From: Octopus sinensis
Taxonomy: Eukaryota
Assembly (NCBI RefSeq): GCF_006345805.1
Contig: NC_042997.1
Span: 181,412,001 to 181,476,000 of the forward strand
Direction: 5' to 3'
DNA length: 64,000 nucleotides
In this document: positions 1 to 64,000 of the stretch, piece after piece
Layout: each line of letters begins with the position of its first letter
Numbering within the stretch: the stretch's first letter is position 1
Made by a program: the position numbers and the translations under genes
Notes under the pieces: generated by a model
The model's input: only the letters and a program-made list of their open reading frames with translations
Databases searched by the model: none
What the model was told of the DNA's origin: nothing

Positions 1-1014
1 TGATGATTTCTGTCGATTCACTAAATTCTACATTCCATGATGTGTGTATAACATCCATTATTTAAGTAACTTCAAATCTGGTTATAACTTAGAATAACTT
101 AGATTACTCCTAAAAAATTAGCAAATTTGATTTCCTTTACCGTAGACTATAAAATCTCTCTCTCTCTCTCTCTCTTTATATATATATATGAGGTATTTTG
201 GTTATCGCATTTACAGCCTTAAGTCTATATTAACAATTATTACGGAATTATTACAAGTATTCCCTCTGCGATAGATTAAGTAAACAAAGAGAGAAATTTT
301 CATTAGGTTTCTGTTCATATCTACTACAGAATTATCCGTCCGAGAAAATAATAAATATAGAAGATTATTATTAGTTAATTTAAACAATAATTTTTGAGTT
401 GTTGTATCGAAGACGTAATTGTTTATATATTTTTTGTTGCAGTTATACGTAGAAGACTTAGATACTTAATCATATACATTTATATACACACATATCTTAT
501 TGTTGCATGTTGTGGTGACAAACGACTATCTTTGACATGAAAGGGTTTCAATTAGTATGAGTTTGAGATGTAATGAAGTAAATTTCGCTGGTTGTGGATT
601 GCATTTGATTGATTGCATCGTCCGTTAAAGTGTATGTTTTTTTTTAATTGTAATTGGTGTATGATTGAATAGGTAATGCTGACGCTCATAACACAGGCAT
701 TTGAATTAATTTTTACAATCCAGTCGTCCTTTCATACGGAATTTCGTCTTTTTTTAAAACCATGACCCTGAAGTGACTTTATATAAAATGGAGCAATGAT
801 TATGTATATCAGAAAAATATATATAAATCGAAACAATTTGTTGGCTTTTATGGTTTTATAATTATTTATGTTATATAGTATTATGTTATGTTATATTAGT
901 TTCATAGTATTTAATGTAATATTATAGATAAATTATTGGATTGTCAATAGTATATCTCTATACTTAATTTATCTTTACCTCCCTCTCTCTCTCCTATATA
1001 TATATATATATATT

Positions 1015-1075
<61 letters not shown>

Positions 1076-1096
1076 TATAGATATATATATATATAG

Positions 1097-1242
1097 TTAA
1101 TCCAAATATGAAAGCACAACGCGAGGACGTGAACAAGTATGGTGTTAGTGGACGCTCAGGAAAGGAATGAAAGAAGGAGGTTTAACATTTCGAGCGGAGC
1201 TCTTCGTCAGAAATATAGGAAAAGGAAAGATCCAGGAAGGAA
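1097..1242 (-). mobile_element. Penelope-like element 3'/pLTR fragment with minimal hammerhead motif, between (TA)n tracts
   Basis: Minus strand ~1180-1214 reads CTGACGA-A-GAGC-TCC-GCTC-GAAA-TGT-TA. Clearly homologous to 54117-54250, which lies next to a Penelope RT remnant. Confidence 0.7.
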
Positions 1243-1246
1243 ATAT

Positions 1247-1305
<59 letters not shown>

Positions 1306-1325
1306 TATATATATATATATATATA

Positions 1326-1532
1326 CAGTAACAATAAAGGGTGAAATTAATTAATTTGGAATAATTATTAATTACACCAAGTAGATTTCGGCATGTAAAA
1401 GCCTCATTCGAGGAAAATTTAAGTAATATTAAGCAATTAAGGGTTTAGCAACGAATTGCCTCACCTTTGACTGCTATTTCTAAATTCGGTGTGTGGTGAG
1501 GCAATTCGTTGCTAACCCTTAATTGCTTAATA
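1326..1532. repeat. Small fold-back element between (TA)n tracts
   Basis: Inverted repeat 1427-1465 / 1495-1532 (TATTAAGCAATTAAGGGTT..GCCTCACC and its reverse complement), with (TA)n on both sides. Confidence 0.7.
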
Positions 1533-1644
1533 TATATATATACACTATATACATATATACTTATGTATACATACATACATACATATATATATATATATCT
1601 ATCTATCTATCTATATATATATATATATATAATATATATATATA

Positions 1645-1702
<58 letters not shown>

Positions 1703-2385
1703 TATATATATATATGTATGTATGTATGTATACATAAGTATATATGTATATATGTATATTTATATCTACACACACGCACTCACACACTCCACACACGCAC
1801 GTGCGATGTATATTGTGCAAAAAAAAAAAAAACACGTGAGATTTTGAATGAAATTCAAGACGCCTTCTAGGTGTGAGGCCTCTTTTGGTCAGCTCAGGAA
1901 ACGTAGTATTTAATGCAATTAAAAGCAAGACCTGCTTATCTTAAGTTTTACGCCCACGTGTTCGAACAGGATTTTGACAGGAAGTGGCAGGTTGCGGTAG
2001 GTTGCAGTAGGCTATGACAGGCTACGGAATAGTGTTAACAGCGACACCAGTATTAGGTACAACGCACGGTGCGAGTCTGCTCGGCCGTCGGCAGCGTCAA
2101 GTATCCCAAATGATTTAAGATATCAATCACACTGCAAGTACATTAAGGAGAGCTGTGATGGATATAGTTTTGTAAGTCTGGTGTAATATTCTCGGGTCAT
2201 CCTATCTATACGAAATTATGGTAAAAAGCAACTTCAAAAGAATCAGTTACTTACACGTAACATCTATATATGTGTATACATATGTATCTATATACATTTT
2301 TGTACACACACCTATTTATTTAGGTACATTGTGCTTATTAAATAATATTTCTCTCACTAGCTGGCTTACTTTTTTTTACAGTACA

Positions 2386-2434
<49 letters not shown>

Positions 2435-3247
2435 TGTAAAAAAACCCATGTAAGTTACGGACTTTTTCGCAAAAATAAAAATAAACTTTAATGGGTGGGT
2501 AAATTACATGAATTTTCGTGAATTTTTTTAGAAATTTTATTGTTCAGAAAAGACGTACAAAACGTATATTCTTTTGTTCGTGTATTCTTTTACTTGTTTC
2601 AGTCATTTGACTGCGGCCATGCTGGAGCACTGCAATTTAGTCGAACAAATCAACCCCTACTTATTCTTTGTAAGTCTAGATCTTATTCTATCGTCTCCTT
2701 TTCAGAATTGCTAAGTTACGGGGACGAAAACACACCAACATCGGCTGTCAAGCGATAGTGAGGGACAAACGCGCGCGCGCGCACACACACACACACACAA
2801 ATATACATACATAGATACATATATATATATGTATGTATCGATTGTCTGTGGTTATCCGTAGATTTATTGCAGGAACTTTATAGTGACGGTTGAGGTAACA
2901 GTATTAATAAAATAGATGGAATAAAAGATTTTATTTAGTACGACACATGTTTCGACCCGTTCTGGGCCCCTTCGGGCACATAAATAAATAAATAAATAAA
3001 AAGTCTCAATAGAAATTTTCTGATTCGGTTTTACGTATCGCTATATGTCAATCAACTTTGGGAATGATTATATACTGATACAGAGAAATTCACATTAAGG
3101 GAAAGGGAAAAAATTTAAAAAAAAAAAATTTTTTTTTAGCGATTATCTCCCTTACACCGGAAGAAATCACCCACTACCTTCCCTTATTTAGAACTCTCCG
3201 GAGCATAAACACAAGGATAACTCTATTCAACATAAACATAACGTCAC

Positions 3248-3286
3248 AAGAAATTTGAAAAGCTAACTGCGAAACCGGTCTTTCTT
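3248..3286 (+). ncRNA. Minimal hammerhead-like motif, U3-A8 core variant
   Basis: AAGAAA-T-TTGAAAA-GC-TAACT-GC-GAAA-CCGG-TC-TTTCTT. Confidence 0.55.
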
Positions 3287-3463
3287 TAAAAATTATGTCA
3301 TTATAAAAGAGAAAAAATTTTTTTTTTTTTTAAAATTTTCTAATATTCTTCAGACATATTGACGCAAAAATATATATATTTTTTAACATTTAAGCCTTCT
3401 GTCGTTTTTTCACTCTTTACTATTTTTTATATATTCACCCACGTGCTTTCACAAACCAACTTT

Positions 3464-3509
<46 letters not shown>

Positions 3510-3645
3510 GAGGGCATTATACATACATGCCAGGAGGCATTTACATACACGCCATACGCTAAGAGGGACAATCAGTCATTTCTACCAAAAATATTACTAA
3601 TCCCACCGAATGCAATTTTTCAAAGAAAGACATTTAAAAATATAT

Positions 3646-5132
3646 AGACCTGTATCACAGTGATTCATACTTACGTAATCATCAGCAGGCCTGAATATAC
3701 TATAAATAAACAACGACCCTGCTTCGCTTAAGCCGATCAGCTAACTGATCAACATCAACGAAGCACATGGGTGGGTTTATATATACTATATCCGGATGAA
3801 TGGCAAACTTTTACGAATTGCATTTCGGGAGAGAAAAGTTTTTTCGGAATAAAAATTTAGCAATTAAGGACAACTACTTAATAAGGAAAACTTAACAAGA
3901 AATTGTCAGGTAGATAGCGTAAAAACCTCATAAGAGAAAAAATTTCGAAAATAATTATTTCTTATTGAACATATTAATTTATATATAGAGGGCATTATAC
4001 ATACATGCCAGGAGGCATTCTACATACACGCCATACGCTAAGAGGGACAATCAGTCATTTCTACCAAAAATATTACTAATCCCACCGAATGCAATTTTTC
4101 AAAGAAAGACATTTAAAAATATATAGACCTGTATCACAGTGATTTCATACTTACGTAATCATCAGCAGGCCTGAATATACTATAAATAAACAACGACCCT
4201 GCTTCGCTTAAGCCGATCAGCTAACTGATCAACATCAACGAAGCACATGGGTGGGTTTATATATACTATATCCGGATGAATGGCAAACTTTTACGAATTG
4301 CATTTCGGGAGAGGAAAAGTTTTTTCGGAATAAAAATTTAGCAATTAAGGACAACTACTTAATAAGGAAAACTTAACAAGAAATTGTCAGGTAGATAGCG
4401 TAAAAACCTCATAAGAGAAAAAATTTCGAAAATAATTATTTCTTATTGAACATATTAATTTATATATAGAGGGCATTATACATACATGCCAGGAGGCATT
4501 CTACATACACGCCATACGCTAAGAGGGACAATCAGTCATTTCTACCAAAAATATTACTAATCCCACCGAATGCAATTTTTCAAAGAAAGACATTAAAAAT
4601 ATATAGACCTGTATCACAGTGATTTCATACTTACGTAATCATCAGCAGGCCTGAATATACTATAAATAAACAACGACCCTGCTTCGCTTAAGCCGATCAG
4701 CTAACTGATCAACATCAACGAAGCACATGGGTGGGTTTATATATACTATATCCGGATGAATGGCAAACTTTTACGAATTGCATTTCGGGAGAGGAAAAGT
4801 TTTTTCGGAATAAAAATTTAGCAATTAAGGACAACTACTTAATAAGAAAACTTAACAAGAAATTGTCAGGTAGATAGCGTAAAAACCTCATAAGAGAAAA
4901 AATTTCGAAAATAATTATTTCTTATTGAACATATTAATTTATATATAGAGGGCATTATACATACATGCCAGGAGGCATTCTACATACACGCCATACGCTA
5001 AGAGGGACAATCAGTCATTTCTACCAAAAATATTACTAATCCCACCGAATGCAATTTTTCAAAGAAAGACATTTAAAAATATATAGACCTGTATCACAGT
5101 GATTTCATACTTACGTAATCATCAGCAGGCCT
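3646..5132 (-). ncRNA. Four type-I hammerhead ribozymes (3646-3692, 4125-4172, 4605-4652, 5085-5132)
   Basis: Minus strand AGGCCTG-CTGATGA-TTAC-GTAA-GTAT-GAAA-TCAC-T-GTGA-TA-CAGGTCT. The first copy lacks one A of GAAA. Confidence 0.88.
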
Positions 5133-5197
5133 GAATATACTATAATAAACAACGACCCTGCTTCGCTTAAGGGTCGTTGTTTATTTATAGTATATTC

Positions 5198-6217
5198 AGG
5201 CCTGCTGATGATTACGTAAGTATGAAATCACTGTGATACAGGTCTATATATTTTTAAATGTCTTTCTTTGAAAAATTGCATTCGGTGGGATTAGTAATAT
5301 TTTTGGTTTTTTTTGGTAGAAATGACTGATTGTCCCTCTTAGCGTATGGCGTGTATGTAGATGCCTCCTGGCATGTATGTATAATGCCCTCTATATATAA
5401 ATTAATATGTTCAATAAGAAATAATTATTTTCGAAATTTTTCTCTTATGAGGTTTTTACGCTATCTACCTGACAATTCTTGTTAAGTTTTCCTTATTAAG
5501 TAGTTGTCCTAATTGCTAAATTTTTATTCCGAAAAAACTTTTCTTCTCCCGAAATGCAATTCGTAAAGTTTGCCATTCATCCGGATATAGTATATATAAA
5601 ACCACCCATGTGCTTCGTTGATGTTGATCAGTTAGCTGATCGGCTTAAGCGAAGCAGGGTCGTTGTTTATTTATAGTATATTCAGGCTGCTGCTGCTGAT
5701 GATTACGTAAGTATGAAATCACTGTGATACAGGTCTATATATTTTTAAATGTCTTTCTTTGAAAAATTGCATTCGGTGGGATTAGTAATATTTTTGGTAG
5801 AAATGACTGATTGTCCCTCTTAGCGTATGGCGTGTATGTAGAATGCCTCCTGGCATGTATGTATAATGCCTCTATATATAAATTAATATGTTCAATAAGA
5901 AATAATTATTTTCGAAATTTTTTCTCTTATGAGGTTTTTACGCTATCTACCTGACAATTTCTTGTTAAGTTTTCCTTATTAAGTAGTTGTCCTTAATTGC
6001 TAAATTTTTATTCCGAAAAAACTTTTCCTCTCCCGAAATGCAATTCGTAAAAGTTTTGCCATTCATCCGGATATAGTATATATAAACCCACCCATGTGCT
6101 TCGTTGATGTTGATCAGTTAGCTGATCGGCTTAAGCGAAGCAGGGTCGTTGTTTATTTATAGTATATTCAGGCCTGCTGATGATTACGTAAGTATGAAAT
6201 CACTGTGATACAGGTCT
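5198..6217 (+). ncRNA. Three type-I hammerhead ribozymes (5198-5245, 5684-5736, 6170-6217)
   Basis: Same motif on the plus strand: CTGATGA core, GAAA, 7-bp stem I, predicted AUA cleavage triplet. The middle copy has a CTG expansion in stem I. Confidence 0.88.
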
Positions 6218-6479
6218 ATATATTTTTAAATGTCTTTCTTTGAAAAATTGCATTCGGTGGGATTAGTAATATTTTGGTAGAAATGACTGATTGTCCCTCT
6301 TAGCGTATGGCGTGTATGTAGAATGCCTCCTGGCATGTATGTATAATGCCCTCTATATATAAATTAATATGTTCAATAAGAAATAATTATTTTCGAAATT
6401 TTTTCTCTTATGAGGTTTTTACGCTATCTACCTGACAATTTCTTGTTAAGTTTTCCTTATTAAGTAGTTGTCCTAATTG

Positions 6480-6513
<34 letters not shown>

Positions 6514-6612
6514 TTATATACGACAGGCTTCTTTCAGTTTACGTCTTCCAAATCCACTCACAAGGCTTTGGTCGGTCCAAGGTTACAGTAGAAGATACTT
6601 GTCCAACTATGT

Positions 6613-6668
<56 letters not shown>

Positions 6669-9600
6669 TCCAGAGATTCTCACCCTGGAAGACATTTAGT
6701 AGCGCTCATATGATTCGAACTTAACTTAGACTCCGATGTTTTTACAGGGGATAAATTCAATGGAATAAAGAATGGCTATAAGAGGAATCAAGTTCAGCAA
6801 ATGTCAAGGCAACTATGAGGATAAACAAATTGAATATATTAAATATAACAGCTTGGGTATGAAATACGGATCTTTGAGCCCCCCCCCAAAAAAAAACAAC
6901 AACTGTTGGACTTACAACACTTTAATTCCTCCCCTTTAATTTTCTCTGTAGTTTGTACTCTGTGTAAGTTGGATCTATTAATTTGAATATCTATATATTT
7001 ATCTATATATTTATACTCAAATATTCACCGTCTGAAAGCCTCCACTCTTTGCTTTCTCTCGTTTTGCATGTAAACATATATACACATTTTGTATTTCATT
7101 CCTAAGCTGTTATATTTAATTTGTTTATCCGCATAATTGACTCTCTCTCTCCCTCTCTCTCCTATGTATGTATGTATGTATGTATGTATGTATGTATGTG
7201 CGTGCGTGCGAGCGTGCGTGCATGCGTGCCAGCGCGCACGCGTGTATACTAAACGATAGATTAGAGTTTCTGGAAGTGATTTATCTAGATAAAATTTAAG
7301 CAAAATATTCCAAGCTTTGTGCAGCTGTTGAATCCGTCTTACTAGTTTCTCCGAGTTCCTCAATCGTAATTTGGGTTTTGCCTTGTGTATTATTTTCTAG
7401 GTAAACAGAGAAAAATTTGAACGTAGAACGTGATGATTTGCGACTCAAACTCATAAAATTGCAATTAAATATTCATCATTTCCATGTCCGTCAAATCTTC
7501 CTTCTCTTTAAAAATTAATTCAAGCATTAAAGGTACTTTTGCATTTATAGCTAACTTTCTTATGTTGATCATTTTTCAGTCATATTGTAATTGCATCACT
7601 GCAAATTCTATACTTTTCTCATGTTAATTGTATTAAGCACTGATGATTAATTATGTTTTGTTATTTAATATATCATTAATCTGGCTATGAATGGAAATTA
7701 AATTTTGTCAAAGGTGTATCGATTAAAAAGTTTGAGAAACCCAGCTATAGACTATGCCATATGCAAGCAAGCGATAAAGATAAAATTGCTTGACCATCTA
7801 GAAATAGCAATAAAATCCCCTTCACATCACACCTACCCTTTAAAAAAAGTTCATATTGGACAAGACAATATAGTCCGAGATACATTATGCCTGAAAAAAT
7901 AGTAGAATGACTTTGAACATTAGTCAGTGCAATGAGGGTTGGACAGCAACTTTAATTTCCCAATATGTGCACGAATCTATGGAGACATGCTTCCGTACAT
8001 CACTTATCTCCATAAAAGTTAACCTTTCTGTCCTTACCGGCTAACAACTCGTCGCTCTTACTTCCAGCATTTCGAAAGTGACGGAAATATTTTACAATTA
8101 CTTTGATCCCCATCGGTTTCTCCCTCGTTAGTCTTTACTACTGTTACATAGGAATAAAATCTACCGGAAACTCGCTCAACTTACTGATTCCCCAATGCTC
8201 CTTCACCATTGTGAACTCCGAAGAAAACCTTCAATTGCATCTAAGGTACTAAAGCTTTATAGCTAAGTTACTCACATATGGTCTTCATCTGTCTGTTATT
8301 TTCTGGAACGGAAAATTCTTGTTAAACTGTATCAGTGGAGCATGCGACGGTGAGGCTGTCCTATCCACTAAGTGGCAGTATTTTACAAACTTGTATATTT
8401 ACTCCGTATATTACGATCTACAAAGTGTCTCAACTAACCACACACACTCCCGATCCGATTATAGTACTCTTTAATTTCTCATTAATCATCTGCACACAGG
8501 TGTCATTCACTAGTAACCTAAATACCTGATGCCAAATATACTTTGATTTTATAAGCAGAGACCTTGCTATTATCTTTCAATAATGACATGTCAATTTATT
8601 TCCTTTTAACAGTGTGCAGAGACTTACTCCAGATGTCAAAGAAAGGAACTTTTACTTCCTCTCCAATCATGAACAGTTTACAAAACCTTCAAAGCTGTTA
8701 CAAAATCTTAGGTCTTTCAATCTCTGATCTCTCGTGGTGACCTCCGTACACGAAACACTTCCAAAACTGCGTTAAAGAAACTAAGATTGATCTTCAGTAC
8801 CAAGTTCTAAAACATTGCTCTACCAAGATCAAATAAACTCAAACTGGATCACGTACACAGGATAAGGCTATTGGTAGACATGCAACCATCCTGAACCACA
8901 CTCAAAAGAAGACTATTCAATACCTATTCAATAAACTGACTTAAGTTCATTTACGTGCTCTGTTACTTCTCTCTGATACTTTTATCACTACTACAATAGA
9001 TAATACCCTTCCAAACCATCCCTCTGTATATGCTTGCGATCCAGGAGAACTTGTTTTTCACCGTCTTGTCACGTTTATCGTGTATTACCTTACAGACTCC
9101 AGACTAAACACTCTGGTCAGGTACTTCCCTACAGAACTCTAATCCTCTTGAATTTTTTCCTCACCCACGTTTTATCTACGCATATCGATCTATAGACGTT
9201 CAAGCTGAATGTCAACTGCATCAGACAAACCAGTTTAGAGAGGCCTTGTAAATGTCACCCGTACCTTCCTCTTCTCTTATGAAATATATACATGTATGTA
9301 AATTCAGAACGATTAAAGAACGAAATGACACAAACACGCTCATTCAAACGCACATATATACGTGCAGACATGTTTAGATACATAGATACATACAAACACA
9401 GAAACACACACACACACGCACGCACGCACGCACGCACGCACGAACACACACACACACACCACACACACACACACACACACGCACACACGCGCGCGCGCGC
9501 ACACACATACATACATATAAGGACATAGATACATAATATGTAGGGTTATGACTTTTTGATTTTTTGAAAGTATACAATTTTCTGTATTAAAAATCGATGA

Positions 9601-9967
9601 ACAATTTTATATAAGTAGGGAAAATAACCTTCATTTTAAGTTTTTTTTTTTAAAAAAACGTCACCTCCTACTGAAGAAATCTAACACACCTTTTGATCCA
9701 AATCATGCAAAATTCTAGGGGGTTTCATAATATCAACTCTGACTTAATGTGTGCTGACTTAATGTAATGCAGAAACAGTATATCTCAAATTTCAGCTTTC
9801 AAGTTTAAGTAATTTAGGAGTTATAGAGTTTTTAATTTGTTACCACGTAGGCCCTACTTTAGGAAATATCCACTTCGTCTCCTTTTTATTTCTGTAATGC
9901 TAAAAACTCTCATTATATTAACTGTTGTTCAGAATAGTAGGCTTATCCAACTAGAGTATCTAAAATA

Positions 9968-11967
9968 ATGTCTCATAACAGAAGTGCTTGTGTAACTCAA
10001 AGAAACAAAAAAATCTGGACGAAGAAACTCGTGCAATTTCAAGACTCACATAGGAAAAGAAGACCTGTTCCTCTAGAAGAGCATTCTTTGGAAAACAACT
10101 GCAGGATACCAATGAAACTTCAAATTGTCGGCCGCTTTCTGTTTCTTTGAGATACCATCAAAGGAAGGAAAGAAAGAACAAAGGAAATTTCGAAAGAAGT
10201 AACCTTTTTGTGGCAAAAGAAAGTAAATTTCCCATATTTAACAGTTCAAAATATACAAGCAAAAGTAGAAAAAGTGCTGAATACTTACGATAAATGTATT
10301 AAATAAAGAAAATACAATCCATTGAAAGGAATCTTTGACATCATAAAGGAAAACGGTGAATGGCTGTGCAGTGAGGATAGAAGGTTATATTATCTTCAAA
10401 TTGAAAGTAAGGAAGAGGTTGGGTATGCAATTGGAAAGACAGCCAGTTCCATCCATTAAGAAGAAAAGTGTCCTTAATGCTAACTTCAACCAGAGCAATT
10501 CCAGTGTCATCGTCAACGTCTGAAGCAGAGAATGAAAGTGAATGCCAAGTGTCTGAAAAATTAGATGAAGAATCCACATAAACAAGGAGGAAGTATAGCA
10601 AAACTGGAACTGCAACCAAGTTAGTAATACCTTAAAGCAGCAACATTTTGTCGACAATTATCTCAAGATGGAATCAATGTCGAGACTCCTTCCCAATCTG
10701 GTATTTACAGACCGACTACCAAAAAAAAAAAAAAAAAAATGAAGGAAACACTACATTTAGAAAACTGGTCATTGCATTTTGATGGCAAACGTATTGATGA
10801 CCAAGAACACCAAGAGCTAGCTTTAAAGAATGAACAGTGAGAAGTTAAGTTAGTAGCACTCCAATTGCCAAATGGAAAAGCTGATACTATTGTGAAAGGA
10901 ATAACAGCTGTTTTAGATGAATACAATTTATGGGATGATGTAAAGATGATTGTCGCTAATACAACGAGTGTGAACACTGGGAAAAGAAATGGCATTGTCA
11001 TTCAAAGACTGTTTGCTCAAAAAGGTTTGAAAGAACCGCAATTTATTGGTTGTCGGCATCAATATCCTTGATAGAGTTCTTCGTGTTGTAATGGATAACG
11101 ATATTGGAGAAAAGAAGTCATCTCCCAATATTGAATATACATTCATCTCAGAGCTTCTAGTAGAGGCGCAATGGCCCAGTGGTTAGGGACGCGGACTCGC
11201 GGTCGGAGGATCGCGGTTTCGATTCCCAAACCGGGCGTTGTTTGTGTTTATTGAGCGAAAACACCTAAAAGCTCTACGAGGCTCCGGCAGGAGATGGTAG
11301 CAACCCCTGTTGTACTCTTTCACCACAACTTTCTCTCACTCTCTCTTCCTGTTTCTTGAGTATTGCTGGGATGGACTGGCGTCCCGTCTAGCTGGTGGGA
11401 ACACATACGCCACAGAAACCGGGAAACCGGGCCCATGAGCCTGGCTAGGCTTGAAAAGGGCGACGTTCATCGTTTTATCAGAGTTTCTAAGTAATTGCGA
11501 GAAACTTCAGGCTAATTTCAACATTGGTGAAGAAAAGATTACTGAATTAGCAGGATGACAAGATGACATGAAATTTATATTTCATTTGACCAGAGCTTTT
11601 CGTTTCTTTGAAGAAACCGGCAAATTTCCTACTGTAAAGTTTCAAAAAACACCCAACTTAAGTAATACAAGATGGAATTCTCGAGCAATACTAGATCTTT
11701 TGGCATTTCTTCTACCAGAGAAAAGAGTGTTGTTTCTGACCAAATGTTCAATGCACATTATTATCAGAAGTTATGTGGTAGCCTGCAAGTTCATAAAAAA
11801 GCACTGAGCTCTGTAAAAAAACTTTTGAAGTCGAAAACCACCAAAGCTGGAAATTCCCAGAACAAACGAGAGTGCAGAACGAGCACACCAATGGCTTCAC
11901 GATCTTTATGATGTTTGTAAAAAGGAGAAACTTCAGCTTCGATTTATTTTATTTAACAAAACATTAA
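9968..11967 (+). pseudogene. hAT-like transposase pseudogene (frameshifts, stops, SINE insertion)
   Basis: Motifs LHFDGK, (D/N)TTSVNTGKRNG, GCRH and SNTRWNSRA in successive frames. Confidence 0.75.
11163..11470 (+). mobile_element. tRNA-derived SINE inserted in the transposase
   Basis: A/B-box-like head (TGGCCCAGTGG...GGTTTCGATTCC). Flanking TCAGAG(C/T)TTCTA duplication. Related head at 52123. Confidence 0.75.
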
Positions 11968-13083
11968 TTCTGTTACGTTTAAAGATTTGCTAACATTCAG
12001 CATCCTTTTTCTCATACAGTTATTTAAAATTGGAATTAAACCTATAAAGTAAAAAAATATGTACTATTTTTAATTTTGTATGTTATCGAATGCCTGTAAT
12101 GGCCTCTGTCTTAAAATAGCCTAGTTTTGAACCTTTGCATAGAGCAATTTCAATTCAGTAATCTTAAAAATGTATAAATACACTTTTATTCCACATCTCT
12201 CTTGCGTTTACAAGGATTTAGGCAGCGGAAATACTAAAGTGTGATACTAATGCCACCTAGTGATTATAATTTAAAAAGCTCACAACTCCGAAACTACTTC
12301 AACTAGAAAGCTGAAAATTCAGCTATGCTATTTCTGCATTGCGTTGTGATTAGCACACCAAGTTTGGTAAAAATTTGAGCAGGTGTTATTCCCCCACCCA
12401 CTAAAATTTTGCATAATTTGGGTCAAAAGTGGTGATCGATTTCTTAAGTTGGGGGTGACTTTTGTTTCAAATAAAGCAAAATAAATGTTAGTTTCCTGAC
12501 TTTTATAAACTTATTCATCGAATTACAGTATGGGGTTATTAGGTTGTGAAAAAGTCATAACCGTAATACAATTACATACATACATACACACACACACACC
12601 ACACACACACACACACACGCATATATACGTTTGTATCTTTGTGCTTAATTTTTACTAGATAAATGTTTGTTACTGGTAAAATAGTTGGTGTACTCGAGGC
12701 ATTGCCTTGAACACATTCGAATCTCTCTTCACCGTTCGCATTTCACTTCCGCCGCTCCTTCGGTATCGGAGAAGTATTGTTGAAATTAAATCTAAACGCA
12801 AAAATATATCGCATACAGTTCTCAAGTTTCTAATCAGTTGTCAGTCTTCGTTGAAACACACAACACAAAGAGACTTTTAGTTATGCCCTATTATTCCATT
12901 GATGGAGTACCTGAGTCGGATTAAAGTCAATTGATTTTCTAAGCACAACCAAACAATAGTGCACTGCCGACCCTTCCATTGTCTAACATGACTTTAACAC
13001 ATACCTGCTTGGCTTCTATTTATTGTTTCGATACTAGCTGAACTAAACCATGTGCAATAAAGCTTTCTTATATGGAAACAATT

Positions 13084-13157
13084 GGTATTATGGTGTACTG
13101 GTTAGCACCTTAAACTCTGAGTTCAGCGAACCGAATTTGAATCTATACGTGGAATTT
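13084..13157 (+). pseudogene. Degenerate tRNA-Gln(CTG) pseudogene
   Basis: GGTATTATGGTGTACTGGTTAGCAC..ACTCTGAGTTCAGCGA.. resembles canonical eukaryotic tRNA-Gln-CTG, but the stems and T-loop are disrupted. Confidence 0.65.
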
Positions 13158-14340
13158 TATTTACAAGCAAACGAGGTGGCCTTTATGTAGTCACTCGACC
13201 GGCTGGAATTAGCTACTAAATATTTCTAACATACTATCACCTTCTAGTTTTGCTCGACCAAGTAGACCAGGGCTATACACCATGAACAAAATACCTGCCG
13301 TTGACATTTGCTTTTTGACAACAAATAAACTGAAAGTTATTATAGCCTATTTAGTAGGCCGTGTAACTTTATATAATAATGAAATGAGTCAATACACGCA
13401 ACACCGTAGGCACAAACTCACACTCACGCAAAACTAAAAAAACACATTCACACAAACGCAAATACACTGATAAACTTTACTTCTTATCTATTTCTACATA
13501 GTATCTGTTTACATAATTTTATTAAAAGGACCTGATGGTAATGAAGTCAACTGTTTGACAAACCTACATATATATAAACGATTGCATGCTGGCACCCACG
13601 CACACAGAAATACGTATATTTATGTATACGTATTTGTGTGTATAATTTCAATAAGTAAAAATTATTAAAAAAATTTACTTGGAATTTGTATAATATAAAT
13701 CAGATCTTTAAATAATAAAATAAAGATGATCTGCTGATAAAAATAAAAACCTGTTCGACCTGTTTATTTTCTTTTTATTATTTTTAAATAATGAAAAAGA
13801 AACGAAGCAGCATAAATGTTATCTAAATATATGACACAAAGAAAAGGGGAAAATGTAAGTAAAAGTGTTAAACATGGAAACAAGGAAACTCTGGGTAAAA
13901 TACCTGTAGACATGTTATAAATTGAGCTATAAAGGTTTGGTGATTACCGACCGCAACAATAAAAACCTCTTCCTATCACCTTTCTTGCTCGTGTCATACA
14001 TACATACACATACATACATACATACATACATACATACATACATACATACATACATACATACATACCTACATACACACATACATATATACATTCATATATA
14101 CATACACATTCATAAGATATTTATATGTCTACATGTATATACGTATATGTATACAGACATACACACGCATATACATATATATATAAATATATATACAACG
14201 ACCTCGAACCCACAAGAGTAAACAAGAGAGACAGAGACAGGCAGAAACAAGGAAAATGCTATTTGTATTTGAACACTATACAAATATTCTTTTAAAAAAC
14301 TTTTCTTTTAATTTTTCTAAATTTAATTGTTTAATTGTTA

Positions 14341-14376
14341 CAGTTGAAAAAGTCTCAATGACTGAAACCGGTACTG
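14341..14376 (+). ncRNA. Minimal hammerhead ribozyme, U3-A8 covariant core
   Basis: CAG-TTGAAAA-AGTC-TCAAT-GACT-GAAA-CCGG-TA-CTG: stems I and II pair, palindromic stem III, GUA site. Confidence 0.7.
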
Positions 14377-14435
14377 AAATTTATTTTATAAAATTATTTA
14401 AGCATTTTCTATCCTGACTTTTTTTCCATCTCTCT

Positions 14436-14546
<111 letters not shown>

Positions 14547-14695
14547 GTATGTGTGAATATGTATTTATATACGTATAGATGTGTATATATATATGTATGT
14601 GTATACATAGTGTATGTGCACGTATATGTGTATATATGTTTTCAGTGCATATGCATACACACACACACACTCACACACACATGCACACACACACA

Positions 14696-14733
<38 letters not shown>

Positions 14734-15227
14734 TTGTTTGATGTTAGGTTCTAGGTGAATTCGTTCGATAATCGAGAGAAAAGGCTTTGCAGTCTGCTTC
14801 TGCATCTGCACAATGGGAAATTTTCTCTTGCACAACGACGACCTGAATATGGACGGATTTTATTATAAGAATAAGAAATATTTATTCGTCCTTCTCTCCG
14901 CGCGGACGCAATCAAAACCATCGTCGATATTTTCCTCTTGTTATTGTTGTTTTCTCATTTAATATATTCTTGAAGTGATGAGATAAACACTTTTCACATT
15001 TTCCTACAGAAATCTTCATTCCTGTTGCCAACCTGAGTGCTTCAGACTCGTAGAGTGCACAGCAATATTTTGCAATAATCGCCGCTATACAAAAAAGTAA
15101 TTCCATTCAAGTGGTCGTTTTCTTCGACAGTTATAATTGAGTCGATATGATTACACGGTCTTTATCAGTCTTTGTTCGTTCGTACTTCTTTCTTTCTTTC
15201 ATTCTTCCTTCCTTCCTTCTTTCTTTT

Positions 15228-15307
<80 letters not shown>

Positions 15308-15794
15308 TTAGTTTCTTCGTGTTTTGTTGATGTATAAGGAAATTTAACGATTTACTGGTTTTCCTGTGTTGCGCAGTTATTCACTCAGTGAACGAAATAG
15401 TATATAATTCGTGTTTATGAAGATGATCTGCCAATAAAAATAAAAACCTGTTCGACTCGTTTATTTTCTTTCCCATTATCATTCATCCGTTTATTTGTTT
15501 GTTCGTTTGTTTGTTTGGTTATTTGGTCATATTTTTTGGGCGTTTTACTTTATTTTAACTACTTAAGGCAACACCCAAAACCTTTATCTGCCCTCGCCCC
15601 CGCCAAACTGGTGACTTTGTATCATACATAAGTACATATACCACATATACCACACCAAAATACCGTCTTGCCAAAGAAAGAAGCTCTATTCGGTCTCTCG
15701 ACCTGTTAGAGATTATGGACGAAATTCCCATAAATCACACTCTACCATCCCTTCGCGCCCACCTCAAAGAAAAAAAATTAAGTACACACTCTAT

Positions 15795-16102
15795 TACTCT
15801 TTTACTCTTTTACTTGTTTCAGTCATTTGACTGTGGCCATGCTGGAGCACCGCCTTTAGTCGAGCAAATCAACCCCCAGGACTTATTCTTTGTAAGCCTA
15901 GTACTTATTCTATCGGTCTCCTTTGCCGAACCGCTACGTTACGGGGACGTAAACACACCAGCATCAGTTGTCAAGCGATGTTGGGGGGACAAACACAGAC
16001 ACACAGACATATACACACATACATACATACATACATACATACATACATACATACATACATACATACATACATACATACATACATACTACATACATACATA
16101 CA

Positions 16103-16134
<32 letters not shown>

Positions 16135-16154
16135 CATACATACATATATATATA

Positions 16155-16204
<50 letters not shown>

Positions 16205-16879
16205 TGAAATAGAAAGATGAATAATCTTGTTGCAGATTAATCAAAAGTTTAACCGATACCTTGGTAGCAAAAATCACAGCAGAAGACAGCCCGGTTGGAG
16301 GTACAACCCTATGGTGTTGCAACCGTGCGTTGGTGCGGATAATTGAATTTTAATATTATTAGTGAATTGAAGAAATGGAGTTGAACGAAGATTGAACAGA
16401 AATCGTTTTATTGCATTCTACACGTGTTTCGAAAGGCACAATTTACCAAATTCCGATTGAATAAGGAGACCATATTGTGTCTTTCTCTTCAGGAAGAAAT
16501 AGGAAATCCGTTGGAAAAAACAAAAACAGAACAGAGGCGGAGCAAAACAAATCGAACGAGGCTCCTAAGAGCCCATGGCCAAACTGTTTATCAATGTATG
16601 TTGAAAAAATCTTCAACGCACCCACCACCCGTGTTCAACATACATTGATAAACAGTTTGGCCATGGACTCTTAGGAGCCTCGTTCGATTTGTTTTGCTCC
16701 GCCTCTGTTCTGTTTTTGTTTTTTCCAACGGATTTCCTATTTCTTCCTGAAGAGAAAGACACAATATGGTCTCCTTATTCAATCGGAATTTGGTAAATTG
16801 TGCCTTTCGAAACACGTGTAGAATGCAATAAAACGATTTCTGTTCAATCTTCGTTCAACTCCATTTCTTCAATTCACTA

Positions 16880-16929
<50 letters not shown>

Positions 16930-17018
16930 ATGTATGTATGTATATATATACGACGGGCTTCTTTCGGTTTTCGTCCACCGAATCCACTCACAAGGCTTTA
17001 GTCGGCCCGAGGCTATAC
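15795..17018 (-). mobile_element. CORE-type SINE split at its internal microsatellite by a fold-back HHR element
   Basis: 3' half ~15795-16010 and 5' part 16951-17018 match the SINE consensus seen at 26750-27260. Confidence 0.75.
16201..16881. mobile_element. Fold-back (inverted pLTR-like) non-coding element with two long-stem-II hammerheads (16416-16495 minus; 16744-16823 plus)
   Basis: ~248-bp near-perfect arms 16358-16605 / 16634-16881. Motif TTC-CTGAAGA-GAAAGACACAAT...ATTGTGCCTTTC-GAAA-CACGTG-TA-GAA. (TA)n flanks. Confidence 0.85.
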
Positions 17019-17410
17019 TGTATAATATTGTTATGGCTGGAACGTCTTTGATCATAAAGTCTTGTAAATCAGCATTGTGAATCAGCTAAACAACAAAAAT
17101 AACAGCAGCAGTGACAACAATAACAACTGCAGCAGCAGCAATGACGACGACAACGACACCAGCTTCAACAACTTCCTTACATCCTGAACGATAAAGTACT
17201 CAATCCTCGAACTATTTAGTTCTCTAGGATCTAACCTTAAATAAATCTTTAAAAAAAATAAAAAAATAAAACTTAGCTAGTTAACGAACCGCTTAAACTC
17301 ATGTGCTGAACACATCTTGAGCAAACGGTAATCAATGGCTTGAACCTAATTACATTGCTTTGATCCGCTCCACTTTTTAACTTTATTCAAGTTAATACTC
17401 GCCGCTAGGC

Positions 17411-17885
17411 AAGGCGGCGAGCTGGCTGAATCGTTAGCACATCGGGAAAAATTCTCAGCGGCATTTCGCCCGTTTTTATTTATTTATTTTTTCCCCTGAG
17501 TTCAAATACTGCCGATGTCTACTTTGCCTTTCATCCTTTCGAGATCGATAAAATATATACCTATTTCTTTATTACCCACAAGGGGCCAAACACAGAGGGG
17601 ACAAACAAGGACAGACATAGGTATTAAGTCGATTACATCGACCCCAGTGCATAACTGGTACTTAATTTGTCGACCCCGAAAGGATGAAAGGCAAAGTCGA
17701 CCTCGGCGGAATTTGAACTCACAACGTAACGCAGACGAAATACCGCTAAGCATTTCGCCCGGCGTGCTAACGTTTCTGCCAGCTCGCCGCCACTAAAATA
17801 TATACCAATTAAGCACTGGGGTCGATGTAATCAACTTAACCCTTCTCCCGAAATTGCTAGCCTTGTGCCAAAATTTTGAAAGCAC
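17411..17885 (+). mobile_element. tRNA-derived SINE (old-tail type) interrupted by an antisense Tx1-tailed SINE (17562-17793)
   Basis: TSD TAAAATATATACC at 17549-17561 and 17794-17806. Confidence 0.85.
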
Positions 17886-18148
17886 GATTTTGTTCTAAGT
17901 AACCTCATGTATCATTTTGTTACATATAAAAATACATTGCTATATCATATTTTGATAACATTCTTTCCAATGGCATAACGTTACAAGTATTGATTCGTTA
18001 CATGCAGCAGAAGCAGTTTTAATTTGAAATAGCAATTTGTGTGTCATACTTAAGGCAGGCATATCATTGAAAGCCTAATTAACTGTCGTATTTGTGTTGA
18101 GAGGGTATCTTTTACAGATGTACAGTGTTAAACACATACACACACATG

Positions 18149-18221
<73 letters not shown>

Positions 18222-18596
18222 TAGCACTGTGGTAAGAAGCTTGCTTCCTAACTGTGGTACCGTGGACAAGTGTCTTCTACCCTGGGCCGACCAAAGCTTT
18301 GTGAGTAGATTTGGTAGAGGGAAACTGTAAGAATCCCGTCGTAGTATATATATATATGCACATATTTGTGTGTGTGACTGTGTTTGACCCCCGCTATTGC
18401 TTGACAACCGATGCTGGAGTGTTTATGTCCTCGTAACTTAGCGGTTCGGCAAAAGAACCGATAGAATAAGTACTCGACTTACAAAGTATAAGTCCTGGGG
18501 GCAATTTCCCCGACTAACACTCTTCTTTAAGGTGGTACTCCAGCATGGCCGCAATCAAATGACTGAAACAAGTAGAATAATAAAAGAATAAAAGAA
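18222..18596 (+). mobile_element. CORE-type SINE copy
   Basis: Matches the family at 26750-27260. Confidence 0.75.
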
Positions 18597-18980
18597 TATA
18601 TATATATATGTATATATATATATTTATATAAAGAGAGAGAGAGAGAGAGAGAGGTGGGAGAGATGTATGTATATTCGTCGTCGTCAATTGTTCGTCGTTC
18701 GTTGACATTGACAGTTCTGTTCAGAACTCTAGACAAAATGCCTTGGAGTGTGAGTAATGCAGTTGGCGTCGTCTCTTCATGAAACTGCCTCTTTGGGCCT
18801 CCACACCAGGTACCAAGTGGTGTACAAGAGTTAAACGAGTATAGTCTATGATGTGGCTGTTCCGCAGTAGAAGCTCATTAGCTAGTTGAAGCCCAACCGT
18901 TGTCTGACGACACAGATCTTCCGTTTGGCCGCAATAACCTTCAAGTCGTTGGTCAAGGACCTTCTCAGTTATCCAACGTT

Positions 18981-20173
<1,193 letters not shown>

Positions 20174-20350
20174 CTTTGTTTTTTTTAAATTTTTATTTTT
20201 TGAATGATGAAAGAAAAGCAACAAGAGCAAATGGAGTGCCTAGTAGAAGACACAAGGTGCGACACAGTGGGACTGAACCCGGAACCATGTGGTCGAGAAG
20301 CAAGCTTCTTACCACCCAGCCACGCCAGCGCCTTAAAAGTACTAAGGTCA

Positions 20351-20388
<38 letters not shown>

Positions 20389-21157
20389 GGTATGTAGAAA
20401 AATACAACATGGACAAGAACGTATAACTCTTAGAAGACGATACAATAAACACGGACAGGACATTCGAAACCCTCAGTCTTCAGTCAAGAACCGGATCATC
20501 GTAGTAATTTCGGCTGATTAATCTTGAGATTACTAGATCACGGCCAGCCCTCCAAGAAAAACTAAGCAACGAGCATTAGAAAAACTAAGCTGGGAGCGTA
20601 GATTTCCTGGAAGAAGGATCGAATGCATACGGACACCAGGACAGCAAAAGGGACGAATATAAAAAAACAAAAAAATAATGGAATACAGAAACATGAAATA
20701 CAGAAGCATTAACGGTGATATATATATGTGTGTGTGTGTGTGTGTATGTGTGTGTGTGTGTGTGTGTGTTGGAGCTGGTTTGGAGCTAAACAGCAACAAC
20801 GAAGACGAAGACTGTTGCAAAAATAGTTACAACAAGCAGCCAATAAGACCTGTCACTACGTGGCTGCTCTACCCATCATCTTAAAACGAGAGGGACGTAT
20901 CATCGGTACGGTATTTCAATAAGTTGGCCGGAATGTTCGAACAAGAGATGAGCATGCTAATGTGGTCGAACAGCTTGTTTCACAACCACGTGGTCTCAAG
21001 TTCAGTTGCACTGGGCAAGTATCTTTATATGTGAAGCTTGATAGATGGAAACTGTACGAAAGACCGTCTTACATGCATACATAAAGATGCTTGCTTCATT
21101 TTGTCAGGTGATGGCCGTCTAACAATAAATGAACATATTGTTTATTTTAATTTTGAC

Positions 21158-21251
<94 letters not shown>

Positions 21252-21252
<1 letters not shown>

Positions 21253-21446
21253 GCGAGTGTCGCGTTGCTCCCAAGTAACTATGCCGTCCCGAATCGACCT
21301 TGAGCGACTTCAACAGAACCGAAGCATTCTATAGGGGATTAGTGGAGGAGAGGTACGACGACGATCTCGGGGCGAACCTGGGCGTCGACGAGGAATACTT
21401 GGACCGCCTATTCAAGACGACTTTCGGGCCGGGACCTATGGACAAC
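21252..21446 (+). pseudogene. Internal ORF2 fragment of a second Tx1-like family embedded in (TCTA)n
   Basis: FYRGLVEERYDDDLGANLGVDEEYLDRLFKTTFGPGPMDN aligns to LYSGLVESECDDGLGSTLGLGFIQLDSLFHRTFGLRTLDN in ORF2 at 45040-48441. Confidence 0.8.
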
Positions 21447-21538
<92 letters not shown>

Positions 21539-23489
21539 GTCCGTCCGTTCGCCTGTGTTTCTGTCTGTCTGTCCGTTTGTCTATGTATGCTTGTGTATAC
21601 ATGTGCATCTTTTTGTTTTTGTTTGGCTCTCGCCTCATGACAATTGGCGTCGGAGTGCTTACGCCCAATTACCTTAGCGGTTCGGCAAAAGGAATGCTGA
21701 TAGAAGTAGCTCACTTGAAATATGTATCGGGGTCAATCTGACCTACTAACCCTATCAAGATGGTTCTTCGGCACGGCTGCGTTCCGATGAACTGAAACGA
21801 GTTAACGAAAAGAATAGGTCTGTTTAGTCAGGGCCAGCATATGGTGGCGAAGTTATATCAACAACAGCAGCAATACCGACAACGTCAACAACAGCAATTA
21901 CAGCAGCAACAGCATCATATGATCAGAAATGTTTACAAAAACACCGGTATCTGTGCTTTTGAAAACTGAGCCAGTACATTTTAATCAATATCCTTTATAC
22001 TGCTTCAACAAATCAGGCTATGTTTATTTAATGCATTGTAATGTTCTTTATATGGGTCAAAGCTATTGCTGAACTGGGGCTTTGTTTTTGAAACTTTATA
22101 TAAGCAATGATCATTTTTTGGCAGGTGGTTATCGATTGACTATGACTTAACTAATTCCTACCCTACTTTTCCCCAGCTTCCGAATTAAGTGGTGGCCTCT
22201 GATTTCTAATTCATTTTCATTTTTTGTTTCTTAAATACACACCTGATATTTTCAATTTTTGTTTTCAACCGTGAGAAGTGTTCATATTTTCCCATTGAAT
22301 AAAGAAATAAAGAAAAAAAAATGAGAAGCAAAGAAACAAAACTATAACAAAAACCACACAAAACAGCCTCAAACATTGACTTAGGCCTCCACAATAGATA
22401 TATCGATTGTCTTAAAATGAACAAAAAACAAACCCAAAGCTAAAAACAACAGCAAAAAAAGCTTTTCAAACTCCGATCATTTTTGACGATAGAGAAAGAA
22501 AAACGCTATTATAAAGATATTAAAATCCTAAGAATATTTCTTTGGTATATTGTGCCAAGCAGTTTTCTTAGAACTACAATACTCACAGAGCATATTCAAA
22601 AGATATCGAGTAAATTGGGTTAAATTTCTTATTTTCAGTATCGGCGTTTTCTTTCGGATTCAAAGTGAGTCTCACAGCAAGAGATTAAGCTCCTGGAGAA
22701 CTTACTCCGTATGGCAAGGTATCAAAATTCCTCACTTGTAACCAATTTTCTTCTACTTATGCTGCCAATGGCACGAAAGCCATGCATTATCTTTTTCCTC
22801 TTATAAATTATATAGCCTTGTTGTGTAAGTTGGAAATCGTTATTTCAATCAGAGAGAGAGAGAGAGACAAAGAGAGAGGGAGAGAGAAAGAGGGAGAGAG
22901 AGAGATAGAGATAGAGAGAGAGACAGAGAGACAGACAGAGAGACAGACAGAGAGACAGAGAAAAGAAGAAGACCGTGTCCGAGAGAAAAGAAAATATCTT
23001 TGCACGAAAGTAAAAAGACAATCGCGAAATGATTTAAAAGTTTCAACCATTACGGCTGTTGTCGTTGTCGTTATCTTTCGACGTTGTTATTTCTAAGGGC
23101 ATCACTGACTAAACAGCCATCATCAGAAGCTTTGCAGCTGTGCTCATTATGCTTCTGTCTCAGGCACTGTGTATCTAAGATTGTCCAATGTGCCCGTCGA
23201 TTTTGAAGACAATAGAGTGCAATTTTAAGAAGATTTAGCTGCTATTTCTACCAAGTTGAGTAATCGCATAACGGTACCCCCTTTCAACTGTGATGCTGTT
23301 AATGTTAGACCTAAGGCCTAAGATACTTGCGTTGGCCATTTCATATTACTATTTCAGGTATTGTGTAAACAGGGCAAAATTATCCAAAGTGTCCTTCCTT
23401 TTAAAACAGTATAATGTGATTTGAGGGAGACTCATCTCTTTATTGCAGTCATTCAATAAAACTGGTACTCAGTCGGTTATAATGACAAA

Positions 23490-23767
23490 AATTCCGATCA
23501 ACGGACATTCTGCTCATGAAATTAACGTGAAAGAAGCTGAGCACTCCACAGACACGCGTACCCGTTCTCCGGGGCATTCAGCGTGACACAGAATTTGACA
23601 AGGCTGGCCCTTTGAATTACCGGTACGACTTATTTTTGTCAGCTGAGTGGACTGGAACAACGTGAAATAACATGACCTGCTCAAGGACACAACGTAACGC
23701 CGGGAATCGATATCACGAGCTAACGATCATGAACCAAATACCCTGACCACTAAGCCACGCGCCTTCA
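23490..23767 (-). mobile_element. tRNA-derived SINE (family also at 51801-52112)
   Basis: Reverse-complement head GAAGGCGCGTGGCTTAGTGG, plus shared body sequence. Confidence 0.7.
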
Positions 23768-24008
23768 GAGTCATTCAGCACAACATGCTTAAATGACTTA
23801 ATTATCCAAATTTATGCTATTGGCCCATTTGATTTATATTCCCTTACATAAGGTCTTCATATAGAGAGATATACATGCATTCATATATATATGCAGTTAA
23901 GTATATGTTCAAAGGGTGACCAATAGTTTCGCATCCAGAACGTGCTTAGCCCTATGGACAACTCGTAAGACCCTTGTGACAGAGAGAATATACTTCTTTA
24001 CTGACGTT

Positions 24009-24070
<62 letters not shown>

Positions 24071-24133
24071 ATCGACTAAAGGCGGTGCTCTAGCATGGCC
24101 ACAGTCAAATGACTGAAAAAAGTAAAAGAGGGT

Positions 24134-24799
24134 ATGGAGGCATTTGAAATAATCGAACCTCTGGATATAACGAGTCAACGAGGGAACATTTACATTGTCA
24201 CTTGACTTACAAGAAATAACGAAAAAATTATCCCCAAATCACAACCTGCCATTTTAGAGGGTGTCTCTACATAGTCATTCGATATGCTAGAAACAGTAGC
24301 AAAAACATCTCTTAAATTACATTCAAACGGTTTGAAAAGCGTCACATTGAATGATGTAGTCCTAAACTGAAATTGCCTGAGAGAAGGATGAGATGCTGAA
24401 AGTCTTTGATCATAAGTCTACGCAGTCAGTGTTAAGCTGAAATTAAGCATGAACAGGAAAGATGCATTATGTAATGCAGTCCCATTTACATTTCGTATGA
24501 ATAAAACGCTGGATAGTCACGAGTGGAACGCCATTAATCATGAATTTGTTCGACTCGTGCTGATACGGATGCTAAATAACAAATAGTGGTGAGAACATGC
24601 TATGCTATAGTTTGTTTAGCTTTATTGTGTAGAATAAGGGGTTTTAAATTTCAAAATTACAGCACAAGATGTCTAAGAATACAAGATGTAAGATAAATAG
24701 ATAAAAAAAGCTACATAAGTGGGAGATAGATGGACAGCTAGCTAGCTAGCCAGATAGATAAATGGATAGAGAAACAGACAGAGAAACAGACAGACGGAC

Positions 24800-24882
<83 letters not shown>

Positions 24883-25283
24883 AAGAAAGAGATAGAGAGA
24901 GAGAGAATTACAGCTTGAAATGTCGACAAAATGCCTCGGTTGATCCGGCGTATCATACATCTGCTCAAGCGTAGGTGATTAAGAACAACTACAACAGCAA
25001 GGGCGATGACGATGACTCGAACGACAATAATGTAATCGCTCTTCGGCCAGAAAAAGAAACAAAAACAAAAATACAAAGCAGGCCAACCAAAATGTTCCTG
25101 ATTAAAAAGAAAGGTAACATTGAGTAATTATAACACACACACACACAAACACATACATCACGGTACGGCACCCACATAAGTGGCAGGTTTTAAAAGGGAA
25201 AGTAAGTTGTCCCTTCAGTCCATAGATGGGAGTGACATCTTGGGCAAGGGTCAGCAATACCTTAGATGAAAACATCGGCAGTA
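24134..25283 (-). repeat. Arm 2 of the inverted duplication
   Basis: Reverse complement of 18981-20173. Its right end abuts the truncated mariner. Confidence 0.9.
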
Positions 25284-26466
25284 GTGTATTAATTTTTCCT
25301 TTTGACATTTGATAGCCGTTACTTTTAGCTTACTTTAGAAGCAAATTGCACGTAATTTTATTTACAGCTGTTACTTCAGTGTCACTTTTAGGATGGAGAG
25401 CAAAAACGACCATTTTTGCTATATTTTGCTTTTTTATTTCCATAAAGACAAGAATGCTGATGAGGCTCATAAAGAGATATGTGAAGTTTATGGTACTGAT
25501 TGCTTAACAGAACGCACATGTCAGAAATGGTTTTAAAAATTCCATTCTGGAGATTTTTCACTCAAAGTCAACCAACGTTCTGGTCGACCTACTGAAGTTG
25601 ATGATCACCGAATCAAAGCCATAATTGAATCTGATTGTCATATATATGCAGAGAAGTTAATTTTATTACACACAACAGTTACAAATCGCTTAAAATGTCT
25701 TGGACTCGTTAAGAAGCTCGATATTTGGGTTCCACATAGATTGAAAGAGATTCTCTTAACACAACGAATCAATGTTTGCGATATGCATCTCAAACGCAAT
25801 GAAATCGACCTTCTTTTGAAACTAATCATCACTGGTGATGAAAAATGGATTGTCTACAATAATACAATCGAAAACAATCATGGTCCAAGCGTAATGAACC
25901 AGCACAAACCACATTGAAAGCTGAATTGCATAAAAAAAGTTCATGCTGTCAATTTGGTAGGATTACAAAGGTGTTGTGTGTTTTGAGCTGCTTCCAAGGA
26001 ACCAAGCGATTAATTCAGATGTTTAAAGTCAACAACTAATGAAACTGGGGGAAGCAATAAAAAAAAAAAGGCCAGAATTGGCAGCTCGTGAAGGAATCGT
26101 GTTCCACCATGACAACGCTAGAACACACACGTCTTTGCTAACTTGTGAAAAATTATTGGAGCTTGGTTGGGAAGGGATGTAACATCCAGCATATAGCCCT
26201 GACTTTGTACCATCAGATTACCATTTATTTCGAAGTTTGTAAAATTCTTTGAATGGTAAAACGTTCAATAATGATGATGACCTGAAATAGCACACGCTTC
26301 AGTTTTTGGCTGATAAGGACCAGAAGTTCTATGAGCGCGGAATCATTAAGTTGCCAGAGAGATGGCAAAAAGTATCGAATAAAATTGATTAAAGTTCATT
26401 CTTTGTATGAAAAAAAAAATGACTTATATTTCACACTAAAATACCGAAATTACTTTCCTGCCAGCA
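25284..26466 (+). mobile_element. Mariner (DD34D) transposon with decayed transposase ~25393-26392; 5' TIR missing
   Basis: MESKNDHF..ILLFYF.., RSGRP, ITGDEKW, FHHDNAR and HPAYSPDFVPSDYHLF motifs with stops and frameshifts. Mariner-like 3' end AAATACCGAAATTACTTTCCTGCCA. Confidence 0.9.
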
Positions 26467-26749
26467 CACACACACATATTTATATAGATATACATACATA
26501 CACACGTACGCGCGCACACACACATAGGTACAGTATGGTCGAATGATTAAGAAGTGTGCTTTGGAATCACCACGAGGACCCGGGCAAATGGTCTCTTCTA
26601 TAAACTCGGGTTGACCCATACCTTATTAGTGAAACTGGGTGGACGAAAGCTGTATAGAAACTCGATGGATTGTACCTGTAATTCTAAGCCACAGTCTAAT
26701 CACATACCATGTCACATTGATTCTGCCTGAGAATTGCGTTAAAGTCACA

Positions 26750-26930
26750 GGCGCAGGAGTGGCTGTGTGGTAAGTAGCTTGCTTACCAACCACATGGTTC
26801 CGGGTTCATTCCCACTGCGTGGCACTTTGGGCAAGTGTCTTCTACTATAGCCTCGGGTCGACCAAAGCCTTGTGAGTGGATTTGGTAGACGGAAACTGAA
26901 AGAAGCTCATCGTATATATGTATCTATCTG

Positions 26931-27011
<81 letters not shown>

Positions 27012-27260
27012 ATCTATCTATCTATATATGTGTGTGTATGTGTGTGTATGCTTGTATGTCTGTGTTTGTCTCCCCAACATCGCTTGACAACCGATGCTGG
27101 TTTATTTACGACCCTGTAACTTAGCTGTTCGGCAAAAAGAGTCCGATAGAATAAGTACTAGGCTTACAAAGAATAAGTCCTGGGGTTGATTTGCTCGACT
27201 AAAGGCGTTACTCCAGCATGGCCACAGTCAAATGACTGAAACATGTAAAAGAGTAAAGAG
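26750..27260 (+). mobile_element. Full-length tRNA-derived CORE-type SINE with internal microsatellite
   Basis: A box GTGGCTGTGTGG, B box GGTTCATTCC, CORE-like TGGCACTTTGGGCAAGTG, tail (GTAAAAGA)n. Confidence 0.8.
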
Positions 27261-27779
27261 TATATCTCTGGAATACTCACCCACTTACGCGTTTGTTAAC
27301 ATAATTCACTTCATTGAGCGACTAACGAAATGAACGGAGAACCTTATACACAAACATACATACACACATATGTATGAGTGCGTGCGTGTGTCTCCGGTCT
27401 GTGTGCACGGGTGTGTATGTCAACTTAAGTTAAACCAATAAGGGTTTCGTTAGCGTGCAGTGATGAATTAAAATACTTCTCTACCTAGGGTGGAACTATA
27501 CAAGTCTTATCTATTGGGCTTACGATCACGTTTCACTTCCCGATCACAACAAACTCATTTCCCCTTACCTTACGTGTATCTTACTGGAATACAATCTGGC
27601 GTACAAACTCATTTCCTACTCTTGTAAATTTGTTGTTTTATATCAAAGAAGGAAATCAATAGTTTCTGTCATGGCGCAGGTTTCACCCTTCTTGACATTC
27701 TGAAAAGAATTGTAAGAGTCTATCTTGTTAAATTCGTTTTAACTGACAAATTATCTTGTCCATACGTAAACATTACTTC

Positions 27780-28330
27780 GCCTTTCTTTCTTTCTTTCTT
27801 TCTACTAACCAAAATCTTCTTCTCCCTATCCCTTCCTCCACTCCTTTTCCTTACTCCTTCCCCTCCTTCCCTCCCTACCATCCCCTCTCTTCTACTCTCC
27901 TCTACATCCCCCTTTTCCTCCCTCCCTTCTCCTCCATCTCCCCCTTCCACGCCACTTCCCCTTCCACCCCTTCTTCCCTCCTCTTCCTGCTCCTCCTGCT
28001 CTTGCTCCTCCTGCTCTTACTCCTCTTCCTTTTCCTGGCCCTTCTCATTCCACTCTCCTCCCCCTTCCAGTCACCCCACACCTCTCCCACCATACCTCTC
28101 CCGTCAAACCTCTCCCACCACACCTCTCCGGCCACACCTCTCCCGTCATACATCCCCCGCCACACCTCTCCCGCCATACCTCTCCCGCAACACATCTCGC
28201 GTCACACATCTCTTGCCACATTTCCCCCTCCACACCGCTTCTCCCCACACCCATTCTTCTTCTTCTTCTTCTTCTTCTTCTTCTTCTTCTTCTTCTTTTT
28301 CTGCTTCTCCTCCTTCTCCTCCTTCTCTCT
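27780..28330. repeat. Pyrimidine-rich low-complexity tract with a short degenerate minisatellite and (TTC)n
   Basis: Composition and recurring CACACCTCTCCC units. Confidence 0.8.
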
Positions 28331-28771
28331 ACCTGACAATATCCTAGTATTCTCTGAAGCAGCACAATTTTCGGAAGCAGCGTTAAAAGAAAAATATTAA
28401 TATAACTCAAACATAGCGCTTGTGTGGTTTCATGGCTGAAATTGTTTCCCATAAATTTCATTTTATGGAAACATTAAGCAAAATTATGGGATCTTAGTAA
28501 ATACTTCATTTTAGTATTATACTTTCGTGGAATTACAACAAAATTTTCCAATTCTGAAAAGAGAAAGAAGAAAATGTCAATTGCAATTTGTAAAAGGTCA
28601 GAGAAACAAAGAAATAGAGTTTAAAATATGGTATATTCTTCTTTTATGCACCAGCAACAATGCATGTATGTATGCATGTATGTATGTATGTATGTATGTA
28701 TGTATGTATGTATGTATGTATGTATGTATGTATGTATGTATGTATGTATGTATATGTCTATCTATCTACCT

Positions 28772-28989
28772 TGGCAGAAACGTTAGCACGCCGGGCGAAA
28801 TGCGTAGCCGTATTTCGTCTGCCGTTACGTTCTGAGTTCAAATTCCGACGAGGTCGACATTGCCTTTCATCCTTTCGGGGTCGATAAATTAAGTACCAGT
28901 TACGCACAGGGGTCGATGTAATCGACTTAATCCGTTCGTCTGTCCTTGTTTGTCCCCTCTATGTTTAGCTCCTTGTGGGCAATAAAGAA

Positions 28990-28990
<1 letters not shown>
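28772..28990 (+). mobile_element. Tx1-tailed SINE inserted in (TCTA)n
   Basis: Same head, body and tail as 33237-33469. Ends GGGCAATAAAGAAA followed by (TCTA)n. Confidence 0.85.
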
Positions 28991-29058
<68 letters not shown>

Positions 29059-30448
29059 ATTCTGTCTGTCTGTCTGTCTGTCTACCTGCTTGTCTGCCTG
29101 TGCGCGTGTTTAACATACAAACGACTGCCAAAACGTTTCAGCTTAGAGAAAATATAGACATTTGTGAGTTAAACATCAAGAAGCAATATGTGGTTTTTCG
29201 TTCGACGATCTTCGTTGCTCAACGATGAGGATTCAGTTATTTAAATCTATTGAATTACTTGCTCCCGATTTACCCTGTAAGTATCTGAGCATTCCACAGA
29301 GACGTGTACCCATAACGTGATTCTCGAACTGAATCAGCGTAACAGAGAGTGTGACAAAGGATGAAACTTTTGAGTTACAAGGACAACCCTTTTGATAGTC
29401 TTCTATATAGTTCTCGTCGACTCGACTTAGGTTACAAAATATGGTCGACTCATAGCTGTAGAAAATGATATTTACCAAAGATGCCATGCAATAGGACTGA
29501 AACTAGAATCTAGTAGCTATGAGGCGAACTTCTTAACCATCCAGTCTCAATGCGTGTATACAAGCAGTGTACACTCATGTAGTATAAAATAATAGGTAAA
29601 TCGTTGGTAAACTCCTAGGAAACGAAGGCTACATGCTGGTTTTGACTTCGAATTGCAGGTATTCTCACTCCACTTATATCATTATTACTCTGGTTGAATG
29701 TCCAGTCGAACTGAAGAATTGAATCGCATCTGATCCCGTGAGTTCAAACAACTGATTAAATTTATTGTAAGACCGGATTGACCACGAAAGTTCAAGCAGT
29801 TGTTTGAATTTATCGTAATACAGAACAGATCAAGAAAGTGTTGATTAATCGTATCGCAATATTGATATTTAAGCAATTTACAGTACAAAATGCTGAGAAC
29901 TACGGAAGAGAGCCGTCTTAGCGGAATAATAGGGCCCCGGACAAATCAATGCACAGAACCCTATAATATTGACAGTAAGATACCACATACATAGATCAGA
30001 ATTGAACCGCAAAGATGTTTCTTTGACAGGAATTCTAAATTGCTGTTGCACAATGCACTTTTGGCTTTTGTAAGGAAAAGAACAATTATTCTAACAAGAA
30101 CTATACCTTCCTAAACGACTACGATGATGACCATATATTTACGACAAAATAACAATGTCTGTGTATGTTAATGTTTGAATCACTCCATGAATCTTTTCCT
30201 TTTTTTCCTCGCTTCCAGCGCGTATTTATGCGATACTACAGGTAGTTTTGCGCCATTTGGCGTCTTTCTTTAGCGTGTGGCTCGGCCTATAGAAATACTC
30301 GCTAGTTGCCCATAATATAGTTTTTATAATTATACTTATAAAATTATGTACTAAATTAATTTTTGCCTTAATAGGTTATTACACGCTAACTACCTGATAA
30401 AATCATGTATAGATTTTATCCTTAATTTTAATTTGTATATATATATAT

Positions 30449-31020
30449 AATCAAAATAAGCAACAAGGATAGACAGAGATAATCCAGTACGATCGTTTCA
30501 AGCAACTCCATTTAATTGAACAATGCAATCATTACATCAATTTAAATGCAGAGCAATCCTCAGCTGCATAAAGACATAGAGTTGAATTAAATAAAAAGAG
30601 ATGGACACATTAGTATAATTTTACCTAAAACCTCCAAGAAGGTAAGGATATAGACAAAGAACATACTGTCTTCGCTTCACAATAATAACAATATTAATAG
30701 CACGTAGAATAGCTTCTAAGCTGAAGTGAAGTCAGCATATTCTTTGTCTATATCCTTGCCTTCTTGGAGGTTTTAGGAAAAATACTAATTTAATTGTATG
30801 TCTTTATGCAGCTGAGGATTGCTCTGCATTTAAATTGATGTAATGATTGCAATGTTCAATTAAATGGAGTTGCACTTGAAACGATCGTACTGCATTACCT
30901 CTGGATATCCTTGTTGCTTATTTTGATTTTAATCACCTTATTTTGGAAATGTATGGGTAATATTGTACTAAATTATGGCGCCTCAACTTAAATACTTAAT
31001 TCACCTGAAACTAAATTTTG

Positions 31021-31022
<2 letters not shown>
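30449..31022. mobile_element. Fold-back element with two long-stem-II hammerheads (30483-30569 minus; 30806-30895 plus)
   Basis: Imperfect arms ~30449-30679 / 30722-30929. Motif ATGCAG-CTGAGGA-[~59-nt hairpin]-GAAA-CGATCG-TA-CTGCAT. (TA)n flanks. Confidence 0.8.
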
Positions 31023-31112
<90 letters not shown>

Positions 31113-31115
<3 letters not shown>

Positions 31116-31275
31116 CAAATTTACAGAAAACAAAAAAACGAAGACAAGTGTAGGAACGACAAGCAGGTGTATTAATTTAACGCTCGGGAAGAATGGAAAT
31201 GTCTTTTACGTTTCGAGCTTACGCTCTTCGACAGAAAAGATTAACAGGAAAAAACAGAGAGTGAAAAAATGTGAT
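31113..31275 (-). mobile_element. Penelope pLTR-like fragment with degenerate hammerhead (31202-31240)
   Basis: Minus strand TCTTTT-CTGTCGA-A-GAGC-GTAA-GCTC-GAAA-CG-TA-AAAGA. Layout resembles 1097-1242. Confidence 0.6.
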
Positions 31276-31294
31276 ATACATACACATACACACA

Positions 31295-31341
<47 letters not shown>

Positions 31342-32994
31342 GTACGTGCGCATGTATGTATGTATGTATGTATGTATGTATGTATGTATGTATGTATGTA
31401 TGTATGTATGTATGTATGTATGTATGTATGTATGTATGCAATCTAGGCCAGCTTGTTATTCGGTTTCTACTAGCCAGTGCACTAAGTTTTTCTTTTCATT
31501 TGTGGTGGCATTTGTTATCGCATTTTTAGTTGAAACGCAGCATGTTATTGTAAAAGACGATGTCGAATGTCTGTACAAGAAAAATAAAAGGAAAAATTGT
31601 TTTGTTCCAAGTGCACTGATTTAAGCTTGCAATTTTAAAGGGAATAAAAAAAAGCAACAAAATAAACAGTATCAACAACAGCAACATCAGCAATTATAAT
31701 AACAGCAACAACAATCATAATGACAAAACCGACGATGACAACAAGAACACGAAGAACAGAAAATAGCATGAAAAATATCCGAAAAGTTGACTTGTATTAT
31801 GTAAATATCTATATTTAACGCGACATTTCAATATATATTAGTTGTTCGTTATAAAAAAATAGCTTTAGTGACAGCAGATGGAAAGCTTTACAAATGTCTT
31901 TACTATTTATCTAGCCTCAAACAATAACGACTTATTTGTGTTGTTATGGTTACTGGTGCGTTATTCAAGCTATATAGTTTTAATTATTATAGATTCAATA
32001 CAAGGGCAAACTGGTGGAGTCGTTAGCGCATCAGACACAATGCTTCTCGATTTTTTTTTCTTCCCGTTCAAATTCAACCGAGGTCGACTTTGCCATTCGC
32101 CTTTTCGAGATCGATTATATAAAGTACCCGTCGAAAGCTGGGGTCGATGAAGTCGGCTGACCATGTGCGGAAATTCGAAACAATTATTCAACTATTATTA
32201 TAACTTGTGCGATTTAAGTGACATAACTATATATGTCTAAACTAATTGTCATCTACCTTATGGTTGCATATAACTTTGCTAATTCCCGACCACAGGGATT
32301 TGTAACTACTCATACTATATTCAGCCCTAATAACTTAGGTTTCGTAATCTTATACAACTACCGTGTTCATATGCATAATGAGAGAAGATTCTTGGACATA
32401 TCATCTTGGCCCGCCAATCTTCGAGCTGTATCGTCAGGTGAGCCTGAATTCAAGTTACGAAAGTACAATGTTTCCGTTTCTTGCAGAGGCGAATCATACA
32501 AGCCTGCAATACATGTTTACAGTTGTGTAATTAAATATCGACTTTTCCAGGCACAGTACATAACAACAAACAGGATATAATCTGCCATTATTTTGGCTGG
32601 TAGCCTAGTGTTTATGAACTCAGCTGGCTGTTAGTCTCTATTATTGCTTTATCATCCGTTTCTTGCTGTTATGCGTCATTATTACAATGATTGTAAATCC
32701 TAAGTAAAATACCCCGAAGGGAAGTCTTACTCAGTAGCAGATAGGATAATGCATGTGGTGTATCATGCTTTGAATTCTTAAAATTGTTGAGGGTAATCCA
32801 GCAACCAAGCAACATTAATAATGTTATTTTCTATCCTCTTCTATTCTCCACAGGAAGGTCCATGTTACTGTAACAGAGTCGACATTTTTTTTAATCCCCT
32901 AGAATGTATTTATTTTCTTTGCCTCTAGTTTATATTTCATAGATGCTTAAGCCTTCTGAGAAGAAAAAGTTGACTGAATATAATGAATATGAGT

Positions 32995-33983
32995 AAGGCG
33001 GCATGCTAGCAGAAACGTTAGCACGCCGGGCGAAATGCTTAGCAGTATTTCGTCTGCCGTTACGTTAAAATTCCGCCGTGGTCGACTTTGCCTTTTATCC
33101 TTTCGGTGTCGATAAATAAAGTACCATTTACGCACTGGGGTCGATATAATCGACTTAATCCGTTTGTCTGTCCTTGTTTGTCCCCTCTGTGTTTAGCGCC
33201 TTGTGGGTAGTAAAGAAATATATAATGAATATGAGTAAGGCGGCGAGCTAGCAGAAACGTTAGCACGCCGGGCGAAATGCGTAGCCGTATTTCGTCTGCC
33301 GTTACGTTCTGGGTTCAAATTCCGCCGAGGTCGACTTTGCCTTTCATCCTTTCTAGATCGATAAATTAAGTACCAGTTATGCACTGGGGTCGATGTAATC
33401 GACTTAATCCGTTTGCCAGTCCTTGTTTGTCCCCTCTATGTTTAGCCCTTTGTGGGTAGTAAAGAAATAGGTATTTCGTCTGCCGCTACGTTCTGAGTTC
33501 AAATTTCGCCGAGGTCGACTTTGCCTTTCATCCTTTCTAGATCGATAAATTAAGTACCAGTTACGCACTGGGGTAGCTGTAATCGACTTAATACCTATGT
33601 CTGTCCTTGTTTGTCCCCTCTATGTTTAGCCCCTTGTGGGTAGTAAAGAAATAGGTATTTCGTCTGCCGCTACGTTCTGAGTTCAAATTTCGCCGAGGTC
33701 GACTTTGCCTTTCATCCTTTCGGGGTCGATTAAATAAGTACCAGTTACGTACTGGGTCGATATAATCGACTTAATCCGTTTGTCTGTTCTTGTTTGTCCC
33801 CTCTGTGTTTAACCCCTTGTGGGGAGTAAAGAAATAGGTATTTTTTCCGTCTTTACGTTCTGAATTCAAATACCTTTCACCCTATCAGAGTCAATAAAAT
33901 AAGTACCAGTGGATACTGGGATCGATGTAATCAACTTAACCCCTACCCTGAACTTGCTGGCCTTGTACCAAAAATTTGAAACC
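32995..33983 (+). mobile_element. Nested SINE array: full copy, then head + three Tx1-tailed bodies, then old-tail remainder
   Basis: Junctions AAGAAATA|GGTATTT at 33469, 33653 and 33836 (period ~184). TSD TATAATGAATATGAGT at 32979-32994 / 33221-33236. Confidence 0.9.
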
Positions 33984-34357
33984 AATATAATAAATGCGAA
34001 TGTTTCCATTGGATGACTAGAATATAAATACAAAAGAAAAAAATTATTAATGTCGAATGGAGTTTGAGTAGGCATTTGCTGGTCGATTCGAGAGATGTAG
34101 AATCGAGTAGCAACCTGTGTTTATTTTTTAATCTATTACAGTTCCATTAACATATTATTTCTAGTGAGGCAATTTTCTTCCTTTACATTATATATTCATC
34201 GGCAAAACATGGATGTTATATTTATATGATATAAATGTGTGAAAAATTATGTCTATTTAAAAAAATTCAATACGTTTTTATGATTCTTAAGTTGGCAACG
34301 AAATATTTAGATAGAGGAAGAGGTGTATATCCACAGACACACACAGTGAAAGACAAG

Positions 34358-34409
<52 letters not shown>

Positions 34410-34424
34410 AAATAGAGAGAGAAC

Positions 34425-34495
<71 letters not shown>

Positions 34496-37400
34496 AGAAG
34501 CGGGCGTTGTTCGAAGGTAGCAGAAAGGCCATCGTCAGAGTTTATGGTCTTGTTTCAAGTTATTAAAGTACCTTCGTAAAGGTGGGTAAGTGTGTGTGCG
34601 CGCGCGCGCGCGCGCGCGTGTGTGTGTGTGTGATGGTGAGCCTAGTGGCGTGAAAAAGGAGAGTTTTGAGATTTTCTTAGTTCAAAAAGAATATTTAGAA
34701 AGAGATTGAATATTAACGTGTTACGTAGGAGTATGCAGTTGCTTTAAACGTGCTAAACGCGAGAGAACGAGTTTCTCTTATTAAATTATCATGAAAATTG
34801 TACAGGTGGTGTGGTGGAGGCAGAACACACACAGATAAAATATTTATTTCGAAATGTAATAAAAAAGGCACTGTATTCTCAACATACTTCAGAAAATGTG
34901 TAGAGAATTGGAGTTGTGACCAAGAAGAGAATTTTAAAGATTATTTGTTTGCACTAATCTGACTGTGACTAGAATGTTCTAATAATGGTGAGCACGTTAA
35001 ACTCTGTGTCACGAAATGCTTTCATTTTCGATAATTTATGATAAATTATACTTTTCATTTGTAAAGAAAGCGAATAAGATTTGATTTCTTCCTTCCCATT
35101 CAGCACACACACACACATGCACACACACACACACACACACACACAAAGACACACAAACACATACACACACATACTCCCTCCGCATACTACTCTTATCTCT
35201 GTCTATCACCAGGTTCTTCTGTTATTTCTTTATCAGGTCCGAATTGCACAGATAGTCAATATCTGGGCTATAACACTTTTGCATTTAATATCGATTTATT
35301 ATTGGTAAAAGGCCACACATTTACAGGCGAGTGAGGTATAGTCGATTAAATCTACCTCAGTGCGTGACTGGAATTCATTTTATCGTCCTTAGTAGAATGA
35401 ATTCAAAATCATCCTGGCGTGACTTGAACTCAGAACACAGAGAGAAGAAACCAAACATTACAAGGCATTTAGCCTGATGCACTATTGTTTTTCCCAATCC
35501 TCGGCCAAATATTTATTAAGTACGCTATTCTTGTAACTCGTGTATGATAGATAAGTTAATATTAAGTACTGTACTGGTTTTCTCACGTACATACAGTATT
35601 CTCATCGACATATAAGCCTAAAGAAGAACAATATAAAAACTCAGGACATTCAAAGGACATTTTCAAGTGAGGATGTTAAAACAATTTTCAAAAATCTAGC
35701 AAATCGAATAATTGTACATTGTAGAGTAAGAGAATTGATTGACAGCAGCTCCCCGTTGGAACGAAAATCTATAATTGTCCGGATATTAAAAAAAAATTGC
35801 AAAATTGACATCACTGCTCTTATGGAAGGAAGGCTTGCAGGCAAATCTTATTTAGAATTTGGAGGCGGTTATATTCACTATTGAATTAGGAAACCCGATA
35901 ATGAAACACGTCAATCTAACAGCCAACTGGACATTGTTTAGAGTCTCTTCTCCATGGTACTATTGACAAGATGATGATTCTTCACTTATACGTCATGCTA
36001 TTCTAATAAACGTCCATTATGGCTAATTCTGAAGATATGACAGAATAGTTTTACTCTAACCTCTGTAAGATTATTTCGTGAAGATAAATGAATTATTTCG
36101 GCTAATTCAATGTATGTGTTGACTTAGATTATGACACTTGATTATGTGTGCTTTGTTATCATTGTTTTGGTAAAACAATCCAAATTTCTGCTTCTCTCAG
36201 AATGCTGTGTCAAGCAAATACTTTCGCAGTTTCAGTAAATTGGAACGCTGTGCGAGTAATTGACACAGTTACACCAACGTATCGAATTTGGTATATATCA
36301 CATTGTATCACTGTATACGTAAAATATATGTGATGTGAACTTATTTTGTGTTTATAGAAGTGTTGAATGTTTGTTTGATTATTGTATTTCGAGAAGCAAC
36401 ATATCCTTTAAAAACCTTCTCAGAATCTCGTACTACTAAAGTGAAAAGCAGATAACGCAAAGAGAAGGTAACGTTTATCAAGATTATTGATGAAAATTTG
36501 AGATAAGATTTCGGCTGAATGATCAAAGAAAAGGCATATTTTATCTTTTTATCATTGATGTGTTCTTGTAAAATACACTTAACTCTCGAAAGTTCACATC
36601 TAAATGAAAAACAGTATCAAACCAGAAAGAGTGTAATTCACCACAGCAATTTGTAGGAAAACTGTATAATTAAATTTCACTTCATGCCTTGTACAATTGC
36701 ATTTGAATTAGATTTTGTGGTCACTTGCCTTGTTAGAAACAACAGCCTAATCTTTACATCACACAACCAGTCTTGAAAACGAAAGACTTAATGCTTAATA
36801 TAGTGCAAAATATACTGTCTCAATACAACACTGGATAACCATGGATGGAACACCTTTGGTCATAGGTATGGTCAGTCAGAGATGATTAGGGACAAGACAA
36901 CAAATGTACTCAAGTTATTTCACCGAGTTAGCTTGAGAAGAATGGTTTTTCTTAAGGCTGACTCCTTTCTAAAAATTTTTCATGAAACTAAAGTTTTGTG
37001 TGAGGTAAAAAAAAAAAAAAAATCGACAGATTAGATGTTCCCAAATAGTAACAAAACTACTCAATTGTGTTTTTTTTAAATAAAGTACTGTAGTACAACT
37101 GGTACTTTATGTTGATACAATAGAAACATGTTTCATTAAAGAGGCTCCAAAATTGGTTCGACAAATAATGGAAATGTTACCTACTACTGAGATTTGACAA
37201 GTACGTTTTTAAAATAAAAGTTCTACAGGGTAAAAGCAAAATATTATTTCCTGCGGAGAAAAAAAAAAAACAACAACAACTCGAGCATTAGAAAACATAC
37301 ACAAACTGCAAGAAGCAGCTAAAAGCATGGAGTGAATTTGTTTATAAATTAATAGATACCCAGTATTTGGACTAGTATAGAATAACTTTAACCTTTGCGA

Positions 37401-38292
37401 ATTTTAGGACAAATTTATTTAACAACAAAAGAGAGATCATTTAACGACAAAACAAGCTCTTTAATTCACTTTCTGATTTAGAATCTAACAGTGATGATGA
37501 CCTGATCTGTTTCGTACCCACAAAAGTATGGTCATAAAAGAAATGTCAATATATCCATCTATGGAAAATGTCATTATACTAATTGGTGAGATTTCTCCTG
37601 GCAATTTCATGACCTACATCTCGTTCTTATCGAGGCCTCTAACTCTGGTTGCCAAACTATAGTTTTATGCATTTGTCGACGTTTGGTTACATGACAACCT
37701 TCTTTAAAATTTCAAACGTATTTGCACACGAGAAAATGAAACAAGATCGTTTCTGAGAGCTATCACTCTAGGCCATTTGTAAAATTAAAGCTTTAATCAT
37801 AAGAGTACTTATGAAATATCATTTTTTTATATCAGACCAAAATCCTTGTAACACCATTGCGTTCTTGGATGGTGCACTTAGATCTCAATTGTTCACATCT
37901 CGATGAAAATTAGTCAAGCCAGAAAGACTGTAAATTACCACAGTAATTCGCAGAAGTGGTGTATAATTAAAGTGCGCTTCATGCCTTTCAGACTAGCATT
38001 CAAATGAGGAAGGTTTTATGCGATCGCTTGACCTGTAAGAAGCAACAGCTAAATATTCATGCCTGCCGTCTAAAAAGCGACACACTGAATGGTCCAAAGC
38101 TGGAACGCCTTTGGTCATAAGAATGCTTGGTTAGAGATTAGTTTTGGATAAAACAGTATTTTCATTAAAATGGTTGAATGACACGTTCATGGTGCTGTTA
38201 TTGTTGTTGCTGTTAACGTAGGTTTAGCTTTTGCTGTTACAATCCCTACCATTGGTCTTCTTTTTACTATAGTCGATATAGTATTCTTTCTA

Positions 38293-38564
38293 ACGGCAAA
38301 AAACAGACCACTCTGGAAAACCACCATCCATGAGGGAACGGCGACTTTCGAGTCGAAAAGGTCTGCTGAGCTGGAGGAGAAAAGACGACGACGGAAGGAG
38401 CGCCAACAACAACCACGTGCGACTCTCCCTTCCGGCACTAGATGTCCGCACTGCGACCGATCTTTTCAAGCAAGAATTGGTCTTACCGGTCACCTACGGA
38501 CTCACCAGTAAATTTGCGCGAAGACCATCATCCTCGACCTTGAGGGATTGCCATCAATCAAAAG
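38293..38564 (+). mobile_element. 5'-truncated RTE (BovB-like) LINE 3' end
   Basis: Translates ..NRPLWKTTIHEG..KRRRRKERQ..CPHCDRSFQARIGLTGHLRTHQ*. TSD ATAGTATTCTTTCTA at 38278-38292 / 38565-38579. Confidence 0.85.
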
Positions 38565-40207
38565 ATAGTATTCTTTCTACTGCTATTGTTGTTATTTTGT
38601 TTACAGCCACGTCTGCTGCGACTGGGCAGAACTAAGATAAAATGTATTCAGTCACGAACAGCTCATCTTTTTTTTAAAAGAAGGTGCTAGTGTGATTTAA
38701 GGGAATATGACTGCTTTTTCTTGCAGGTCGAACCCCTTAGTAAAGCGCCCTTTATCTGCTTGCTTTTAATGTCGTTACTTCTACTGGAATATCATAAAGA
38801 ATAGGAATTTTGAGAAACTGCAATGGTTTAGTTGTGGTAAGACAGTGTATTGTAGCAATGTTAAAGTAATGCACTGTGGCATGATAGACAAAAGTTTTGA
38901 AATGATTTTCATGCTTTAATGGCTGCTAATGTACAATATTTTAATGATTGTGGTATTGTTCTTTTTGTGGGAACTCAGTCATTTCATCTTTGCTACTGCT
39001 ACTGTTCTTGATGCAGTTGTCCTTCTTACTACTGTGCATACGTTACTGCAATTAAGTCTATTGTTGTAAGTGCAACATTTTCTGCAATGTTTGTTTCTGT
39101 ACCTAACGAAATAAACACGGTTTGTCTCTGACTGGGGTATTTGCCAAGTGCAGTATTGCCAGAAAAGTCTATACATGCATTTCTTCACTTGCCACTCTAA
39201 AAAAAAAAAATTATATAAAGGTGACTGGTTCACTCGGCTTTTGTCTTCTTTTTCTCTGCTTTATTTGATAGCAATACCAGTAAGTAAAAAAAAAAAATCG
39301 TTCCCATTGGAATCTCTCTGTTTGGGACCAGAAAACTTTTGGATATATTCTAGAACGCATCAACATCCAACTATCTGCTGCTGTTTTCAGTTAACAAGAA
39401 GAAAAAGAGAAAAAAAAGCGGTGGTCAAATCAACGACCTTGAACACTGAACAATATGAACGAAACAACGTCATTTGCAACAGCAACAACAACAGAAACAC
39501 CAATAGCAACAATAATAATGACTGAAAAAGAAAGTGTATCGAATAAAAGCAGGAATAAATGCAAGAAAAAAATTAAAAAATTAAGAGAAGACGACGAAGA
39601 AGAAAAATACTATTTAATAAGTGTCTATGCAATTAGTGAGGCGTTTGGAAACGTACGAGGAATACATTACATTCCATTTGATACAGCTGAAATTAAGTTG
39701 AGCGACAGAAGCATTTGAAATGATGTCTATTTAATATATGTCTGAGGCTTTTCCTATGACAGGAATTACATCGAATCTATTACATATCACATTGAAAAGT
39801 ATTATTGTCTTGTTAGCGGTTTGTCTAATAGCAACTGGAGAAAGGCGCCAATAGAATGTTCATTGATGAAGTGTGTTGGGGGAGGAGAAATAGAGAGGAA
39901 AAGCATTGATGTTGCGGGGAAGATTCCGGGCACCGATGAGAAACAAATGCTTAATTTTCTTTTACTGATGGCCATCCAAATTTATGGAAATGCTTCAAAA
40001 ACTCACGCTACCATGAGGTATATTGACAGGTAGAATGGTACAATTCAACGAATTTGCAAAGATGTCGGTTGACTGGAAAACGAGGTTTACATCTATTATT
40101 CAGTGTCCACCAGTTTATTGTTAGCATGAAGTTCGTAACAGATTTTCTATGAAATACCTTTGCACATACACACACACCCATATACACACACACGCACACA
40201 CACATAG

Positions 40208-40243
<36 letters not shown>

Positions 40244-43200
40244 GCACGCACGCTCGCACGCACATGCACACACACACACATATTTACAGTTTAGTCTGAA
40301 GAGGAAGAAACCATCACCGATGAATTGTTGAAACAAAGAGCAGCACTTTACGATATCAACTCACCCTCAAACAGGAGAACTGGTCCATATCCTTGGGACA
40401 AGGTCGACCTCACCACTAAAAGCACACAAGTTCCATACGGTGATGGATTTCTCGTCGGATTGATATTGTCCATCCGACGGGCTTCTGCACAACTTCTGTA
40501 TACTTAGTCTTAACCACAAAGTTTCAGCCGATCCAAGGCTAATGTTGACGATACTTGCCTAAGGTGTCGAGAACTAGGACCGGTCGCGGAATAACATAAT
40601 TGGGAAACGAACTTGTGAACCATTCAGCAAAATATATGAAAAATGCAAAAATAACATGGAGGGGTAAAAACAAACGATTTACACGTCGTGCAGCCAACCA
40701 TTGCTACTCATCACAATTTCAGAAGTTTTTTTCGATTATACTGATCTCAGTACTTGACTGTTTAGGTTTCAACATACAGTCTCAGATGAACAAACTTGCT
40801 AAATGTGTATAGGTTTGAAACAAAACAACGTTTAATGTAGAATTGATATGGAATGTCTTCAAATGTGGCAAGTAATCTCTCAAAGATGATCAAGACTCTG
40901 CAAAACCATGACCATCTTTGACTTTGGATATATACCCTGTCTTCATTGAAAATCCCAGGTAAAATTGAAGGGCTAATAATCTCATCCAAACCAAGTTTGC
41001 CATTCTCACCAACACTTTTCTGTTCAAAAAGTACTTGAAGAAGTTAAGGATGGTTTAATCAGAGGAAGACCCTGTCTCTAGTCATTTTAACTTACCCCAT
41101 ATTACTATGACTTTTTCCATAGGAAAGATATATACTCTCACTTCTCCTTAGTAGACTCAGACAGATAGGAATCTTTCTATAAGTAATAACAACTGCATAA
41201 TATTATTCCACAAGTCAGCAGTCATTACTTACTGAATGGATGCGAGTAGGAATTTTGAAAATTGTTCGTAATTTCCAGCCTGAAAGTTCTCCAGGAAAAG
41301 TAATTCAGAACGTTCTCATCGGTGACTATATTATCCTTATGGACACCGGCATTTAAACCTTCCAGTAACATTCTAAAAAAGTCAAGGCCTGATGTTTCAT
41401 CGACCGATTTGCACAGTCGGTAGACGGCTGACCATTTACTCTCGAACTACGCTTGACTTAAGATTGCAGCCCACTTTAAGAAAAGAGCTCTCAACAAGAA
41501 AAGACCACAATAGCTCGCAGTCTAAGAATCTACGTAGAAGTCATAGCTTCAACGCATTATTGACACAATAACTACCAAACATTTGTGGAAGTTGATTAAT
41601 CTGTTACTCAACTGATATTGTTATAAAAAAGTTTGTGGATTTACTTCATTAAAATATTAAACAGAGACTATGGCCTTTAAAGGTATCTCCTGGTTGGTGA
41701 AATCCATGTGGTCGATGTTTGAAATGTTGATGACAAGTTTGTGAGACAGTAAAAAAAAAAGAGGAATTTTAGAAGAGCACTTTTCTAGGAAGAAATGAAT
41801 GAGGAAAGTGTCACATTTTTGAGAAATAAAAATTATGCCGGTGCTGTCTCTTCTTCTCTTCGACTCTTCCACTAAAAGTAGTTCGCGTATGTAGGGTAAA
41901 TAACAGAGTTATATTTTCTGCTGTAATATGACGAGGAAAACATTGAAAGTATGAAATGTGCCATGAAATAAGAATTTCATAAACATTAAAGGCAATAAAA
42001 GATAATTCCATACTTCATTATGAAGCTTAATATCTGTTTACAACAATGCTATCTTTGCTGTAGCAGCGTCTACAAGAAGAAGAAGAAGAAGAAGAAGAAG
42101 ATCACTCCAACTTATGAAACACTCTAGTTTTCTACATTTAGTTTTTTGACTCCGAAAAGATAAAAGCAAATCCTCAACAGGATTAGACTTCAGAACTATA
42201 AGAGAGTGATTGTAATTGTTGAATATTCTTCACGAAAATAAAATAAAAACATTCTTTACAAAATACAAAATATTCAATACGAAAATAAAAAATGGAAGAT
42301 AAAGTAAACGCAGCAACATTACCATAGAAAATTGTTTTCTATATTTTTTTTTGTTTAGTAGTGAAATGACTTGGATTTCAGAAGTAGAAAAATAAAAATA
42401 ACAACGGTAACAACATAAGCACTAAGTACGTCAGTGTTCATCTTGCTTGTCTTCGTTGTAGACAATACCAGAAGCTATAGACATACAAGAGCAGACTGGA
42501 ACGCGAAGGAAATACAAGACGCCCAAGTTTCCACACTGTATGTCATTTGATAAACGAGGGGACAACCACATGTTCACTTGTGATGGTAGAAATGACAGCC
42601 ACATCCCTTCAGATCTCCCCTACCGTCTTAATTAAGATAGTTCTAGTCTTAGATCCTCCACGCATAAAGCAACAAGCATCCACTAGCGTGGTCAATCTAA
42701 CGTTGTTTTCTTAGCTCCTGTCCAAGTAGTTCTCATGCATCAATGCCCGGCTTTTAGGTTTACTTTTTTACCGTTTTCCATTTTTCAAGGCTTTCCATCA
42801 TTGCATTCTTTGAATACCGAGCGGCTGACAGGCATAAAATCTGACTTAGTAAGGGAGACTAATGCAGCATCTCGATTTTTCTGCTATAGTTTGGATTCGT
42901 TTCGCTTGATGATTTCCGCATTTGCGACTTTGTTTCGCAAGGTGACGATAGTTCTTCCTAGAAAGCACTAAGAAAATGCAATAGTCACGGATGGAATTCC
43001 CTTGGTAATAAGACTGATTAATCAGCGCTGACATGCTGCTTAACAACAACAAGAACAACAACCTACTGCGAGTCGGATAGTGCAATGCAGTCTTCAGTCA
43101 CACCGATGAGTAGATTATATGAAGTGTGAATACCTGGTTTGCGCTCATATTTTTCACCAGTTAATTACGTGTCAATTGTTAACACAAACCGACCTGATTA

Positions 43201-43666
43201 ATCTCCACAATTACATCAGAAATAAGTGCGATAACATTAATCTTGGGCATCCATTATTCTAAAGAAAAAAAAGGCGGCGAGCTGGCAGATACGTTAGCAC
43301 GTCGGGCGAAATGCGTAGCCGTATTTCAGCTGCCGCACATGTGTTCGTGAAGTAAGAATTGCTGTTTCGTGGTGTTAATATTGTTAACAACTGTTGTTTC
43401 TTGTTAAACTGTTGAATAACTTAACTGTTGGAGTTTTCAATTGAAAACACTTAGTGCTTGTGGTAGCACGCGTTGTTCATTCCCCCTTTGGGGGGAAGAA
43501 TGTCGTCTAGCATGGAGCCTACCGTTGGAGCAGAAATACTTGTTTCTCCTGTTGAGAGGAGGAAATACATGTCCGGCGAGGAGCCAACTACAACAAGGAA
43601 ATAGGGGTTTCCCCCGCTACAAGAAGGAATAGCAGAGAGGATAATATATTTGATATTTTTGGAGAT

Positions 43667-45028
43667 GTGTCTGAGAGCTCGTCAGAACTTTCACCAGAAG
43701 AGTTTCCGACTTTGCCAGAGAACAAAGGCATTGTGTCGAAGAGAATAATTGATGTGCCTAGCATCCAGATAGAACCAAAAAATGGAAAAAAAAGTTTTGC
43801 GTTGGCTGCTGGGGGTGGAACCCAGATACTGTCGACGAATAAAAGCGAAATTATGAAATACAGCAAAATGATGGAAATAAATGACAACAGTGTGAAAATT
43901 GAACCTCCGCAAAAGTTATTACAGGAAGAAAAGCAAAAAACAATAATTTTCAAAACATATTGTCTACAAAATAGAAAAATTGAAAGAATGTCAGAAGAGA
44001 AAATAGAAAAGTGCTTAAAGCCAATATTGGGCGACGTAGTATTTCTGAGAAGAGGAAAAAAATTCGGAACGGTGGAAGTAAGGTTCACCAATAAAGAAAT
44101 AGCACACAAGAACTCAGTGGAAACGTTGAAAACGAACGACGTGGAGTTAATACCCTATTATATGGGGATGAGGACGTCGCGAATAAAAATTACAAGGGTC
44201 CCGCCAGAGGTCGAACCTATGTGGTTGTTGGCGGCAGTCCTAATCAAAGAGGTAGAAAAAATTACTCTCCTCCAGGCTACCGCTACGGAAAACCCACGCT
44301 GGGATGGTAAAACAATTAATCTTCTCATTCAAGCGGACCCTAAAATAATTCAAACAATTCCTGAGACAATTGAGGTAGGGGAGGAGAACCTCGTGGTGTT
44401 TGTTGAGGGCCGAAAACCTCGATGTTTTTTATGTGGTCAATTAGGCCACATTCGAAGGAACTGCAAGGAAAATGAAGAAGAGGAGGAAGAGGAGAAAAAA
44501 GACAAAGAGGAAGAAGATAAAGAAGAAACAGATGAGAAAAAAACAACAAACAAAAGAAAAATACAACCAGCAACCCAGCCGAGAGCGGCGACTACTACAG
44601 AACAACGACCAAAAAAGACTGCCAGAAGAGAAAAAGAAGAAAAAGGCATAATAGCCGTATACACTAAAGATACTGAGCTCATGAGAGACATTCAACTCAT
44701 AAAGACTGTAAAAAAAATTGATAACCTTTCAGAGGAATTTATCAATTACGACATATATGAAGTCTCAAATAAGACTTATAGAATTCTACAAAATAAGTAC
44801 AGAAAGACTGTATCTTCATTGAGATTAGATTTTAACAAGTCGATATTTCATGGATTACCAGCTCCGATCCCGCGAGAAAAGGAAAAGGTGGAGATTCCCC
44901 CTCCACCTGATAATTCTGTGTCGGTGGTGAGACGGGATTTTGACAAATCTATTTCCCAAGACCGTCCACCTCCGACCCTGGATAAAAAAAAGGTGGAGGG
45001 TCCCCCTCCACCGGACAATCCTAATTAA
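43667..45028 (+). CDS. Tx1-like ORF1p (Gag-like, CCHC zinc knuckle)
   Basis: 453-codon frame with CFLCGQLGHIRRNC. The true start is probably ATG 43569, with a 1-bp deletion near 43600. Confidence 0.85.
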   Translation: MSESSSELSPEEFPTLPENKGIVSKRIIDVPSIQIEPKNGKKSFALAAGGGTQILSTNKSEIMKYSKMMEINDNSVKIEPPQKLLQEEKQKTIIFKTYCLQNRKIERMSEEKIEKCLKPILGDVVFLRRGKKFGTVEVRFTNKEIAHKNSVETLKTNDVELIPYYMGMRTSRIKITRVPPEVEPMWLLAAVLIKEVEKITLLQATATENPRWDGKTINLLIQADPKIIQTIPETIEVGEENLVVFVEGRKPRCFLCGQLGHIRRNCKENEEEEEEEKKDKEEEDKEETDEKKTTNKRKIQPATQPRAATTTEQRPKKTARREKEEKGIIAVYTKDTELMRDIQLIKTVKKIDNLSEEFINYDIYEVSNKTYRILQNKYRKTVSSLRLDFNKSIFHGLPAPIPREKEKVEIPPPPDNSVSVVRRDFDKSISQDRPPPTLDKKKVEGPPPPDNPN

Positions 45029-45039
45029 ACAGGTAAGTG

Positions 45040-48000
45040 ATGGCTATTCACATTGGTTGTTTAAATGTTCATGGCCTGTTGTCAAGCTGGAAGCAAGGAC
45101 GCTTTCTGAATGACATCAGGTCGAGAAATTTGGATGTAATTGTTGCAACGGAAACCCGGGTGAAGGGGCCAAGAGATCTGCTCCCCCTCCTGAACGGCTA
45201 CGAGAAATACGTTTCTCCGAGTCGGGCGGGAGGTGGGGGTGGGGTGTTGGTCCTACTAAAAAGAAACCGGGTAGCCGAGAAAAAGTTGGTTTTTTCTGAC
45301 CCAGAAGGCAGGCTGGTCGTTCTCGACTTGACATTCAGTTGTGGCAAGACAATCAGGCTGGTCGCTATTTATGCACCAAACATTATTGGCCCGCAAACTG
45401 AATATTTTCGTGGCCTAGGAAAGTTCCTAGCCACGTCGCATTCACTAGTAGTGTTAGGAGACTCTAATACAATATGTGCAGCACACACAGATTGTGTTGG
45501 CTCAAACTCGAACATGAACAGAAAATGTAACACAGGCTTTCGGGATCTGCTAAGTCAATTTCAGCTAGCAGATCCATATAGGTTGGAGCATCCGAACACT
45601 CCACAGTGGACGTGGTCAAATAGTGACGGGTCTACCAGAACATATCTAGATAGGATTTTAATTAGAGAAAAAGATAAGTCCATAGTTGAGTGTCCACAGT
45701 TTTTTCTAGTCAGCTACAGTGACCACAAGATGGTTACCTGTAAACTGACGGTAGATAAGTTGCATAGACAGGGATCTGGCTACTGGAAACTCAATACGTC
45801 CCTTTTGGCGATTGAGGAGTACAGAAAGCGGATCAAGATGTTAATACAGAGGGCATTAACAGGTACCATCATTAATAACAAATGGTGGTACGCCCTAAAA
45901 AGAGCCATCAAATATGAGTCTATTAGGTTTAGCATAAGTTTAGCTAAGAAGGGACGTAAAATAGGAGATGGTCTAGTTAAGGAACTAGAAGAAGCCTGGA
46001 GGACTGGTAATACAGACCAAGCGAGGGTGAAAAGACTGGAGTTAAACCAGCATCTTGAAGCCCACCACATGGGAAGTATTACCAGAGCTAAGTTACGTGC
46101 AATGGGAAGTGAAGGAATCAAAGCCGCTGGATGGGCCCGAGTGGTGGAAGCTCGGCAAGGAAATAGTTCCTCTATTCGGTCTTTGACGAATCAAAATGGT
46201 GTCTTGATAAACGAACCCGAGAAAATGTGTGAGGTCTTTCGGGAGTACTTCGCCCAGCTGTTCGGGGGTGACGGCGGTCCTGGTGGTGGGAGAGCCCTCG
46301 AGGACTTTCTTACCGGGCTGCCGTGCCTCTCGGGGTCGGATGCGGAGTCTTGCGAAGGGCCAATCACACTTGAGGAGGTGATGGAGGCTTTGGCCGATTG
46401 TAAAGCGGGTAAGTCACCGGGACTTGATGGTCTTCCGTACGAGCTGTATAAATGTATGCCAGACTTGTTCGGGCAACTACTGACTGACGTGTACGCGAAC
46501 TGGAAACAGAATGGGTTTATCCCCAGATCTGTGCGCCGGGGAGTAGTGACGTTGGTCAGAAAGGACCCGGACAAGGGGGACGTTCTAGAGAATTTCAGGC
46601 CCATCACTCTGTTAAACGCAGAAGTGAAGATTTTGGCCAAGGTTCTAGCAAAAAGGTTGGCGCGTGTCGCGAATGGTATAGTCGGGGAGGCACAGACATG
46701 TGCCATCCCAGGCAGAACCATTCAGGATACCCTCCATCTTATTCGCTATACCATAGAGAGGTTTGGTAATAAATCTGGCAAAGGTGGGGCATTGGTGCAT
46801 TTGGACCAGTCTAAAGCTTTTGATAGGGTTGACCATCGATACCTAGCGACTGTACTTGCGCGGTTTGGCCTGGGCCTTGGCTTCCTCAGGTGGTTTATCG
46901 CTTTGTACCACAACATTGACTCGATAGTTCGGGTGAACGGTTTCCTTTCGAAGCCGTTCTGCATCAGACGCTCGGTTCGTCAAGGATGTCCGCTTTCACC
47001 ACTTTTGTATGTGATGGCTCTCGAGCCATTACTGCAAAGGTTGAGTGGCATCCCGAGAGAACCAGGACTAGAGGAGTTTGTTACGGCTTTCGCGGATGAT
47101 ATCACTATCAGTGTAACCACAGTGGTACGCCTACGTGAAGTAGGTAAGACTATTGAGGCTTACGAGGAGGTAGCAGGAGCAAAGATTAACCGGGAAAAGT
47201 CGGTCGGCTTGCAGCTCGGCACCTGGGTTGGCAAGTCGATGCCTTCAGACAGTGTTGTTAGGCGCTGGACGGAGGGACCGGTTAAGTTGCTGGGAGTCTG
47301 GTTTGGACCAGGCCTCCAGATAGAGAAGAACTGGACGGAGGTATTGAGCAGGGTGGCTGCAGTAGTCAAGACTTGGTCTTGGCGGTGGCTATCCCTGAAA
47401 GGGAGGGCGGAAGTGGCCAATGTGTTTATCGCATCGGTCATTACCTACCGCCTGACTGTCGTGCCCTGTCCGGATTCGTGGTTGATCAGGTTGGAGAGAC
47501 AGCTCTTTCGCTTTTTGTGGAAGGGCAGGTCGCCACTTGTGAAACGCTCTGTCTGCTGTCAAAAGCCTTTAAATGGAGGTTTAGGGATGCCTTGGTTAAT
47601 GATGCGCAGACATGCGTTGAGGTTGAGGCACCTCTGGATTCTCCTGGATAGTGAACGGGTGTGGTCTCCGCTGGCCAGACAAATGTTCCCTGAGTTCAAG
47701 AGTTTTTGCGAACAGGAAGCCTGGTGTTCTCGTAGACCGAGGTCGAGTGAGTGGCATAAAGAGTGCCGTAAGGCCCTCTTGCTGTTCCGGCGCTCGGGCA
47801 ACGCCAGCGGTGGGGGTTCCACACGGATTTTATATAGTGGGTTGGTAGAGTCTGAATGCGACGATGGCCTGGGGTCGACTCTAGGTCTCGGATTTATTCA
47901 ACTGGACAGCTTGTTTCATCGTACATTCGGGTTGAGAACGTTGGACAACTTCCAAAAGTCCTTAACCTGGCAATGCTACAGAGGTGCCTTGCCCGTTTGG

Positions 48001-48441
48001 GATAAGCTCGCAAGACATGGTAAACGTCAGTCGCCGACCTGTCCAAGATGCGGTGGGGACAGGGAAACCGTCCCTCACGCTATTGTTCAGTGTCCGGAGA
48101 TAACTGAAATGTGGGCTTATGCTGAACATCTGTTGTCCGGCGAAGGAAGAGTACGGCTGTCGACTGAGTCAATTATAAAAATTGACCCACCGGGAGTTCT
48201 AACGAACGAAGGTAAGAATTGTTTTCTCACGGTTGTAGCAATAGCAAAAGAGGCTGTATGGAATACTAGGATAAAAGGAATTAAGACAGGCAACTTTATC
48301 TCTGGTGACAATTTACGATCCTTTTTTTCTTTTCATTTGAAAAGGAAACTGTGGCTGGAGAAGAGGTGTCTGTCAGAGTGTACGTTCCAAAAGAGATGGA
48401 AGTATGTTGCACGAGTGTTGTGCGTGCAAGGAACCGTGTGA
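45040..48441 (+). CDS. Tx1-like ORF2p: APE endonuclease, reverse transcriptase and C-terminal zinc finger
   Basis: Uninterrupted ORF with CLNVHGL, ATET, LGDSN, YLDR, SDH; KSPGLDG, RPITLLN, LDQSKAFD, VRQGCPLSP, FADD; CPRC..ETVPHAIVQC. Confidence 0.96.
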   Translation: MAIHIGCLNVHGLLSSWKQGRFLNDIRSRNLDVIVATETRVKGPRDLLPLLNGYEKYVSPSRAGGGGGVLVLLKRNRVAEKKLVFSDPEGRLVVLDLTFSCGKTIRLVAIYAPNIIGPQTEYFRGLGKFLATSHSLVVLGDSNTICAAHTDCVGSNSNMNRKCNTGFRDLLSQFQLADPYRLEHPNTPQWTWSNSDGSTRTYLDRILIREKDKSIVECPQFFLVSYSDHKMVTCKLTVDKLHRQGSGYWKLNTSLLAIEEYRKRIKMLIQRALTGTIINNKWWYALKRAIKYESIRFSISLAKKGRKIGDGLVKELEEAWRTGNTDQARVKRLELNQHLEAHHMGSITRAKLRAMGSEGIKAAGWARVVEARQGNSSSIRSLTNQNGVLINEPEKMCEVFREYFAQLFGGDGGPGGGRALEDFLTGLPCLSGSDAESCEGPITLEEVMEALADCKAGKSPGLDGLPYELYKCMPDLFGQLLTDVYANWKQNGFIPRSVRRGVVTLVRKDPDKGDVLENFRPITLLNAEVKILAKVLAKRLARVANGIVGEAQTCAIPGRTIQDTLHLIRYTIERFGNKSGKGGALVHLDQSKAFDRVDHRYLATVLARFGLGLGFLRWFIALYHNIDSIVRVNGFLSKPFCIRRSVRQGCPLSPLLYVMALEPLLQRLSGIPREPGLEEFVTAFADDITISVTTVVRLREVGKTIEAYEEVAGAKINREKSVGLQLGTWVGKSMPSDSVVRRWTEGPVKLLGVWFGPGLQIEKNWTEVLSRVAAVVKTWSWRWLSLKGRAEVANVFIASVITYRLTVVPCPDSWLIRLERQLFRFLWKGRSPLVKRSVCCQKPLNGGLGMPWLMMRRHALRLRHLWILLDSERVWSPLARQMFPEFKSFCEQEAWCSRRPRSSEWHKECRKALLLFRRSGNASGGGSTRILYSGLVESECDDGLGSTLGLGFIQLDSLFHRTFGLRTLDNFQKSLTWQCYRGALPVWDKLARHGKRQSPTCPRCGGDRETVPHAIVQCPEITEMWAYAEHLLSGEGRVRLSTESIIKIDPPGVLTNEGKNCFLTVVAIAKEAVWNTRIKGIKTGNFISGDNLRSFFSFHLKRKLWLEKRCLSECTFQKRWKYVARVLCVQGTV

Positions 48442-49895
48442 ATAGACGAGGAAAAAAAAAAAGGAAAAATAAAAAGGTATCAGCGGTAGATCGGGGCTTG
48501 TGGGATCGGAGCGTAACTTGATCATCGCTTCATTTGTATTGTTTTTGTACTGTGTATTCCATTCGATTTTTATGTATTGTATTTTATTTTTGATGTCACA
48601 TTTATGTAAAATCATATCGATTCACTGATCCCATCAGTTGTACTGTCCATATCTATGTTTGGCCCCCGGTGGGCAATAAAGAAATTCGTATTTCGTCTGC
48701 CGTTACGTTCTGAGTTCAAATTCCGCTGAGGTCGACTTTGACTTTCATCCTTTCGGGGTCGATAAAGTAAGTACCAGTTACGCACTGGGGCCGATATAAT
48801 CGACTTAATCCGTTTGCCAGTCCTTGTTTGTCCTCTCTGTGTTTAGCCTCTTGTGGGTAGTAAAGAAATAGGTATTTCGCTCATCGCTATGTTCTGAGTT
48901 CAAACTCTGCCGAGGTCGACTTTGCTTTTCATCCTTTCAGGGTCGATAAATTAAGTGCCAGTTGAGTACTGGGGGCGATGTAATCGACTATCCCCTTCTC
49001 CCAAACTTCAGGCTTTGTGCCTGTTATAGAAAGGATTATTCTAAAGGAAAACTGTGGGAATTCGTAACACTCGTGCCTTTAGAAGAGAATTAGGTGTGTA
49101 ACTAAATCTTGTTCGTTGTTGCTCGCCACATGATTGTTTTTTTAGATATGATTGCGGAATCCGAATTTAAAGATATGTTGATTATATATTTAAAGACAGA
49201 TGACAAGAATGATTTCAAATAGAAACTATATTGAGCGTTTGGCTCATTGATAGTTTACTCCAATTTTCAAACCTAATTTTTCAAAAGATCCACCCACCAC
49301 GTGTGTCTAATTTTAAAGCCAGAACAAGTTTTTGACAGATATTAGTCAGCATATTTATTAATTTTATATATTGCTTCAGTGATTCTCGTGGCTGGGAATG
49401 GGGTTGTAGTGGGGAAGAGTAAGATTGAAAAGGGGCGGAGAAATTGCTATCATAATAAAATAAAAAATGACGAAACTAAATAGTATAAATAATTTATTCT
49501 ATTATTTGATTCTATCTATACATATCATTGTTCAGTATACTAAAAATTCTACCTGAATACAGAGTGATTTTAAAATTTTGTATGAAGCAGAAAAATGTCT
49601 CCATATTTCCGTCCTGATTAGCATTTTGCTCAGCAGTCGAAACGATGACGGTTGAAACACTCGATAAGATTTAACTTGGGTTTAATAATAAAAATAATAA
49701 AAAGACTGAAAAAAAAATCCTAATTTTAGCACTAGGTCACAAAGAGATTATATAACTTATACTATTCAGAACTTGACTGCCGTTTATTTTGTTGATTTGG
49801 GAAGTAAAGTGAACGACGGCGGTATCTGAACCTAAAATGAAAACATTTGTAACTAAATGCACAAAATATTTTGTCAGGTTCTTTACCGTTTAATG

Positions 49896-50147
49896 CAGTG
49901 GTCCTCAAACTGACAAATGTTTACCTTCTCTCTCCAAAAGAATGTTAGTAAAATTCTATTATCTTCCCTTCTATATTAATTAGTGCACAACGGAATTTGC
50001 ACCTATATAATTCTTCTTTCTTCCACAAATTCAAATGCTTAGAACCAGCTTAATTTTATTAAAGCATAGCAATTACTCCGCCCGTTTTCGATTTTCACAG
50101 CCCTCGCGAAGGAAGTCTGCCATCGCCCTCGACTACAAGGACCACTG
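49896..50147. mobile_element. Small hAT-type MITE
   Basis: TIRs CAGTGGTCCT / AGGACCACTG. 8-bp flanks GTTTAATG / GTTTATTT (6/8 identical). Confidence 0.55.
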
Positions 50148-51800
50148 GTTTATTTAATTTAATCTTTGTCTTTAAATTTTAGTCATTTGGAGTCTTTGTT
50201 GATTTGAGGATGACTTATTCCTATGCATTTCTTGATGTTAAAGTATTTATGTTCACATCAATAGTTCTCAGTACGATTGCAGATCATTTGAAAGCAAAAA
50301 GATACAAAATATTTTCAGTTTTGATCACAAAGTTAAAGCTGTTTAAATATTGTCACTTCTCTCGAAAAATGGGGTCATATTTCACTCGGCTTGTATAATT
50401 AGTCTGAATTAATTTAGATTCTTATCTTTAATGTAAGATGCGATACCGAAGAATAAACTTTCACTTTAAAATGACTGATTGAAATGAAATTCACTTTAAA
50501 ATGACTGTTTGTCGGCCACCCTACACGCAGTGTATACTATTTCTGCCATATTTTTCAATATAATAGTTTTGTAACTTAGGCATAAAGCAGGAACTGTCGA
50601 ATATATCGACATCCAGTAGAGAAATATTAGTGGTTTTGTCAATCTGTAGGATTTGAAATTAGAACGCAAAGGAATGCAACTAAATACCAAAAAATGTTTT
50701 GTATAACGCTCTACCTACTTTATTACTCTACCACTCCCTTGTTGATTTGATTTGTAACAATGGCGCAAATCTATCGATTCTGCTGGAGGATGGGAATAGT
50801 ATGCTAAATCGATCTTAGTACTTGACTGGTATTTATTTTATCAGTCATAACTAACGTATTTATTTTATCAGTCATGAAAGCCGAAGGTGAATAAATCTGG
50901 GATGTAAAAGGGTCTAACTAAACACAGTCGGACATTTTAATCTGCAAATTTAATAGTAATTTATAACATCATTGATATATCTGAATTTCCATTGCAGAGT
51001 TTCAGAATTTAGTTCAATTCTGAGACCTAGAGATAATTACTCAAGATTTTGTACATCAGTAATGGAGATAGAGACATTGCTTTTTGAATATAATTAATTA
51101 TATAAAAAATGAAAAATAATAAAAATAATAAAGATTCTGAAAAATAACAACTACAATAAAATATTATTAGATACCATGGAATTTTGTTTCAATCAATTGT
51201 TTTCTTGTATGTTAATTAAAAGACATGGATTGCAGAATGTTTTAAAATTATATTAATGATTCGTTTCTTGATACAACAGTCAACAGTTATTTCTAAAGTG
51301 CAAAGAGACATGCGTGATGTTGAATAGTGAGGCGAGAGAAAAATAGATTGAATTCTTAGTTGAAAGTTCATGATGATGATAATTGTTGTCCAACAAACCA
51401 CTGGAACCGATGATGGAATTCTACTGAGGATTTATATCTTCACGTTTCAGTTACAAATGTTCTCACGTATTCAGTAAAATTACTTCGAGATAGAAAGTTA
51501 GGCAGAAAGAAATAAGATTAGAGAGAGTACGTCAAATTATACGTTACTAAGTGATTCCTTCGTCATAACTAAGACACACACTAGATATATTAACACTAAC
51601 GTAAATATATTTCTTGTGGATGATGTCCTTGAATAATTTCTAAATATTTAAATTTTCTTTTGCTAACATCTACTTCAGCAATAAAGTGAAAGTTAAGCCA
51701 TCTTTTGCTGAAGAAAGCAAAATAAGACCGAAACATCTCCAGAATCGTTTCTTGTATTTAGAGAAAATAATATTAGTCATTGACTAATAACGTCTTTAGT

Positions 51801-52490
51801 GAAGGCGCGTGGCTTAGTGGTTAGGACATTCTGCTCACGATCGTGAGTTCAATTCCCGGCCACGCGTTGTGTCCTTGAGCAAGACACTTTATTTCACGTT
51901 GCTTCAGTCTATTTAGCTGACAAAAATGAGTAGTACCCGTATTTCAAAGGGCCACCCTTGCCACACTCTGTGTCACGCTGAATCTCCCTGAGAGCTATGT
52001 TAAGGGTACATGTGTCTGTGGAGTGTTCAGCCACTTGGACGTTAAATTCACGTGCAAGCTGTTCCGCTGACCGGATCAGTAGGGATCCTCGTCGTCGTAA
52101 CCGACGGAGTGCTCCTATTGTGGAGGCGCAATGGCCTAGTGGTTAGGGCAGCAGCCTCAAGGTCGTAAGATGACGGTTTCAATTCCCAGACCGGGCGTTG
52201 TGAGTGTTTATTGAGCGAAAACACCTAAAGCTCCACGTGGCTCCGTCAGGGTGGGGGTGGAAAACCCTACTGTACACTTTCACCACGAATTTATCTCTTT
52301 CTTTCTGTTTATGTTGTATCTGTATTTCAAAAGGCCAGCCTTGTTACACTTTGTGTCACGCTGAATCTCCCCGACAACTATGTTAAGGGTACACGTGTCT
52401 GTGGAGTGCACATTAATTTCACGAGCAGGCTGTTTCGTTGATCGGATCAACTGGAACCCTCGTCGTCGTAACCGACCGGGTGCCACAAAG
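51801..52490 (+). mobile_element. Two adjacent tRNA-derived SINEs with different heads and a shared 3' part (51801-52112; 52123-52490)
   Basis: Both end ...GTCACGCTGAATCTCCC...CCTCGTCGTCGTAACCGAC. Confidence 0.75.
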
Positions 52491-52774
52491 AGTCTTTCCT
52501 CACTGTATATTTCTAATTTTTTTTTTTATGTTTTGCGTGTTAGATAATTTAACACTAACATGTACATCTCTACAAGCTAAACACATCATAGAGTATCTGA
52601 CTATAGCTATACACTGTAAAAACATTGATTTTAATTATGGAGAATCAGTACAGGGTCATAGTACAACCCTTTAACCTATTGACTGACATGCAACCACTTT
52701 ACAGGTCCGGAATTCTCCTTCAGTGATAAATTACATTCTTTGAAGGAATTTCTTATTTTCTATAAGAACAAACC

Positions 52775-53007
52775 TATTTCTTTACTACCCACAATGGACT
52801 AAACACAGAGAGGACAAACAAGGACAGACAAACGGATTAAGTCGATTATATCGACCCCAGTGCGTAACTGGTACTTAATTTATCGACCTCGAAAGGATGA
52901 AAGGCAAAGTCGACCTCGGCGGAATTTGAACTCAGAACGTAGCGACAGACGAAATACTGTAAAGCTTTTCGCCTGGCGCGCTAACGTTTCTGCCAGCTCG
53001 CCGCCTT
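52775..53007 (-). mobile_element. Tx1-tailed SINE
   Basis: TSD TATAAGAACAAACC at 52761-52774 / 53008-53021. Confidence 0.88.
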
Positions 53008-53642
53008 TATAAGAACAAACCAAGAGCTAGATGAAACCAGTGACGATGTGCGTCCCGAAAATCAAAATAACACAAAATCAAACATGCGACAGTTAATATA
53101 TATCGAATGATATTTTCTGCATCGCACCAGAATGGAGTCAAAATATATTTAGGATGACACCACCACCACCACCACCACCACAACTACCACGACTACAATG
53201 GGTACGAGATCACAAATTTTGGGGAAAACGTTATAGTCGATTAAATCATTTGAGTTCTTGACTATTATTTTTATTTCATCGACCACAAAAGGATGAAAGG
53301 TAAAATCGATCTCAGCGGGAAATTTTATGCAAAACATAAAAAGACTGAAATTACCGCAAAGCGTTAACTCAAAATGCCTTACTGATGCTGTCATAATAAT
53401 GCTATTGTTACTCCCCGAGCACGCACACGCACACACACACACACACACACACATCGATATGCCGATATAAAAAGAAATAAAAAATAATAACATGAAAAAT
53501 TAAATACGGATGGAAGGCAAGTTCGTGTTGCCAATTCAAATTCCGTTTCACTCTATCAATAGGAATGTCAATAATGCCAAAATTTTCAAAATTGTTAATT
53601 ATGCCAATGTCACTAATGTCTATTAGAAACGCATAAACCGTG

Positions 53643-54116
53643 CTACATACATACATGCATGGATACATACATACATACAAACATACATGCATACATACAT
53701 ATATACATACATACATACATACATACATACATACATGCATGGATACATACATGCATGCATGCATACATACATACATACAAACATACATACAAACATACAT
53801 ACATACGTGCATGGATACATACAAACATACATACATACATGCATGGATACATACATGCATACATATATACATATATACATACATACATGCATGCATGCAT
53901 ACATACATACATGCATGGATGCATACATACATACATACATGTATACATATATATATACATACATGCATACATACATGCATGCATATATACATACATACAT
54001 GCATGGATACGTACATACATACATACATGCATACATATATACATGCATACATACGTACATACATGCATACATATATACATACATACATGCATGCATGCAT
54101 ATATATATATATATAT
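53643..54116. repeat. Compound (TACA)/(TGCA)/(TA) microsatellite
   Basis: Direct inspection. Confidence 0.9.
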
Positions 54117-55525
54117 AATCCAAACATGAAAACACAACACGAGGACGTGGAAGAAGTATAGTGTTATTGGATGCTCAGGAAAGGAAAGAAAGAAGGAGGA
54201 CTTCACGTTCCGAGCGGAGCTCTTCGTCAGAAACATAGGAAGAGAAAATATCCAAGGAAGGGAATTCGGAGGAATAAAAATCGCCAACAATACACACGCG
54301 GTCACAAATAAATGTATTTATATATATATATATGATGGTTTTTGTTAACGAGTGTCGATTTTTACAATAAGCCCTCGACTGAAAAAAAGTAGGTTTTCCC
54401 GTACGCATGGGACTCGAACCCATACCTCTTTGTTTTCGCGACAATAGTTGTCGCGAAAACAAAGAGGTGTCGGATCGAGTCCCACGCGTACGGGTTGAGA
54501 GGTTGAGTTGGGGAAGAAGCTGTGGACCAAGAGGTTTCGTAGGTTGTGGGCTCGTTTGAAGGAGGGGAGGGGTCGGTTAGGGAAGATGTGCGAAGTGGAG
54601 GGGTCGGACTGGAGTTGCCGGAAGGATCGGAAAATGGAGAGGTAGGGTGGTGGGGTAGTAGGTGAGGGGAAACGGGAGACGGCGGGGTGGGTGCGGGGGG
54701 TGAGAGCAGATGCACGGTCCGCGGAACGTGCTCTGGCAAAGGCGGTGTGGATAGTCGTGAGGGGATATCCACGTAGGATGAAGTGGTGAGCCATGAGTTG
54801 AGACTGAGTCTCAAAGTCATGGTCGTCACTACAGAGCCTGCGTAGATGGAGGAATTGGGAATAGGGGATGGAAAGCTTGGTGTGTTTAGGGTGGGAGGAA
54901 GAGAAGTTGAAGTATGAGTGAGTCTGTGTGTTTGTAGTGGATGGAGGTGGTGAGAGTGGAGTGATGAATGCTGACTGAAATGTCAAGAAAGGAGACAGAG
55001 GTGTCAGTGATAATGCAGGAGAAGTGGAGGGCAGGATGGAAAGATTTGACAAAAGAGAGGAAGGAGTCTAGATGTTCGCGGGAGAGTGAGGTCGTACCGA
55101 TACAGTCGTCAACATAACGGCCGTATAGTTCGGGAGTAGGACCAGTGAAACTTGAGAAATATTTGGGCCTCAACGTAGCCAACGAACAGGTTCGCATAGT
55201 TGGGCCCATTCTCGTTCCCATGGCCACTCCCGAGATTTGCTGGTAAAAATCACCCGCGAACGAGAAGCAGTTGAGTGAGAGGACAAGTTCAGCCAGACGA
55301 ACGAGTGTGGATGTGTCGGGTTAGGGGTTGGGTCGAAGGTCAAGGAAATGTTGGAGTGCACGCAGCCCCTCGTGGTGAGAGATCACCGTGTAAAGGCTCT
55401 GGATGTCGAAAGTGAAGAGAAGTTTAGAGGGGCTAGGAGGGAAAGAGAAAGAGTTAAACAAACGAAGCGCGTGATTGGTGTCATGGATGTGAGAGGGGAG
55501 GGAATAGTGTATGACAGGGAAGTTA
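54117..55525 (-). mobile_element. Decayed Penelope-like retroelement: RT/thumb remnant ~54495-55525 plus 3' pLTR fragment 54117-54310 with a mutated hammerhead
   Basis: TFDIQSLYT, AMGTRMGP, YGRYVDD, VSFLDI and SIPYSQFLHLRRLCS motifs across frameshifts. No GIY-YIG domain visible. Confidence 0.88.
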
Positions 55526-58344
55526 TCTTCTAGTATATTGGTATATTGAGGAATATTCAAGAGTCATTATTGTACTAGTATTTTTGTTAGAAATGATAAT
55601 TTCGGTTGGCATTTCAGTCAATAATGTTCTAAGTTTCATGAACTTATTTGGAAGGAAAAAAAAAGAGGCGTTTATGAAGTTTGTAAGTTATTATTGACTG
55701 GTGAATTTCAAAAGGGTTACCGATCGGTGATAACATTGATTTAGACCGTATGAACATGGTGTGTAGCTTGTGGTTCGGAGGAACAGAAATTACTATGGTT
55801 GTGACAGAAGAATCAGAAAGAAACAATACGTGCCAATTAGCTGGACCCATTAATTTGTGGTTGGATTCTATCCGATGATGGTGCTGTAAATGTCAAAATG
55901 TTTCACTTTTAAAACCCTTAATATGCATTCACTGCTAAATCACAATATATGTTTCTACTCTTTGGTTCCTTAATGATAGGCTTACACAGTTTCTTCAATG
56001 TCTTTTTCTTTACATTTAACGATCTGTTTTTTTATTACTGTATTTGTATTCAAAATTCGTGTCAATATAATTTTATTCCTTCAGTTTCTTAACCCTTTAT
56101 AACATTCAGTTTTTACCGTGTTGCAATAGGTGTTCAGTAACAGAGATATTTTATATATTACAGTATCCTACATCCACTCAGAACTCGGAGATATCGGTTA
56201 TAATTTTATTTCACTGTAGAATAATGTTGTGGTATCATCGTAATATAATCTCCATAATCGCATAAAATATTTATCCAACCATTGATGCATGTCCTTGATT
56301 AGTTTTACAGAGAATGGACTGCTATACACAAAATATCACTCACAGTTCATAATCTGAACTAGGTCGAAAACCAAGTGGTTAGGTTGACTAAAACGATTGA
56401 CGTCACAGGCTTAAAGCTGCATACGAGATCTAACTGCAAGCCATTGCTGGTAGTTATTCTATCTAACCCCGTGGGATGAAAAGCAAAATAAATTCAATCA
56501 AATAATCCCAAGATATCTCCAGATATTAATACGCAAAATTCCCATGTTTTATGTAGTAGGGTATGAGACCGACATTTATACAACCGTAGGTTGTGCTCTT
56601 GGGATAACAATTTTCTAACTTTTGGGAGAGGTTAGCTAATTAACTCGTTCCAGAATTTAGCTGGTATTTATTTTATCGGAGCAGAAAGGATAAAAAAAGT
56701 TGACGCTAACTAAATAAATACTTGAAGCATATTGTCAATCGATCCAAAGATTCTACCATTCTTCATAACAATCATCTCTTACGTTGGTACAAGAACACAT
56801 GACTTGATTCAGTCGGCTATGATGGAAGACTATGGACGACTAAGCCATACATTTTTACTGAAAAAAAAATCAACCCTAATACCTATTTTTTAAAGTGTGG
56901 AAATATTCTATCGGCCTTTGCCGAAACGCTAAGCTATAGGGAATTAAGCAAACCAACACCGGTTGTCAAACAGTGTGATGGCAAGTACAAAGACGCGCAC
57001 GCGAACAGACGCATACACATACATATAAGAGGGTTCCAAACAATTTCTGCCTACCAAATTTACTAACAAAGCATTGTTCGGCGCGGGGTTATAATATTAT
57101 TTGTCCATGGTGCTTCGTAGTAGGAATGAACCCGAAACTAAGAGGTTGCGAAACGGGTGAAGATGTGTATCTGTGTGCGTCATCTTAATTATCTGTGAAT
57201 TGTATTTTAATTATAGGACAAAACTATTAATTTCGTTATAAAAAAAAAGGCTTAAACATTCTATATTTTACAGGAAGTAAGTTTGATTTTCTAAAAGAAC
57301 CTTATATTTTACGGGTGATGAAGCAAACTTATTTGAATTGGAAAAGCACTATGATGCCATAGAGGGCACAACTTTCTTGCTGATTATTGTGTACTAACTT
57401 TAGCATAAAACCACGTATTATGGGAATGAAACTCTCGATCAAATCGAGTGGAATGTTGAAAGGTAAACTTAACTCTCGACGGGATTGCATAGAGAACGTG
57501 AAAGGAGGTTACTACATATTGCATAACAACTAATTTGTCGATACACCGTTTCGGTCAATCTCTGCCATAATGTATTGCTGATAGTGAACTGCATGCAATA
57601 ATAAAAAAAAGGTTCGTTTGTTTTTCATTTTTAGTTTGAACGATCGTTGATATTTTTAGTTTGTTATGAATATTACGAACTCTTGATTGCATACTAGACA
57701 AGCATAAAAAATATTCCGATCTTTTATTATATTACTTTTATTATATTACTGTGTGGGTTTATATCTGGCATCGAAGTCAGTGTAAGATATCGTGTTGCAG
57801 CAGCAATAAAGGACATTAAAAAAATTACAGTAATAACGAAAAGAAAATTAATTAAAAGCATTGAATTTGTGGAATATATGAAGCAGTTTTTTTGAAATTT
57901 AATTTTGTTTATGATTGGATCGAGAACATAATATGGAAATAATGAATTGGAAACAATTATATTCGAGTGATATATTAAGAAGTTGCATTGCTGTAATTTC
58001 TTTTTCTTTTAAACTACAAACGTGGTATATAATTACAGAGACGCAAACTTCTCATTAAATACTTTATCTCCATTGACGCATTGTCACTGCTGATTGTGTG
58101 ACCTGTTTATTAATATAAATTAAACATTAGTCATATATTATATATTTTACGATGTACATTATTTCCAATATTATCTTAACCCACTTAATCCTAGCGGTGC
58201 CATACGGTACCGTAAAAATTAGGTATAAAAAAACTTTATAACAGCGACAGGAACTGTAATTTCCCTGGAACATGTATTGAACATGTTAGGAATGGTTCTT
58301 GCCTCAATGTATGATGCAACAGTTTAGAAGCTGTGCCACTATTG

Positions 58345-58762
58345 AAGGCGGCGAGCTGGCAGAACCGTTAGCACGCCGGGCGAAATGCTTAGCGGTATTT
58401 CGTCTGCCGCTACGTTCTGAGTTCAAAATCCGCCGGGGTCAACTTTGCCTTTCATCCTTTCGAGGTCGATTAAATAAGTACCAGTTACGCACTGGGGTTG
58501 ATATAATCGACTTAATCCGTTTGTCTGTCCTTGCTTGTCCCTTCTGTGTTTAGCCCCCTTGTGGGTAGTAAAGAAATAGGTATTTCGTCTGTCTTTACGT
58601 TCTGAGTTCAAATTCCGCCGAGGTCGACTTTGCCTTTCATCCTTTCGGGGTCGATAAATTAATTACCAGTTACGCACTGGGGTCGTTGTAATCGACTTAA
58701 TCCGTTTGTCTGTCCTTGTTTGTCCCCGCTATGTTTACCCCCTTGTGGGCTATAAAGAAATA
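58345..58762 (+). mobile_element. Tx1-tailed SINE dimer (head + 2 bodies)
   Basis: Junction AAGAAATA|GGTATTTCG at 58578. TSD AGAAGCTGTGCCAC at 58326-58339 / 58763-58776. Confidence 0.9.
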
Positions 58763-59125
58763 AGAAGCTGTGCCACCTTGGGAGAGTGATCATGTGTTTT
58801 TGTCAGCTAATGTGAAAAAAATCCTCTACGGAGATGACTTCTCTAAACAGGTGAGTTACTATTTGTTTGCTCATTCGGAAATATGGTCAAAATATCTCGC
58901 ATTTTATTAGAATAATATCTAAATACTTCGTTAGAAATAGAAACAAAGGAAAATAATCCATAAGATCTATTGCAATGACGTTTGTTTTGTTGAATTATTT
59001 TATGGTGCCATATGGCACCGCTAGGAATTATACAGTACAACATGTGTTATTTCCTATATTTTTGTTTTTTTCCTTGGAACATGGACTTACAACTATGGCA
59101 GCATAGTTTTCTCTTACTATACGTG

Positions 59126-59385
59126 TTTTTACCTCCGCCAAGGATGTTATGTTTTTGCCGGCGTTGGTTTGTCCGCTTGACTGTCTGCCTGTTTGTTTGT
59201 TAGCAACATAACTCTAAAAGTTATGGATGGATTTTGATGAAATTTTCAGGAAATGTTTAAAATAGGACAAAGAACACATGATTAAATTTTTGAGGTGATT
59301 CGATGTAAATCAAACTAGGGGACGGAAGAGGGGCATGCTGCTTGGCGGAGGTCTACGCTTTCCGAGTGCTAAAGTTTCTAGCTTT
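59126..59385 (+). mobile_element. Non-autonomous Helentron/HINE-like element
   Basis: Subterminal inverted repeats ACCTCCGCCAAG / CTTGGCGGAGGT, degenerate 3' hairpin, GTTT/GTCT microsatellite after the 5' IR, T-rich ends. Confidence 0.65.
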
Positions 59386-59987
59386 TCACTATCGTGTATT
59401 TTTTCAAGAAACGTGAACTGTCTTTGAATGAAATTTTGAGTATTTTTGAAGAAGAAGATGACGACCCATATGATATTTTCATTGAACCCCCAGTGGCTAC
59501 TGACCTAACAGATGAGGATTCGAGGAAAGAAGATGAAGTTGACACCGTTCAACACATTCATCATCTCTCAGACAATTAACTTCGTGCCCCAGAAGAATTG
59601 CAATCACGAAGTACGAAAACAAAAGATAACGAAGTGACGCAGAAAGGAAGTTCTGCTGAAACTGGACAGGCTTCAGGTGTGGGAAACAAAAGAAAAAATG
59701 CCAAATTACTTGGAAAAAGGCCGTAACACAAGTGATGCCCTCCATTTTTCGACAAAAAAAAAAAAAGAGGAAATCATGTCCAGGATACTCTGATATACGA
59801 TACGATGGTTCTGAACACTATGTACGACCAGTAGCTGGGAAGAAGCGATGTCAATGTCAGGGAGAATTTTGTAAATCACAGATTCGAGCTGAATGAGGAA
59901 AATGCAATGTGGGATTTTGTAACTCGTGTTCTGCAGATTATCATAAAAAAATAAGCCGTTAATAATGAATGAAAATATATGAAATAA

Positions 59988-60370
59988 GACGCAGGAGTGG
60001 CTGTGTGGTAAGTAGCTTGTTTACCAACCACATGGTTCCGGGTTCAGTCCCACTGCGTGGCATCTTGGGCAAGTGTCTTCTGCTATAGCCCCGGGCCGAC
60101 CAATGCCTTGTGAGTGGATTTGGTAGACGGAAACTGAAAGAAGCCCGTCGTATATATGTATATATATGTGTGTGTTTGTGTGTCTGTGTTTGTCCCCCTA
60201 GCATTTACGTGTGTTTACGTCCCCGTCACTTAGCGGTTCGGCAAAAGAGACCGGTAGAATAAGTACTGGGCTTACAAAGAATAAGTCCCGGGATCGATTT
60301 GCTCGACTAAAGGCGGTGCTCCAGCATTTCCGCAGTCAAATGAATGAAACAAGTCAAAGAGTAAAAAGAG
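59988..60370 (+). mobile_element. CORE-type SINE copy
   Basis: Near-consensus match to 26750-27260. Confidence 0.8.
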
Positions 60371-62695
60371 TATATGATAAAGGAGCATTTTTTTCAATAA
60401 TAATTACCATAAAATGTATCATCTTGCCTTTTCTTTTTGTTATTTTCACTGCTATAAAAGAGGAACCTATTATACATTTGATTACTGAATAAAAAGGGAA
60501 GAAATTACCACAGTTGTGTTTTTGTACCATTATTATCCTAGCGGTGCCATATGGCACCTAGGTTTATTTAAGAATGTATTTTGAATTTTACATTTCTGGC
60601 TTTAAATCAATGTAACTGGTGTTTAAACTAACCCTTAAATAAAGTTTCAGCAAAATCAGAAATAAAAGGTTATTCTTGCAACAAATGGGTTAAAACGTTC
60701 ACTTATTTTGTTTATATTTTCCCTGAATAATTCGTTCATATAATTTGAAAATTATTTGCTTGTGAAGGTATTCAACTCTGTATTTATGTGTTCTAATTTC
60801 GTTGCATAATAAAAGAAAACAGTTAAAAAAATACAGATCAGAAGAAATAAATGAATGTTAGTAGACGCTCAAGCGCCAAGGGATGAGACGGCGTCTGAGA
60901 AGTTTAATTTTGGAGCCAAACTAACGGAAATAATTTAAGATAATTCTCTATAAAAATATTCCACGTTTCTGAGCGCGCGTTTTTATTACACTCTCTCACA
61001 CCCTCACTATCTCACTCCACTATACTTGCACACTTCTACACATCTTTACCCCCCACCATCAAATACATGCACCCCACAAAAAGACTTCTAATACCATCAT
61101 GCTCCTTACTTCCTAGCTCCCACATTGAATCGCTTTCCCATCTGGCCTTTTATCCTTTGAATTTTTTTCTCCAATCACCTTTTCTCATACATTCTTCTCT
61201 TTTAGTTTTTGGCTTCTACCTTTTTTCTGCTGAAGGACTTGTCTCCAAAGCGTCAAGTTTCTTTCCTTCTTTTTTAAGAATGAAAATAATATAACATTTA
61301 TCAAAGCTTGTCCTTCCTATGCTGTTTTCGTTCTGAGCTCGGTGCCTTCTTGATACATACATATATACATATATACATGTGTACACACATACACACGCAC
61401 ACACACGTGTGTGTGTGCGTGAACATGCATACTGATGTTTGAACGAGCATACGTGGCACAAAACTTTGAGTAACAACGCAATGAATCATAAAACTTATCC
61501 CTGAGAAATGTCAAGTCTACATGTACTGAGCAAGTTTTCTTTCGCTTGCGAACAAACACGTGTATACATATGCATACTCGCATACATCAATTTCTGTTAA
61601 CTCACAAAGAAGCAATACATTTCAGAACTCATGCATAAACAGAGAGTATTCTTTTATGCATTATTACCATCTGAAGGGTTCTAAACTGCCAGTTTCTTGT
61701 TTACGCTCCGTAATCAAAGTTTTTGTTCTCGTAAATTATTGGTATTTGAGTATATTTTGAAATATTGCGTGAACGTTATCAAGAAAACGCTTATGTCTCT
61801 ATTTTTAAAAATCTTGCGAATGTTACATATGAAAAACGCATATCTCACGCTTACGTTATGTATTTCATTTCTGGCTCTCATGAGAATACTCCAAACAATC
61901 TGCTTTCTCATCATTGCATTCAGAACTCAAACCTTATACAAGGGAGTTCACTTTAAGAACTGTTCGCCCAGAAATACAATTGGTTTCTTAAGTAATTCTT
62001 TAAAATAATTTTTTGAAAATACTTCGTAACCAACGATTTTTGCCCGAACCAGGTTGGAAATCAAGGAAGCTTGTACTTAGCTCCATGCATTTAAAGTTGT
62101 TTTGTTCAAATCGTTAATCCCCAGAAAAAAGGTTTTTAATATTTGCCTAAAAAAAATCACTTCGCAATTTGATTTGAAGCTGCTGTTCCTTTAGGGTTGT
62201 GTGTTATCTTCAACTGACAAGGTACTTTTGAATTGGCGAAAACTTGTATCAGGAAAAGAGCGTATAAATTTTGACAAAAGTAGCGAATATTTACTTTAAA
62301 TTTAAACCGAAAAATGAATATATGCGTTTATAAAATACATTATTCAACTTTAATTTAGTTGCTCCAATTTACGGTTTTGATTCATCTCTCTTGTTTGTTT
62401 CTAATTTAGCGACTCTACTGCCAAGTTTGCTAAACTGTTACCAACCCATGAATTTTGCAGATTGATGAGTGATGCTGGTCAGCTACACTGCTTCATTCAG
62501 CCTTGCTGCATTATAACCTCTGATATATCACTCAAAATCTTTATGGGCTGAACCTTGACAGAGTTCCTATTCAATATCTTACTATGCATGTGCTCCGGCG
62601 AAATTAACCCCTTCCGTCACTTTGTCCAATGCATTGGACAATTCTTCAGTTTAAATTACCAAAGAGATATAATTTGTAATTGAGTCACAGCTACC

Positions 62696-62929
62696 TATTT
62701 CTTTACCACCCACAAGGGGCTAAACACAGAGGGGACAAACAAGGACAGACAAACGGATTAAGTCGATTACATTGACCACAGTGCGTAACTGGTACTTAAT
62801 TTATCGACCCCGAAAGGATGAAAGGCAAAGTGGACCTCGGCGGAATTTGAACTCAGAACATAACGGCAGACGAAATACGGCTACGCATTTCGCCCCGCAT
62901 GCTAACGTTTCTGCCAGCTCGCCGCCTTT
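62696..62929 (-). mobile_element. Tx1-tailed SINE
   Basis: TSD TTGAGTCACAG(C/T)T(A/G)CC at 62680-62695 / 62930-62945. Confidence 0.88.
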
Positions 62930-63378
62930 TTGAGTCACAGTTGCCAATTATTTAAACACCTCTAAAACGCATATGTAACCAAGACCACGTGATTCTGACT
63001 CCGTGTTTGCTCACAAGTCTTAGAGGATGATTGCGTCTTCTCGTAAATCTCACAGATGTAAGTAAATTGGTATTTTTTTTTTACCTAGTGTTAGCAAAAT
63101 CTTTCTTTATCCATGCCAAAAATTAAGCATATTGAATACAGAATTCTTTGAAAATTTACTTAATATGTATTATTGACCTCAATTTTGGTATAAATAGAAA
63201 GTGAAAATTAAAAAAAACTGTTTTACTTTTTTTTTATCTGTGATTGAAGGGGTTAAGGAATTACTATAATAGTTCATACTGCTAAATTAAATGCTGGCTT
63301 GTATCTTAAAATATTTCCCCTCAGGTTTCTTTTAGTGTCTTCAATGTTATCTAATCGTATCGGAGAGGAGAATCCACT

Positions 63379-63580
63379 ATGTATGTATGTATGTATGTAT
63401 GTATGTATGTATGTATGTATGTATGTATGTATGTATGTATGTATGTATGTATGTATGTATGTATGTATGTATGTATGTATGTATGTATGTATGTATGTAT
63501 GTATGTATGTATGTATGTATGTATGTATGTATGTATGTATGTATGTATGTATGTATGTATGTATGTATGTATGTATGTAT
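63379..63580. repeat. (TATG)n microsatellite
   Basis: Perfect tract of about 50 units. Confidence 0.95.
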
Positions 63581-64000
63581 GGTCACTTTCGAGTGCTACT
63601 GGTAACATGTAACCCAGTACAACCTGTTGCATGGTCGGGTCGTCGGCGACTAAACCGGCAACCCCACCAAGCTTGCTTGGTGTGGAGGGTGTTTATTGGA
63701 CACCCTGCGGGATGAAAAACAAAACCCGTCAAAGGGCGGAGGAACTCTTGAGAGTCAACTGTCATCCAATAAATGACTTAAGGCTGTATCATGCGCGGGG
63801 ACATAGAAATAATCGGACTGAATACCTGATCGCGCGGTTAAACCATTGGGAGTGAAGGACTCCTAGCCTTTGTTAGGGCATCCTTCTAGGAGAAGGTAAC
63901 TCAGGTAACTGGGATAACTCCAACATAAAACTTGCGGCTCAGTGGTTACCGATGATGTTGACTTGTTCTTCTTTTCGGATTATGGCTGCTGTTGCTTAGT
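63581..64000 (+). mobile_element. Probable 5' UTR of an RTE-clade LINE running off the window
   Basis: Abrupt GC-richer structured sequence starting right after (TATG)n. GGGCATCCTTCTAGGAGAAGGTAACTC resembles RTE 5'-UTR motifs as recalled. No ORF within the window. Confidence 0.45.

What the first reader, a model, noticed from the sequence alone, without database searches (positions are those of the whole stretch)
48630..48870. SINE variant shares the LINE's 3' stem-loop tail: a Tx1-driven LINE/SINE partnership visible side by side
Seen: the LINE ends TGTCCATATCTATGTTTG-GCCC-CCGGT-GGGC-AATAAAGAAAT. One SINE subfamily ends TGTCCCCTCT(A/G)TGTTTA-GCCC-CTTGT-GGG(C/T)-A(A/G)TAAAGAAAT, with the same 4-bp stem/5-nt loop and no poly(A). 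Other, more diverged copies with the same head and body carry an unrelated tail (..CTTGCTGGCCTTGTACCAAAAATTTGAA at ~33950; also ~17855 and ~49010). Known: stringent LINEs mobilise SINEs through shared 3' stem-loops, mostly documented for L2/CR1/RTE. Inference: the SINE swapped tails to hijack a Tx1 element, plausibly as a by-product of the LINE inserting into it.
Basis: partly seen in the sequence, partly recalled or inferred. Interest (0 to 1): 0.8.

Follow-up and report, generated by a model that had tools for sequence, protein, structure and literature searches.

The report
Jumping gene inserts into its parasite
A young family of self-copying DNA elements in this (likely octopus) genome almost always lands at one exact spot inside a short parasitic repeat that carries the same kind of tail, so the element and its close relatives likely both spread the parasite and use it as their landing pad.

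Summary
The shared tail is real, but the main feature lies just outside the flagged interval. The LINE (43336-48686, L1/Tx1 group) is inserted inside the SINE, between its A- and B-box-like motifs, with a 16-bp target-site duplication. All 41 of 41 full-length copies examined sit at this site. Genome-wide, 137 exact tails and 130 exact tail-plus-target junctions were counted. An older sister family uses the same site.

The tail is not private to this LINE. About ten related families with other targets end in the same covarying 4-bp stem-loop, and sister families F and G match the SINE tail better (scores 66-70 and 62, against 52). The Tx1-type-tailed SINE is the youngest class (5.7% diverged, against about 18%), with at least 91,341 copies. 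A quarter of these tails are followed by the LINE's target site.

The 'unrelated' old tails keep the same loop and a 4-bp stem. Insertion at this site cannot itself create the SINE's head-body-tail order. Target-derived letters on the RNA ends likely help choose the site (inferred). Mobilisation is untested. A SINE-targeted LINE sharing that SINE's tail was not found in 10 literature searches; Repbase could not be checked.

The parts
43336..48686 (+). Full-length L1/Tx1-group LINE, family 'A', 5351 bp, young
   Evidence: 40 other copies 97.8-99.9% identical over their best alignment
43556..45028 (+). ORF1 open frame (490 aa, CCHC zinc knuckle); this copy lacks one base near 43592 relative to other copies, whose frame is 520 aa
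   Evidence: (zf-CCHC E 8e-5), 24, 67 table 4
45040..48441 (+). ORF2, intact, 1133 aa: APE endonuclease, reverse transcriptase, zf-RVT
   Evidence: best PDB hit human L1 ORF2p E 1.9e-64, R2 E 1.6e-20
48639..48686 (+). Conserved LINE 3' end shared with the SINE; stem-loop 48662-48674, AATAAA 48675-48680, no poly(A)
43273..43335 (+). Head of the host SINE (A-box-like motif 43283-43293), cut off from its body by the LINE
   Evidence: box consensus recalled
43320..43335 (+). 16-bp target-site duplication, 5' copy (differs from the 3' copy at positions 9-10, an allele seen in two other loci)
48687..48702 (+). 16-bp target-site duplication, 3' copy
48687..48870 (+). SINE body (B-box-like motif 48714-48724) with the Tx1-type tail 'N' (stem-loop 48846-48858)
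48871..49039 (+). Second SINE unit with old tail 'O2' (stem-loop 49010-49022), joined at the same target site
43253..43269 (+). Outer target-site duplication of the whole nested array, 5' copy; the 3' copy is at about 49035-49051
   Evidence: 12-nt exact core at 43253 and 49035; extent read by eye
32995..33984 (+). SINE array: full N copy, then head-N-N-N-O1, with junctions at the LINE's target site
58345..58762 (+). SINE dimer head-N-N with a ~14-bp duplication around the whole
52772..53007 (-). Dispersed N-tail SINE; duplication begins with GGT
62692..62928 (-). Dispersed N-tail SINE, 16-bp duplication
17557..17791 (-). Dispersed N-tail SINE inserted in an O1-tail SINE of opposite orientation; duplication begins with GGTAT
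28772..28991 (+). N-tail SINE ending in (ATCT)n, the target of sister families B and C
21249..21476 (+). Remnant of sister family B beside (ATCT)n

Best explanation
This is a young L1/Tx1-group LINE that inserts at one exact site inside the genome's abundant tRNA-type SINE, while that SINE carries a tail taken from the same LINE lineage and is likely copied by its enzymes. Shown: site specificity, a 16-bp duplication, a lineage-wide stem-loop tail, the N tail being youngest, and a quarter of SINE tails sitting at the same site. Inferred mechanism: (1) ORF2 protein binds the 3' stem-loop and its endonuclease nicks the SINE head between the A and B boxes. (2) The LINE RNA has no poly(A) copy and likely reads a few bases into the target, which pair with the nicked primer. 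(3) The RNA 5' end likely begins within the duplicated target, so the cDNA anneals to the 16-nt overhang, giving precise and mostly full-length insertions. (4) The SINE likely gained its tail by a template switch from a member of the A/F/G/I clade, closest to F. It would be mobilised by several such families: relaxed F-like ones for dispersed copies, and the A lineage (A2 at the time of the burst) for at least the founding copies at the target site. (5) SINE RNAs from such copies likely carry a target-derived 3' extension that steers new copies to GGTAT-starting sites and into other SINE heads, building arrays. Each LINE insertion would separate one SINE's A box from its B box, so the SINE supplies a growing and probably harmless landing pad.
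For: Specificity: 30 of 30 3' ends, 30 of 30 5' ends, 41 of 41 full-length copies, 29 of the first 30 exact tails by position, 130 junctions against 137 tails genome-wide (overlapping, not nested patterns). Background is 68 target-like sites in 600 kb of random DNA. Older family A2 uses the same site at 7 of 7 identifiable 5' ends and 3 of 3 3' ends. Tail: 13 ends, 94% of cells paired, 4 of 4 pairs with compensatory changes, 0 of 500 shuffles; A/A2, F, G, I form one clade at 100/99. Age order. RNA 5' end carries target: the two duplication copies never differ at positions 1-7 but often at 8-16 (38 pairs), with recurrent alleles in the 5' copy. SINE 3' extension: 98 of the first 100 listed tandem junctions read AG rather than following the target's C/G polymorphism. 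In 10 of 43 elements the upstream duplication copy starts with GGT, 9 with GGTAT, against a background of 0.0008. Flank class tracks SINE tail allele (31:25 against 1:21, p 2e-5; random sample only p 0.02). RNA-target pairing is described for I factor, R1Bm and R2Ol (passage in PMC6007223).
Against: No mobilisation, cleavage or RNA-end data. The SINE tail matches F, G and J better than A, and no LINE with an exactly SINE-like tail was found (0 matches to one pattern). About three quarters of SINE tails are not at the LINE's site, unlike 95% for the LINE. The link between LINE sub-lineage and target allele was strong in the discovery set (16 of 16 against 7 of 25, p 2.6e-6, groups drawn post hoc) but not significant in held-out copies (7:1 against 8:7, p 0.18), and those alleles also mark older copies. 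Some arrays share private variants between neighbours (L141, L183), which points to DNA-level duplication. Tx1 membership was not tested against named references.
Confidence: 0.72

Rival explanations
1. The SINE is driven only by relaxed sister families (F-like). The A lineage merely uses the SINE as a target and never mobilises it; the shared tail reflects common ancestry of the LINE families.
For: F matches best, including the CTTGT loop and both GGGTAGT and GGGTAAT variants. F has varied flanks and a 17-bp duplication, like dispersed SINEs. A's loop differs (CCGGT) and was seen in only 1 of 122 SINE tails scored.
Against: SINE tandem junctions fall in exactly the same register as A's insertion site (22,679 exact). 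The SINE's last bases match A and G, not F. A2 was active at about the age of the SINE burst (pairwise 80-91%).
Confidence: 0.3
2. One reading: family A alone drives the SINE, which got its tail when A inserted into it.
For: Shared tail and shared site; one SINE copy carries A's exact stem-loop (L280), so such swaps occur.
Against: Better matches in F, G and J. Most A copies are under 1% diverged against 5.7% for the SINE. Insertion at this site cannot give head-body-tail order. Three quarters of SINE tails lie elsewhere.
Confidence: 0.1
3. SINE tandem arrays arise by unequal recombination, or by copying whole arrays from a few masters, not by repeated targeted insertion.
For: Private variants shared among neighbouring units in L141 and L183. 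One duplication flanks whole arrays. The near-constant AG junction fits descent from one founder.
Against: Other arrays mix subfamilies and old tails (window 33237-33984). The founder junction still coincides with the LINE's site. The test of head age in N-to-O arrays was inconclusive (heads younger than old singles, but last units also somewhat younger, n=10).
Confidence: 0.35
4. The tail is a SINE remnant captured at this locus, or the LINE took its tail from the SINE.
For: None beyond the nesting.
Against: 137 exact copies, and homologous ends on about ten families with unrelated targets.
Confidence: 0.02

Closest known systems
Crocodilian Tx1-Mar / SINEU (Kojima 2015, PMC4494074; parts 2-4 of 5 and passages read)
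   Same: Tx1 LINEs target another repeat; a SINE shares the target preference to a variable degree (13-90%); tandem SINE insertions at the target.
   Different: There the target is a third element (Mariner-N4) and no LINE with SINEU-1's 3' end was found. Here the target is the SINE itself, and tail and stem-loop are shared.
Target-specific Tx1 families: Tx1L in Tx1D, Keno in U2 snRNA genes, Kibi (TC)n, Koshi (TTC)n (as described in PMC4494074); Dewa in tRNA arrays (recalled)
   Same: APE endonuclease, two ORFs, strict site choice in a multicopy sequence; sister families here also target (TC)n, (ATCT)n and (ATT)n.
   Different: The target is a retroposon that depends on the LINE lineage; no such target appears in the passages read.
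Stringent SINE/LINE pairs with a common 3' stem-loop (L2, CR1, RTE; plant L1 with ZmSINE) (Ohshima 2013, PMC3747384, passages)
   Same: Shared 3' end with a covarying hairpin.
   Different: All five mentions of Tx1 in that review lie in the text passages, none in its table of 58 pairs, and 'octopus' does not occur. Here the tail is shared with a whole radiation of families.
SINE superfamilies that change tails (MetaSINEs, PMC4824008, passages); octopus OK/OR1/OR2 (Ohshima and Okada 1994, not read)
   Same: One head and body with several tails; template switching proposed.
   Different: Partner LINEs of MetaSINEs were unknown there. Whether this SINE is OK, OR1/OR2 or a Meta member could not be tested.
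R1Bm, R2Ol, I factor: RNA-target pairing in priming (passage in PMC6007223); R2 co-transcription with its target (PMC4494074)
   Same: Target-derived RNA ends aid precise integration.
   Different: Here it is inferred from allele patterns only, and would act on both ends and on the SINE too.

Membership tests
Tx1 clade non-LTR retrotransposon | APE-type endonuclease plus RT in ORF2, separate ORF1 | tested here: met
Tx1 clade non-LTR retrotransposon | ORF2 closer to the L1 group than to other clades | tested here: met
   L1 ORF2p E 1.9e-64 over residues 5-867, R2 E 1.6e-20; zf-RVT present. Only L1 and R2 are represented among the hits.
Tx1 clade non-LTR retrotransposon | RT phylogeny groups it with named Tx1 elements rather than L1 | tested here: inconclusive
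   No named Tx1 reference was returned; tree has unnamed outgroups only
Tx1 clade non-LTR retrotransposon | Target-sequence preference (common in the clade) | tested here: met
Stringent SINE/LINE pair | Homologous 3' ends | tested here: met
Stringent SINE/LINE pair | Conserved stem-loop with compensatory changes | tested here: met
   (structure taken from these sequences; one hand-picked copy per family; B and C out of register by one base)
Stringent SINE/LINE pair | This LINE family is the best match to the SINE tail | tested here: not met
   F 66-70, G 62, J 56, A 52
Stringent SINE/LINE pair | Tail-dependent trans-mobilisation | not testable with these tools
   needs a reporter assay
tRNA-derived SINE (SINE2) | A and B boxes in the head, short, dispersed, target-site duplications | tested here: met
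   box-like motifs read from sequence against a recalled consensus; about 235 bp; duplications in 29 of 43 elements; 91,341 exact tails
tRNA-derived SINE (SINE2) | Head homologous to a tRNA | tested here: inconclusive
   no Rfam or ARAGORN hit
MetaSINE / octopus OK, OR1, OR2 | Central domain matches the published consensus | not testable with these tools
   consensus not found in the 2 supplement files searched; file 1 not searched

The most novel reading that the evidence does not exclude
A closed loop between a LINE lineage and its own SINE parasite. The LINE lineage has kept strict specificity, through at least two successive families, for the promoter of the SINE that steals its machinery, disabling one SINE per insertion. 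Both elements inherit target choice partly through RNA: target bases carried on the transcript ends decide, to single-base resolution, where the next copy lands. The SINE thereby builds its own arrays and multiplies the LINE's landing sites.
Probability: 0.4. Interest if true: 0.78.

Novelty: new variant of a known kind. Interest (0 to 1): 0.62.

Why it matters
Site-specific LINEs normally target rRNA, snRNA or tRNA genes, microsatellites or unrelated transposons. A LINE that targets the SINE depending on its own lineage turns a parasite into a self-renewing safe site, and possibly limits it. The system also gives a tail-sharing partner for the L1/Tx1 group in an animal, and a likely driver for a SINE with an estimated 250,000 units (55 in 600 kb); SINEs are about 12% of the O. 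vulgaris genome (PMC13282606, passage). About ten sister families (55-65% ORF2 identity to this one where measured) use different targets, and several copies have both frames open. That makes a natural series for testing how endonuclease and RNA ends share the job of target choice, and a compact LINE giving precise, mostly full-length insertions.

Tried and rejected
Search for a LINE with an exactly SINE-like tail: 0 matches to one pattern. Partners of the old tails: only 2 of 53 O2-like and 2 of 43 O1-like motifs in held DNA lacked a SINE body, none a LINE end; O2 matched families D/E weakly in one of two copies. Named Tx1 references: none. Expression: no RNA holder on record was listed; contigs cannot show RNA ends, so nothing is concluded on transcription. 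Head-replacement test in arrays: inconclusive. Held-out test of allele inheritance: same direction, not significant. Two outputs (the minus-6 allele and head divergence in hosts) had an offset error and were discarded. The first tail classification mislabelled some O2 as O1 and was redone. Rfam and ARAGORN found nothing in the head. Identifying the SINE by published consensus failed. Earlier findings of the scan: none. The idea that the first duplication base is overwritten from RNA at both ends was judged unlikely, because it tracks a host allele 8 nt beyond the duplication as in free SINEs (7 of 18 against 1 of 22 in hosts; 7 of 30 against 1 of 21 in free copies).

Full report
SETTING. The window lies in G000 (2.72 Gb). 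An octopod host is inferred from the repeat content (recalled) and from the nearest named ORF2 relative, an Argonauta hians protein at 62%. Family letters A-J and tail classes N, O1, O2 are my own labels.

THE OBSERVATION. The quoted ends are present. The LINE spans 43336-48686. ORF2 is intact (1133 aa; endonuclease, RT, zf-RVT). ORF1 has a CCHC knuckle and lacks one base near 43592 relative to other copies. The SINE head is 5.35 kb upstream at 43273-43335 and its body resumes at 48687, so the LINE is nested in the SINE.

SITE SPECIFICITY. A query from ORF2 and the 3' UTR that excluded the tail and flank gave 40 scored matches. All 30 that were fetched end in the tail and continue into the same SINE position; one has a short extra repeat at the junction, two share a flank and may be one locus, and one is the window. 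All 30 fetched 5' ends follow the matching SINE sequence. The window plus 40 full-length loci have both ends at the site with a 16-bp duplication, 41 of 41. Genome-wide there are 137 exact 29-mer tails with a control of 0 and 130 exact tail-plus-target 32-mers. Of the first 30 tails by position, 29 are at the site and one is a SINE carrying A's stem-loop; none of the 29 is 5'-truncated within 1.5 kb, though two have internal breaks. Target-like sites number 68 in 600 kb of evenly spaced random DNA, so chance is excluded. An older family, A2, has a different 5' UTR and ORF1 but 84-93% nucleotide identity in ORF2 and the 3' part; it uses the same site at 7 of 7 identifiable 5' ends and 3 of 3 3' ends among 11 loci examined. 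One contig from a run with another organism label crosses the 3' end into the SINE site.

THE TAIL IS LINEAGE-WIDE. Related families were found with other targets: B and C in (ATCT)n, D and E in (ATT)n, H in (TC)n, G inside another retroelement's coding region, F with varied flanks, and single examples I and J. All end in a related hairpin. On 13 hand-picked ends, 94.2% of cells pair, all 4 pairs show compensatory changes, and 0 of 500 shuffles reach the covariation score; the structure was taken from these sequences, and B and C are out of register by one base. A C-terminal ORF2 tree of 27 rows joins A/A2, F, G and I at 100/99. Local scores against one SINE tail were F 66-70, G 62, J 56, A 52, others 30-50; F or G ranked first and A below them for all four N copies tested. 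The direction is therefore LINE lineage to SINE, and the donor is closest to F but ends like A and G. No exact donor was found.

AGES. Median body divergence in the random sample was N 5.7% (n=55), O2 17.8% (n=17) and O1 18.7% (n=30); 21 of 123 units were unclassified. A copies differ from the window copy by 1-44 substitutions in about 5.3 kb, in a set chosen for similarity; older copies at 87-98% exist. A2 loci are 80-91% identical pairwise, about the age of the N burst. The old tails are not wholly unrelated: they keep the CTTGT loop and a 4-bp stem with swapped pairs, although O1 has no alignment signal. I put homology with the lineage's hairpin at about even odds.

HOW THE SINE INSERTS. 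There are 91,341 exact N-tail 24-mers, and 22,679 (24.8%) are followed by the LINE's site in the same register. Of the first 100 listed, 98 read AG at the junction, whereas LINE targets split C:G 23:18. Of 43 elements ending in an N tail (7 window, 36 random), 29 gave a duplication-like match of 12 nt or more. In 10 of them the upstream copy starts with GGT, 9 with GGTAT, against a background of 0.0008. Flank class follows the SINE tail allele: dispersed AGGT against other flanks was 31:25 for T alleles and 1:21 for C alleles, p 2e-5 among 139 units; in the random sample alone 8:9 against 0:9, p 0.02. This fits masters whose RNA carries a 3' extension that pairs with the new target (inference). 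Some arrays look locally duplicated instead.

LINE RNA ENDS. In 38 duplication pairs (3 with indels dropped), mismatches by position were 0,0,0,0,0,0,0,6,3,3,2,2,1,16,6,4. The 5' copies carry recurrent alleles (14, 3 and 2 loci), while private variants are sometimes in both copies. This fits a heteroduplex between cDNA and the target overhang (inference). Three sub-lineages sat only in C-type targets (16 of 16, against 7 of 25), with no endonuclease change common to them. The held-out test was not significant (p 0.18), so this remains a lead.

The site lies upstream of the SINE body. A truncated insertion there yields head plus tail, not head-body-tail, so the swap needs a template switch or a separate insertion at the end of the body (inference). 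L280 shows that an A-type hairpin can end up on a SINE.

COMPARISON. The closest case is Tx1-Mar/SINEU, with a shared third-party target and no shared tail (PMC4494074, parts 2-4 of 5 and passages). Tail changes in SINE superfamilies are described with partners unknown (PMC4824008, passages). A review of 58 SINE/LINE pairs names Tx1 only in its text (PMC3747384, passages). Octopus repeat surveys report L1-Tx1 and abundant SINEs, and the passages read give no pairing or targets (PMC13282606, PMC8967140). Also seen as passages: PMC4758252, PMC8869645, PMC4640811, PMC5804259, PMC6007223. Ohshima and Okada 1994, Kojima and Fujiwara 2004, Christensen 2000, Anzai 2005 and Fujiwara 2015 were not read. 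Ten searches found no report of a LINE targeting a SINE that shares its tail. Repbase, Dfam, subscription papers, one supplement file of PMC4824008 and the supplements of the other papers were not seen and could hold a prior description. Tx1 membership rests on architecture, L1-group affinity and targeting, not on a tree with named references.

VERDICT. The feature is real and richer than reported: a SINE-specific LINE whose lineage supplied the SINE's tail. New variant of a known kind; interest 0.62.

Noticed in passing
L255, L256 (G000:C18 near 4.73 Mb and 3.87 Mb): Family G is inserted at the same point in both loci, inside what looks like the restriction-like endonuclease region of another non-LTR retroelement (Hero/R2-like, recalled): a second Tx1-like family targeting a retroelement.
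   Followed up: partly
L101-L130, L221-L240, L253-L260: Radiation of sister families targeting (ATCT)n (B, C; 10,120 first-look candidates for a B query), (ATT)n (D, E) and (TC)n (H, often in tandem).
   Followed up: partly
L291-L315: Family F flanks start with CACT in one subfamily and mostly CAACT in another, and several share a longer flank; this may be RNA-carried target bias or insertion into a further repeat.
   Followed up: partly
L241-L252: The SINE-targeting lineage has swapped its 5' UTR and ORF1 at least twice (A, A2, and a third type in L241/L250) while keeping ORF2, as recalled for mammalian L1.
   Followed up: partly
L023, L036, L141, L246, L248: A second tandem junction near head position 15, where N and O2 tails join the head through a short match.
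   Followed up: no
L280: SINE body ending in family A's exact stem-loop at a non-target site: a possible recent tail swap.
   Followed up: no
window 3493-6491: About 480-bp tandem repeats with an inverted block (palindromic arrangement around 5170), 95-99% identical.
   Followed up: no
window 18981-20173 and 24134-25284: A 1.2-kb inverted pair, 88% identical; nearby 25537-25917 encodes a mariner-like transposase fragment (by eye).
   Followed up: no
window 54175-55320 (minus strand): Broken reading frames resembling a Penelope-type reverse transcriptase (by eye, recalled motifs).
   Followed up: no
window 51800-52483 and 23493-23767: A different tRNA-type SINE family, possibly the CORE-type OR1/OR2 (recalled).
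   Followed up: no
window 17411-17791: An N-tail SINE inserted antisense into an O1-tail SINE at a GGTAT-starting site in its body; a similar arrangement is seen in L091 and L026.
   Followed up: partly
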